From Haliotis rubra (taxonomy: Eukaryota), in contig NW_025765514.1 of the NCBI RefSeq assembly GCF_003918875.1, positions 682,001 to 746,000 of the forward strand: DNA of 64,000 nt. The letters are read 5' to 3'. A program made the position numbers and the translations under genes. Of the stretch, positions 1 to 64,000 are shown in pieces. The notes below the pieces were generated by a model. It did not search any database. It was not told the DNA's origin and worked only from the letters and a program-made list of their open reading frames with translations. The first letter of the stretch is position 1, and each line of letters opens with the position of its first letter.

Positions 1-325
1 TGATACACACAGTTATCCTGTGTTAGTGGATGTGTGTGTATTAACGTGTGTGTGTACTTTGGATCATTCAGTTAGTGAAACTAGTGTATAGTGTGTACAT
101 TTCAGTGTGTGTACATGTACAGTGAACAGTGTGTAGTTGTACCATGGGCGTTTTAGGAACACATGATCCAACTCTGTGCTTCGCAGAAAGCGTAAAACTC
201 ACTCACCCCATCAATCAAAATTATTCCAACATGCCATACAGAAACGATCGTCTACAGACAATCTCTTTAATTTGCAATGCCTTTGTTTTTGTGTGCCACC
301 AACCTCCACCCCCTACACATACGAA

Positions 326-341
326 CGCGAGTGTACACACA

Positions 342-373
<32 letters not shown>

Positions 374-378
374 CACAC
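326..378. repeat. (CA)n/(CGCA)n microsatellite
   Basis: Direct reading: cacacacgcacgcacgcacg... Confidence 0.9.
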
Positions 379-1020
379 CTTCAATTACCTGACTCATCAG
401 AACATAATACACCCACTTGAGCAACCCGACCACGACATCAGCTATGCATTGCACCCAGCTAACGGGAGGCAGTTTACCTTATTTATTGTTTCACACTTAT
501 GTGTCGCCATTAAAACGGTAATATTTCGCACATGCGCACTAAATCCCTCTGCCGGTAGAGTTGCTGGACTAAGTAGAATCACTAACAGCATGAACGCCAC
601 ATCGTGCCACAATGTACCGTCCCAAGGTAGGGTAATTAGTGCCGCTTCATCAACACATCCATCTATATCTGTTTCGACACCGTGGTCCCTTGGGCGTACG
701 TTGGTGATGGTCTGGGAAAAGGTGGCGGAGATGGAGTTTCAGCAGCTTGAATCAATCTGGCAGGGTTTCAACAGGTGTGAAAATGTTTGTGTTATTGAGG
801 AGTGTTGGCGAGCGGGAAGAGCGAGCACTTCACTTACTAAAGCACATTAAGTCTTGCAGTAAACACGTCGGTCTTGATGAGATGGGCCTCGTGTAGTTTA
901 CAGTGTGATAGGCTTTTAAAACAATAAAGTGTGCTAAGTGGAGAAAGCCGGGTACCATTTGCTGACCTAGCTATCGTGGGCGGGACAAAACAGTATGACA
1001 AAGCCGGTGTGCCCTACCGG

Positions 1021-1660
1021 ATATGACGTCAGTGTCATAAACAACACCGGGTCACAACACATGGAGTCAGTATACACTATCATCTCGGACGTTAGTACGC
1101 AATACCGTACAGTGTGCACGTACACAATGTTGTAAATGACCTAAATGACGTCAGTACACAATGTCGCAAATATTGTAAGGAAACAGTTTTGTCAATTACG
1201 TCAGAACGCATTACTGTAAATAACTTGAGTACACACTATTGAACATGACCAGGCGCGTAGCAAGCCATTTTTTTCGTGTAAGCCTGATAGGTTGCAAAGC
1301 TATATATTTAGATAGTATTGAGGGCTTGTCCAACCTTTTTACCAAGAATCTCGTGTAAGCCCGGGCTTTTTCTATAATGGTAGCTACACCCTGATGACGT
1401 CAGTACACATCGACTTGTATGATGTCAGTAAACAATGTTTCACATGACGGTAGTACACGGTGTTGTTGATAACTTCAGTACACATTGCAGCACATGACGT
1501 CAGAAAACAATAATTACACACTAATTACCCATGACGTTAGTACACAGTGCCATGCTTGGTGTCACAATGTCGCAAATGACGTCAGCATAAATGCCGTACA
1601 TGGAGTCAGTACATTATGACGTACCGGATGTCAGTACACACTGCCCTATTGACGCCAGTT
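1021..1660. repeat. Degenerate tandem repeat built on a TGACGTCAGTACAC core (CRE-rich)
   Basis: Perfect TGACGTCA at 1024, 1146, 1395, 1495 and 1577, plus many 1-2 mismatch variants mostly followed by GTACAC; interrupted by a MITE at 1250-1393. Confidence 0.7.
1250..1393 (-). mobile_element. 144-bp non-autonomous DNA transposon (hAT5-like MITE), monomeric form
   Basis: CAG...CTG ends with imperfect TIRs; 5-bp TSD ATGAC (1245-1249, 1394-1398); reverse complement aligns end to end with the element at 47232-50483. Confidence 0.85.
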
Positions 1661-1894
1661 CTCAATGGTGGCTGAAACACAGAGCCGACCGGTCCTAGTT
1701 TTATCAACTCATATTAAAACCAAACACGACAGGGTTACAACAAGTTCACGTCCGGGAATCGAACCACCTAGCTTCCGGGCTTACGCTGTATCCACTAGGC
1801 CACAACAGCGGTTTCAGAACTACCAACAGACAAAACTGTAAAATATGCATTACATGCATACACGGAAACACTTCCAGTTGTCCAGCCGAAATAT

Positions 1895-2397
1895 ATATGG
1901 ATAAAGAAAGAATACTTGAACACCGCGATATCACTTCGACACAACCGACAAATATATGAATAAAGAATGAATACTTGAACACCGCGATTTCACTTCGACA
2001 CAACCGACAAATATATGGATAAAGAAAGAATACTTGAACACCGCGATTTCACTTCGACACAACCGACAAATATATGAATAAAGAATGAATACTTGAACAC
2101 CGCGATTTCACTTCGACACAACCGACAAATATATGGATAAAGAAAGAATACTTGAACACCGCGATTTCACTTCGACACAACCGACAAATATATGAATAAA
2201 GAATGAATACTTGAACACCGCGATTTCACTTCGACACAACCGACAAATATATGGATAAAGAAAGAATACTTGAACACCGCGATTTCACTTCGACACAACC
2301 GACAAATATATGGATAAAGAAAGAATACTTGAACACCGCGATTTCACTTCGACACAACCGACAAATATATGGATAAAGAAAGAATACTTGAACACGG
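1895..2397. repeat. 59-bp tandem repeat, about 8.5 copies, with A/B alternation
   Basis: Unit ataaagaa(a/t)gaatacttgaacaccgcgatttcacttcgacacaaccgacaaatatatg(g/a) starts at 1901, 1960, 2019, 2078, 2137, 2196, 2255, 2314 and 2373. Confidence 0.95.
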
Positions 2398-4915
2398 CTA
2401 TTTCATTTCAACTCATATTAAAACCAAACATGACAGGGTTACAACAAGTTCACGTCCGGGAATCGAACCACCTAGCTTCCGGGCTGACGCTGTATCCACT
2501 AGGCCACAACAGCGGTTTCAGAACTACCAACAGACAAAACTGTAAAATATGTATTACATACATATGCGATAACACATCGAGTTTTCTGGGGTTCGACACA
2601 ACCGACAAATATAAGAATATAGAAAGAATACTTGAACACCGCGATTTCACTTCGACACAACCGTGAGTTCGACACTACGAGAATTGACTGCATATGGACG
2701 TAGGCACCAAATACAACACCATCCATGAAATGATGCACAAACCTTACCCTGAATCACCACTAACAAGCTGTACTTGAGGGTGACCCTCCCTGAAACAAGC
2801 AGCCCGGGGGCAGGGGCTACAGTGTCTGTATAATTACTGCAGGCAGAGTGCCATTCCCTGGAAATTAGGATCACCCCATGTCGATTATCTGGCACTGTGA
2901 GATACGACTGCCGCAGAGTGTGGCGACGTGGTATATTACTGCGGGGCCGAGGGCAGGGAGATAAGCATACCTCTTGGGGGAAGTAGAGGCACCTGCCGGT
3001 GGCGCATCTTGTTGATTCCGCTCTGCATTCACTGGAGTAGTATCTTCAGTAGGAAGAAAGAAGACAGCAGATTGACTGATGGCCGAAAGTCAGCAATGTG
3101 CAATTGATGCTTGTTTTTAATCATGTAAACTCATTCCCAAGAACCCTTGTGAGTTGAAGCATCGCAACGTGGAATAACTTCCTGCCAGCAATGTTGAGTT
3201 TGTATATATGGAAGGTACTTTAATTAACAGCGAACTTGTTTCAGTGAATTATGCAATGGATTGCAGGTAACTAAATACAGATAATTATGAAATTATATAC
3301 ATTTCGCAATAAACACATCTTTTATAGCTCGTTAAAAAACACACAAAGCAACTGAAAGAAAGAAGACAGCCATTCACTGGGATGAACTGAATTATACATT
3401 ACAACAAAATCACAGTCTCATAAACAGCTTTGATCTGAGCAATCGGATCAGGTAGAAAACACAAATTCTAGTAATTTGTACGAACATTTATAAAATATTC
3501 TTTCCAGGTTAGAACTTTATCATGAATAGTTTACACACGCTAGATAGCTTTCTTCAGGCTCCTAATCTTTAACTACTGACAAGCAAATCAATTTGAAATA
3601 GACATGTTTAACATAATACTTTTTATGAATCCGGTGTCTCCTCATTTTTTCAGATGGATTTCTGGAGATATTCTCGTATGATCAGCTGTGCTGTACCGTC
3701 ATCATTGCCGATCCTATTGTTATACTGGCATATTGTCCCAGTAAGCTCTTTTCCATCCCAGCTCAATCACAAAGCCTTCCCTGACCAGCTCACCTTGTCT
3801 CGGTAATCCTATTGGTTTCCCTGTTATCTTGTTATCTTTGTATATTAGAAGAGCTGAGCCCGTAGAGCTGTGAGAATCAATAAGAAAGTTGTGATCAATA
3901 AAATAATTGATTTTTATATTTCAGTAACAGAGTGAATTATGAAATACATACACAGTGTTTATATTTCAGAGCTAGGTCAACTGAACATTTAACTAAGCTG
4001 AATCGATTTAGGAACCCATGGCAGATCAATCAGAAACCAACACATTCAATCTGAGTAAAAGGGTATGGTTTGAGTCCAATGTTTTTGAGCGAGTTGTCTA
4101 TCTGAATTAGAAATCAACAACAATTAAAAACAATATGGCGCCGCACATGCTCGACGTACACACCATGTTTTGCCATGTAAATGTAACCTATGTAGTTATG
4201 GGCCGATGGCCTACACTTCTGTAATAAAAGAATTGAATTGAATGCACGCGATCGGACATAGACATCGCTAAATTTTGATCTCTCTGTTTCCCATTTGAAC
4301 TTGCAAGCCTACACACTCCGGCACAGCGATGACTTAACATATCACTGCCACAGGCTAATTTGCATATCACGTGACCGGACTTTTCTCTTGTTTGTAATCA
4401 AACGCGCATATTCATAATAAGAAGAGACTGGACTCACGAAAGCTTTTCGGTGCTCTCTTCATAATGTTTTACATTGTTACATATATATTCTTCCATAACT
4501 GCCACAGTAAGGTCTATGACAGTACATATTTAGATATCAAACTGGCTGCATCGTTTGCTCTCCATCAGCTTCGATGACAGCACGTGGAGCCGTACAACCT
4601 ATGTAAACAAAGGATCGCTTAGCAAATCGAAATAGTGTTACATGTTTTTGGATATTTTCTCAGTGAAACTAAACCATTCTATTAAAGATGTTTAGTTAGA
4701 TGTGTAGACTCGTCAAAAATAAAAGAGTAAAAGAAATCTGTACATTATATTGAATGGACATTGCAAGATGTGACGAATCGCCACATTTTTCTGGCCTGTG
4801 GCAGAGGTACTATGCTGGCTTGCCGCATGGAACTCTGGGTAGGAGAGTGGCAAGCCTATTCAGTCCGTCTCACAGTCCCCGAATTGCGTCATTTTCCCAT
4901 CTGCCTAACCCTTTA

Positions 4916-5551
4916 GGAGCGGTCACATGTTACGGACAAGCACGTCGTAGACCGTAGTAGGGGATGAACGTAGTAGACCGTAGTAGGGGATGAAGGTAGT
5001 TGACCGTAGTAGTGGATGAACGTAGTTGACCGTAGTAGGGGATGAACGTAGTAGACCGTAGTAGGGGATGAACGTAGTTGACCGTAGTAGGGGATCAACG
5101 TCGTAGACCGTAGTAGACCATATTTGACCTTAGTTAAACGTAGTTAGACGTATTTAAACGTAGTTGGACGTATTTAAGCGTAGTTCAACGTAGATCGCCG
5201 TAGTTATGACCGTACTTTGAACTTCAGCAAACCCATGATTTGGCCGTGGTTAGACCAAAACCTTTCAACATGTTCACAATATCTCTACAGTTAGCTTGAA
5301 TGCCAAAACCCTACTGTTACCGGAGTGGTTGTCCATAGTTCTCCCTAGTAGACCGTACTTGACCCTATTGCATCGTTGTGTTGACCGTAGTACACGATGG
5401 TAACATGGCACTGCGATAAAACAACGGTTTACTACTACCTCCAACCTACTTCACCCTACTTGAATCCAGTTCACCGTAGTGGCACTACGGTGACCTACGT
5501 TCAAATGAATCACTATCAACAACGTTCATGACCGTAAGATGTAACCGCGGC
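4916..5551. mobile_element. PIF/Harbinger-like MITE with internal 26-bp tandem repeats
   Basis: Imperfect about 29-bp TIRs (GGAGCGGTCACATGTTACGG... / ...CCGTAAGATGTAACCGCGGC), flanks TTA/TTC; unit gaccgtagtaggggatgaacgtagta about 6 times at 4945-5120. Confidence 0.65.
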
Positions 5552-5734
5552 TTCTCTGCAAAGCTAAGCCCTAAATGAAGCAAGCCTAGATTTCCTCTGA
5601 ATCTCCCTTCTCACTGGGGCTCCTTTTCAGTTTTAAAAGGAATTCAAACTCCGTAGGTGGTGAATGTGTGCCCTGAAACATTTGGCTGTATCGTAAACAA
5701 ACGGAACACTGCCAGTTCGAGCGCTACCATCCAG

Positions 5735-5948
5735 GGCCCCGTTCCTCAAAGCGATCGGAGCGCTACCTTAGGAGCGCTACGACAGCCGTAAGTCTATGTT
5801 AAAATATGGGAGTTACGATCACCTTAGCGCTATCGTGACTGTCGTAAGTCTAAGATCTCGTAACGTTTCTCGTAGCAATCACACCTCCTATACTCTAGTA
5901 TAGACTTACGACAGGCGTAGCGCTACAATAGCTTTGTGAAACGGGGCC
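5735..5948. mobile_element. Harbinger-like MITE (CWG target), double-length palindromic form
   Basis: TIR GGCCCCGTT(C/T)C(T/A)CAAAGC flanked by CAG/CTG; same family as 19833-19939. Confidence 0.75.
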
Positions 5949-6389
5949 CTGGAGTAATAACACAGTTACCGGAGTTGTGTGGGAACAGCGTTGGATGTCG
6001 TCGTGGGAAGAAGAGGGTCACGTTGACAGCCGTTTCGTGATGTCGCTGTACTCTCCTTGTAGGGTTAACGAACACAACAGCAGGCTCAGGTCGACTTTGA
6101 TCCTGTTTCGGCAGTTTGAGAGTCAATTAGCTTCTTACCGTCCATGCGTTCCTCTCGTCTTGGTGTTCCATCGTTGCTGTCGTCGCTAAGTGACGATGTG
6201 TTTCGGGAGACGGGGCTAGAGGGGAAACAATGCCAATCTTGTCACAACGACAGCCAGACGTTAATAACGCCACATGGAATATCATATTGTATCAAAATCA
6301 AAATTGGCATACGAGAAAAGTCACGAAGGGTTACCTGTTGGAAAGATAAAAAACGCGTGTAGCTTTTTAGCATGTAGCTCTACTAGAGG

Positions 6390-7065
6390 CCGTGTTCTAT
6401 GTGTCTGTCAACTGTAGGTCCTATGTGTCTGTCTACTGTAGGCATTGTCATATGTGTCTCCTCTACTGTAGGTAGTGTCTGTGTCTGAAGTCTACTGTAG
6501 GTGTCCTATGTCTTTGTCTACTGTGTATTCTCCCCATGTCTACTGTAGGTGTGTCTGTCTACTAGGTAGTGTAGTCTACTGTAGGTAGTGTCCTATGTGT
6601 GTCTGTCTACTGTACTGGTAGTGTCCTATGTGTCTGTCTACTGTAGGTAGTGTCCTATGTGTCTGTCTACTGTAGGTAGTGTCCTATGTGTCTGTCTACT
6701 GTAGGTAGTGTCCTATGTGTCTGTCTACTGTAGGTAGTGTCCTATGTGTCTGTCTACTGTAGGTAGTGTCCTATGTGTCTGTCTACTGTAGGTAGTGTCC
6801 TATGTGTCTGTCTACTGTAGGTAGTGTCCTATGTGTCTGTCTACTGTAGGTAGTGTCCTATGTGTCTGTCTACTGTAGGTAGTGTCCTATGTGTCTGTCT
6901 ACTGTGTGGTAGTGTCCTATGTGTCTGTCTACTGTAGGGTAGTGTCCTATGTGTCTGTCTACTGTAGTGTAGTGTCCTATGTGTCTGTCTACTGTATGTA
7001 GTGTCCTATGTGTCTGTCTACTGTAGGTAGTGTCCTATGTGTTTGTCTACTGGAAGTAGTGTCCG
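6390..7065. repeat. 29-bp minisatellite, about 22 copies
   Basis: Unit tgtctactgtaggtagtgtcctatgtgtc; homogeneous centre, degenerate left edge. Confidence 0.95.
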
Positions 7066-7319
7066 ATTTGAGTGTCGACCCTAAGTTCCTTATGGCGTCA
7101 CAAGGCAAAACCAGTTGTGTTGATAGACTTGGATATACCTCCTGGACAACCTGTTTTCTTTGATCAAATATACACTGCTGATGATCTCTATGGATCAAAG
7201 ATACATTAGTGGTTCATAGTACATGATAAGCATACCCTGTAATATATTCTACTTTATGTGGTACATTTTCAATACTGAACCATACAATAGTGGTATATAC
7301 GACAGGGAAGCACTTACAT

Positions 7320-8157
7320 CAATCACAACCCCAAAGTGAAGACCTACAACAATCACGCACCCCAAGGATAAGACCCACAAGAATCACGCACCCGAAAGGA
7401 TAAGACCAACAACAATCACGCACCCCAAGGATAAGACCAACAAGAATCACGCACCCCAAGGATAAGACCCACAAGAATCACGCACCCCAAGGATAAGACC
7501 TACAACAATCACGCACCCCAAGGTTAAGACCTACAAGAATCACGCACCCCAAGGTTAAGACCTACAACAATCACACACCCCAAGGTTAAGACCTACAACA
7601 ATCACACACCCCAAGGATAAGACCTACAAGAATCATGCATCCCAAGGATAAGTCCTACAAGAATCACACACCCCAAGGATAAGACAACAATCACGCACCC
7701 CAAATAATACAACAATCACGCACCCCAAGGATAAGAACCACAACAATCACGCATCCCAAGGATAAGACCTACAACAATCACGCACCCCAAGGATAAGACC
7801 TACAAGAATCACTCACCCCAAGGATAAGACCTACAACAATCACGCATCCCAAGGATAAGAACCACAAGAATCACGCATCCCAAGGATAAGAACCACAAGA
7901 ATCACGCACCCCAAGGATAAGACCTACAACAATCACGCACCCCAAGGATAAGACCTACAAGAATCACGCACCCTAAGGTTAAGACCTACAACAATCACGC
8001 ATCCCAAGGATAAGACCTACAAGAATCACACATCCCAAGGATAAGACCTACAAGAATCACGCACCCCAAGGTTAAGACCTACAACAATCACACACCCCAA
8101 GGATAAGACCTACAAGAATCATGCACCCCAAGGATAAGACCTACAACAATCACGCAT
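7320..8157. repeat. 31-bp minisatellite, about 27 copies
   Basis: Unit aatcacgcaccccaaggataagacctacaa(c/g). Confidence 0.95.
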
Positions 8158-8325
8158 CGCGATGATCAGGAGAACACGAATCTTGCAATCCCTCCTCCTA
8201 ATGACCAAACCCGCATCAATTACACTGACGAACGACACATGACGGAAGCTAGTAGTCATGGACGACCTGATATTGTTCAAGTTTCCTGCTAGTAACTACA
8301 ACCGGAAGTGCCATGTCTAGACCTT

Positions 8326-8339
8326 CCACGAGGGGGCGC
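8326..8339 (+). promoter_or_regulatory. Candidate CTCF-binding site, with an adjacent ETS site at 8301-8309
   Basis: CCACGAGGGGGCGC closely matches the CTCF core consensus; ACCGGAAGT about 25 bp upstream. Confidence 0.45.
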
Positions 8340-8679
8340 AATTTCAATGATGAAAATAGACAACACAGAGCAGATGGTTACACCTGGCATGCTATGTTCA
8401 GGTTTCTATGAGAACAGATCGAGTACAGGAACGAACGGAGCTCACTCAAATCTGGTTTTGGTTTCTCTTTTCAATAATTTAACTGGAAAACAGATGCATC
8501 CATATGAAAAACTGCAAATACGACCTGAGATGATATTAGTCGAATATAGCATCTGGGAAACTGTCGGGTTCATAGGGAGTGTCATTTGCCTACACTAACG
8601 TCTTGTGACATTATCATTGTGCCATCTTAGGTTCAGAACCTCCTTCTTTGTTTCATTTTAAGTAGAAAGAAGTTTCATC

Positions 8680-11295
8680 GTCTCACCTAGGGCCTAGGGC
8701 TTGTGTCACTGTCTCCAGCTTGTGTGGCTGTCTCTCCTGAGGTCTTCAGCTTGTGTGATTGTCTGACCTGGGGTCTACAACTTGTGTGATTGTCTCACCT
8801 GAGGTCTACAGCTTGACTGATTTTTCTCACCTGGGGTCTACAGTGTGTGTGATTGTCTCACCTGAGGTCTACAGTTTGTGTGATTGTCTCATCTGAGATC
8901 TACAACTTGTGTGACTGTCTCACCTGGGTCTACAGCTTGAGTGATTGTCTCACCTGGGGTCTACAGCTTGATGGATTGTCTCACCTGGGGTCTACAGCGT
9001 GTGTGATTGGCTCGCCTGAGATCTACAACTTGTGTAACTGTCTCACTTGAGATCTACAGCTTGTGTAATTGTCTCACCTGATGTCTACATTATCATTTTG
9101 CCATCTTAAATTTAGAACCTGTTTCATTGTCTTATCTAATGCCTAGGGCTTGTGTCACTGGCTCAGTATGGATCTGGAGATTGTGTGATTATCTCATATT
9201 AGATTTGGAGCTCGCGTTATTGTCTCGCCTGAGGCCTACAGCTTGTCTCATCTGAGATCTACAGCTTGTGGGATTGTCTCATCTGATTTTTACAGCTTGC
9301 GTGATTGTCTCGCCTGAGGCCTACAGTTTGTGTGACTGCCTCACGTGAGGTCTACAGCTTGTGTGGATTGTCTCGACTGACGCCTAGTTTGTGTGATTGT
9401 CTCACCTGAGATCTACAGCTTGTGTGATTGTCTCACATGGGGTCTACAGCTTCTGTGAATGTCTCACCTGAGATCTACAGCTTGTGTGATTGTCTCATCT
9501 GAGGCCTACAGTTTGTGTGATTATCTCATCCGAGGTCTACAGCTTGTGTGCTTGTCTCACCTGAAGCCTACAGTTTGAGTGATTGCTGACCTGAGGTCTA
9601 CAGCACCTCCGAGGACGCCTCACAGTCTACAGCTTGAGTGATTGTCTCACCTGAGGTCTAGCAGCTCATGAGTGATTGTCTCATCCAGAGGTCTACAGCT
9701 ACAGCTTGGTGTGCATTGTCTCACCTGAGGCCTACAGCTTGAGTGATTATCTCATTTGCTTGAGTGATTGTCTCACCTGAGGTCTACAGCAGCTTGAGGT
9801 CTACAGCTTGAGTGATTGTCTCATCCGAGGTCTACAGTCTCATTGTGAGTGATTGTCTCACCTCCGAGGTCTCACAGCTTGATTGTGTGATTGTCTCACC
9901 TGATTGGCTCACCTGAAGTCTACAGCTTGAGTTATTGTCTCATCCGAGGTCTACAGCTTGATGATTGTCTCATCATCTGAGTGATTGTCTCACCTGAGGT
10001 CTACACAGCTTGAATGATTGTCTCACCTGAGCTTGAGTGATTGTCTCATCTCTACACAGCTTGAGGAGTGATTATCTCATCCAGCTTGTGTGGTCTACAG
10101 CAGTTTGTGATTATCTCATGTGCTTGTGTGCTTGTCTCACCTGACGCCTACAGTTTGTGTGATTGTCTCACCTGAGGTCTACAGCTTGAGTGATTGTCTC
10201 ATCCGAGGTCTACAGCTTGTCTCATTGTCTCATCCGAGGTCTACAGCTTGAGTGATTGTCTCACCTGAGGTCTACAGCTTGAGTGATTGTCTCATCCGAG
10301 GTCTACAGTTTGTGTGATTGTCTCACCTGAGGTCTACAGCTTGAGTGATTGTCTCACCTGAGGCCTACAGCTTGAGTGATTCTCTCATCTGAGGTCTACA
10401 GCTTGAATGATTGTCTCACCTGAGGTCTACAGCTTGAGTGATTATCTCATCCGAGGTCTACAGCTTGAGTGATTGTCTCACCTGAGGTCTACAGCTTGTG
10501 TGATTGTCTCACCTGAGGTCTACAGCTTGAGTGATTGTCTCATCCGAGGTCTACAGCTTGAATGATTGTCTCACCTGAGGTCTACAGCTTGTGTGATTGT
10601 CTCATCCAAGGCCTACATCTTGAGTGATTGTCTCACCTGAGGACTACAACTTGAGTGATTGTCTCATCCGAGGTCTACAGCTTGTGTGATTGTCTCACCT
10701 GAGGTCTACAGCTTGATTGATTGTCTCACCTGAGGTCTACAGCTTGAGTGATTGTCTCATCTGAGGTCTACAGCTTGAGTGATTGTCTCACCTGAGGTCT
10801 ACAGCTCAGTGATTGTCCCATCCGAGGTCTACAGCTTGTGTGATTGTCTCACCTGAGGGTGTACAGCTTGTGTGATTGTCTCACCTGAGATCTACAGCTT
10901 GTGTGTGATTGTCTCATCCGAGGTCTACAGCTTGATTGATTGTCTCATCCTGAGGTCTACAGCTTGAGTGATTGTCTCACCTGAGATCAACAGCTTGTGT
11001 GATTGTCTCCATCCGAGGTCTACAGCAGCTTGAGTGATTGTCTCCACCTGCGGTCTACAGTTTGAGTGATTGTCTCACTTGAGGTCTACAGCTTGGAGTG
11101 ATTGTCTCATCCTGAGGTCTACAGCTTGAGAGTGATTGTCTCCATCTGAGGTCTACAACTTGAGTGATTGTCTCACCTGAGGTTGTCTACAGCTTGCTTG
11201 AGTGATTGTCTCACCTGAGGTCTACAGCTTGAGTGATTGTCTCACCTGAGGTCTACAGCTTGAGTGATTGTCTCATCCGAGGTTTTGAACTTGTG
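8680..11295. repeat. 31-bp minisatellite, roughly 80 copies
   Basis: Unit gattgtctca(cct/tcc)gaggtctacagcttg(a/t)gt; scrambled stretch at about 9600-10140. Confidence 0.95.
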
Positions 11296-11979
11296 TGTTT
11301 GTTTCATCACATATATCTTATCATCAAATCGCCATTTATGTCTCGTGTCCTTGTCCAATCAGACTTTTCCAATGCGTGTGGCATTTCATTTTATGATCGA
11401 ATATGACTCAGTCACGTTGTTTTCAAGTTGTAACTGTGGCAATAATACTTAACATTGTGTTTTTGTTGTTCTTGTTATTTCATCTCCAAATGCCAAATAC
11501 AGTACTCAAGTGGGCTGGACAACATCGCGTGATAACAGACACGCAGTTAGGTGAAAGACAAGGTCATTTGTTGATACACTGACTTCTTCGCGTGTTATGG
11601 ACTTGTCGGAATATATGTAAAAGGAAGCTTTACTATGTTGACCTTTCTGACGTATTTGGTGGTTTTTCATTGTATGTTACGGAAATGTATATCGTCAGGT
11701 GTTTTTCTGTAATTTGAGTATCCAGTTATGTTTGTCAAGTTTTCAAAACACGACGGTTTTTAGTGATCTCATTACAATAGCATGCCCCATTATCCAGTGT
11801 TTCAGACTTTTTAAAAAAAAAATTAAAATCCCCGAAGATTACGTGTGTGCATGTATGTGGGGGGAACGCTCTAACCCACACATAAGCGCTCTCTGACAGG
11901 AATGTGTGGGGACAGTTTAGACTTACTGTCGATATCCCCCATAGCATCCGACGCTCATGCCTACCACTTTATACATCGA

Positions 11980-12135
11980 CGTGGGTAGCCTAGTGGTGAA
12001 AGCGTTCGCTCGTCACGCCGAAGACCCGGGTTCGATTCTCCACATGGGTACAATGTGTGAAGCCCATTTGTGGTGTCCCCGCCGTGATATTGCTGGAATA
12101 TTGCAAAAAGCGGCGTAAAACTAAACTCACTCACT
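11980..12135 (+). mobile_element. tRNA-derived SINE, family A
   Basis: A box TAGCCTAGTGG, B box GGTTCGATTC, tail gctggaatattgc...cggcgtaaaac(TCAC)n. Confidence 0.9.
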
Positions 12136-12334
12136 TTCATACAATATCCTTTCGAATACATCGAAGTGCGACTGGGTTTGGAAACTTACATTATGTTTTA
12201 GATCCTGCCCTTCTTGTTTAAAGACACAGTCCACATATCGAACCTATACGACGTGTCTTGACAACACAAAGTGATGGTTGATGCCATGAGCGACGTCTCG
12301 TGTCGTAATCATCAGAGCCGCCGCCGACGTCTCA

Positions 12335-12512
12335 ACATCGGAGCGATCGTAGCTGCCAAGGAAATCGTAACTATCACACTTCCAGCTGTCTTAGCGCTAA
12401 GAAGGCTTTGTGAAACCGGACCCAGGGTGCCGTTGTAAAAAGCGATCTTAGCTCTAAGGTGACCGTAACTCCCATACCTTAACATAGACTTAAGGTAGTC
12501 TTAGCGCTAAGG
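12335..12512. mobile_element. Two abutting degenerate copies of the CWG-target MITE family
   Basis: ...gctttgtgaaaccggacc-CAG-ggtgccgttgtaaaaagcgatc... and the internal aacatagactta motif shared with 19833-19939. Confidence 0.55.
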
Positions 12513-12514
12513 TA

Positions 12515-12588
12515 CCCGTGAAGGTCTGGGTTAGAAAGAACCTTCAGTAACCAATCGTAAGAGGCGACTAACGGGATCGGGTGGTCAA
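12515..12588 (+). mobile_element. SINE family B, 5' fragment
   Basis: cccgtgaaggtctgggttagaa...cgtaagaggcgactaacgggatcgggtggtca. Confidence 0.8.
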
Positions 12589-13559
12589 CATTGTGTTGAA
12601 TATGAATCCAGCAGGCGTGCAGAATACTTTGTCATCAATATTAGCGTGCAGTTACAGAATATATGATAGTGGCTAGGATGATTACACAATGCCATTTAGA
12701 AAGAGGTCAAATGCAACATATGTTATATTTGGGATTACACTTTCTCAGTAAAGTACAAATTCTAGTACAAAAATGGAAGTCGGCTAGGATGGTACGCCAT
12801 CTGTTCTGTAGATTGAAGAATATTTTAAGAAATTTTAAAAATGTCCATGTTAAGGAAAGTCTTGACAACTGATTTGACCAAACAGTTACAAACGTTATGT
12901 TATATTTGGGATCACACTTTCTCAGTCATGTTACAAACGCTAGTGCTTTCAATTACAAACGTTCTCAAGACGCTACTAGAATGAAAAGAGTCGCCGAAAC
13001 AGTACACACTAATGCCCGTATCAACGACAACGCCATCGACAAGGCATTTCTTGTTATATTTTCACGAATAATTAACATTGGTGTATACTTTCTGTTACCC
13101 TGCAATTTATTTAAAATAAAAAAACCTCATAAAGTCCAGCATCTTAACATTTGTTAAGTTAAATGTGTTCTTAACATAATATATAGAGAGACAATAGTCT
13201 GTGACGTACTATTAACTCTAATATTTATTTTGTCAGTGATTTTTAGATTGCGTTTTTTCGTCTTTTTTTCCACGTTACTGAAATATATCCTGTTCCTTTA
13301 GAGGCCTTTGAAAGACATAGCCCGTATATATTTCAAGCACATCTGTATTTGTACTTGTGACCAGAATAACCTTAAAAGAAAGAACCACGGGGTGATAAAT
13401 GAAACACTGGAAGAAACTGCAAACATCACAAGTGGAGGTAATGGAACAGTTTGTTCCTCGTGCATCTTCAGAGGATACTATTTCTTGACGGACTGGGTGT
13501 GTTTCTAGGGTCGACGTTAAGGTGACCTTGACCCTAACTCGGTTGCTACCAGTAAGACA

Positions 13560-14900
13560 GGATATGCTCTGTTGTTCCGCGGTCTTGCTCTACGTGAAAT
13601 GCCCTGTTATTACATGAACATGTTCTGTTGTCTCGCACACATGCTCTGTTGTTTCAATACATGCTGTTGTTTCAATACATGATCTGTTGTTTTGCGGACA
13701 TGCTCTGTTGTTTCGTGAACATGCTCTGTTGTTTCGCATACATGAGATGTTCTTATTTCGTGGACGTGTTCTGTTGTTTCGTGGACATGTTCTGTCGTCC
13801 CGCGGACATGCTCTGTTGTCTCGGGAGACATAAGGTCCAGCATCTTAACATTTGTTAAGTTAAATGTGTTCTTAACATAATATATAGAGAGACAATAGTC
13901 TGTGACGTACTATTAACTCTGAGATTTATTTTGTCAGTGATTTTTAGATTGCGTGTTATGTTGTTACGTGGACATGCTCTGTTGTTTCGTGGACATGCTC
14001 TGTTGTTTCGCGGACATCCTTTGTTGTCTCGCAGACATGTTCTGTTGTTTCGTGGACATGCTATGTTGTTTCGCATACATCCTCTGTTGTTTCGTGGACA
14101 TGTGTTGTTTCGATGACGTTATGTTGTTACGTGGACACGTTCTGTTGTTTCGTGGTCATGCTCTGTTGTTTTGCATACATCCTCTGTTGTTTCGTGGACA
14201 TGTTGTGTTGTTACGTTGACGTTATATGCTATTACCTGGACATGCTCTGTTGTTTCGTGGGCATGTTATGTTGTTTCGCGGACATCCTCTGTTGTTTCGC
14301 AGACATGTTCTGTTGTTTCGTGGACATGCTCTGTTGTTTCGTGGACATGCTCTGTTGTTTCGTGGACATGCTCTGTTGTTTCGCGGACATCCTTTGTTGT
14401 TTCGCAGACATGTTCTGTTGTTTCGTGGACATGCTATGTTGTTTCGTGGACATCCTTTGTTGTCTCGCAGACATGTTCTGTTGTTTCGTGGACATGCTAT
14501 GTTGTTTCGTGGACATGTGTTGTTTCGATGACGTTATGTAGTTACGTGGACACGTTCTGTTGTTTCGTGGTCATGCTCTGTTGTTTTGCATACATCCTCT
14601 GTTGTTTCGTGGACATGTTGTGTTGTTACGTTGACGTTATGCTATTACCTGGACATGCTCTGTTGTTTCGTGGGCATGTTATTTTGTTTTGCGGACATGC
14701 TCTGCTTTTTCGCGGACATGTTCTGTGGTTTCGTGGACATGGTTTGTTGTTTCGCGGACATGTTCTGTGGTTTCGTGGACATGGTTTGTTGTTTCGCGGA
14801 CATGTTCTGTGGTTTCGTGGACATGGTTTGTTGTGGACATGTTCTGTTGTTTCGTGGACATGGTTTGTTGTTTCGCGGACATACTCTGTTGTTTCGCGAA
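13560..14900. repeat. 21-bp minisatellite with higher-order structure
   Basis: Unit ggacatgctctgttgtttcgt; variant block at 14095-14270 recurs at 14510-14680; interrupted by a 126-bp copy of flanking DNA (13829-13954). Confidence 0.95.
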
Positions 14901-15669
14901 CGCCAAGTGTCATCCTTCTGAAGCAATCCACGAGTGTGATTATGTTGTTGACTTTCATTTTTATTTTATTATACATTTTCATCGTGAATCTGATTTAGGA
15001 AACGCGCGAATCTGAATATAACCTTGGCCAAAGAAGCATTCACTGATGTTTACTGGGGCCTGAAACATAAGGAACTCTTATTCGATGGTGCTGTTTTAGA
15101 TAATGGGGTCACGTTTTGGACATGAAGTTTGCTGCTCTTCGGCAAGTGTTTCCAGCCTGGTAAGGTTTTCATAACATATTAAGTTTGCGTTGAAATCCTA
15201 GAAATGTATATTTCTTTTTGCCCTGCAGCTCCTGAAATCGATTTTTTCTTCTTGAACCTTTTTCACTGTTCCATAGTGACGCGATGCCTTCCGCCAGAGA
15301 TCAGTACGATAAGGGCAACAGACAGCACATAACTTACTTCGACAGTATCTTATCCGGTGACTTGGCATTTTCTCTTGTGGCTGAGTCTTTCGTGAAAACA
15401 GTCTAATTTATCAGGTGAAATCGACATCTGTTTATTTTAATGAGCTAGATACCTTCTATGTCGTGAAATAAATGGAAAACAGCAGGAGTAAGCATGCTGA
15501 TTAGTATTATCTATCAGTTTTAAAATGTAACATGAACTCACAGTGAAGATTGAAGGTATGTACTTGTGGTTAAGTCTCCTCCAAATCTCGGTGTAATATA
15601 TCACATTGGATACTCACTGGGTTTTACACTCCTCTTCAACGTGATTTCAGTGCACGCAAAACAACACTG

Positions 15670-15742
15670 GTGAGTGAGTGAGTGAGTGAGTGAGTGTGAG
15701 TGAATGAGTGAATGAGTGAGTGAGTGAGTGAGTGAGTGAGTA
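15670..15742. repeat. (GAGT)n microsatellite
   Basis: Direct reading; same motif as the SINE tails. Confidence 0.9.
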
Positions 15743-16763
15743 AGCCAGAGAGTGAGTCTCCCACAATGAAATTGTTTGGCTGTGTTGAATCTTTGAACAT
15801 TGTTTTATAAAAATACATAAACCCGCTATGATTTGTTTGTTGTTTGTACGATGTTCTTCAGTTAATACATTATCAAATAACCAGATTATTTATACATACA
15901 TATGTATAACACAGGTTTAGACACTGGCGCTAGCCCGTAAAGATCTACTCACGATTTTGGAGAGATAATTATCTACCCAGACTGAATTAATTTCCGAGCC
16001 ATGGCGACGGACTCTCAACATTATTTCAAGAGAAGCAGGCAAACAGCAATTCCGAGTTACGAGTAGGTCGTTTGATAGACTTTTTTCTTTGATAACGGAG
16101 GTAGATGCGCCGCGAGAGACGAGCACAATCGATCTGTTATAGAACAGAGTTACATGAAACATTACTGTGAGACCATGAACAATGGGTGACGTCATCAATT
16201 TGTGACGTAACAGGGTTATGGACGTATGTGCGAACATGAGTAATATCTGAATAATTGGACACAAATTAATTCACATGAAACAGAGGTGGTAATGTTGAAT
16301 GAGAATTACTGAAACTATTGCAACAATATATTGGACTCTGTTGGTATTATTAGTCAGATTGTACCACTTGACATATAATGTATTCAGTATCCATGAAAGA
16401 TGTGTATTGTATTTAACAAATTCAGATGCATTTAATTATTTGTTTTTTAAATGTATATTCACAATTTCCAGACAACAGATCTTCGCCATGACGGTGGCGC
16501 CTATCTTAATCAATGACATCTGCATTTGCATATGATGGGTTCAGTTCCAGATTTGCAAGTTTTAACCCAAAGGAAGCATTGAGATAGCCCAGTGGTCACC
16601 GTGTTCGCTCGTAGCGCCCAAGATCCGGATATCCAGCTGGGTATAAGCCCTGCCTGTGTGACCCACGTGGTATGTTGTGAAACCTCACTCAATACCGTAT
16701 TTTCTCGATTAATGATTAAGGGTATAAACTCCTTACATGCTTTATCACCACGTTTAACAAAAC

Positions 16764-16935
16764 ATGAAGATCCGGGTTAAAATTGGTCGTAGGAGGCGAC
16801 TAACATCGTATCCTAATTTCGCAGATCGATGCCCATGTTGTTGATCACTGGATTGCTTGGTCCAGACTCGCTTATTTACAGACCGCCGCCATATAGCTGG
16901 AATATTGCTGAGTACGGCGTTAAACAACAAACAAG
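16764..16935 (+). mobile_element. SINE family B, internally deleted
   Basis: tgaagatccgggtt...ggtccagactcgcttatttacagaccgccgccatatagctggaatattgctgag. Confidence 0.85.
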
Positions 16936-19602
16936 ACGAAAATAACCCTCAAAACAAAAGAAAAACCCACGTTTTACGGAGGCATTATGGTTATTATAAT
17001 TTCCCACGATGAATTCGCTCAGATTCTGTAGTTGAAAATTTCTCTGAACTATTTTGTGTACGCATACTGAAGTCGAAACAATGCTGTGTGCGGTATGAAA
17101 CCGCAATATTTTATTTATTTGTCTACCCGACGTTTCATCGAGACCCAGATCTCATTGAATTTAGATACCTCGTACGCAGGCGTTTTATCTTGGCCCAGCG
17201 TTTCATTCAGGAAATACGGTATCTATTGAAGCTGTGTGTTTACTCCCAGAACACAAGAGAGGCATAGCTGCAGTGTAAGGCAAGGCGGTTGATGGTGAAA
17301 ACATCTACTGCACAACATCAAAGGAATAATTTAATACAACAATTTCTTAAGAATTACATGAGTAGCACAGCAACATGAGCCGAGACTCAAAGCGGGTTGA
17401 TGTAACACTCTTACAGCTAATAGTCGATATCTGATACAACGGTAGCTCATTATGAACAACCACGATGTATGTGATAGATCGAATGTCGTTATACCATCAG
17501 TTCATACGTGGCCTCAAACAAATCTCATACTTTACGTTTGTTGCAGATCTCAGTGGCAATTATGATATTGAATACTTTACACTGAACTATCTGGACTACA
17601 TGTCCATACACTATTAATACTTCACATTTTCTTGAGCACAGGACAACCCAATAAGGATGCCATGGCCAAAATGGATGTTATGACCAGGTAATAAGTTCAG
17701 TCAGCTGGAGGGACCACCGGCAGTTCAGACATCTTATGATCTTTAATTCGTTGTGGAGAACCACGTCGTTAAGAGATGTCTGAAACCTATAATGCGGGTT
17801 CGAATCTCGGATTAGGTTTCTAGGTCTGTCATCACCAAGCCGAGCTCAGGGGTTTCACCAAGATGGTTTAACTTCGGGTTTAATCGGGTTTAAAGTGTAA
17901 TCCCAAATATAACATATATATGTTAAACACAACTCAATCATCACTCATTCAGCTGATCTGATTGGATTAAAATATGCCAGCCGAATTTCAGGATTTAGCT
18001 GGCCGCCATAAGATAAATAGTTTCCTCCATGGCGAAAACCCCAAGTAACTCCTCTTACAACCAACGTTCTTCTCTATGATAGGACGAGTTTTAGTTCCTT
18101 TTTAATGGTTAAAGCTTGTTAAAACTATTAATTCAACTCCTGCTCAGCGCATGTTGTGAGATGTACAGTCTTCACACACTGTTCCGCCTGTACAGCTCGA
18201 ACAGCGTACCGTTAAGCTTGAAAAGAACATATTAATAATACACGGAGAACCAGGAAGTTCGTGAGCACAAGACGAGACAATAATATACGTTTTACAAATA
18301 TATTCTAAAGATCCTGCGCAGCATTTTTAATGCAACTACAATGTTGACTCCAAGCTGGAAATTATATAAAACTCTCGGATAATGATAAAATATAAATGTG
18401 CTTGAAACGAAGTGAGCTTCTATCTGTAGACTCTGCACACCGCCCTTAACATGGTGCACGTGTAACAGTGACGTCATTACAGAGTGGGAGAATGGATTGC
18501 TTGGATACATGTAAACATGTAAACATGGCGGCCGCCGTGATACTATCTGTGAAGACACATATTGAACGTGTAGCTCTGTTGTCGTGACGTCATCTTAACT
18601 CGTCCTGACAAGGTTTTGACGATAACTTAATGACACGTGATGCGGTTGACCAGGAAATTGCTCTATTATTGAATTACATGTTTCACGCAATCTTTGTTCT
18701 GTAATGGATTACTTGTACTTAAAGTGACGGGGATAACGAGATAATTACACGGTCATTATCTTTATAATGACGTTATAATGACGTTTACGTTTGTTGGTTC
18801 CATCGTTTGGGGTAGAACATTTACTGCCTGATACCATGATGAACTAGCCTTACTTAACTATGGTCTGTAGCATGCTTGAGTGCGTGAGTGAATGAATGTT
18901 GTTCAATGCCGCAGTCAGTGAGTGAGTGAGTGAGATAGAATTTAACGTCACCTTGGCAATAATTCAGCCATATAGTGACGAGCCGCAGTCAGTAATATTC
19001 TAGCTTTTAACCCAGGCAACGAACTGAATACAGAAACCATACCAATGGCTGAAAGACAGAGCAACGGGATATGTCCTTGGGATGACAGAGCCACACGTTG
19101 GGGCGAGGGAGTGTGTGCGTGTGTGCGCGTGTGTGTGCGTGTGCGGGTGGGTTTGAGAAGAGATGATCGCCTACTTGCTATCATATTGTTACAAGGCTGA
19201 AAACTGTCGCCGAAACTCTACCAGCTCAATGTTTAAACACAGCTAGGACACTCGTATCAAATACATCATTATCGGATAACCGTTTCTTGTTTCATCCATG
19301 TTTGATGATGGCTAAACATGGAAGTGGACTTCCTGTTGACTGACAGTTTATCAGTAACGATCGAGACAAAAATACATTGGTGTTACATCTGCATTAAACA
19401 GGATCACCCACGCCATGAAAGTTGCAGTAACCTAATAAGGTCAGCTGTGAGAATAGTTCAAATCTGTTTCAGATATTATTGTACATATGAACTTTTTACC
19501 TGCAGACATTTTTCTGCCACTGATGTATTAGTCGCCCCAAACTGGGGGATTCCAGTACAAATGTACCGCTAATTGATGATGACTCAGTCATTACTAAAAA
19601 AA

Positions 19603-19709
19603 GGTCCCGATCCACAAAGCGTTCGTAGCGCTACGACATACGTAAGCCTATGGTAAACTATAGAGTTACGACAGGTCGTAACGTTACGAACGCTTCGTGG
19701 ATCGGGACC
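19603..19709. mobile_element. 107-bp MITE related to the CWG-target family
   Basis: TIR GGTCCCGATCCAC / GTGGATCGGGACC, followed by CAG. Confidence 0.75.
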
Positions 19710-19832
19710 CAGGACTCACACACGTATCTGTGTTAACCATTATTCAGCACAATCCACCGCCTTCAACATTTGATGAGAAATTGAATTGTCTGGACCAGAC
19801 CAAAATATACACAGACTGGCATCATAAAGCTG

Positions 19833-19939
19833 GGCCCCGTTTCACAAAGCGATCGTAGCGCTAAGATGATCGTAAACCCCATATTTTAACATAGACTTAT
19901 GATTGTCGTAGCGCTACGATCGTTTTGAGGAACGGGGCT
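19833..19939. mobile_element. 107-bp Harbinger-like MITE inserted into an old SINE B tail
   Basis: About 30-bp imperfect TIRs; CTG duplicated (19830-19832, 19940-19942), splitting the SINE consensus agCTGgaatattgc. Confidence 0.85.
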
Positions 19940-22810
19940 CTGGAATATTGCTAATTGCTACAACAAACAACCACGTAATAGGTGCTGGGAGCAAAACCAA
20001 CCAAAAATATCCTCGGTCCTGTAAAGTTGCCTACGATACCATTACGACACATCATATGTACTAGAAGTCCGTTTGTCAGGAAAACCAAGCCGCGCTGTAA
20101 CAGGTTGACCCTGGTCAGTGTCGGGTCACTGTATTCCTGGACTATCTATCAGCAGGATCATTGTGTCCGTCATTATCATGTTCACTTACACGCTTGGCGG
20201 CCAAGCTACTTCCTGCCTCCTCTGGGTGTCAGATGGGGTATGATGAATTGGTCCATTACAGAAATACAATGGCTGGGTCTCACTTTCAGAGAATGGAGTG
20301 TAGAATCTTGGTGACTGATACACCCAACTACACGGACTTCATATCGTTTTACTGTATGTTGTGTGTGCTATATATGTAGACAGATTTGACCCTGGTGTTG
20401 TTTACAGCTGTCATGTGGCTACAGACACTGATATCATTGCTGGTACCGGACCTGAACTGGCTAAACCTGTTGCCAGCGTGTACAGAGATTCCATCAGAGA
20501 CTCTCCTGTCAGGGTCTGACTGATTACCTGGTTGATTCCACCCGACACTATCATCTGTAAGTCTCTGCACATGACGCACGAGTGGTCCAGATGTATGACG
20601 GGTCACGGGTTGTCTCCCCTAGTCATGCCAGAATCCGATGATTCTTATTCAAATCTAGATTCATCAACTTTCGAAACACACGTAGTTTAGTATCGTCTTA
20701 AGAAGCTGGAATTACTAACGTCACTCGGCTGTTGGATCTTATATGCAAAAGATATTAGTATTAGACTTTTATATATCTTTGGCTCTCTTGTATGAGGTAA
20801 AAATAATTTGACATATTTTGCTTTCATAAGTGGATGTTCAAAATCAGTTGAACATTACATATATCACTTAACACTCCTAGTGTTCTTGACCTTTTGATGA
20901 TGAAGAATGTATTGCCATTTCAACACTGCAAATGAACATTTAGAATTTTTTTGTCCGATTTAACGTCTTAGCATTTGAAAATGAAGCGAATCCCGTCTGC
21001 AGAAACTGGATGATTGATGGATTGTCCTCATCCATGTTAGTGCAGAGGAAGTCAATCTCCTCTCCGGGAGTTGGGCCGAAGCTTATGTTTCTCCTTGCAG
21101 TGTAGGTGCTAACTTCTCTATGTTCCTTCACAATATGCTAGCTGTCTCTTGCCTTGCTCCCCACATCCCATGGCCCTGCATGGTATTCGTCTTAAATCTT
21201 AAAACGTTCGAATTCGTGGACCTTAATCCTCAGCCATGGCATCCTGTCGAGCAGGATATTGGGAGCCTGATGATGGCGATAAGCCGGCGGACGACCCGTG
21301 GGTTGGGGCTCTGCCATCTAGATGTCGATGTGGTGCTGTACACGAGGCCCACTTGGGTTGGGGCCATCGAGGGAAACTTAAACTTAAGTCGGGATATTGC
21401 GGTGCTGTTAACACACTCGGTGTCTGATTGAAGAGCAACGCTGTTCTTACAAATCGATATATTTTGTCTGTATGACTAGTTTGCTTTAAACTTAAAAATG
21501 TTCGCGTATTTAATGTCAGATGAATATTAACTGTCAGACTAAAGAAAATATAAGCTTATGTTTCGTGGAGACTAAAAATTAATCAAACGCGAAATGGTGA
21601 GTCATAAATGTATTTGATAGTTATCATAGACTTCTGTCATCCTTACAACGTTTTAATAACGTTTGTAACTGTTGACAAATGTAGAAGAAAAGGCTCGTTT
21701 GCCATCCAACCCCTACAGGATAGAATGGACAGATTTTAAAGGGTATTTTAAATTAATTAATTTTTCAGAGTGGGCAGGTTTATTTAGCGCGTCAATATAG
21801 CCAGCAATTTCACTGATTCTGGAGCTGAACAACATTTACTTCCACGTACACAAATATGGTGTAGGAAGAAATATGTATCTCGAGTTCACCAAGATGTCAT
21901 GTAACAGATGTTCTACTCAAAACCAAAAAATAACAACAATGGAACGGGCAAACTACAAATAATAATGAACATTCAAATGAAACCAATCATTGCAACCCCC
22001 GCAGCGATATTGTTGGAATATTGCTGTAAGCGGCGTCGCTCACTTTAATTAGTTAGCCCATTACAGAACAAAGATGGCGTGAAACATTTAATTCAATAAT
22101 AGAGCAATTTCCTGGTCAACCGCGTCTCGTGTCATCAGGTTATCGACAAAACTTTGTCAGCACGAGTTAACATGACGTCACGACAACAGAGCTACACGTT
22201 CAACATGTTTCTTCACAGATAGTATCACGGCGGCCGCCATGTTTACATGTATCCCAGCAATCCATTCTGCCACTCTATAATGACGTCATTGCTACACGTG
22301 CATCATGTTAGGGGCGGTGTGCAGAGTCTACAGATACAAGCTCACTTCGTTGAAGTACATTCATATTTCATCATTATCAAATAGTTTAATGTCTAGGTTA
22401 GAGTCAACATATTTGTAACACGTATGTTGTGATCTAGTCTCTGTCGGTTATTAACATCTTCATTTCAAGCTAAACAAAAACCGCTGCAGTGAGCTGTCAA
22501 GAGCTGTAGAAGCCAACCAGCAGACTGTCAGTATACATGCCTCCATGAGAAGACCCTGGGGCTTACATGACACTTTAACGGCGCACAATGAGTTGCATTC
22601 ATAATTGATAGGTTAAGCATTGTCAGTTATTCTAAAAGGATATATATACTTTTTATAGTGGACGAGAATCTTTAGAAGATGTAGAGGAAGTGAGTTAGTG
22701 CTTCGTGCATCATGAGAGCTATTCTATAATGGCGGTCTGGTTGTACTTCGACTAACATTTAGCCGCACAAATATCTTCACCTTAAAGCACCAAATTAAGT
22801 CAAATCCCAA

Positions 22811-23038
22811 TGGTTGGTTGGTTTGTAGTATAACGCCGCTCAGTAATATTCCGGTTACATGGCGGCACTCTGTATATAATCAAATCTAGTGATCAACAGC
22901 ATGAGCATCGATCTACGCAATTGGGATACGATGACATGTATCAACCAAGTCAGCGATCCTGACCACCCGATCCCGTTAGTCGCCTCTTACGACAAGCATG
23001 GGTTGCTGAAAGCCAATTCTAACCCTGATCTTCGCGGG
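22811..23038 (-). mobile_element. SINE family B
   Basis: Reverse complement begins cccgcgaagatcagggttagaa, ends in an (AACC)n tail. Confidence 0.85.
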
Positions 23039-24577
23039 TAAATCTAACTAAACTAACAAAGCGAGCTGAGACAATCTGGACTTAATCTTGATTATGTTCT
23101 TGGTTCAGGGAGACAAACTAAAACTAAAACTGGCGTTAAGCATGTTCAGTGTTCAACGGGTTCGCTCGTCGCGTCGTAACACGGGTTGGATGCATGGAGC
23201 CCATTTCTTGTATGTCATTGCTGGAATATATGTCGCGTGTAAAACAATGCTCACTCTCAGAGACAAACATGATGGGATGGATTCAGTATATTCTCCAGGG
23301 TGTGCGTTGTTTATAACAAATTCTTGGTCAGTCAGAGTTTGACAAGTGGTCAAGGTTGTTACATAAAGATATTATAATTTTTATGTTGTTAAAATATTTC
23401 ATTGAATGAAGTTTTGTTTTATTTATATATGAACATTCTGTATAAATTCATGTGGTATTTCCAATCCAGTTAGCCCAGCTGACAGAGTTGGTTAACCCAA
23501 GTGTGAACAGTATTCCAGTTACAATCACGGCATGACAACTTATATAGGAAGAAATCCGAAGTAATGCATGTCCTCGGCGTACACCACTTACGAAACCAGT
23601 TTGAAACACAATAAGCCCGGGTATGGTGCTGACAAATCTAGAAACATAATCGGTGCGAACCGAGATTCGAACCCATATCTTAGGTTCCAGGTGTGCCGAA
23701 GGGACGCAACTCTGAACGGCAAATTGAAGCCGACTTAGATGACTGGGTCATTTGTTCTCCCTTCCAGCTGAATGGACCTACGTCATGACCCTCATTTCAC
23801 GGGAGGTCGGGGCGTTTTGTGTTCAAGACCATGCTGCATGTGATATGTTACTTATGGGCCTGGATATAACAGCAGCAAAAGTTCTATTTGCAATGAATAC
23901 AGCGTTATCCGAAATATTTTCACGTTTGTCCATTACCTGAGAGGCATTTAGTACGGACTTAACAGTAGCCATAACAAGTTCAATGAAAAGAATTCCGTAT
24001 TACGCGTGCCACTTGGAACTGAGACCTGCAAAACATTAAGTTTGGGATCTTAATCAAGCCATGTATTTTGGTGTTAAAATTACCACTCGTACGACATTCG
24101 ATCTATCATGTAAACAGAATTGAGGAAGTGGTCTCGAGGCTCTGATATCGACTATTTGCTGTAAGAGTGTTACATAAACCGCTTTTAGACTTAGAGAAAG
24201 GCTCATGTTTGAATGCTACTGCATGTAATTCTTAACAAACTGTTGTATTTAATTCTTCCTTTGATGTTTTGTAGTAGTAGATGTGTTTGTCGTGCCTTGC
24301 GAAACATTGGGGCTTCGCCTCTCTTTTATTCTAATAGTAAACATACGGCTCAAGGACACACCGTATTTCCTCGTTGAAACGATAGCACGCGCCTGGACTG
24401 GATGAAACGCCGGTAGTTACATACAAAGGAATGAAATATGTGCATATACAACACATTGTCCCCGCTACACTGAAGCATTTAGGGAACATTTGAACCAAAT
24501 AGGGGTCTGAAGGAACCATAAACATAATAATGACAAAAACCGGGCCCCGAGCTCAGTTAAATAGAGGAAATACAATA

Positions 24578-24727
24578 GTGAGTGTGGTTTGGCAACGTCC
24601 TATGTCATTTTAGCGATGTGGGACGCAAAGGTTGATGAGATTCCAACATGCATCCATGTGGAGACTCGAAACTGGTACTTCGGCGTGACGAGCGAACACT
24701 CCAACCACGGGGCTACCTCACCACCCC
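24578..24727 (-). mobile_element. Old SINE family A copy, mirrored at about 16578-16690 (+)
   Basis: Degenerate A-box/B-box head at the equivalent position in both arms of the inversion. Confidence 0.6.
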
Positions 24728-25524
24728 ACTTCACACTTAAGGTCAAAACAGAAGCGTAAATGGTTTGATGTGCGAACTAGACGTGGAACTTGATTTGTAA
24801 AACCCAAATATTTGAAAAACACAGCAACTTGTGATATCTCAAATAGGAATCTTTCATGGATAATGATTGTAACGTATAGAGAGCGGTAAGGTTTGGCGTA
24901 AGTTCTCCAGAGGGACAAAGATACCGTTGCAATTAGCTTCAGTAATTCTTATTGGACATTGTAACCATTGCCTCACGTGGAACGGTTTCCAAATAGGTCA
25001 ATGTTACGTCAGTCATATAAACGGATTGTCGTAAATGATTATCGATGACGTCACTCATTGTTCGTGGCCTCACAATCCGTTTTAAGCAGCATTGTTACGG
25101 TAAAACTGGATCACATGAGCTCATGTCTTCAACGGTGCTCCAGAACCAATCCTCTCTTCGATATGTCAGAAAAAGGCCATGTCTTATATCACAACTAGTA
25201 ACTGGGAATTGCGGATTATCTCCCCTTCCTGAATAATGAAGAAAGTTGCCAAGGTCGTGAAATTAATTCAGTCAGGGTACAAAATTATTTCCCTAAGCTC
25301 GTGAGTGTTTTTTTACAGATTAACGCCAGTGTTTAATTAAGCCTGTATCATAGGCATCAGACAAGTGAGTATTTAATACTATTTTCACAACACATGACCA
25401 GCTTACAATGCACAAATCCCACTTTCTTGTCTATTCACAATGTTCAATGTTTTCACAGTCAAATGATCGTCATGGGGGAAAGCTCTATCACCCAATGACT
25501 CACTCACGAATCACTTTCTCAATA

Positions 25525-25690
25525 GGGGCGGTGGGGTAGCCCAGCGGTTAAGGCGTTCGTTCGTCGCGCCGAAGACTCGGGTTCGATTCCCCACATGAGT
25601 ACAATGTGTGTAGCCCATTTCTGGTGTTCCCCGCCGTAATATTGCTGGAATATTGCTGAAGGCGGCGCAAAACTAAACTCACTCACTCAC
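25525..25690 (+). mobile_element. SINE family A, full length
   Basis: tRNA-like head, (TCAC)n tail, TSD tcactttctcaatag. Confidence 0.95.
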
Positions 25691-25764
25691 TTTCTCAATA
25701 GCTCACCACCTAACCAACCTACTTACTAACCCACTCATTTTACAATCACACGTAACACTTATAG

Positions 25765-26116
25765 GTGAGGTGAAATTGGGTTTTAACGTCGTGCTTGAGA
25801 ATATTTCGCTCATATGACGACGTGCATGCGTGTGTATGTGTATGTGCGGCTGCTTGTACTAGCCCAGACTGAAGCTGGTTTTATAGTGCTAGCCCACTGA
25901 GATACCATGCCGCAGTGAAGCATGAATACCCCACTCAGACACATTATACTGACTCCGAGCCGACCAGTCCTTGTTGTACCCATTAATGCCGAGCGCCAGG
26001 CAGGGACCAACAAGTACCATATTTTAACGTCTTTTGGTATGACGCGGTCGGGGATCGAACCCTCGACCTTCCGCTCTCCGGGTCGGCGCTCTAACCACTA
26101 CACCACGGAGGCGGTC
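25765..26116 (-). mobile_element. tRNA-derived SINE with a Meta-type central domain (family C)
   Basis: Minus-strand head gtggtgtagtggttagagcg...ggttcgatcccc, then gtcataccaaaagacgttaaaatatggtac...cctgcctggcgctcggcattaa, resembling the MetaSINE domain as I recall it. Confidence 0.75.
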
Positions 26117-27477
26117 CTCACTTGTGACAGTCGTTCTACCGCTTTTGAAAACATTGAAGATATTCGGCTCTTCAAATTGACTGGTTATCTCGACGTAAAT
26201 TTAAACAACAATTCCTGCGTGTCTCAGACTCAAGAGTAAATGTCACGTGACTGGACAAGACAATGTCAGTGTAAGCTATATGATCTATGTAACCTTATCG
26301 CACTAATCTCAGGCAGACGTCATGACGTCCCGGTGGAAGCCTCAAATCAGCTTAAGCAGTTCTATTTACACGAGTGACACATTGATTTCATTAACTGTCG
26401 GGCTAAAAAAAACCTTTACACTTGAAAATTGGATCTTACCGAACAATCACAAACTTTATCAAACCGTCACTCGGCTGAAAACATTCCACGAAACAACGTT
26501 GGAAACGTTGGTCCAAAACATACAGACCTATATAAAACCACATCACCATCTTTGGTCTTTCGTTTATAACCTCGATCAGACATTGGTGCATATTTCCCTT
26601 TTGCCTGTTGGTCCGTCATCAGGTTTTGCACGTTCTTACGCCTTCGTGACTGTTTGGCAAAGACGATAACGTCCAATAAAAAAGTGAAAGTGACATTCTC
26701 AACTTGCACTGATAAATCATTATAGAAATAGACGGATTACGAAACAATAGATCATGTCAAAGTCAGACCTAACTGGTTGCAGCTGAGTTGAGGTTAACTG
26801 ACATTAGAGACGTTTTACACACGCCAAAAAGTAATATCCTCTGAAGATGCACGGGGAACAAACTGTTCCATTTCCTCCACTTGTGATGTTTGAGGTTACT
26901 TCCAGTGTTTGTTTATCACCCCGTGGTTCTTTCTTTCAAGGTTATTCTGGTTACAAGTACAAATATAGATGTGCTTGAAATATATACGGGCTATGTCTTT
27001 CAAAGGTCTCTGAAGAAAATGGATATATTTCAGTACCTGAGGCTAAAACATGAAATGAGGCAAGCAAAGACTCAAAGACAGAATTAATCTCAGAGTAAAT
27101 AAACAGTCCTAACAGACTCCCTTCTACAGATATATTTATAACTCATTTTAATAACCGAATGCATTAGATGATGGATTTGAAAAATATATTTGAAAATTGT
27201 AAATACATTGTGGTTTTTACACATTTGTAATATGATGGAGACACACGTGCAGTCGTTGGTTTGCTAGGATATTATTATAAGGATCGAAAAACAATATTCA
27301 TTCACGACCTCATGGTTTACTTGTTTTAAAACAGGGGTTGCTGGTTAGCCTGATAGTTAGATAGTCCGCTCGTCTCTAAATGGACAGACAACGTGGTCGG
27401 CATCAAACACGTTCATTGTGTTTCTGCCACTCCCGTACACATGTAATAGAACCCCCGAATCTCCCCTCGTGAAACAG

Positions 27478-27640
27478 TGACGGGGTAGCCTAGTGGTTAA
27501 AGCGTCCCCTCGTCCCGCCGAAGACCCAGGTTTGATTCCCCGCGTGAGTACAGTGTGTGAACTCATTCCTGATGTCCCCCGTCGTGAACTGATGGAATAC
27601 TCTCTAAAAGCGGTATAAAGCATACTCACTCCTCTCTCTC
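27478..27640 (+). mobile_element. SINE family A, diverged
   Basis: ggggtagcctagtggttaaagcg...ggtttgattccc...actcact. Confidence 0.8.
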
Positions 27641-28079
27641 TCTCTAAACGCATGGGAGATTCGTGGATTCGTGAAGTTTAACACGCGGGCCTAATTAATT
27701 ACTGATTATAATTACTCAACGGGAATTGAGATAGCGGTTATGTAATGGAGAAATAAGATTATCGATAATAATGCCGACTTGCAATTATTGTATGTGGTGT
27801 GTGTGCGTGTGTGCGTGTGTGCGTGTGTGTGCGCATTCATTTATTTACGGTTAAATACGGTACTGAGATTGATGATCTTTCCTTCGTATACATGTACTTA
27901 CCTCCTACCTGGAAATCCACGTCCAGAGGCATAAATCTGGATGCCTAATTACTCTTAACATGAATAACGTCAACTTACATTCGTTCGTTCATCACTCATT
28001 TATTCATTTATTTAATCTTGGTTAAATACGGTAATGAGATTGACGGCCAGTAGTCTGTTTTCCTTCTTTGTATTTCCCT

Positions 28080-28250
28080 GGTACCTGGAAATCCACGTCC
28101 TGTAGCAGAGCACCGTGTCTATCATACTGCTTCCTGGAGCGCCATGGGGTTTTCCTCCTAAATACCACACGTGGCGCCCACGGGCCGTAACGGAAGCTTC
28201 CGGTTCTACTTCCGGTAGCAACAGATTTGCGTGATTTCTCCGATTTAACC
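28080..28250 (-). promoter_or_regulatory. Candidate promoter or first exon of an unidentified minus-strand transcript
   Basis: GC-rich patch with clustered ETS motifs (CGGAAG/CTTCCGG x3 at 28191-28215), E-box CACGTG, RFX half-site GTAGCAAC; donor-like CAG|GTACC at about 28084. Confidence 0.3.
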
Positions 28251-29226
28251 ATGTAACGGTTTATAATTTCTCCTTAATTTGAAAACAGTTAGTTTTGTCA
28301 GTTTTACGTCTTCAGAATTTATTCATAATGGCCTTTAATTAAACTCCAGGCACAGCAACAGCAACAATAGTGAGATGTCGCCATAATTGTTTGAACTATC
28401 TCACATTAGCTATTTTATGTCATTTTATGACCAATTTGTATCTCTACTGCACTGCACGAGGAAGTTGTAGCAGGAAGTCTGTTTACAATGTTCTTTCAGA
28501 ATTTTACTTCCCGTAACACAAGTAATATTGACAAAAATATCAACATTCACATGTAGGCAAGACTATCTCTTCCCTTGAGAAACATAATGACACGGCGACG
28601 GGGATATGGAACTCGCCGCGTGATCTGCAGGTGCTCTGTTATAACTGTTCTGGGTGTGTTAGATGTTGAAGTTTTAAGAGAGTCTTCTACTTAAAACCCG
28701 CGTTAACATCCGAGATTTCATGCGTCATATGTATGTATTCAGTTTTATGAGAGTAAAAGTTGATGTAATGGAGTTTACATTTTTAGTGGTTCGCCCTCGT
28801 GTTACGTCACGAACAGCTGGCGAAACCAATAAAATGACGTCATTGGTAAGATATATGTGGCTGGAATCAATCAACGAAACATATGTGTCATATTTAAGCT
28901 GAGCTTTACGTAAACAAACGCTAATGTAACGAATGAGGCCAAGCCTTCAATGTAATCATAAATCCACACAACCTACCTGTGACTTATGATAACGCACCGT
29001 GACGCAGTTTGTCAGTTTAACTCAAGACATAAAATGTGAATACTCCTGTTGAACATATGAAGATGAATTTATGGATTTTTTAATACGTCGGGAGGTAATT
29101 CAAAACAGCTTTGGCCTCGGGATATGTTTTTGTGGCAATAAATTCAATGCAATTTGATATATCTGAAAAACTGTGGTCATGACAAATTCATTATTCATAT
29201 TGTTCCGTACTGCCTTATATGTACTA

Positions 29227-29351
29227 CAGGGGCGGATACAGCTTTTTGAGAAAAGGGGGTTGGGGTTGCAATGTTCATTGGTCATTTAATAAACTTTCAT
29301 CAGAAAAGGGGCGGTGCGCACCCGTGCTACCCACCTCTGGATCCGCCCATG
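29227..29351. mobile_element. 125-bp hAT5-like MITE
   Basis: TIR CAGGGGCGGATACAG / CTGGATCCGCCCATG; flanks TACTA/AACTA (5-bp TSD, one mismatch). Confidence 0.7.
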
Positions 29352-29738
29352 AACTACGAGCGGGTTTTGTTAATAATATTCCAATTAAAATCTGTTACGA
29401 GCACGTTTAGTGCAGATCTGATCATACCGGAAATGATAATTAATCTCCGATGAAGGTAATTATATTCCTTGGCTCTACCTGTGTGTTTCATCTATGACTA
29501 GTCCTCGATTAAAACCCGTTTATTAATTCAAATCCACCCTTCCAACGTGTGTGCACTTAGAGGTGTAAACTGTGTATACCTGTTTGCTAGGTTGATATAC
29601 ACATGCCGTCGCTGGTTGTTTTCTCTGCATCAGTTCCGGCCGTTGAACATATTCGCTTGACTGCCTCCTGGAACGTGGTATGGCCAAAAGAAATATTGTG
29701 GAACTACTGACCTAAATACACATCGTGCTGCTGCAGTG

Positions 29739-29997
29739 GAGTGAGTGAGTGAGTGAGTGAGTTTAGTTTTACGCCACACTCAGCAATGTTCCAGCTATAC
29801 GGCGGCGGTCTGTAAATAATCGAGTCTGGCCCAGACAATCCAGTGATCAACAGCATGAGCATCGATCTACGCAACTGGGATACGATGACATGTGTCAACC
29901 AAGTCAGAGAGCCTGACCACCCGATCCCGTTAGTTGCCTCTTTCTATAAGCATGGGTTGTTGAAGTCAACGCCAATTCTAACCCGGACCTTCACGGA
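29739..29997 (-). mobile_element. SINE family B, full length
   Basis: Matches the other B copies; flanks ctgctgc(a/g)gtg as TSD. Confidence 0.9.
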
Positions 29998-30092
29998 TCT
30001 GCTGCGGTGCAGAGACACGTGAATTCGTGTTTAGTCATTAGACACCTGTGTGTTAAATTTCACGAAATGCAGTTTCATCTTACCTAGAGAAA

Positions 30093-30247
30093 TGAGTGAG
30101 TATGGTTTTACGCCGCATTCAGCAATATTCCAGTAATATCACAACGTGGGACACCAGAAATGGGCTTCACACATTGTATCCATATGGGGAATCAAAACCG
30201 GATCTTCGACGTGACGAGCAAACGTTTTAACCACTAGGTTACCCCCA
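30093..30247 (-). mobile_element. SINE family A
   Basis: Reverse complement of the family A consensus. Confidence 0.85.
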
Positions 30248-30590
30248 AACACGATTTGGAAAAGATTCCCAGCGACCGATGCTGCCGTTGTAGGTATTTC
30301 ACCGGTTCCCCACTATAACGGCGTACCGAAACAAACCAGTCAAGGAAAGAAAATTTCCCTTCAGCCTGGAAGTGGATTTTGTCCAAACAAAATATCTACA
30401 GTCTTCTCACATCATAAGTTTGAAAAATAGCAAGCAGACAATTCTAGTTTTTAGGATTCAGAGGCCTATTAGCTTCTGGTCATCCTTGGACTGAAACTGA
30501 TTGACCTGTCACGTGGTTGACGGTCATCTTGGATGACATAGTGGGCGTTTGTTCATACAATCAGCCATCATGATCGTTGCTCTAATTCAG

Positions 30591-30752
30591 AGGCGGTTGG
30601 GTGGCCCAGTGGTTAAAGTGTTGGCTCGTCACACCGAAGACCTGGGTTCGATTCCCCACATGGGTAGAATATTTAAAGCCCATTTCTGGTGTCCCCCGCC
30701 GTGATATTGCTGGAATATTGCTAAAAGCGGCGTAAAACTGAACTCACTCACT
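30591..30752 (+). mobile_element. SINE family A
   Basis: Full head and tail; imperfect TSD ctctaattcaga/ctctagtccaga. Confidence 0.9.
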
Positions 30753-31174
30753 CTAGTCCAGACTTGGTTATTTATAAGTCGCCGTCACACATCTGGGTTG
30801 GGAACAACGGGCAAGCAATGTCTCGCTCACCCTGTCTGGCTATAAACTAAATTGTACAAATGAAAGTAAGATTATTTTGACAGTACCTGGTTCAGCCGAG
30901 GCGTGATATCAGCTCAGTAATGGAGCAATTAAGTAACGAGTAAGGTCTATTTAATGGAATGTGAAACACGCCCGGCCAGCTGTGAACGGAGAAGCCCGCA
31001 GCTAGCTGTTGGAGTACGCTTGAGTGGAAATTCATCAAAAAGCTTCGCAAGTCATCCCTCGAGAGGTCGACGATTATTTCTCAAGGTCTCTGTGAGAGTA
31101 TACAAACAGCTAGGTTACTTCAAGGCTCACGTCAAGCAGGTTGTGGCTGGTGGAATTGCAAGCTATGTACATAT

Positions 31175-31400
31175 CTGGGGTCGCAGATGGGGTGAGGGGG
31201 TTGATGGAGGGGTCTGGCATGATGAGATGAGGGGGTTGATGAAAGGGGGTCGCAGATGGGGTGAGGGGTTGATGGAAGGGGTCGCAGATGGGGTGAGGGG
31301 GATGATGGAGGGGGTCTGACATGATGGGGTGAGGGGGTTGATGGAAGGGGTCGCAGATGGGGTGAGGGGGTTGATGGAAGGGGTCTGGCATGATGGGAAG
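31175..31400 (+). repeat. G-rich 33-37 bp tandem repeat, about 6 copies
   Basis: Unit ggggtcgcagatggggtgagggggttgatgga(a/g) and a variant. Confidence 0.85.
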
Positions 31401-32099
31401 TCCCGACATCGATAGGGAACGCATTCTGAACATTTAACAACATTCATAAAAATACTCAAGCATCTCTCGGCAAGTTCAGAAAATTGTTTGAAAGGACAAA
31501 GGTGTGATGAAGCAAACCGACGCATCACTTAGAGACCGGTCTAAATTTATGTCTCGGAAGAGTGATGATGATTTTTGTGGAGAAGCATGTACAATGTGAA
31601 TGACACTCACCTTTATAAATTTATGCACAAAGGAAGTCCCCCGACCCACCCCGTGCATGTCATCTACAAAATCAATTACCCCCACCCACCCTCACTACAC
31701 GTGTACATTATTGATGACCCACTACCTGCTCAGAACAAAATGAGTGAAACCCACCCCACTCCCCTAAAATCATCGTCACTGACCCCACCTAACCCACCCA
31801 CCCTTGCAGGTAAGTCTGTGACAGAAGGCTGTTTGTGTAACGGTCTGTAGTCCCCCACGACACGTCCTCTGGTCTCCATACATACACTCCAGCACCTGTT
31901 AACGTCCAAGCAGGAATGTACACATCTATCACAGACGGCTGCTGGGAGCCATGTACATTCACGTAATGTGTCTGTGTCTGTGACCTCGATCGTGACGTTG
32001 TTGATGTCCAGGTCGAGTAAACAATGTCATAAACGTCATCCCAGATAACATCCCTGGTGTACCCTGCCTACATCGTGCACTGGAGATTAAAGGTACTGC

Positions 32100-33682
32100 T
32101 ACACAGTGACAGAACCACATTCGGATATTGCGAACACATTGACAGAACGAAATCGGATGTGGCGAACACTAGGCCAAAACTAATGCGGATATTGCGAACA
32201 CAGTGACAGAACGAAGTCGGACGTGGCGAACACTAAGCCAAAACTAATTCGGATATTGCGAACACAGTAACAGAACGAAATCGGATGTGGCGAAAACTAG
32301 GCCAAAACGAATTCGGAATATTGCGTACACTGAGATAAAATAAGTCGGATGTTGCGTACACAAATAACAGAACGGATTCGGATATAGTGTGCACCAGAAC
32401 ATTCTCTTCTCGGATACATCGCACACGAGGGTAGTACCTACTCGGATATGTAGCACACAGGGGCATTACCTACTCGGATATATAGCACACTAGGGTATTA
32501 ACTACTCGGATATATCGCACAAAAGGGCAAAATCCTACTCGGATATATAGCACAATAGGGCATTACCTACTCAGATATATAGCACACTAGGGTATTACCT
32601 ACTCGGATATGTAGCACACTGGGGCATTACCTACTCGGATATATAGCACAAAAGGGCATTACCTACTCGGATATATAGCACAATTGGGCATTACCTACTC
32701 AGATATATAGCACACTAGGGTAATACCTACTCGGATATGTAGCACACAGGGGCATTATCTACTCGGATATATAGCAAATAGGGTATTAACTACTGGGATA
32801 TATCGCACAAAAGGGCATTACCTACTCGGATATATAGCACACTAGGGTATTACCTACTCAGATATATAGCACACTAGGGTATTACCTACTCGGATATGTA
32901 GCACACTGGGGCATTACCTACTCGGATATATAGCACACTAGGGCATTACCTACTCAGATATATAGCACACTAGGGTATTACCTACTCGGATATGTAGCAC
33001 ACTGGGGCATTACCTACTCGGATATATAGCACACTAGGGTATTAACTACTCGGATATATAGCACACTAGGGCATCACCTACTCGGATATATAGCACACTA
33101 GGGCATCACCTACTCAGATATATTGCACAAAAGGGCATTACCTACTCGGATATATAGCACAATAGGGCAGTATCTACTCGGATATATAGTACACAAGGGC
33201 ATTATCTACTCGGATATATAGAACAATAGGGCATTACCTACTGGGCTATATAGTACAATAGGGTATTTCCTACTCGGATATATAGCACACTAGGGCATTA
33301 TCTACTTGGATATATAGCACACTAGGGCATTATCTACTCGGATATATGGCACACTAGGGCATTATCTACTCGGATATATAGCACACTAGGGCATTATCTA
33401 CTCGGATATATAGCACACTAGGGCATTATCTACTCGGATATACAGCACACTAGGGCATTATCTACTCGGATATATAGCACACTAGGGTATTTCCTACTCG
33501 GATATATAGAACACTAGGGCATTACCTACTTGGATAAATAACACTAGGGTATTAATCCTCGGTTATATAGCACACTAGGGTATTACCTACTCGGATATAG
33601 CGCACACTAGGTCATTACCTACTCGGATATATAAGCACACTAGGGTATTACCTACTTGGATATATCGCACACTGGGGCATTC
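32100..33682. repeat. Compound minisatellite: diverged dimeric repeat (32100-32390) grading into a 32-bp array of about 40 copies
   Basis: Main unit ctactcggatatatagcacactagggcattac; left part shares the tcggat(a/g)t..gc..acac core. Confidence 0.95.
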
Positions 33683-34227
33683 TTAGACTAACGCTTAGTC
33701 CCTGAATATATAGAAGTTTGCTATAAAAGTAACAAACATACTCATTAAAATTGAAAAGGAGCCCCATTGAGTTGGGACATTCTGGGGAAATCTAGACTTG
33801 CTTCATTCAGGGCTTTAGCATTGCAGGCAGGGCTTGGCAGTAAATAAAATAATGCTGTTCAGGGACTGAGAGACAGACTGGGGCATTCTATTCGCTGGTA
33901 TATCTGATATCTTGAAAGATGGATTGTAAATTGTCTCTCAATGTCAATGTCTCCAGGCGCCTGCTGTTGGATAGAAAGGGTGGCCCAGTGGTTTAAATGC
34001 TCACTCTTCACAGGTTCAGCCTTTCAACCGTTTTCTGTCGTCCATTCTCTATTGCTGCAATAGCGCTTAATGAGCCAGCACCATATCCCCCAGAACACAG
34101 CGGTGCCTCGGGCTACCTGTCGTCACAGAACGCATTAGATTGGGAAGAAACCCTATAAACAAATCGATAAAAATACATCAAAGAATATGAGAAAATAACT
34201 CATTCACTTAAGCAGAGTTTGAAATTC

Positions 34228-34450
34228 TGGGTTGGAACCGATCTTCACCAACCCATGCCTGTTTTTGGTATAGAGCCGACTATTGGGATCGGGAGGTTCA
34301 CTGAAATGACTGAAGCATGTCATCGCATCCCATTAACGCAGATTGATGCTCATGAAACACTGGATTGTCTGGTCCAGATTCGATGATCTCCCGACCGCCC
34401 TTATTTAATTGAAATATTGCTGAGTGCCGTGTTAAACAACAAGCAAGCCA
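34228..34450 (+). mobile_element. SINE family B, old and degenerate
   Basis: gatcttcaccaacccatgc...cactggattgtctggtccaga...aatattgctgagtgccgtgttaaacaac. Confidence 0.75.
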
Positions 34451-35278
34451 GCAAATGAAGGAATTGGCCCAATGTCAACAAATACGCTTGGGAACCTATA
34501 TTGCTTTTATCTGAAGGGCATTATTTTAAGGCTTAACGACATGCGCCCTAATTAAGCTGAATACTTGCCAAAGTAATACCACTGTTGACTAGAAGTAAAC
34601 TGAAGATTTTAACATTTTGTAATAGGATGTTCAAACGATCTCATAAAACGCTGTTTCAACACTCCTTCGTCAGCTGCGCTTCCACTTGTGTGTGTCAGAG
34701 CCAGTTTATGTACAGATGTTAACAGACACCAGGAAGACTTAGATCAATTTCCTACTCTCATCAATGGCGTATATGTGCATGTCTTCCTTCGCGTGTGTTA
34801 TTGATACACATTAATACGTAAAAAACAAAATGTGGATGGATTTCTGCATATTCTGCACATTGCGTTTTTATTGAAGACCGATAGATTGTACAGTGAGCAT
34901 GATTTACTGAATGCCGGGTGGTTCAACGGGGCTCGTATTCACAGATGTATAATATCACATGCGCTGAATAAGATTTGAGCTCAATTGATACATGGTTTAA
35001 TGGTTGAACGTTGTAAAAGCGATTGGCGATATTACAGGTGAGCTTAGGATAGGACACAATAGGTAAATACAGCAAATGGAAAATGTAAATGTTTTTTCAG
35101 TCTGAGTCATGTACAAGTTATTCAAGCCTATGCTACACGATTTGAACGAACAAGTGTTTATTTATAATGGATTTAAATACTGCGTCACACCCTTCACTCA
35201 AACATCAACACATGCATGCATACCTCACAGTTAACAGGTTCACGGATAGGTATCGGTACATATCTAGCTCCACCTTCC

Positions 35279-35839
35279 TTAATCCTGTTTCCGTCTGTAC
35301 CGATGCCAAACCTCTTTGAGTTTCTGGGAACACAGTGTCAATAACAAAATGATTATCTTTTGGCAAAGGACACACAACTCCCAGAATTTTGCTATAACAA
35401 TAGAGGGAACGAACAACTCGGCGTGGATTTGACGAGTCATCTCCTCCGATATCAACCGAACGACACCTATATCCTTGGCGAGATCTATAGGTAGTTCAGA
35501 CTGACGAGTGAGCGCAAACACGTCAGCCCCATGCAGAACCAGCATACTAGCGACTTGGAGGAATCCACACGCAGAGGCCGTGTGGAGCGGAGTAAATCCG
35601 TGGATATCCTGGGTATTAACATGAGCTCCGTGTGTTAGAAGAAGTTTCACAGCGTCCAGGTTGTTGCTGAGGACACCGTGATGGAGGGCAGTAAGTCCAG
35701 TGTGGCTGCCGGTGTTGACATCGACGCACGGCGACGACGAATGTAGTATTCGTGCCAGTTCGGCTATATCTCCATCCTGTATAACGGCTGTTAGGACAGA
35801 GTCCGGGGGAAAAGATATCTTCCTTTTGGAACTTGTCAT
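35279..35839 (-). CDS. Ankyrin-repeat protein phosphatase 1 regulatory subunit (PPP1R27/MYPT-family-like), 186 aa, single coding exon
   Basis: N-terminal RVxF-type motif KRKISF directly before ankyrin repeats (GLTALHHGVLSNNLDAVKLLLTHGAHVN, GFTPLHTASACGFLQVASMLVLHGADV, ELPIDLA), the MYPT/PPP1R27 layout; AATAAA on the minus strand at about 35157. Confidence 0.9.
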   Translation of the reverse strand: MTSSKRKISFPPDSVLTAVIQDGDIAELARILHSSSPCVDVNTGSHTGLTALHHGVLSNNLDAVKLLLTHGAHVNTQDIHGFTPLHTASACGFLQVASMLVLHGADVFALTRQSELPIDLAKDIGVVRLISEEMTRQIHAELFVPSIVIAKFWELCVLCQKIIILLLTLCSQKLKEVWHRYRRKQD

Positions 35840-36827
35840 TAATATAAAATCCTGGTCACAGATTAGGGACCATGCGATGTTGAATATGACATAAATATGT
35901 AACCATCCATAACGCGCTTGTGTATTAGCTTAGCAACATCATCAACGTTGTTGCCTACCTGTAACAGTTTGACCACACGCCTCAGGAAACCATACCGATG
36001 CTTGGGATTCACTTGAAACACAATCACAATCAATTAATTCCTGCTTCTCCAGACGAAACAATTAGATTTGGGCATTCCAGGCTAGCGTAGAATAGATGCC
36101 ATTCATACGTGATCGCGACCAGCAAAAGTGACAGACAGGCACATCCCTTCTAACATCAGTCACACACAAACTTCTCTATTTCTCGACGTTTCCGGTGGTG
36201 CTCTCTTGTCGTCTGCTAGTGAAGGTAGCAGACGATAGCCTCTCACCTCGGAGTATGGAATGTCGACTGCGCGAACCACCTAGTGTAGTTTGGGCCATCC
36301 GTCACCGGTGTAAAGTATGTTTACGGTCCTGCTTAAAGCCGCACTGACGCCACTAGCGAGTTGTATACACTCGCTTTTGTTGTGGGTACAATCGCTATAC
36401 CAGCTTTCACCGCGGACAACACAAACGCATCCCAGCTCTGTACAAGTTTGTCCGTACCTTTTCCAGGCGCGGCAATCTGACAGCCTCGATATCGATTTCA
36501 CGGTGTCGTCTGCTGGCTAGGTTTCTGTGACAAACCTGTGTGACACAACCAGGTGATAACTAAAAATCAATCTTCTTCAAAACTCTATTGCTAGAACTTC
36601 CTTTCGCTGTATTACATCAGTTTTATCGATTAACCTGTTGACTGGGTGCCATAACTGGCTAACTACATGCACGGTACAGCAATACAGTAGGACCCCCGGT
36701 TAAGCTGGGATTATTCTATTAAATGTACGTTATGTTTAGTTAGCAAGGCGTTGCTGTTGTTTACAATGATCTGCTGTTTACTGGTCTCTGCTGCCAGCGC
36801 CCCACTCAGCAACATGATTTGTATAAG

Positions 36828-36990
36828 ATGACGGGGCTGGAGTAGCCTAGTGGTTAAGGCGTTCGCTAGTGACGGCGAAGACCCAGGTTCGATTCCCCAC
36901 ATAGGTACCATGTGTGAAGCTCATTTCTGGTGTTCCCCTCGTGATATTGCTGGAATATTGTTAAAATCTGCGTGTTACCATAGTCACTCA
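36828..36990 (+). mobile_element. SINE family A
   Basis: gtagcctagtggttaaggcgttcgct...ggttcgattccccac...gctggaatattg. Confidence 0.85.
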
Positions 36991-37319
36991 CTATATATGG
37001 CGACAGTGAGTAAATGTTCGAGCCTGGACCAGACAAACCAATTATTGTTGTTACGAGTCAAGGTTCCCAAGGTTTCGTGACATGGAACTCGGTCCCCGAG
37101 CCTGACTGACACCGTCTAACGGCAATCACTTTTTCGGACCGGTTCTGACTGGAATTCCAAAGAGGTGCAACTTATGCATTTTAGCTGTACAGCAGATTTT
37201 GTTTGATATAACATGTATATATATCTGTCGTAGAAATTAACTTTAGTGTGCAAACAGAAAGAAGTACGTCTAGATATGTGTTGTTTCATGGCAAACCACT
37301 GTGCAAGCGTTCGCTGATG

Positions 37320-37400
37320 CCGCCGCCACCACCACCACCAATACTACTGCTACTACTACTACTACTTCTTCTTCTACTGCTACTACTACTAGTAGTAGTG
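37320..37400. repeat. Compound trinucleotide microsatellite (CCG/CCA/CTA/CTT)
   Basis: Direct reading. Confidence 0.85.
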
Positions 37401-37402
37401 GT

Positions 37403-37785
37403 GTGTGGTCCTGTGCGTAGAGCTCAGGTCACAAATCAGTTGAAGTTAAGCAACGTCGAGCGCGGAGAGTCCTTGGATGGGTGACCGTATTTGGCAGCTT
37501 CACTCCTGAGAGTTTCTAGGACTTCAGTCCAGCCTCACAACGAAGAACATACATGTGATACACGTGTCTCACCTTAGGCAAGTCCCTCTGTTCACCCAGC
37601 AGAAAATGGGTACCCGGTGAGATACGTCATGTGACTATTAACCTTCTAGCGCCTCACAGGCAGCTTGGGTTATCCGGGGTAATAATAATCAGATTCTGAT
37701 TACAGCGTCCAGTGAGCAACTAGTCAGATGGATATACTAGGCGCTAGTAGCTATACAGCGTATACTATACTAGCTACTACTACTC
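37403..37785 (+). mobile_element. 5S rRNA-derived SINE (SINE3 type) with a CORE-like central domain (family D)
   Basis: 37442-37487 gaagttaagcaacgtcgagcgcggagagtccttggatgggtgaccg matches the 5S internal control region (box A to box C); ccttaggcaag...cacccagcagaaaatgggtacc is CORE-like; (CTA)n tail. Confidence 0.75.
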
Positions 37786-37789
37786 TGCT

Positions 37790-37910
37790 ACGCCGAAGAC
37801 CCGGGTTCGAATCCCCACATGGGCACATTGTGTGAAGCCCATTTCTGGTGTCCCCCGCCGTGATATTGCTGGAATATTGCTAAAAGCGGCGTAAAACCAT
37901 ACTCACTCAC
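37790..37910 (+). mobile_element. SINE family A, 5'-truncated
   Basis: Starts at cgccgaagacccgggttcga; intact tail. Confidence 0.9.
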
Positions 37911-39268
37911 TACTGCTACTACAACTGCCTCTGCCACCTCTTCTACTACTACTGCTACTGTTGCTGCTGCTACTGCTACTATTGTTGCTGCTGCAATTTC
38001 TATCAATTTCCCCGTGAATCATCCCTATTAGCAAAGCCCGAGAAAGCCTCTCAACTCTCCGCTCAGGAGGCCGGGTTGCGAACAACAGCAGTACAAGGCC
38101 TTCAGTAGGAGATTTACAGCCCACTTGCTGTCACTGTCACACTGATATATATGGAGCCTGTAGATGTGATCACGCAACAGAAACAGTGTGTCATTCTCGA
38201 TGTAAGACATTAAAGTACGTCTGCATTTTTTTACACATACATACATATGATCAAACAATATTTATGTGTTACATTCTTTCTAGTTAGGATTAATAACAAG
38301 ACAAGATTTCATTTCAGGTCTTGAACGAATGTGCTGAAGCCAGAAAACGTATGAACTGCGTTTGTTGTTTTACGCCGCACTCAGACATATTCTAGCTATA
38401 ATGACGTCGGCCTGTACATAATCGACTGAACCTGGCAATCCAGTGATTGATATCATGAGCAGAGTCCCATATGTACGAAGACAAGCAACTCAAACCTCAA
38501 ACCCGATCTGTTTGCTTGCCTGTTGCCAAAAGCAGGATAGGTAATCTGTCTGTCCTCATCCGGACTCTCCTTGGTGATAGTGTCCAGAGTGAGTTACGTA
38601 ATGGGATCGTGTGTAAGCCTAAAGTGAAACGTTTACATACCTATGGCGACATTGAAGGGCAGAGCAGTCTACCAGCCATCTCGCGCAGCTAAAAGAAATC
38701 TTAGATAAGTCTCAACAGAGTTACTTCCCTTGATTCATTATTTCGTTTCAGGTTTTATAACTTGTCTGCTTCTTGCTGTTGGTATTACATCCGACGAATA
38801 TTGGCGGGGTTTATTACTGCTTTTCAAGGATACACATTACACGATTTCTTACAAAAACATAGATACGTATCAAACCATTTACGTCATGTTTTATATTGGT
38901 GATTTGTGAGTACAACTCATTCGGCGCAGGCAATAATTATTCAAAAGTGCACGAACAAAACAAAGTCTCAGACAGGTGAAATACATATGCTCGTATTGAC
39001 ACACGTTCAGAACGTAATAGTTTTACTTTGTATGTCCCAACACGTACACATATACCTATCCACACAAATACGAAAACCAACAAAAACCAAAACAAAACAC
39101 ACACCCTCCTCTCTCCCTCCAAAATAAATAAATAAGTAAAACAGATATAAATAAAAAGTAAAGCCAACAACAAGCAAAAAATAATAATAATAAAAATAAA
39201 AACAAAACACAACAATTTACAACATAAGCCCTACCCATTCTATTATCAGCCACCAGTTCATCCATGAA

Positions 39269-39426
39269 ACTGACTGACTGACTGAGTTTGGTTTTACGCC
39301 GCTTTTAGCAATATTCCAGCAACATCACGGAAATGGGCTTCACACATTGTACCCATGTGAGGATTCGAACTCGGGTCTTCGGCGTGACGAGCCAACGCTT
39401 TAACCACTAGGCTACCCCACCGCCCC
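39269..39426 (-). mobile_element. SINE family A, young (TCAG)n-tailed subfamily
   Basis: TSD tccatgaaact on both sides. Confidence 0.95.
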
Positions 39427-40184
39427 TCCATGAAACTAATCACGATGACCATATACATGTATAGCGCAGAGATAATTACGTCTCAATCTTCCAGGGCCCA
39501 CGACGATTTGTCCATATGGCAGCAAACACTATACTGTTTTCTGACAAAAGAATAACCGAGATGCTGTGAAATTTAGGATGTGACGTTACTCAAGAAATAG
39601 ACATCCCAATGGGCACCAGTGGTGCTAGGGTTGGTACTATCAAAACAAGGTTAAGAGGCCAAAAGGTTTAGATTAATCTTCAGGGCACAATTTTGATCTG
39701 ATATCGATCAGTGATGGTCACAGAGGTCATTCTCTTCCTCTGATGTCCCCACCCGAACTAGAAATAGAAGTCCAATAAAACAGCAGCATCTGTCACGGTA
39801 GTGACGACACACTCTCCCCTAGACTATATGACAAGATGGATGACTTCAACTTTCCAATAGTAAACTTTCCTGATGAAAATGATTTGATCAGGTTTACAGC
39901 ATTCAAGACCTTAGAAATGATGCCAAAACGTCAAATGGTAGATAGTGGAAGACATTTCTGTGTTTCACGCATCAGTGACCAAAAAGAAAGTTGAAGATTT
40001 ATAAGAACACACCGAAACGTTGTTCCTCAGATTATATACATAAGCTGACATCCCAAACTTTCCACCTTTTATGTGTAGCACTTCTAAATGCCATTCAAAG
40101 TCTAAAAGTCTAAAAGTCTATAATTTCCGAAGTTTGCATGTACTGTATTTTAACGTGTTTACCCAGGTGAATACTTCACTTGCA

Positions 40185-40325
40185 CCCGTGAAGGTCCGGG
40201 TTAGAATTGATCTTCAGCAACCCATGCTTGTTGTAAAAGGCGACTAACGGGATCGAGTGGTCAGGCTCGTTGGCTTGGAGACACATGCCATCGTATCCCA
40301 TTTGCGTAGATCGATTTGCACGCAT
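40185..40325 (+). mobile_element. SINE family B, 5' half
   Basis: cccgtgaaggtccgggttagaattgatcttcagcaacccatgc... Confidence 0.85.
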
Positions 40326-40732
40326 GACTTCAGATGGTGCCCAGATACACTTACCGTTGCTCTTGTTGTCCATTCAAACAATCTTTCTGGTATCGTACCA
40401 TATACTGATATACAGGTCTGTTATATTTATATATATTTACCGCACCTAAATTTACGCTTCCCCTTTTCACTGACTGAGTTTAGTTTTAAGCCGCTTTTAG
40501 CAATATTTCCCCTTTTCAAATAAGTGCACCAAATATGACATAAATATATATTCACTCGCTAAAGTGGTAAAAATAATAGAATTAATCATTTTTTTTAAAA
40601 AGCTCATTATTTAAAATCGATCATCTAACCGACATAATGGTGCCAATCAAACAACAGTTATCAAGAATTTGTTCATGCCCATTGGCGATACATTACATGA
40701 CTCTCCAAACGAGTGGAGATGATATAGGCCTG

Positions 40733-40902
40733 GAGTGAGTGAGGGAGTGAGTGAGTGAGTATGGTTTACCCGGTTTTAGCAATATTCAAGCAATATCACG
40801 ACAGGGGACACCAGAAATGGGCTTCACACATTGTACCCATGTGGGGAATCGAACCCGGGTATTCAGCGTGACAAGCGGACGCTTCAACCACCCCACCGCC
40901 CC
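40733..40902 (-). mobile_element. SINE family A
   Basis: Reverse complement of the consensus with (GAGT)n tail. Confidence 0.9.
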
Positions 40903-40946
40903 TATATGGGGTTTGAAGACACGTTCACGATTATTGCAATTATATA

Positions 40947-42585
40947 CTCAGTGCCATTATTGAGGGGTCATGCAGCTATAAGATAACATAATGTAAAATA
41001 AAGTATGCTGTGACAAGATTATAGTTTAAGATAGTTTATTAACTGAGGGAAGTGTTCAGTGCTAAGTTGTGAGAAAAGGATCACGACTGTATCTATACGG
41101 ACATCAAACAAAGGGATACCCCCAAAACGGAAAGTCATAACAATAGAGTCCATGACCAAACAGTACATTGTGTAGCCGCCTCTCTGGTCCTGGACAGAGT
41201 TAGACCGAGACCTCATGCTTCTGATAATAAACAATCTTCTTTTCTTCTTCTTCTGATCAAGTTTATGAGGAATGCCTGTGGAACAGCCTCCTGTTCTTGC
41301 ACAAGAGCTCTCCGAAGACACTGTAGATCTTGTGGAGCAGGGTGACGTCTGTAAACACGTCTGCCAAGTTCATCCTATGCATGCTCGATTGGATTGAGGT
41401 CTGGTGAACATGCCGACCAGTCCATCCGTTCCACACCCTGTTGCTGAAGATAATCAGTGACTATCCTGGCTCTGTGAGGTCTGGCATTATCGTCCTGTAG
41501 AAGAGGATCCCGACCATAAAATCCATGCATAGCTTGCTAAAAGGGAATAGCAAAGGGGATCAAGATTTCATCTCGATACCGCTGACCAGTCAAATTTTCA
41601 TCAATAATGTGAAGCTGGGTTCTTCCTGTAGCCATGATACCGGCCCAAACCATGACTGACCCGCCACCAAACCTATTGTGTGTGACAACTGTAGCATTAG
41701 TGAACCGTTCACCTCTTCTGCGGAATATTCTCCGAAGACCATCATTAAAATACAAATTAAACCGGCTTTCATCTGTAAAGAGCATGGTCGACCATTGACG
41801 TTGATTCCAACGTCCGTGACGTCTGCTCAAGGCTAAACGTGCATGTCTGTGACGTTGCACAAGTGGTGGACGGACTGCTGGTCGCCTTGAACGGAGCCCA
41901 CTGGCACTTAATCAGCGTCGAATAGTGTTCCTGATTATCCTGACAACATGAACATTGTAATGTTCAGTCTGAAGGTCACCGGCGGTCAAGAATCGGTTAC
42001 GTAAAGTGACGTTAACCAAGTTCCTGTTTTGCCTTGCAGTGGTAACTCTAGGTCGACCTGGTCTTCTCGCATATTCCATCGATTCCGTGGCTTGAAACCT
42101 TTGCCACAGTCTCCAAATGACACTCTGACTCACATTGAAGTGATTTGCAGCTTGTCGTTGACTGTGACCAGCTTGCATGAGACCAATTGCTTGACCCCTC
42201 TCCGCTACTGCAGGAAACGTCTCATTTCGTATCAGAAACCATGATGTCAGGACGAGACTACAGTTGACATTTATAGCCTAAATCTGTGCATGGGAAGTCG
42301 CACTTTCTCATGCAATACAAGACAAAATGCTGCCTTTCCACCACGATGCAGACATTAACAGTGTTCACGGAAACAAAACTATTCTCAACATGATCATAAT
42401 TTTGAAACACTGTATATCTTTAACTTCTCAATCATTGAGACATGTGCGTAGCCTAATGTGTTCTATGGTGCCTTTTGTCAACAGGGTTTTAAACAGTATT
42501 GACTTCTCATTACTGATATATTCATAATATTGAACTGATTCCTATCAATGCAAAAGACACATGACCCTTCAATAATGGCACTGAG
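40947..42585 (-). mobile_element. Full-length Tc1-family DNA transposon (about 1.64 kb), inactivated
   Basis: 26-bp TIRs CTCAGTGCCATTATTGA(G/A)GGGTCATG with one mismatch, flanked by TA. Confidence 0.95.
41163..42225 (-). pseudogene. Tc1 DD34E transposase pseudogene
   Basis: HTH plus GRPRVTT, TDESRF, QDDNARPHR...SPDLNPIE with 34 residues between D and E, C-terminal GGYTMY; frameshift near the start and internal stops (about 41912, 41537, 41376). Confidence 0.92.
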
Positions 42586-42755
42586 TATATAAAGACGTGT
42601 GTGTGTGTGGACTATATGACTACAGTGTTAGCCTAGCGAGACACCACGCTGCAGTTTTACTTTAATACTTCACTCAGAACGGCCCAGTCGTGTTTTATCC
42701 TGTTAATTCCCATATGGCGCGGTAGGGATCGAGCCAACGATCTTCTACAGCATAG

Positions 42756-42920
42756 AGGGGCGGTGGGGTAGCCGACTGGTTAAAGCGTTCGCTCGTCACG
42801 CTGGTGACCCGGCTTCGATTCCCCACATAGGTGCAATGTGTGAAGTCCATTTCTGGTGTCCCCTGCCGTGATATTGCTGTAATATTGCTAAAACGGCGTT
42901 AATAATACTCACTCACTCAC
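42756..42920 (+). mobile_element. SINE family A
   Basis: Full head and (TCAC)n tail. Confidence 0.9.
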
Positions 42921-43123
42921 CGTACAGCCTGGGCATCACGTGGATCACATAGAAACCATTATTGGGTTTAAATAGACAACTATCTTTGAGACATTACATG
43001 GCTTTAATAGATGTCAATCAAAGAGGCATTACGTTGTGTCATAGACACGTTTGTAAAAGTGACCAACAGAGAACGAACAAGTAGATTAATATCAACTAAT
43101 GGATGTCGATCAACAGGTAAATA

Positions 43124-43279
43124 CTCATGGAAACAAATAAGGGAACACATGAAAGTACAAGTGTTCCTTTTTTCCTTTCCAGGTTTCTTCACAAGCTTTG
43201 TTTTGCACTGTGGTGAAATTCTTGAAAAGAATAAAGGAACACTTGCACTTTCATGTGTTCCCTTATTCGTTTCAATGAG
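43124..43279. mobile_element. Palindromic Tc1/mariner-like MITE
   Basis: About 47-bp TIRs ctcat(g/t)gaaac(a/g)aataagggaacacatgaaagt(a/g)caagtgttccttt, flanks TA/CA. Confidence 0.7.
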
Positions 43280-43776
43280 CATGTATTAAAATATGTTCAA
43301 CGATACATGTGGCCGTCCTTACCGGATGCGTGTCATCGATTTCATAGATAGATTCTGAAGAAAGTCACTGAGAATAATTGGTTGCTGTAACTGAGAAAAT
43401 ACTCAAAACAAAATTAAGTTTTAAACGAATGTCATAAAGAAATTGTTGTATGATATTCTATGTAATTGTATTCTTCTTCTGAAAGCTTAAAATGACGTTA
43501 AATGATCGTTTAAGCAACTGCTTTAGACTAGCACGCAATCCATGATATTATTCTACATGATGTGCAGAGTAGTAAAGCGAGGAGGATGTCAGCTCCAAAT
43601 TATATCAACTGTACAGTCAAACAAAACATGGCGTCTGTGTAAAACCATCCAACCAGAATTAAACGTAAACTGTATGAAACAGAACCTTTCACCTGACTGT
43701 GAATAAATGTGTAATAAATGCATTCCATCATATGTTTGATTGTCGGGTCCAAAAGCGTGACTGTATATTTGTTTGG

Positions 43777-44871
43777 TCACGTCTCCTGCCTCCTCAACAC
43801 AGTCAGTAAACGTGACCTGAACTTCTCAAAACACAGTCCATATACAAGCGGCTTGACGAACGCGCCACAGTGGGACAACCACACGAGGGAGGTAATCACA
43901 CCAGCCGGCAGAGGGCTGAACCGGGAGTACGTCCACACATAACTGCTGATGACGTAAGGTATCCACGTGCCTACGTAAGCACAAGAAGTGATGACGTAAA
44001 CCTTCAGTAGCATGTAATCCTCTTTAGCCAGTGAATACTCCTTCTTCTTGAACCTAGATTTAGTATCACTCGGCTGAACGTCGTCCTCAGTGTCCGACTT
44101 CACGACGTAGCCATCTTTAGTGTAGTCGTACGTCTTCTCCAACTTGGGCTTCTTGTTTTTCATTCCTGCGTTCTGAAACTTGTCAGTGTATCGCTTCATC
44201 CTCTCTGAGTACGAGTCTCCTTTGGCGCTCTTGTTGGTCTCCAACACCAGGGCTCCTTTTGGTTGGACACGACTCCGCATGTGGATGACCTTTATAAAAC
44301 ATGCCGTGTAAGTCGCGACCATGACAACAAGAGGAACTCCATATGACAGTATAAACATGAAGTTCAGGTGCGAGGTGCTGAGCTGGTGCTCCGGGATGCA
44401 CTGATACTGGGCTTGGTAGTATCTCACCTGCGCCCAATGAATGGCCGTGAAGACGCAGACGACACCATCAAAGAACCACACGCCGCATATAAGAAGAATC
44501 AGGAAGAACCCGATGCATATGTCTTCATGTTTAGACGGTTTGAAGAACTTCAGAAACCTCTCCAGGGCCAGGATTGTGAGTGTGTGAAGGTTGATGACGT
44601 TGCAGAAGGTGGAGAAGTACGCGTGGACGTTACAGACGACGTCTGGTAGGATCCATGCATCGCCGACGACGGCCGTGACGGACAAGGATGTCCACATACA
44701 TATTCCGATGATATCCACCACAACTAGGTTAATCCAGAAATAGTACTTGGGATCTCGGAGTTTCTGGGTTTTAACCCACACAACTATGACTATTATGTTG
44801 ACAACTAGCGACACCACAGCAATGAGAACCAAAGTGACACCGAGCCAAACCCGGGAAGCTATGTCTGCCAT
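43777..44871 (-). CDS. Orphan rhodopsin-like (class A) GPCR, 364 aa from the first ATG, single coding exon
   Basis: Seven hydrophobic segments; TM1 N, TM2 NLVVVD, ECL1 W and TM3 C, ERF (for DRY), TM6 TWIPY, TM7 KPLVY, helix 8 FR; the track's start at 44931 is TTG and overlaps a likely splice acceptor (ctgattgtttcctag), so an upstream exon is possible. Confidence 0.92.
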   Translation of the reverse strand: MADIASRVWLGVTLVLIAVVSLVVNIIVIVVWVKTQKLRDPKYYFWINLVVVDIIGICMWTSLSVTAVVGDAWILPDVVCNVHAYFSTFCNVINLHTLTILALERFLKFFKPSKHEDICIGFFLILLICGVWFFDGVVCVFTAIHWAQVRYYQAQYQCIPEHQLSTSHLNFMFILSYGVPLVVMVATYTACFIKVIHMRSRVQPKGALVLETNKSAKGDSYSERMKRYTDKFQNAGMKNKKPKLEKTYDYTKDGYVVKSDTEDDVQPSDTKSRFKKKEYSLAKEDYMLLKVYVITSCAYVGTWIPYVISSYVWTYSRFSPLPAGVITSLVWLSHCGAFVKPLVYGLCFEKFRSRLLTVLRRQET

Positions 44872-45455
44872 AGTCTCACCCAAACATCTACCTCGTCCCC
44901 TGGGCAAGAGAGACTCTAGGCTAGGAAACAATCAGAAGCCTTTATTGCTCCTCAGCTGTATGGGTAAACGGAGTGCGAGATTCGTGGTTAATTGCCTTGA
45001 AAACACGGCTACAATGACACCCTATTCAACCAGAGAACAGACAATGGCGACCCATGCGTGTACATGTGTAGCACAATTGAATGTAGAACCGTCCTGGCCA
45101 ATGATTGACTTTCGTTGTCTAGATCTAGAGGCTTTGAGCTGCTGTCCATATTTCACCCTTGACAACAACATAAACACTTCACCAGATTCTTTTCCCTCTC
45201 ATTGAAAGTATAGCATGATGTCGTGACTTGATAATCTATTGGTATTCAGAGTACGACCGCTAGTTAATACAGCCACATGCCTTGTATAGATAGTATCGTA
45301 TACACTCTATCTACATACCTTCAGGTGACCCTCTGCACGACAGACACGCTAAATCCTTTAACTCGGTTGTATATATTAGTAATACACAAAATTTGCTGCA
45401 AAAGAACTGTTTTCATTCTGATGCTCTGTAGCTGTTAAGTAGAGGCTGAAGGATC

Positions 45456-45617
45456 AGTGAGTGAGTATGATTGTACGCCGCTTTTACCAATATTCCAGCA
45501 ATATCACGGTGGGGGACAACAGAAATGGGCTTCACATATTGCACCCATGTGGTGAATCGAACCAGGATGTTCAGCGTGACGGGCGAACGCTTAACCAGTG
45601 GTCTACCCCACCGCCCC
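45456..45617 (-). mobile_element. SINE family A
   Basis: Flanked by CTGAAGGAT direct repeats. Confidence 0.9.
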
Positions 45618-45628
45618 CACTGAAGGAT

Positions 45629-45925
45629 GAGTGAGTGAGTTTATTTTACGCTCAGCAATATTCCAGCTATATGGCGGCGGTCTGTAAATAATCGAGTCTG
45701 GACCAGACAATCCAGTGATCAACAGCATGAGCATCGATCTACGCAGTTGGGAACCGATGACATGTGTCAACCAAGTCAGCGAGCCTGACCACCCGATCCC
45801 GTTAGTCGCCTCTTACGACAAGCATAGTCGCCTTTTGTGGCAAGCATGGGTTGCTGAAGACCTATTCTACCCCGTATCTTCACGGGTCGGTTGCTGAAGA
45901 TCTATTCTACCCGGATCTTCACGGG
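45629..45925 (-). mobile_element. SINE family B with duplicated 5' head segments
   Basis: TSD cactgaaggatga; first about 39 nt duplicated (copies end at 45886 and 45925). Confidence 0.92.
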
Positions 45926-45940
45926 TCACTGAAGGATGAA

Positions 45941-46047
45941 GAGCGGTGAGGTAGCCTAGTGGTTAAAGTGTTCGCTCGTCAAATAGACCCGGGTTTGATT
46001 CCCCACATTGGTACAATGGTTGATATTGTTGAAATAATGTTAAGAGC
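45941..46047 (+). mobile_element. SINE family A, internally deleted
   Basis: gcggtgaggtagcctagtggttaaagtgttcgctcgtca...actcact. Confidence 0.75.
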
Positions 46048-46537
46048 GAAGTAAACCCTTACTCACTAAGAAGCAGATAGTACACAACGACAGTACCCAA
46101 GTGGTGGCCCTTTCCTCTCCGCCAGGTCACCTTGTGTTTTTCCATTGCCCTGACTGTTTTCATTCTGTAGGACGTAAGAAGTACATTGAATGAGTGTGTG
46201 AGATTTTACGAGCGTCGGAATTGGTGAAAACGTATCATTATGACATACACACACAAACACATTTAGTTAACGTACTTTCCCACACTGGTTTTCAGTTTCT
46301 TTTTCTGAAGCCACGGTCAGCCTGCTTCAGCCATATCACGGCGGCCAGTAAACTATCGAGTCTGGCAAACTGGTGACCGAAAGCATGAGCACCTATCCAT
46401 GTCCTAGGTCACAATGAACGCACTCACATCGTACAGTAAACCGATCGATATACAAGTAGGCTCTCCCGCAGGTGCGTGGTCAAATATACACCTCAGCCAG
46501 TAGGAAACAGAGAGGAATATATGTTATACCTAGAAAC

Positions 46538-46789
46538 GAGTGAGTGAGTGAGTGAGTTTAGTTTTACGCCGCACTCAGCAATATTCCAGCTATATGGTGG
46601 CGGTCTGTAAATAATCGAGTCTGGACCAGACAATCCAGTGATCAACAGTATGAGCATCGATCTACACAATTGGGAACCGATGACATGTGTCAACCAAGTC
46701 AGCGAGCCTGACCACCCGATCCCGTTAGTCGTCTCTTACGACAAGCATGGGTTACTGAAGATCAATATTCTAACCCGGACCTTCACGGG
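46538..46789 (-). mobile_element. SINE family B, full length
   Basis: TSD tacctagaaacga (46527-46539, 46790-46802). Confidence 0.95.
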
Positions 46790-46800
46790 TACCTAGAAAC

Positions 46801-46966
46801 GACTGACTGAGTTTAGTTTTACGCCGCTTTTAGCAATATTCCAGCAATATCACGGCGGGGGACACCAGAAATGGGCTTAACACATTGTGCCCATGTGGGG
46901 AATCGAACCCGGGTCTTCGGCGTGACGAGCCAACGCTTTAACCACTAGGCTACCCCACCGCCCCCC
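46801..46966 (-). mobile_element. SINE family A, full length, young
   Basis: TSD cctagaaacga (46792-46802, 46967-46977). Confidence 0.95.
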
Positions 46967-47231
46967 CCTAGAAACGAAGCTATGACTGATGAACTATATA
47001 TAATCATATGAAAAACTCGTGTCTTTTCAGTAGCACATATATTCAGTGAGCCTGCGAATAACTAGAGGTTTGTCATACATCCTTGTTCATTTCCTTCCTG
47101 TGTTTTAACCTTAGATAGGGCATCCATCGTGCTTCATGAATGATACAAAAGGCGAACAACAGACAATTAATTCTTATGGTGAAATATTTTCAAGTAACGA
47201 TAAAATGAGCTTCTCCAAGTTAAGTCTGTGT

Positions 47232-50200
47232 CAGGGGCGTAGCTACCATTTTGAAAAGAAAGCCGGGGCTTAAACATGATTGTTGTTAACAGGTTAAGCA
47301 AGCCCTAAATGATATCTAAACATAAAGCCTTGCAGCCTATCGGGAATACACATGATTGTTGTTAACAAGTTGAGCAAGCCCTCAAATGATATCTAAACAT
47401 AAAGCCTTGCAGCCTATCGGGAATACACATGACTGTTGTTAACAAGTTGAGCAAGCCCTCAATGCTATCTAAACATAAAGCCTTGCAGCCTATCGGGAAT
47501 ACACATGACTGTTGTTAACAAGTTGAGCAAGCCCTCAATGATATCTAAACATAAAGCCTTGCAGCCTATCGGGAATACACATGACTGTTGTTAACAAGTT
47601 GAGCAAGCCCTCAATGCTATCTAAACATAAAGCCTTGCAGCCTATCGGGAATACACATGACTGTTGTTAACAAGTTGAGCAAGCCCTCAATGATATCTAA
47701 ACATAAAGCTTTGCAGCCTATCGGGAATACACATGACTGTTGTTAACAAGTTGAGCAAGCCCTCAATGATATCTAGACATAAAGCCTTGCAGCCTATCGG
47801 GAATACACATGACTGTTGTTAACAAGTTGAGCAAGCCCTCAATGATATCTAAACATAAAGCTTTGCAGCCTATCGGGAATACACATGATTGTTGTTAACA
47901 AGTTGAGGAAGCCCTCAATGATATCTAAACATAAAGCCTTGCAGCCTATCGGGAATACACATGACTGTTGTTAACAAGTTGAGCAAGCCCTCAATGATAT
48001 CTAAACATAAAGCTTTGCAGCCTATCGGGAATACACATGACTGTTGTTAACAAGTTGAGCAAGCCCTCAATGATATCTAAACATAAAGCCTTGCAGCCTA
48101 TCGGGAATACACATGACTGTTGTTAACAAGTTGAGCAAGCCCTCAATGATATCTAAACATAAAGCCTTGCAGCCTAGCGGGAATACACATGACTGTTGTT
48201 AACAAGTTGAGCAAGCCCTCAATGATATCTAAACATCAAGCTTTGCAGCCTATCGGGAATACACATGACTGTTGTAAACAAGTTGAGCAAGCCCTCAATG
48301 ATATCTAAACATAAAGCCTTGCAGCCTATCGGGAATACACATGATTGTTGTTAACAAGTTGAGCAAGCCCTCAATGATATCTAAACATAAAGCTTTGCAG
48401 CCTATCGGGAATACACATGACTGTTGTTAACAAGTTGAGCAAGCCCTCAATGATATCTAAACACAAAGCTTTGCAGCCTATCGGGAATACACATGATTGT
48501 TGTTAACAAGTTGAGCAAGCCCTCAATGATATCTAAACATAAAGCCTTGCAGCCTATCGGGAATACACATGACTGTTGTTAACAAGTTGAGCAAGCCCTC
48601 AATGATATCTAAACATAAAGCTTTGCAGCCTATCGGGAATACACATGACTGTTGTTAACAAGTTGAGCAAGCCCTCAATGATATCTAAACATAAAGCTTT
48701 GCAGCCTATCGGGAATACACATGACTGTTGTAAACAAGTTGAGCAAGCCCTCAATGATATCTAAACATAAAGCCTTGCAGCCTATCGGGAATACACGTGA
48801 TTGTTGTTAACAAGTTGAGCAAGCCCTCAATGATATCTAAACATAAAGCCTTGCAGCCTATCGGGAATACACATGATTGTTGTTAACAAGTTGAGCAAGC
48901 CCTCAATGATATCTAAACATAAAGCTTTGCAGCCTATCGGGAATACACATGACTGTTGTAAACAAGTTGAGCAAGCCCTCAATGATATCTAAACATAAAG
49001 CCTTGCAGCCTATCGGGAATACACGTGATTGTTGTTAACAAGTTGAGCAAGCCCTCAATGATATCTAAACATAAAGCCTTGCAGCCTATCGGGAATACAC
49101 ATGATTGTTGTTAACAAGTTGAGCAAGCCCTCAATGATATCTAAACATAAAGCCTTGCAGCCTATCGGGAATACACATGATTGATGTTAACAAGTTGAGC
49201 AAGCCCTCAATGATATCTAAACATAAAGCCTTGCAGCCTATCGGGAATACACATGACTGTTGTTAACAAGTTGAGCAAGCCCTCAATGATATCTAAACAT
49301 AAAGCCTTGCAGCCTATCGGGAATACACATGATTGTTGTTACTAGTTGAGCAAGTCCTCAATGATATCTAAACATAAAGCCTTGCAGCCTATCGGGAATA
49401 CACATGATTGTTGTTAACTAGTTGAGCAAGCCCTCAATGATATCTAAACATAAAGCCTTGCAGCCTATCGGGAATACACATGATTGTTGTTACTAGTTGA
49501 GCAAGCCCTCAATGATATCTAAACATAAAGCTTTGCAGCCTATCGGGAATACACATGATTGATGTTAACAAGTTGAGCAAGCCCTCAATGATATCTAAAC
49601 ATAAAGCCTTGCAGCCTATCGGGAATACACATGATTGTTGTTACTAGTTGAGCAAGCCCTCAGTGATATCTAAACATAAAGCCTTGCAGCCTATCGGGAA
49701 TACACATGATTGTTGTTACTAGTTGAGCAAGCCCTCAGTGATATCTAAACATAAAGCCTTGCAGCCTATCGGGAATACACATGATTGTTGTTACAAGTTG
49801 AGCAAGCCCTCGATGATATCTAAACATAAAGCTTTGCAGCCTATCGGGAATACACATGATTGTTGTTACTAGTTGAGCAAGCCCTCAATGATATCTAAAC
49901 ATAAAGCTTTGCAGCCTATCGGGAATACACATGATTGTTGTTACTAGATGAGCAAGCCCTCAGTGATATCTAAACATAAAGCCTTGCAGCCTATCGGGAA
50001 TACACATGATTTTTGTTACAAGTTGAGCAAGCCCTCAATGCTATCTAAACATAAAGCCTTGCAGCCTATCGGGAATACACATGATTGTTGTTAACTAGTT
50101 GAGCAAGCCCTCAATGATATCTAAACATAAAGCTTTGCAGCCTATCGGGAATACACATGATTGTTGTTAACTAGTTGAGCAAGCCCTCAATGATATCTAA

Positions 50201-50483
50201 ACATAAAGCCTTGCAGCCTATCGGGAATACACATGATTGTTGTTACTAGTTGAGCAAGCCCTCAATGATATCTAGACATAAAGCCTTGCAGCCTATCGGG
50301 AATACACATGATTGTTGTTACTAGTTGAGCAAGCCCTCAGTGATATCTAAACATAAAGCCTTGCAGCCTATCGGGAATACACATGATTGTTGTTACTAGT
50401 TGAGCAAGCCCTCAATGATATCTAAACATAAAGCTTTGCAGCCTATCGGGAATACACGAAAAAATAGGCTTGCTACGCCCCTG
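47232..50483 (+). mobile_element. hAT5-like MITE carrying about 42 tandem copies of a 76-bp internal unit
   Basis: Perfect 12-bp TIR CAGGGGCGTAGC/GCTACGCCCCTG; flanks TGTGT/TGTAT; homologous to the monomer at 1250-1393. Confidence 0.9.
47275..50457. repeat. 76-bp satellite array
   Basis: Unit catga(c/t)tgttgttaacaagttgagcaagccctcaatgatatctaaacataaagc(c/t)ttgcagcctatcgggaataca. Confidence 0.98.
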
Positions 50484-52344
50484 TGTATGTATTTGGGGAA
50501 TAAGTGAGTAGGGTCTATTGCCCCTTGGAATTACTGTTACAAGACGGGAAGAAAGACCAAAATAAAGCTGGTCACAGACGTTTATGACACGGTTGGGAGC
50601 TGGTAAACCTTCTAAACACATTCAGGGCAAATCTGGAAACAACCCACGATCACGGGTTCCAGTCGTAACCAAAGGACGTTACTCGGTATAACGAATTGCG
50701 GCTGTTACCATATGGACAGTGAATGTAAAAGTTTTAAAAACAAAAGCCGTCGAAATTGATATTGATCCATATTGATTTCATTTGTTTACAGTATATGTTA
50801 CCACTGTGGTGATTCTGGACGAGACGAGGACGAAGAAGTGGATTGGGTGGAGTCCGGTGGACAGTCTCTGTGGACTTCGGTGACTGGGTGCCACTGGCCA
50901 CGACCTGAACCTCTCAATCGCCATGACGAAAATGGAACATTGCCGAGTGGGGTGTAACCCACACAACACATGATTACAGGTGCTAGGTGGGAGTCTGTAG
51001 ACTGTCGTAATCTATAGCACGCAGTGACTCACCGGTTTGGAAGGCGTCTTTCAGTAACAAGAAACCAAATCGACTGTCGGATCAGGCTTAATAATAGAGG
51101 AGAAACACAAATGAATACGTTCAACCAGGTTTTTGTTGCTGTTTCTTGTAAACAGAGAAGGTTAGTGCAAAGAGGGTAGTTTAACATAAACACCACACCA
51201 CGAGGAATAGATGTAAATGTGGCAGATGTATTTTAGTGTAAATATATTATTTTAATCTTATTATTCTCTCCCTTTAGCTATGTTATCAATAGGCACTTTA
51301 ACGGTTAAAGCTTTAGAGCTTGGCCTCTCTCACTAATTGCCCAAGCCATGACGCTTCTCGGCTGATTGGTCTCACTAACTCCATGCACAATTTCTCTCAT
51401 TCTGCACCGACTCTTGCCACGTGAACACAGCTTGGACAGACACACAGTGTAACATTAAGGTTAGTATTTGTTGTAATTAAAGTAATATTGCATTTAATCC
51501 TTGAATTATATATATATAATAAACGTATATCTATTTACTATCATTTAAATAGGTATTAAATTGTATAGCATGTAAGTGTGCTATATGTAATTATGCTAGC
51601 TTTCCAATCCTAAGCTATAAACATAAATAAGTATCACTAATATATTCTTATCTTTACTATCCCCTTTCACTGAATGTGTGAGATGAGAGAATGTGTTTTA
51701 ATATAAGTTGCTGTTTTAACTATGATAACTATAAGTATAATTATCAATGTGTGGAAATAATTTTATGTTCATGAATATAGCCCTAAACCTACTCCACATT
51801 ACCTTTCATATTATATTTATTATTTTTTATAACAGATACGTCCCCGTCCATAAGACTGGTGCTGTGCCTGATTGTTGTACACCCTTGTACCACCCACAGG
51901 GTGTGTATATGTCTTTTTATATCCATGTATTGTATATAGTACCATCACGTAATGCGTGGTGATGAAACGTGTATATTATTATTACGACTAAAGCGTAATG
52001 GTGTATTATTACCAATCTTGTGTGTATTACATTGTATGCATGTATTATCATTACATTATACGTAATGATGTAATTTCATAATTCCCATATTCCATATATG
52101 TAGTAAGTAATGGTTATTCATACTTTGAGTAACTACAGTATTATTGGTAATTATCTATATGTATAAAACCCTTGTATGGAATTATATTGATCTTGTATGA
52201 ATTGTGTAAGATGTATAGTATATTATTATATTTATTGTTACAGGGTGTCGGTTTATCAGTCCTCATCCTACAGAAATACATAACCTCACACCCCAGCAGA
52301 GTGTTGGTAAGCTTTGCCTCACGTTGACCCTGCCATATAAACAC

Positions 52345-52894
52345 AGCTATATGGCGTCGGTCTGTAAATAATCGCGTCTGGACCAGACAATCGAGTGATC
52401 GGAAGCATGAGCATGGAACTACGCATGGGATACGATGAAAAGTGTCAACCAAGTCCACCCGATCTCCTTAGTCCAGGTGTATGAAGGCAGTATCTAAATA
52501 ATCGAGTTTGTACAGACAATACAATGTTTGACAGCACGATCATCGACCCACGTAATAGGTATTGGATGGTGACTAACAACAATTCTCAGCCGGACCTTCA
52601 CGGGCAGTCCTGAACACAGGACGCGCACTGTGGGCAACACCTCCACTTCAGAAATAAGATTGGTTGGTTGGTTTGTTGTTTAACGCCGCACTCAGCAATA
52701 TTCCAGCTATATGGCGGCGGTCTGTAAATAATCGAGTCCGGACCAGACAATCCAGTGACCAACATGAGCATCGATCTACGCAATTGGGATATGATGACAT
52801 GTGTCAACCAAGTCAGTGAGCCTGACCACCCGATCCCATTAGTCCCCTATACAAGCATGGGTTGGTGTAGACCAATTCTGAAGATGTTCACGGG
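52345..52894 (-). mobile_element. Cluster of three SINE B copies (52345-52470 and 52490-52604 degenerate; 52661-52894 near intact)
   Basis: Repeated gctatatggc...tgtaaataatcg...ggaccagacaatc; 5' ends ttcacggg at 52604 and 52894. Confidence 0.85.
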
Positions 52895-54814
52895 CATGAT
52901 AAATAAGACAGACCAGGCCGATATCTCAAATAGTTTAATTGTCAAACACATTCGTAGCAACAAGAACAACCCAACGGTAACCAGTTGTCTCATATATATA
53001 CAAATACACGGTACTGCATGTCTGGTAAACTAGGTAAGACACGTGTGAGACAAAGGGCGTGGAGAAAGGGGGAGGCATGGGGTGAACACAGAGGATACAA
53101 CACCACCAGTAACAGCACTCGACTCCGTCGTTTCATCAAAAGTCGCATCACCGACACGAACAGAAAGAAAGACATTTTCTCAAAATGTCCAGAAACGATT
53201 TGAATATTATTTTGACATGATTTGATTTAAAAACAATGTTATAGCAAATGCTAAATGAACTAAGATTTGAGAGTTAAAAAACTAAACGTTTGAATATAAT
53301 CCAAACTAAGATTAGAGAGTATGGAACTAAATTATCCGTAACATGCATTAGCGTCATTTGAAACAATCATACTGATTTCATATTGCTATAGTTAATCATT
53401 TGAAAAACTCGGCTGTGTATTGTTTTACTTAATGATTATCATAACCAGGAGACGGTGTTCTGACTGGTGGTGTAACGTGTAAGGCCACAATACCATAATG
53501 ATTACATATGTACAGATGCTCAGTGTGGCGGTGGAGGGGATGACTTTACAGGGGGAAGCTAGAGCGGGTATACTGATAGATTCTCATACATTCATTGCAT
53601 GAAGTCAAATCAACGTCGCCAAATTTACCTGTCACAATAATGACCAATTGCGTATAAATCTCATGACGAAAAATAAACCCAAGATAAATGGTTTAAGATT
53701 CAAACACTCATACAAACATTGATATAAATACATGAATTCAAATAAAATGTATATTTTTCAGTGGCTAATGGAGAAAAATGGCAAGGTTGAAGAGTGCGTT
53801 TGATGAGACCCAACATGTGGGGAAATATCGACTGATCATGTGTTCATGAACAGCGTACGTTGTTGAACGGTTCGAGGAGGTTTAGTCCACACACGTTTGT
53901 GCTTCCTGTCCACGTAGTGGACATATGGGAGAAAGGCATTCACGTCCACTAGTGCAACAACGATCACGGTTTGATGAACACTATGATCAAGGAGTTTTGA
54001 TTCTTTAGTAGCGTCAGCATGTGGGCTTGTTCTCCGGTGATGGAAGTGTAAGCCGTTTTAAGCAGTACCCCCATCACGAAGGGTACTTGGCGAAATCCTG
54101 CTTGATCAGTCATGACAGGTTATCATCTATATAAACACATGTTCTAGGAAGGCCTTGCTCTCTTGTAACCCTAATGGTTCAGGTACACACTTCGTTCACG
54201 TTGGAAATCCGGCACGGAAATATCAACCAGTACCTCATCCTAAGGTACATGTATAACCTGTGCGGGTAAATAACCGTCACAAAACTGGTATGTTTAGAGC
54301 TTGTATGATAATGAGGACGGGCCAGTTTAGTTTTTCTACATATGAAACGGTGTACTGAGCCACTGCGGTATATTTCTTTGAATAGTGAAGTGTTCTCCAT
54401 GTGCCACAAGTGTCTACTGAACAGTAGGCCGTCTACATTAACTGCATGCACAATGGTGACAAAGGTCTGCATGCATATCAGTGGCAGGTTACATTAATCT
54501 GTAATATTCTGCAGGCATGATGGTGACCGGGTTGATTATGTTTTGCATTCATAAAGATGACTACTTGATGTATGCACTGCACGAATATGTTAGATAGTGG
54601 TGTGTGAGATGCATGAATGTTGATGGAAGATATGATTGTTAAACATGTGCTGCATGCATTAACATGGGTTGGATTGTATGTGTTCTGCATGCATGTTGAT
54701 GGGAGACATGATTGTAAGGTGCTTGCTGCGTCATAATGTGTGTAGAGTTGGAGTGTCACATTTACAGCATGCATGTGGATGTTAGAATGGACAGTACTAT
54801 TGTGCAAGGTTGAT

Positions 54815-55115
54815 GAATGAACTGTTCTGCATGCATGGTCAATGAATGCACTGTTCTGCATGCATGGTCAATGAATGCACTGTTCTGCATGCATGTTCTA
54901 TGAATGTGCTGTTCTGCATGCATGGTGCACTGTTCTGCATGCATGTTCTATGAATGTGCTGTTCTGCATGCATGGTCATTGATTGTTCTGATGTGCTGTT
55001 CTGAATGCATGTTCTGTTCTGCATGCATGTTCAATGAATGAATGAAGATGGAAGGCCGGATTGTCATTCTTTCCTACATGCATGTTCATGGAGGCTGGAT
55101 TTGTTCTGCATGCAT
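54815..55115. repeat. Degenerate tandem repeat, about 28 bp, TGTTCTGCATGCATG core
   Basis: gaatgcactgttctgcatgcatggtcaat and variants. Confidence 0.8.
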
Positions 55116-58020
55116 AATGTTAGCCTGGATACTCTGTCCTCCGTGTTCTGTAAACCAGGGATGGTGTGATTGAACTGTGACATGCTGACTGAAGACCCTC
55201 ACAAAGGAGGTATTGGAATGTCAGTTGCTGCCTATGATTTCGTCTGAGATTATTAGCCAAGACAACATGTTCACAATACACTGCTGTCTTGCTTCAGACA
55301 AAGACAGTGTCTTAATAGGCATGCATTCAACAAGGTACCAACAAAACGTCCCTACTCTAAAAATGACACAAGTCTAAACAGCACACCATTTGTACAATGT
55401 GTTTTGAATCTTGTTCACTGTGAACTGACAATGCTTTGTGGGGAGTTATGTACAATTATTATGAACACAAATCTACTCATATACAAGATATACCCAGAAA
55501 CAACCATCTCCTTGACATAAAATCAATCACATAATAAAATACTATAGCATGAGTGCAATGATGTTTTTGTGTTAAAATATTCAATAAAATATATCTGACA
55601 CCACTCTGTAGACTAATAAACGGGCCTCTTGCATCGTGATTGCTGAGCATACAAACACATATGTACATATATTTCTGGTAATCGTGGGAGTAATGATATT
55701 GCTTCACTAGGAACATTTCCACAAAGCGAAAGACTGAACACACTTGGATCACAGGTAAAACACAACAAGATAGTGGATGTGGTGGACATGGGTATAAATT
55801 ATGCTGCTATATGGGGAGGAAGAGGGTTGACTATACAAGGACAGTGTTCACTAAGTATAGCTTTAAATGCATCATGTTACTGGTAGGACAACAGAAGGAC
55901 TATCTTCTGAAGTTTGGGTGTGACCAACACCCCACAGATCTAACTTTACATAATAAACAATTGCACAAAGAGCAACTCCTTGAAGACAGGCTTCTCATTA
56001 CTTTGGGATGATCAATGGTTCAATTGGAATAACTGATTCATGATAACTAATTAACAATCATACACAAAACATATTCAATCATACTGTATGCTGTAGATGA
56101 AACAAGGTTCACATGTGTATCAAATCTATTTCAAGACTTTGTCACAGTTCATTAACCACTATCTCAGTACCACTTAAACAAGTTGGGAATTCTAGTCCAT
56201 AACAAAGCTATATATCGGGTTCTGACAAGGTGTTGCCTTGTTATATGTGCTCAGCCACTACCAAAGTGAATGGTGTCTAGGGATCTAGTGAAACTTCACC
56301 ACAATTCTAGTTGCATAAACTTTGGATAGATGCGCCCTGGATTCGCATTGCATAACACAATATCGAAAACTATGTTGACCTAACCGTCTCAGCTTATGAG
56401 TCACTTTCAATTAAGAACCCAAGCACCTATAGTCTAAACCTTTCAGTCAGTAATATATGACACCTCTTCAGATCTCCTATTATGTCTGTCTTGAAAATAA
56501 TTCCAAAGGCTATACAAACAAAATAAATATTTATAACAATCTTCAACTTGAAATACCTTTTACAATACCCACTTTTAGGTGCTGAGCGGCTGAATAAAGA
56601 AAACCCTTGTGCTTATTGTGTATGTAGAGTTCCTCAGTCAGGAATATAGGGCTTACCTGCTAAATCCATTTGATATCACAAGTTATAGCCACCTAAAACC
56701 TCTCTGCTTTATATATTCCTGGTCTGTCCACCTTATTGCTTGTACATCACCATGGCAGTGTTATATATATACACAGATCTCATCACAGCACATTACCAGA
56801 CCGACACAAGCAATCTTTTGTTATCCATTAGCCCCAAGTCTGTGTTGCAACTTTCTGTTGTCATAATACAACCATAATAGGTTTCAAAATGTACAGTTTT
56901 CATAACAAAACAATAAGTTTGGGTGACTTGAATTCCACTAACAAATTCATTGTTCAGTCACCTGAAACATACATACTCTAACACACTGACCGCTTGACCT
57001 GGTAATAATAATGTTATGCAAAGAGCATTAACTGTGAGTGGATACAATGCATTAAAATTTGTCTTGTTACCATTTCTGGCACAACTTGGTTCGGCAAATC
57101 TGGAAACCATAGTGTGCCACAATATCCCATTTCGGAGATGATATGACACTAAAATTGTCCGTCCACAAGAACAGTACTGAACATATTTATAGGTGGTAAG
57201 CTGGAATAGAGGGGTTCCTTGAGTGTAGTACACCTGTATAGAGCATGTATTGCACTTCCTGTAGTCACTGATGAGTTTCAGGTGATCATAGATGTAACAG
57301 TTCCTGAGGTACCGCAGTTGCTGGCATCCAATGAACTAAAGAACATCGAGATGCCGAACTTACCATTATTGACACAATGCAAGTGGGTGCCCCCAAGGAA
57401 CCCTTTGGCTCTAGCCAGCTATAGAATGGTAGACACCAGGGTTTGTCTGCACTGAGAGATTCTCTACATTATGTACATGATATCACCAAAAATTAAATAC
57501 TCAAAACATGTAATCATATAAAACTAATTGATCCCAACATTCAATAAACTCTGAACTAAAATTTCAATTGTCCTCATAAAAAGAGATTAATTCATACATT
57601 CAGAAGCTTTCTGCATGTACATGAACATAAAAAATAAATTAACGTATAAAACTGATAAACAATAAACAAGGATGAAGGAAATGACGCAGACAATACAAAC
57701 ACACCTGTACACACCTGGGCACATCCAGGTGTCTACATCCAACACATCTTAGTGTCATGTGTACACAAATTCTGTATTCTATTCTGTTCAAGACAATTTC
57801 TGCAAATATTTTGGCATTGGCACTACCTTAGTTTTGTTGTGGCAGTACCACAAAGCCGTTTGATCAATTACCATTCTAAAGATTGTTACTTTGGGATATT
57901 TTTAAAAGCTGTATCATTTGTTTCTAATCAATCTTAACCAAATAATGACATAAAATTTTGCCCCTGAGTTTGTTGACACAGTCACATACCCTTGATAATC
58001 ACATGATCTATCCTCACTCC

Positions 58021-58105
58021 TGACTGACTGAGTTTGGTTTTTGCCCCTTTTAGCAATATTCAAGCAATATCAAGGCGGTGGACACCAGATATGGGCTTCA
58101 CACAT
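58021..58105 (-). mobile_element. SINE family A, 3' fragment
   Basis: gactgactgagtttgg...gcaatatt...ggacaccagatatgggcttcacac. Confidence 0.8.
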
Positions 58106-59491
58106 GATATATCTTCACACTGTGGGTGTTAACATTAATCTAATGTATTATCATGATCATATTGTCAACAAATTGTCATCCAGACATGCCTGATATTTTG
58201 ACAACCATGACATCACTCTGACATAATGTAAACAGTGCATTGACCACTGCAGACAATCTACTGGAACAGCACAGAGTAAAAAAATGTGACATACCAAAAA
58301 ATCACATTGTTGGTGTCAATCATCAGTGTTCACATCTTGATAAACACCGAGATCAAGCTGTGAAGATATTCATTAAGAACTGTTATTTTGAGACACCACA
58401 TCACACAAACACACTAGGGCGTGGTCTTCACCCACCCCCTCTGCACTCAGGCATACACATGATTTTTAGGAGACAGTTCAGATCTAGGGAAAAAGTGCAG
58501 TGTCAGCACGTGCTGATTCAGGTCTCTTTGATCATATTCTGTGAGTATGTTCTAGACATTTACCATGTAACCATGGCAACAACTACACATTCTGCATTAT
58601 TCATAATACAAAGAATATCTATTGTGTTGCTGGGCTGCAAAAGAGCCATTTTTTCTATAAATATATTTTAAACTAATGTCACATGTCTAGAAACTTTTTA
58701 GATTTATGAAAGTATTGTATCACATTGGACATCTCATAAATAATATATGGCACTGCTCAGAATGCACGAATTATACAAATATGCCACTAAACTTTTGAAA
58801 AGGATATTATTCACCTTCCATGATATACAAAAATGGTTTTCATTACATTACAAGTGCTTATATAAAAAGAATGATATATATGGTTGTCCCTCCCAAAGGT
58901 TGAATATATTAAAGGTTTTAACATAAAAAGTCTCCTAATTTCTTAAGCAATATAGGCTACAAACTATTCCACAAACATTCATACAAATAGAAAGACTTAT
59001 TCAAAAACTTCAATTTGTGGTTTACGTTACCATAGAAATGTATGAACATTTGCTGCTAAATGGGTGTTTTAGCATCAGGACTACGGTAATGTAGTTTGGC
59101 ATGGAAGAAAACGTAAGTTCAACATAACAATTAATTGTTGACTTCTACCAAGATGTACCAAGACGTTTCAATCTTCATCACCTCAGGAGAGATGTCTTTA
59201 CCTTGAGAGACATCAGACTCATCTACTTGGGACACTGTGATGAACGTCTTGCACAGCATCTGTGTACATGGAATAAGGCAGGTAGACACTCTCACCATTC
59301 AAACACTGAAACATGCTGTCCTCCAAACGAAGGCAGCTGCAATACTGAAAAGGTCCTTGATAAAAATGTATTGCACACTGTGCCCCCCAAGGGGAGGTGT
59401 GGGTCCTATTGGTCGAGATGTGAAGGTTATGCTGTCGTCGCGAACTCACACTCGATGGTCCAGTACCGGTCACTAAACTCAGGGTCAGTTC

Positions 59492-59678
59492 TCAAGATGG
59501 GTTTTTAAGCATTCTCTTTTGCCTAAAGTCATACACCTGTCGACATACGAACACTGTGGATGGGTCGACGTCAACTCCTGGCATACGATGGAGGATAGGA
59601 TTATCTCCTTCCATGTCAGGAACTACTTTAGATCGTACACAAGCATGCTGATCACTTCGGGAGACTTCCGCTCGGTAC
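59492..59678 (-). CDS. BAHD1: BAHD1 orthologue, last coding exon
   Basis: Acceptor ctgtctgcag|G; reads (R)YRAEVSRSDQ...VDPSTVFVCRQVYDFRQKRMLKNPS*, matching the BAHD1 C-terminal VFxCRxVYDFR..R.LKNP; missed by the ORF track. Confidence 0.9.
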
Positions 59679-59867
59679 CTGCAGACAGAAAAGGTAAAGT
59701 GAGCATCCTTCTGTCACAGTATTATAAAACATCAAACACTGCTGTGTTGAAATTGCAGATGTCTGAAAGTTAAAAGTTTGATTATTGCGTATTCCATATT
59801 TACCCATTATTTTGCATTGTGGAGAACCTCTGCATTATGGAGAACCTCTGATTGACATATTATACAA

Positions 59868-60977
59868 GTGAGTGAGTGAGTTTAGTTTTTTCGCCACTTT
59901 TAGCAATATTCCACATATCATATGTACACATTGTACCCATGTGGGGAATCGAACCGGGTTATCAACTTTGAAGCTGACTTACCCGGACATTAATCAAGTT
60001 GAAAATATTAAAAGTGACATTCTATTATACCATTGTTTGTGAGTGAGTGAGTTTGAACATGTTTTACAGTCTAAACCACAGGAAGTAAATATTTTTAGCA
60101 ATATTCCAGCCATATCAGCCGGACGGGGGGGACACCAGAAATGGGCTTCACACATTGTACCCATATGGGGAATTAAACCCGGGTCTTTGGCATGACAAGC
60201 AAACGCCTTAACCACTAGGCTACCCCATTGCCCCACTATTACGCAAGGACTGACTGACTGAGTTTGGTTTTACGCCGCTTTTAGCAATATTCCAGCAACA
60301 TCACGCCAGGGGACACCAGAAATGGGCTTCACACATTGTGCCCATGTGGGGATTCGAACCCGGGTCTTCGGCGTGACGAGCCAACGCTTTAACCACTAGG
60401 CTACCCCACCGCCCCTATTACGCAAGGATATGTGTGTGTGTGTGTCTATATATATATATATATGACTGAGTATATGATTCTTAACCATGGAAACTGATGC
60501 ACTGATAAATAGACACACTATCTATAACTGTTTGTTGGTAACTCCGCATTCAGCAATATGATCTTGATGATAGTGACCTGTAAATATTCAAACATGGTGT
60601 ACACAAACCAGCGATTGATGTTATCTGCAACATCTATAGTGTACAATGACCATTCAACAAAGACCCAGAGCCTGATCAACCAATCCTTAAACTCACCTCC
60701 AGCATAGGTTTCTGGGTGTGTGTTCACATCTGCAATCCCACTGGGAAAACACAGCATCGAACATTATTTCGTATATGTCAATGTTCAGTGTAGGATGCAG
60801 GCTAGATTTGAGGCAAGTTGGAGTGAGTTTAGTTTTATGCTGTTTTTAGCAATATTCCAGCAATATCACAGAAGGGACACCAGAAATGGGTTTCACACAT
60901 TGTGCCCATGTGGGGCATCAAACCCGGGTCTCCGGCACAGCGAGCGAACGCCTTACTACCAGGCTGCCCCACCACCC
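59868..60977 (-). mobile_element. Four intronic SINE A copies (59868-59958, about 60046-60235, 60249-60415, 60821-60977)
   Basis: Consensus matches; 60249-60415 has TSD ctattacgcaagga. Confidence 0.9.
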
Positions 60978-61031
60978 AAAGCAAGTAGACAAACCATTAC
61001 CACTATTTCAGTATTGTGATGGGGCTGACAC

Positions 61032-61404
61032 TAGGGCTGCGCAATATAACCGGTTTACCGGTTCAGATACGCTGATCGAAAACCGGTATTTTGACATGCA
61101 TTCTGAAAACTTCGTAACACTCGGAAATCTTCGGATATTTCCGTTTTTTTAGTTGTTCTTTTCCCTGTTTCATTTGTGCCAAATGTTACTTACATTTTTA
61201 TTTTGTCATGATTAAAAGTTTTTATAAAAGCTTAATCAATCAGTGATTTTGTTGTGTTTTTGCTTTATAATCAAGCATTAACTCGATTATAAGAAGTTTT
61301 TGTTAAAAAATAATCCTTGCAATATATTGCAATACATATCGCAATATATGCTTCCGCATCGCAATATATCGCAATATGAAAATTCTCTGCAATACCCACC
61401 CCTA
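61032..61404. mobile_element. hAT-superfamily MITE
   Basis: TAGGG...CCCTA ends, perfect 8-bp TSD GCTGACAC (61024-61031, 61405-61412), subterminal GCAATA repeats. Confidence 0.92.
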
Positions 61405-61761
61405 GCTGACACATTAATGCTCAATTGATGCCTGAGTCTACACAGAACGTTATCACAGCCATGAAGAAGAAAACACTGCAAGAAAGGCTGAAAGCATGAA
61501 GGAACGGTGACACAATGGAAGGGAGATAACTCTACCTGGTAGAAATTGTCTTCACATTTTACACATGGAATATCTTTGTCAATGTTTTGAAAGTCAGAAG
61601 ATTAGCTACGGATTAATTGAAATGTTGATTTATGGCAAAATAGTTTTTGGCATGTCTCAGAAAACTTATTGAATAGATTTGTTTGTTTCAGGATACAACC
61701 ATCTCAGTGCTTCAGTGGAGAGTGGATGGTTGGGGGTTTGATGTCATACTAAGAGACATTA

Positions 61762-62253
61762 CAGAGGCCCAGATAAGCTGCGTATCCGGGTAAAATACGC
61801 ATAGAAAGTTTCCAATTACGCATTGAAAAATAATTGTTGTGTATCAGTTACGCATTTAAAATGTTAGATACGCAAAAAGTTTAAATCAAATGCATACGGA
61901 ATATATTTATAAAAATTGCTTGCGTAATGAAAAAGACATCGATTGCTATCAAGTTGTACTGTTTGTATAGGACAAGTGTTGTACTGTCAGTATAGGATGA
62001 GTGATTTTTTATGAAATTATTTCCATTATATTTAAGTTGGTTTTGATTAGGTATGACATAAGGCAGAACATACCTGCTTAGTAAACTTACTCAATGACGT
62101 AATACTTAGGTGAGTAAAGTGACTGAAATACGCACATATTTGAAAGCAGTGGGTAACGGAAAATGAAATACCCACACAACATTCATAATACCCACTCCAA
62201 AAACATACAGTGGGTACAGTACCCACATGAGCTAAATCTTATCTGGAGCTCTG
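61762..62253. mobile_element. hAT5-like non-autonomous DNA transposon
   Basis: 16-bp TIR CAGAG(GC/CT)CCAGATAAG, perfect 5-bp TSD CATTA. Confidence 0.85.
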
Positions 62254-62399
62254 CATTAGAAGATGTTACTTTTGGAAGTCTTAAGGGGATTAAACCAGGT
62301 CTGGTTGGATCTGAGTCTGTATGGTGCATGCCACTTCCAAACCATACTTTACCTCACCTTTTATCTTTATACATTGTTTCATGAGAATCTTGTGCCTAC

Positions 62400-62568
62400 C
62401 TGCAATACTCGTTAAAGGTGAGCACATAGCCCTTGTCGTCAATGCAGGCAACACTGTTCTCATCCTTGTGCTTTGAAGCGAACACTTCACAGTCTACATG
62501 GTGTGGTTTACGGCCGATCTCTGTGTGTTCCGGACGGTAGTACCACAGTAAGCTCATCATCATCTCAC
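62400..62568 (-). CDS. BAHD1: BAHD1 orthologue, BAH domain exon
   Basis: ttacag|GT GAG ATG...TGC AG|gtagg; [14 protein letters not shown]...[30 protein letters not shown]; phases fit both neighbouring exons. Confidence 0.95.
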
Positions 62569-62906
62569 CTGTAACCATGGATACACAATGGATAGTCAAA
62601 AGATGATTTTCAATCGAGAACTCTCTATATTCAACAGTCATTGCAGCCAATATACAACAAACCTGATTCCATGTTTTTAGACACTCCAGCCCCAAAAGAC
62701 AGACAGTGCTATGAATCGCTGATATCCCAAAAGAGAATCTTTGCTTTGTTCAGCAAATTTTAACTTCACAATGATGATTAATTGGTTTGTTGTAGATCTA
62801 TTTATTAAGTGCTGTAAAATATTGTTTCGAACAGAGAATATCCTGCTTATATGATACTCTGGGATGAAAGATGTGACTTCTACCTACAAATTCATTATGA
62901 CTTATC

Positions 62907-63082
62907 TGACTGACTGACTGACTTGAGTTTGGTTTTTACGCCGCTTTTAGCAATATTCCAGCAACATCACGGCGGGGGACACCAGAAATGGGCTTCACAT
63001 ATTGTGCCCATGTGGGGATTCGAACCCGGGTCATCGTCGTGACGAGCCAACGCTTTAACCATTAGGCTACCCCACCGACCCC
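62907..63082 (-). mobile_element. SINE family A, young, intronic
   Basis: TSD ttatgacttatctg. Confidence 0.95.
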
Positions 63083-63274
63083 TTATGACTTATCTGCCAC
63101 CAAAGAACTCCGCAGCAATGAAAATATGCTTTGGTTGTGTTTCAAGTCATCTGTGATGGCCCAAGAGTGTTTTATGCGCATATTAAACTTGCAGATATGA
63201 GTACTAGTGTCTCTAGTGACATGTATCTATCATTACAAAGATACATTTTAGGATCAATCAGAACAAATACTGAC

Positions 63275-63437
63275 TGTCATCGGGATGTTCCCAAAGAGCA
63301 GAAACTTTGGCTACAAATGGAATGTCTTTCTTTCTTGGTCCAGATCGTAGTAGCACACAGTCTCTCACTCGGATGATATCCCCACTGCTGTGTCTAATGG
63401 CTGGGTAACTCTTCCTCTTGACCGGTGGGGAGTCCCC
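63275..63437 (-). CDS. BAHD1: BAHD1 orthologue, first BAH domain exon (gene continues beyond the window)
   Basis: tttcag|GGG...GAC A|gtcagt; [48 protein letters not shown] matches the BAHD1 IRVRDxVLLxSGPRK..PxVAKxSALWE motif. Confidence 0.93.
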
Positions 63438-64000
63438 CTGAAATAGACAACACACAGTCCAGAACACACAACACAGGACAGTAGACATAATAGAGTGTAT
63501 GAATATTGTGCCATTCCATCCATTGAAGAATGCTTAACTCAACAGATCTATTATCCTGGCCGGAGGATCAGCATGCACATGAATCTCATTCTGAACTCCC
63601 TGGGGAGTATACAGCCGAAGATGCCCACAGGGGATAGAATGTTTACAGTAATATCATCGTTCATCCTACTAGCTAGCTGATTACACTATGAAGCCTTGAC
63701 ACTCTATGGAGTCAAGTGAGGTGATCAAAGTTTGTGCTGTAAAATCATCTGAGACAAAGGTTGCCTAAATGTGATCATTATTCTGTACACAGGAAACATC
63801 CCTTTATGTGTGTGCCATGAGAATCACTGCACTGATTCCGAAACAACTAAATATATGAAGATTTTAATGCCCATAGACTTCACTTACTCCAATGTTTATG
63901 TTTCAAACCCAGATGAACACTTACCAAACTTGGTACCACCTTCATCTCAGATGCCCACAAGGGATACGAGATTTACAGTCATATTATCTTTCATCCCACT

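What the first reader, a model, noticed from the sequence alone, without database searches (positions are those of the whole stretch)
13128..27180. Hidden 14-kb palindrome: old inverted duplication with no recognisable coding gene
Seen: 13.1-19.0 kb aligns collinearly in reverse complement with 21.8-27.2 kb around a spacer of about 2.8 kb. Most of the arms are heavily diverged (roughly 65-75% with indels, by eye) and have independent SINE and minisatellite insertions. Two blocks stay near-identical, and an old SINE (16.6 kb/24.65 kb) appears to pre-date the event. No protein family is recognisable in either arm. Inference: a duplicated non-coding locus (lncRNA or micropeptide gene pair, or regulatory domain) kept by selection or by local arm-to-arm gene conversion; read-through transcription would yield long fold-back dsRNA.
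Basis: partly seen in the sequence, partly recalled or inferred. Interest (0 to 1): 0.7.

Follow-up and report, generated by a model that had tools for sequence, protein, structure and literature searches.

The report
Old decayed palindrome keeping promoter-like islands
A stretch of non-coding abalone DNA was copied back-to-front beside itself long ago and has mostly decayed. Both copies still keep a short block that looks like a gene switch and a second non-coding block, so it is a real but fairly ordinary genomic fossil whose activity could not be tested here.

Summary
The palindrome is real. Left arm 13103-19351 aligns collinearly, in reverse complement, with right arm 27210-21526 around a spacer of about 2.2 kb. 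Outside two islands the alignable parts are about 70% identical (K2P about 0.38), with arm-specific SINE, MITE and minisatellite insertions and one shared, older SINE.

The two islands are inner 18396-18712 / 22058-22351 and outer 13276-13495 / 26822-27035. They are about 89-92% identical, not near-identical. Each occurs exactly twice in the 1.38-Gb genome, so they are not repeats.

Nothing in the arms is coding, matches Rfam, or folds unusually well. The inner island is an exceptional cluster of transcription-factor motifs: two CRE sites, an E-box, an ETS site and a YY1/strict-initiator-like GCCGCCATGTT. No 317-bp window in 200 kb of background genome matches it. I read it as a promoter-like module.

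Whether selection or old arm-to-arm gene conversion kept the islands alike is unresolved. Long fold-back dsRNA is not supported: only six perfect runs of 21 nt or more exist, all inside the islands.

The scan has already noted similar old inverted duplications on other DNA of this genome.

The parts
13103..19351 (.). Left arm of the inverted duplication
   Evidence: Collinear inverted HSP chain with 27210-21526. Its unique parts match only the partner arm in the whole genome.
21526..27210 (.). Right arm of the inverted duplication
   Evidence: Same chain.
19352..21525 (.). Unique spacer. It carries two copies of a high-copy MITE-like element of about 110 bp at 19603-19716 and 19832-19943.
   Evidence: The own-genome search finds only the self match apart from the roughly 110-bp element, which has at least 40 copies at 93-97%. 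No Pfam hit for its ORFs.
18396..18712 (.). Inner island, left copy: promoter-like motif cluster. TGACGTCA at 18469 and 18585, CACGTG at 18457 and 18634, AACATGGCGGC at 18522 (GCCGCCATGTT on the minus strand), CAGGAAAT at 18651.
   Evidence: 92% identical to the right copy. Two copies in the genome. Motif counts against background. 10 of 12 match to the sINR consensus GSCGCCATYTTG (PMC2715227).
22058..22351 (.). Inner island, right copy. Same motifs, except that the second E-box is lost and 8 bp are absent.
13276..13495 (.). Outer island, left copy: AT-rich non-coding block with splice-acceptor-like sites on both strands (plus strand AG at 13300, minus strand AG at 13372).
   Evidence: 89% identical to the right copy, with a 1-bp indel. 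Two copies in the genome. Splice-like sites.
26822..27035 (.). Outer island, right copy
16160..16200 (.). Small island around a third conserved GTGACGTCATC site. Its partner is at 25040-25080.
17305..17434 (.). Two short islands (17305-17360 at 89%, 17395-17434 at 93%). Partners are at 24141-24277.
16554..16665 (+). tRNA-derived SINE head shared by both arms (partner 24635-24730), older than the duplication
13618..14896 (.). 21-bp minisatellite found only in the left arm. The right arm keeps the unexpanded seed near 26740-26780.
25763..26118 (.). Young high-copy 355-bp element inserted only in the right arm
   Evidence: At least 39 other copies at 97-98% identity.
22811..23040 (.). Interspersed repeat found only in the right arm. 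The same family sits at 16804-16935 in the left arm, at a non-homologous position.

Best explanation
This is an ancient local inverted duplication of roughly 4.7 kb of unique, non-coding, CpG-undepleted (probably unmethylated) DNA in an abalone genome. The assembly statistics match Haliotis rubra.

Since the duplication the arms have drifted to about 70% identity and have taken up separate SINE, MITE and minisatellite insertions. What stands out is a pair of islands kept at about 90%.

The inner island is a promoter-like cis-regulatory module. It has a YY1/strict-initiator-like GCCGCCATGTT core flanked by two full CRE palindromes, an E-box and an ETS site. The outer island is a non-coding block with exon-like edges.

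I infer that the duplicated segment carried a regulatory element, and possibly a short non-coding first or last exon. I also infer that both copies stayed alike through purifying selection on that element, probably helped by gene conversion starting at an open, promoter-like site while the arms were still similar.

Shown here: the structure, the two-copy status, the absence of coding or structured-RNA signal, and the motif cluster. Inferred: promoter activity, direction of transcription, and the cause of the conservation.
For: - Structure.
- Both islands are two-copy, and so are the unique parts of the arms.
- The islands are about 4.5-fold less diverged than the rest (JC 0.083 against 0.375, P = 8e-29).
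- Motif cluster: in 200 kb of random genome the expected counts per 317 bp are 0.017 for TGACGTCA, 0.013 for ATGGCGGC, 0.07 for CACGTG and 0.035 for the ETS pattern. None of 4002 background windows holds two or more CRE sites, or CRE plus ATGGCGGC plus E-box.
- Five of the six motif cores are intact in both copies.
- A third CRE is kept in both arms inside a low-identity stretch.
- GCCGCCATGTTT matches 10 of 12 positions of the sINR consensus, which sits at transcription start sites of TATA-less human promoters.
- The arms have CpG o/e of 0.89-0.96, which places them in the high (unmethylated) class of a bimodal genome.
Against: - There is no transcript evidence of any kind. No RNA run was listed.
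- The islands' CpG o/e (1.05-1.1) is no higher than that of the surrounding arms.
- Differences are spread evenly within the islands. Their sparing of the motif cores is not significant (about 1 observed against 3.8 expected, my Poisson estimate P about 0.1).
- Indel events per substitution are the same in the islands (0.115) as elsewhere (0.099). Both islands also have similar divergence (0.086 and 0.118). This is what a simple 'age reset' by gene conversion would give.
- Splice-like signals exist on both strands, so no transcript model is favoured.
- No downstream coding exon was found within 35 kb.
Confidence: 0.5

Rival explanations
1. Gene conversion alone. The islands are the last tracts exchanged between the arms before divergence stopped recombination. 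They have no present function, and the motif cluster is a relic or a coincidence.
For: - The two islands have similar divergence (0.086 against 0.118), and the smaller islands lie near 0.08-0.11.
- The indel-to-substitution ratio equals the neutral ratio.
- Differences are spread evenly through the islands. The longest perfect runs of 25-40 nt are about what uniform 8-10% divergence gives.
- There is no coding or RNA-structure constraint.
- Arm-to-arm conversion is the rule in palindromes (abstracts of PMC8327919 and PMC8981503).
- Earlier notes of this scan report conversion patches in other inverted duplications of this genome (not checked here).
Against: - One of only two large islands coincides exactly with a motif cluster that none of 4002 background windows matches. 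If tracts fell at random, the chance of that is about the 11% of the alignable arm that the islands cover.
- GC content is not consistently raised (inner 43-45%, outer 38-39%, arms 40-41%), so no trace of GC-biased conversion is seen.
- Two tracts 5 kb apart would have to stop converting at about the same time.
Confidence: 0.3
2. Hairpin-RNA or endo-siRNA locus. Read-through transcription folds the arms, or at least the inner islands, into dsRNA that is diced. Complementarity between the arms is the selected trait.
For: If 18.4-22.4 kb were one transcript, the inner islands could form an imperfect duplex of about 288 bp (-505 kcal/mol). Helices of up to 44 bp (inner islands) and 78 bp (outer islands) form if G:U pairs are allowed.
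Against: - Outside the islands the arms are too diverged. All six perfect runs of 21 nt or more lie in the islands.
- Transitions show no bias towards G:U-compatible changes (8 against 5 in the inner island).
- No other place in the genome resembles the islands, so no target gene of the kind that hpRNA loci derive from is found.
- The loops would be 3.3 and 13.3 kb.
- No RNA data are available.
Confidence: 0.06
3. A pair of protein-coding or micropeptide genes whose exons are the islands.
For: A 20-codon ORF (MAAAVILSVK...) starting at the ATG of the YY1-like motif, in a good Kozak context, is open in both copies. The plus-strand acceptor at 13300 is strong in both copies (8.7 and 10.0 bits).
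Against: - Every longer frame is broken by stops or by the 1-bp and 8-bp indels.
- The differences inspected in the 20-codon ORF (2 of 2) and in the open frame of the outer block are non-synonymous.
- No Pfam hit.
- A word search with the 88-aa ORF found nothing.
Confidence: 0.04

Closest known systems
Large sex-chromosome palindromes of mammals, maintained by arm-to-arm gene conversion (PMC8327919, PMC8981503)
   Same: Two inverted arms around a unique spacer. Exchange between arms is a plausible cause of local high identity.
   Different: Those arms are over 10 kb, more than 99% identical and carry testis-expressed gene families. Here the arms are about 6 kb, about 70% identical and gene-free, and only about 0.5 kb stays near 90%. 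Conversion, if it ever acted, stopped long ago.
Duplicated conserved non-coding elements kept in both copies of an old duplication (vertebrate dCNEs; from my own knowledge, not checked here)
   Same: Short islands of high identity in otherwise decayed paralogous non-coding DNA, rich in transcription-factor motifs.
   Different: dCNEs are defined by conservation across species and lie near paralogous developmental genes. Neither could be tested here, and no neighbouring paralogous gene pair was found.
TATA-less promoters with a strict initiator (sINR, GSCGCCATYTTG, bound by YY1; PMC2715227) and upstream CRE or ETS sites
   Same: GCCGCCATGTTT matches 10 of 12 sINR positions. If the minus strand of the left arm is the sense strand, a full CRE lies about 60 bp upstream, an E-box about 107 bp and an ETS site about 125 bp.
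   Different: sINR was defined in human promoters. No start site, transcript or downstream gene is known here, and the motif reads equally well as a downstream YY1 site on the other strand.
Drosophila hairpin-RNA (hpRNA) loci (from my own knowledge, not checked here)
   Same: Inverted repeat that could fold back if transcribed through.
   Different: hpRNA arms are near-perfect over hundreds of bp with short loops, and they resemble a target gene. Here the complementarity is poor outside two islands, the loops are kilobases long and no target-like sequence exists.

Membership tests
Palindrome maintained by ongoing arm-to-arm gene conversion | Arms nearly identical (over 99%) along their length | tested here: not met
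   70% outside the islands and 89-92% inside.
Palindrome maintained by ongoing arm-to-arm gene conversion | Arms of one species more alike than orthologous arms between species (concerted evolution) | not testable with these tools
Palindrome maintained by ongoing arm-to-arm gene conversion | GC enrichment of converted tracts | tested here: inconclusive
   Inner island 43-45% GC, outer island 38-39%, arms 40-41%.
Hairpin-RNA / endo-siRNA locus | Long near-perfect complementarity between the arms | tested here: not met
   Six perfect runs of 21 nt or more in the whole palindrome, all inside the islands.
Hairpin-RNA / endo-siRNA locus | Sequence similarity to a target gene elsewhere in the genome | tested here: not met
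   The islands match only each other in 1.38 Gb. Matches of only 21-25 nt could not be excluded.
Hairpin-RNA / endo-siRNA locus | A transcript through both arms, and small RNAs from them | not testable with these tools
   No RNA run was listed, so read laying could not be used.
RNA polymerase II promoter (sINR/YY1 plus CRE type) | Dense cluster of promoter-proximal factor motifs around an initiator-like core | tested here: met
   Two CRE sites, an E-box, an ETS site and the YY1/sINR-like core within 317 bp. None of 4002 background windows has even part of this.
RNA polymerase II promoter (sINR/YY1 plus CRE type) | Mapped transcription start site or transcript | not testable with these tools
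   No RNA run was listed.
RNA polymerase II promoter (sINR/YY1 plus CRE type) | Local CpG excess relative to surroundings | tested here: inconclusive
   Island CpG o/e is 1.05-1.10, but the whole arms are 0.89-0.96.
Conserved non-coding element kept in duplicate | Paralogous copies significantly more alike than flanking paralogous DNA | tested here: met
   JC 0.083 against 0.375, Fisher P = 8e-29.
Conserved non-coding element kept in duplicate | Conservation in other species | not testable with these tools
   No eukaryotic relatives are in the collections.
Protein-coding or micropeptide gene pair | The same open frame in both copies, with excess synonymous change | tested here: not met
   Only a 20-codon ORF is shared, with 2 non-synonymous and 0 synonymous differences.
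Structured non-coding RNA | Rfam match, or unusually stable and covarying fold | tested here: not met
   No credible Rfam match: nothing at gathering thresholds, and at E up to 1 only snoZ178 at 25 bits against a gathering score of 100, in the (GTGA)n run outside the islands. Fold z-scores are 0.10 and -0.27 (inner), 0.38 and -2.06 (outer, left copy) and -0.86 (outer, right copy). No compensatory pairs.
Interspersed repeat or foldback transposon | Further copies elsewhere in the genome | tested here: not met
   The unique arm segments and both islands match only the partner arm.

The most novel reading that the evidence does not exclude
The two inner islands are active mirror-image promoters kept by selection. 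They would drive either divergent non-coding transcripts through the arms, with the outer islands as exons, or convergent transcripts that overlap in the unique 2-3 kb spacer and give sense-antisense RNA. Either way this would be a regulated (CRE-responsive) paired non-coding RNA or small-RNA locus in a mollusc.
Probability: 0.1. Interest if true: 0.55.

Novelty: new member of a known kind. Interest (0 to 1): 0.3.

Why it matters
By itself this is one more old inverted segmental duplication. The scan has noted several in this abalone genome, so it adds to the evidence that fold-back-type duplication recurs there.

Its one distinctive point is that the decay exposes what has resisted decay. A promoter-like block of about 300 bp and a second block of about 200 bp stand out at roughly 90% against a background of about 70%. 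This gives a ready-made natural experiment for separating selection from gene conversion once other Haliotis genomes and RNA data are laid on it. It also gives a compact candidate CRE-driven regulatory element for reporter tests in a mollusc.

Tried and rejected
- A global MAFFT alignment of the arms mis-aligned the middle because of kilobase indels. I used chained local HSPs instead.
- RNA evidence: the look-up of sequencing runs listed no RNA run, so read laying could not be used.
- A word search with the 88-aa ORF over the inner island found nothing, not even itself. Protein databases therefore cannot stand in for orthologous DNA here.
- An exact 34-nt pattern from the inner island found nothing in metagenome contigs.
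- Rfam gave nothing at gathering thresholds. At E up to 1 it gave only a 25-bit snoZ178 match in the (GTGA)n run, far below that family's 100-bit gathering score.
- RNA folding and alifold of the islands gave no signal except a z-score of -2.06 for one strand of the left outer island, not reproduced in the right copy (-0.86).
- tblastx between the arms showed all frames equally conserved and full of stops.
- Pfam on the larger ORFs found only the unrelated GPCR and ankyrin genes further right.
- CpG o/e as a promoter marker was not discriminating, because the whole 12-30 kb domain is CpG-undepleted.
- The CpG-poor stretch at 6-11 kb looked like a possible methylated gene body. Its extreme, alternating AT and GC skews, and tandem arrays at about 6.6-7.1 kb and 11.0-11.3 kb, suggest low-complexity sequence instead, though it was not examined directly. 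It is single-copy in the genome.
- Scoring of splice sites found conserved candidates on both strands, so it did not fix the orientation.
- An apparent extension of the palindrome through SINE hits at 12.0 and 12.5 kb against 30.2 and 30.0 kb was rejected as repeat matches.
- A foldback-transposon reading was rejected for lack of other copies.
Full report
**Observation**

An inverted-repeat scan of 12.0-28.5 kb returned a collinear series of reverse-complement matches. Sensitive BLAST (word 7, +1/-1) of 12.0-20.5 kb against 20.5-29.0 kb gave ten inverted HSPs in strict order:

| Left arm | Right arm | Note |
|---|---|---|
| 13103-13579 | 27210-26740 | contains the outer island |
| 15084-15468 | 26550-26144 | |
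| 15679-15741 | 25737-25677 | shared (GTGA)n run |
| 15717-16449 | 25521-24798 | |
| 16580-16622 | 24720-24678 | shared SINE |
| 17199-17588 | 24381-23977 | |
| 17692-17857 | 23780-23602 | |
| 18341-18727 | 22410-22040 | contains the inner island |
| 18805-18921 | 21923-21810 | |
| 19255-19351 | 21619-21526 | |

E-values run from 1e-112 to 2e-4. The arms are therefore 13103-19351 and 21526-27210, and the spacer is about 2.2 kb. Nothing but SINE matches continues the symmetry outside these limits. A global MAFFT alignment failed in the middle because of kilobase indels, so all numbers come from the chained local alignments.

**Divergence**

Outside the two islands, 2231 aligned pairs carry 659 substitutions. 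That is 70% identity, JC 0.375 and K2P 0.38. It is a lower bound, because only the better-preserved 46% of the left arm aligns at all.

In 40-column windows identity is bimodal, roughly 45-77% against 85-95%.

- The inner island core (18396-18712) differs at 25 of 309 pairs, plus a 1-bp and an 8-bp indel.
- The outer island core (13276-13495) differs at 24 of 220 pairs, plus a 1-bp indel.

So the blocks are 89-92% identical rather than near-identical. They are still about 4.5-fold less diverged than the rest (Fisher P = 8e-29). Smaller islands lie at 17305-17360 (89%), 17395-17434 (93%) and about 16160-16200.

**What the arms are made of**

The genome has 1,378,282,171 bases in 2855 contigs. 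This matches the published Haliotis rubra assembly almost exactly (1,378,265,264 bp in 2,854 scaffolds; PMC6774278). Earlier notes of this scan also call it abalone.

Both islands occur exactly twice in this genome. The unique stretches of the left arm match nothing but the right arm.

Arm-specific insertions:
- Left arm: a 21-bp minisatellite of about 60 units at 13618-14896. Its seed is single in the right arm.
- Left arm: a 129-bp local copy (13128-13256 repeated at 13829-13957, 97%).
- Left arm: a repeat at 16804-16935.
- Right arm: repeats at 21977-22042, 22811-23040 and 25498-25697.
- Right arm: a young 355-bp element at 25763-26118 whose other copies are 97-98% identical to it.

A tRNA-derived SINE head sits at the homologous position and orientation in both arms (16554-16665 and 24635-24730). 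The spacer is unique apart from two copies of a high-copy element of about 110 bp.

**No coding or structured-RNA signal**

- tblastx between the arms shows every frame equally conserved and interrupted by stops.
- Frame-by-frame translation of both islands shows no frame open in both copies. The 1-bp and 8-bp indels shift the frames.
- The only shared ORF has 20 codons, starts at the ATG of the YY1-like motif, and carries two non-synonymous and no synonymous differences.
- Pfam finds nothing in the larger ORFs of the arms and spacer.
- A word search with the 88-aa ORF over the inner island found nothing.
- Rfam finds nothing at gathering thresholds. At E up to 1 the only match is snoZ178 at 25 bits against a gathering score of 100, in the (GTGA)n run outside the islands.
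- Fold z-scores of the inner island are 0.10 and -0.27. The outer island gives -2.06 on one strand in the left copy but -0.86 in the right copy. The consensus fold has no compensatory pair.

**The inner island is a promoter-like motif cluster**

Within 317 bp it holds:
- two full CRE palindromes (GTGACGTCAT at 18468 and 18584);
- CACGTG at 18457 and 18634;
- CAGGAAAT at 18651;
- AACATGGCGGC at 18522.

All are intact in the right copy except the second E-box.

In 200 kb sampled from twenty other contigs, the expected counts per 317 bp are 0.017, 0.075, 0.035 and 0.013 (for the ATGGCGGC core). None of 4002 background windows holds two CRE sites, or a CRE plus ATGGCGGC plus an E-box.

Read on the other strand, GCCGCCATGTTT matches 10 of 12 positions of the strict initiator GSCGCCATYTTG. 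That element lies at -10 to +5 of TATA-less human promoters and binds YY1 (PMC2715227). On that reading the start site would be near 18527 on the minus strand. A CRE would then lie at about -60, an E-box at about -107 and an ETS site at about -125. A donor-like site conserved in both copies lies at 18440 (6.4 bits in both).

A third GTGACGTCATC is kept in both arms inside an otherwise roughly 65% stretch (16187 / 25046).

The arms have CpG o/e of 0.89-0.96. Across this genome 5-kb windows are bimodal (about 0.3-0.4 and 0.8-1.0), so the locus belongs to the CpG-undepleted class, presumably unmethylated in the germline. The islands do not stand out from the arms in this respect.

**The outer island**

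It is AT-rich and CpG-poor (o/e 0.5) and has no striking motif content. It has strong acceptor-like sites conserved in both copies on both strands:
- plus strand at 13300 (8.7 and 10.0 bits), where conservation starts about 25 nt upstream and runs about 195 nt downstream;
- minus strand at 13372 (9.6 and 9.9 bits).

It could be a non-coding exon on either strand or an enhancer. The sequence alone does not decide this.

**Selection or gene conversion?**

For selection:
- One of the only two large islands coincides exactly with a motif cluster that is essentially unique against background. Randomly placed conversion tracts would do this with a probability of about 11%, the share of the alignable arm covered by islands.
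- The motif cores are kept.
- A third CRE is retained.

For conversion:
- The two islands have statistically indistinguishable divergence (0.086 and 0.118).
- Indel events per substitution are the same in the islands (0.115) as elsewhere (0.099). Under a pure age reset 4.3 events are expected and 5 are seen.
- Differences are spread evenly within the islands.
- GC content gives no verdict.

The two processes are not exclusive. In many organisms recombination starts at open promoters, so an active promoter-like module could both be constrained and attract conversion. That link is inference. I put about 0.5 on a constrained regulatory module (with or without help from conversion), 0.3 on conversion alone, and small weights on the rest.

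**Fold-back dsRNA**

The claim of long fold-back dsRNA does not hold for the arms as a whole. Only six perfect runs of 21 nt or more exist, and all lie in the islands. Cofolding shows that the inner islands could form an imperfect duplex of about 288 bp, and the outer islands one of about 204 bp, if a transcript spanned them. The loops would be 3.3 and 13.3 kb.

Transitions between the copies show no bias towards G:U-compatible changes (8 against 5). No other sequence in the genome resembles the islands, so there is no target gene of the kind seen at hairpin-RNA loci.

**Limits**

The collections hold no eukaryotic relatives, and one metagenome pattern scan found nothing. Transcription, direction, and conservation between species therefore remain untested.

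**Context and verdict**

No coding exon was recognised from 1 to 35 kb. The nearest genes are an ankyrin-repeat ORF at 35279-35839 (minus strand) and a rhodopsin-type GPCR at 43777-44931 (minus strand).

The scan has already reported similar old, decayed, non-coding inverted duplications on other contigs of this genome (s1-352091 and s1-353968). I did not check those.

The feature is a new member of a known kind and is of modest interest.

Noticed in passing
window 1024-1584: Five exact TGACGTCA sites within 560 bp, set in degenerate repeats of the form ATGACGTCAGTACACA. The stretch is interrupted by a high-copy element of about 143 bp at 1250-1391. The window as a whole has 12 TGACGTCA sites, against 1.2 expected from shuffles and about 3.5 from the genome background.
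   Followed up: partly
window 13560-14896 versus 26740-26780: Birth of a minisatellite. The 21-bp unit TGTTGTTTCGTGGACATGCTC is expanded to about 60 copies in the left arm, while the right arm keeps a single unexpanded seed at the homologous place. A 129-bp piece (13128-13256) has been copied at 97% identity into the array at 13829-13957.
   Followed up: partly
window 25763-26118: A very young 355-bp interspersed element. At least 39 other copies in the genome are 97-98% identical to it, which suggests recent or ongoing amplification.
   Followed up: partly
window 19603-19716 and 19832-19943: Two neighbouring copies of an element of about 110 bp that is itself palindromic (it matches on both strands). 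It has at least 40 copies in the genome at 93-97% identity, so it is MITE-like.
   Followed up: partly
window 28800-28850: ACCAATAAAATGACGTCATTGGT: a CRE flanked by a CCAAT box and its inverted copy, 1.6 kb outside the right arm. It looks promoter-like.
   Followed up: no
window 6000-11300: A CpG-poor stretch (o/e 0.16-0.5) with extreme, alternating AT and GC skews, including 58-bp and 31-bp tandem arrays. It is single-copy in the genome.
   Followed up: partly
window 35279-35839 (-) and 43777-44931 (-): Two intact single-exon ORFs: a 186-aa ankyrin-repeat protein and a 384-aa rhodopsin-family GPCR (Pfam 7tm_1, E = 1.5e-32).
   Followed up: partly
genome-wide (L005-L024): CpG o/e of 5-kb windows is clearly bimodal (about 0.3-0.4 and 0.8-1.0), as expected for mosaic DNA methylation in a mollusc.
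   Followed up: partly
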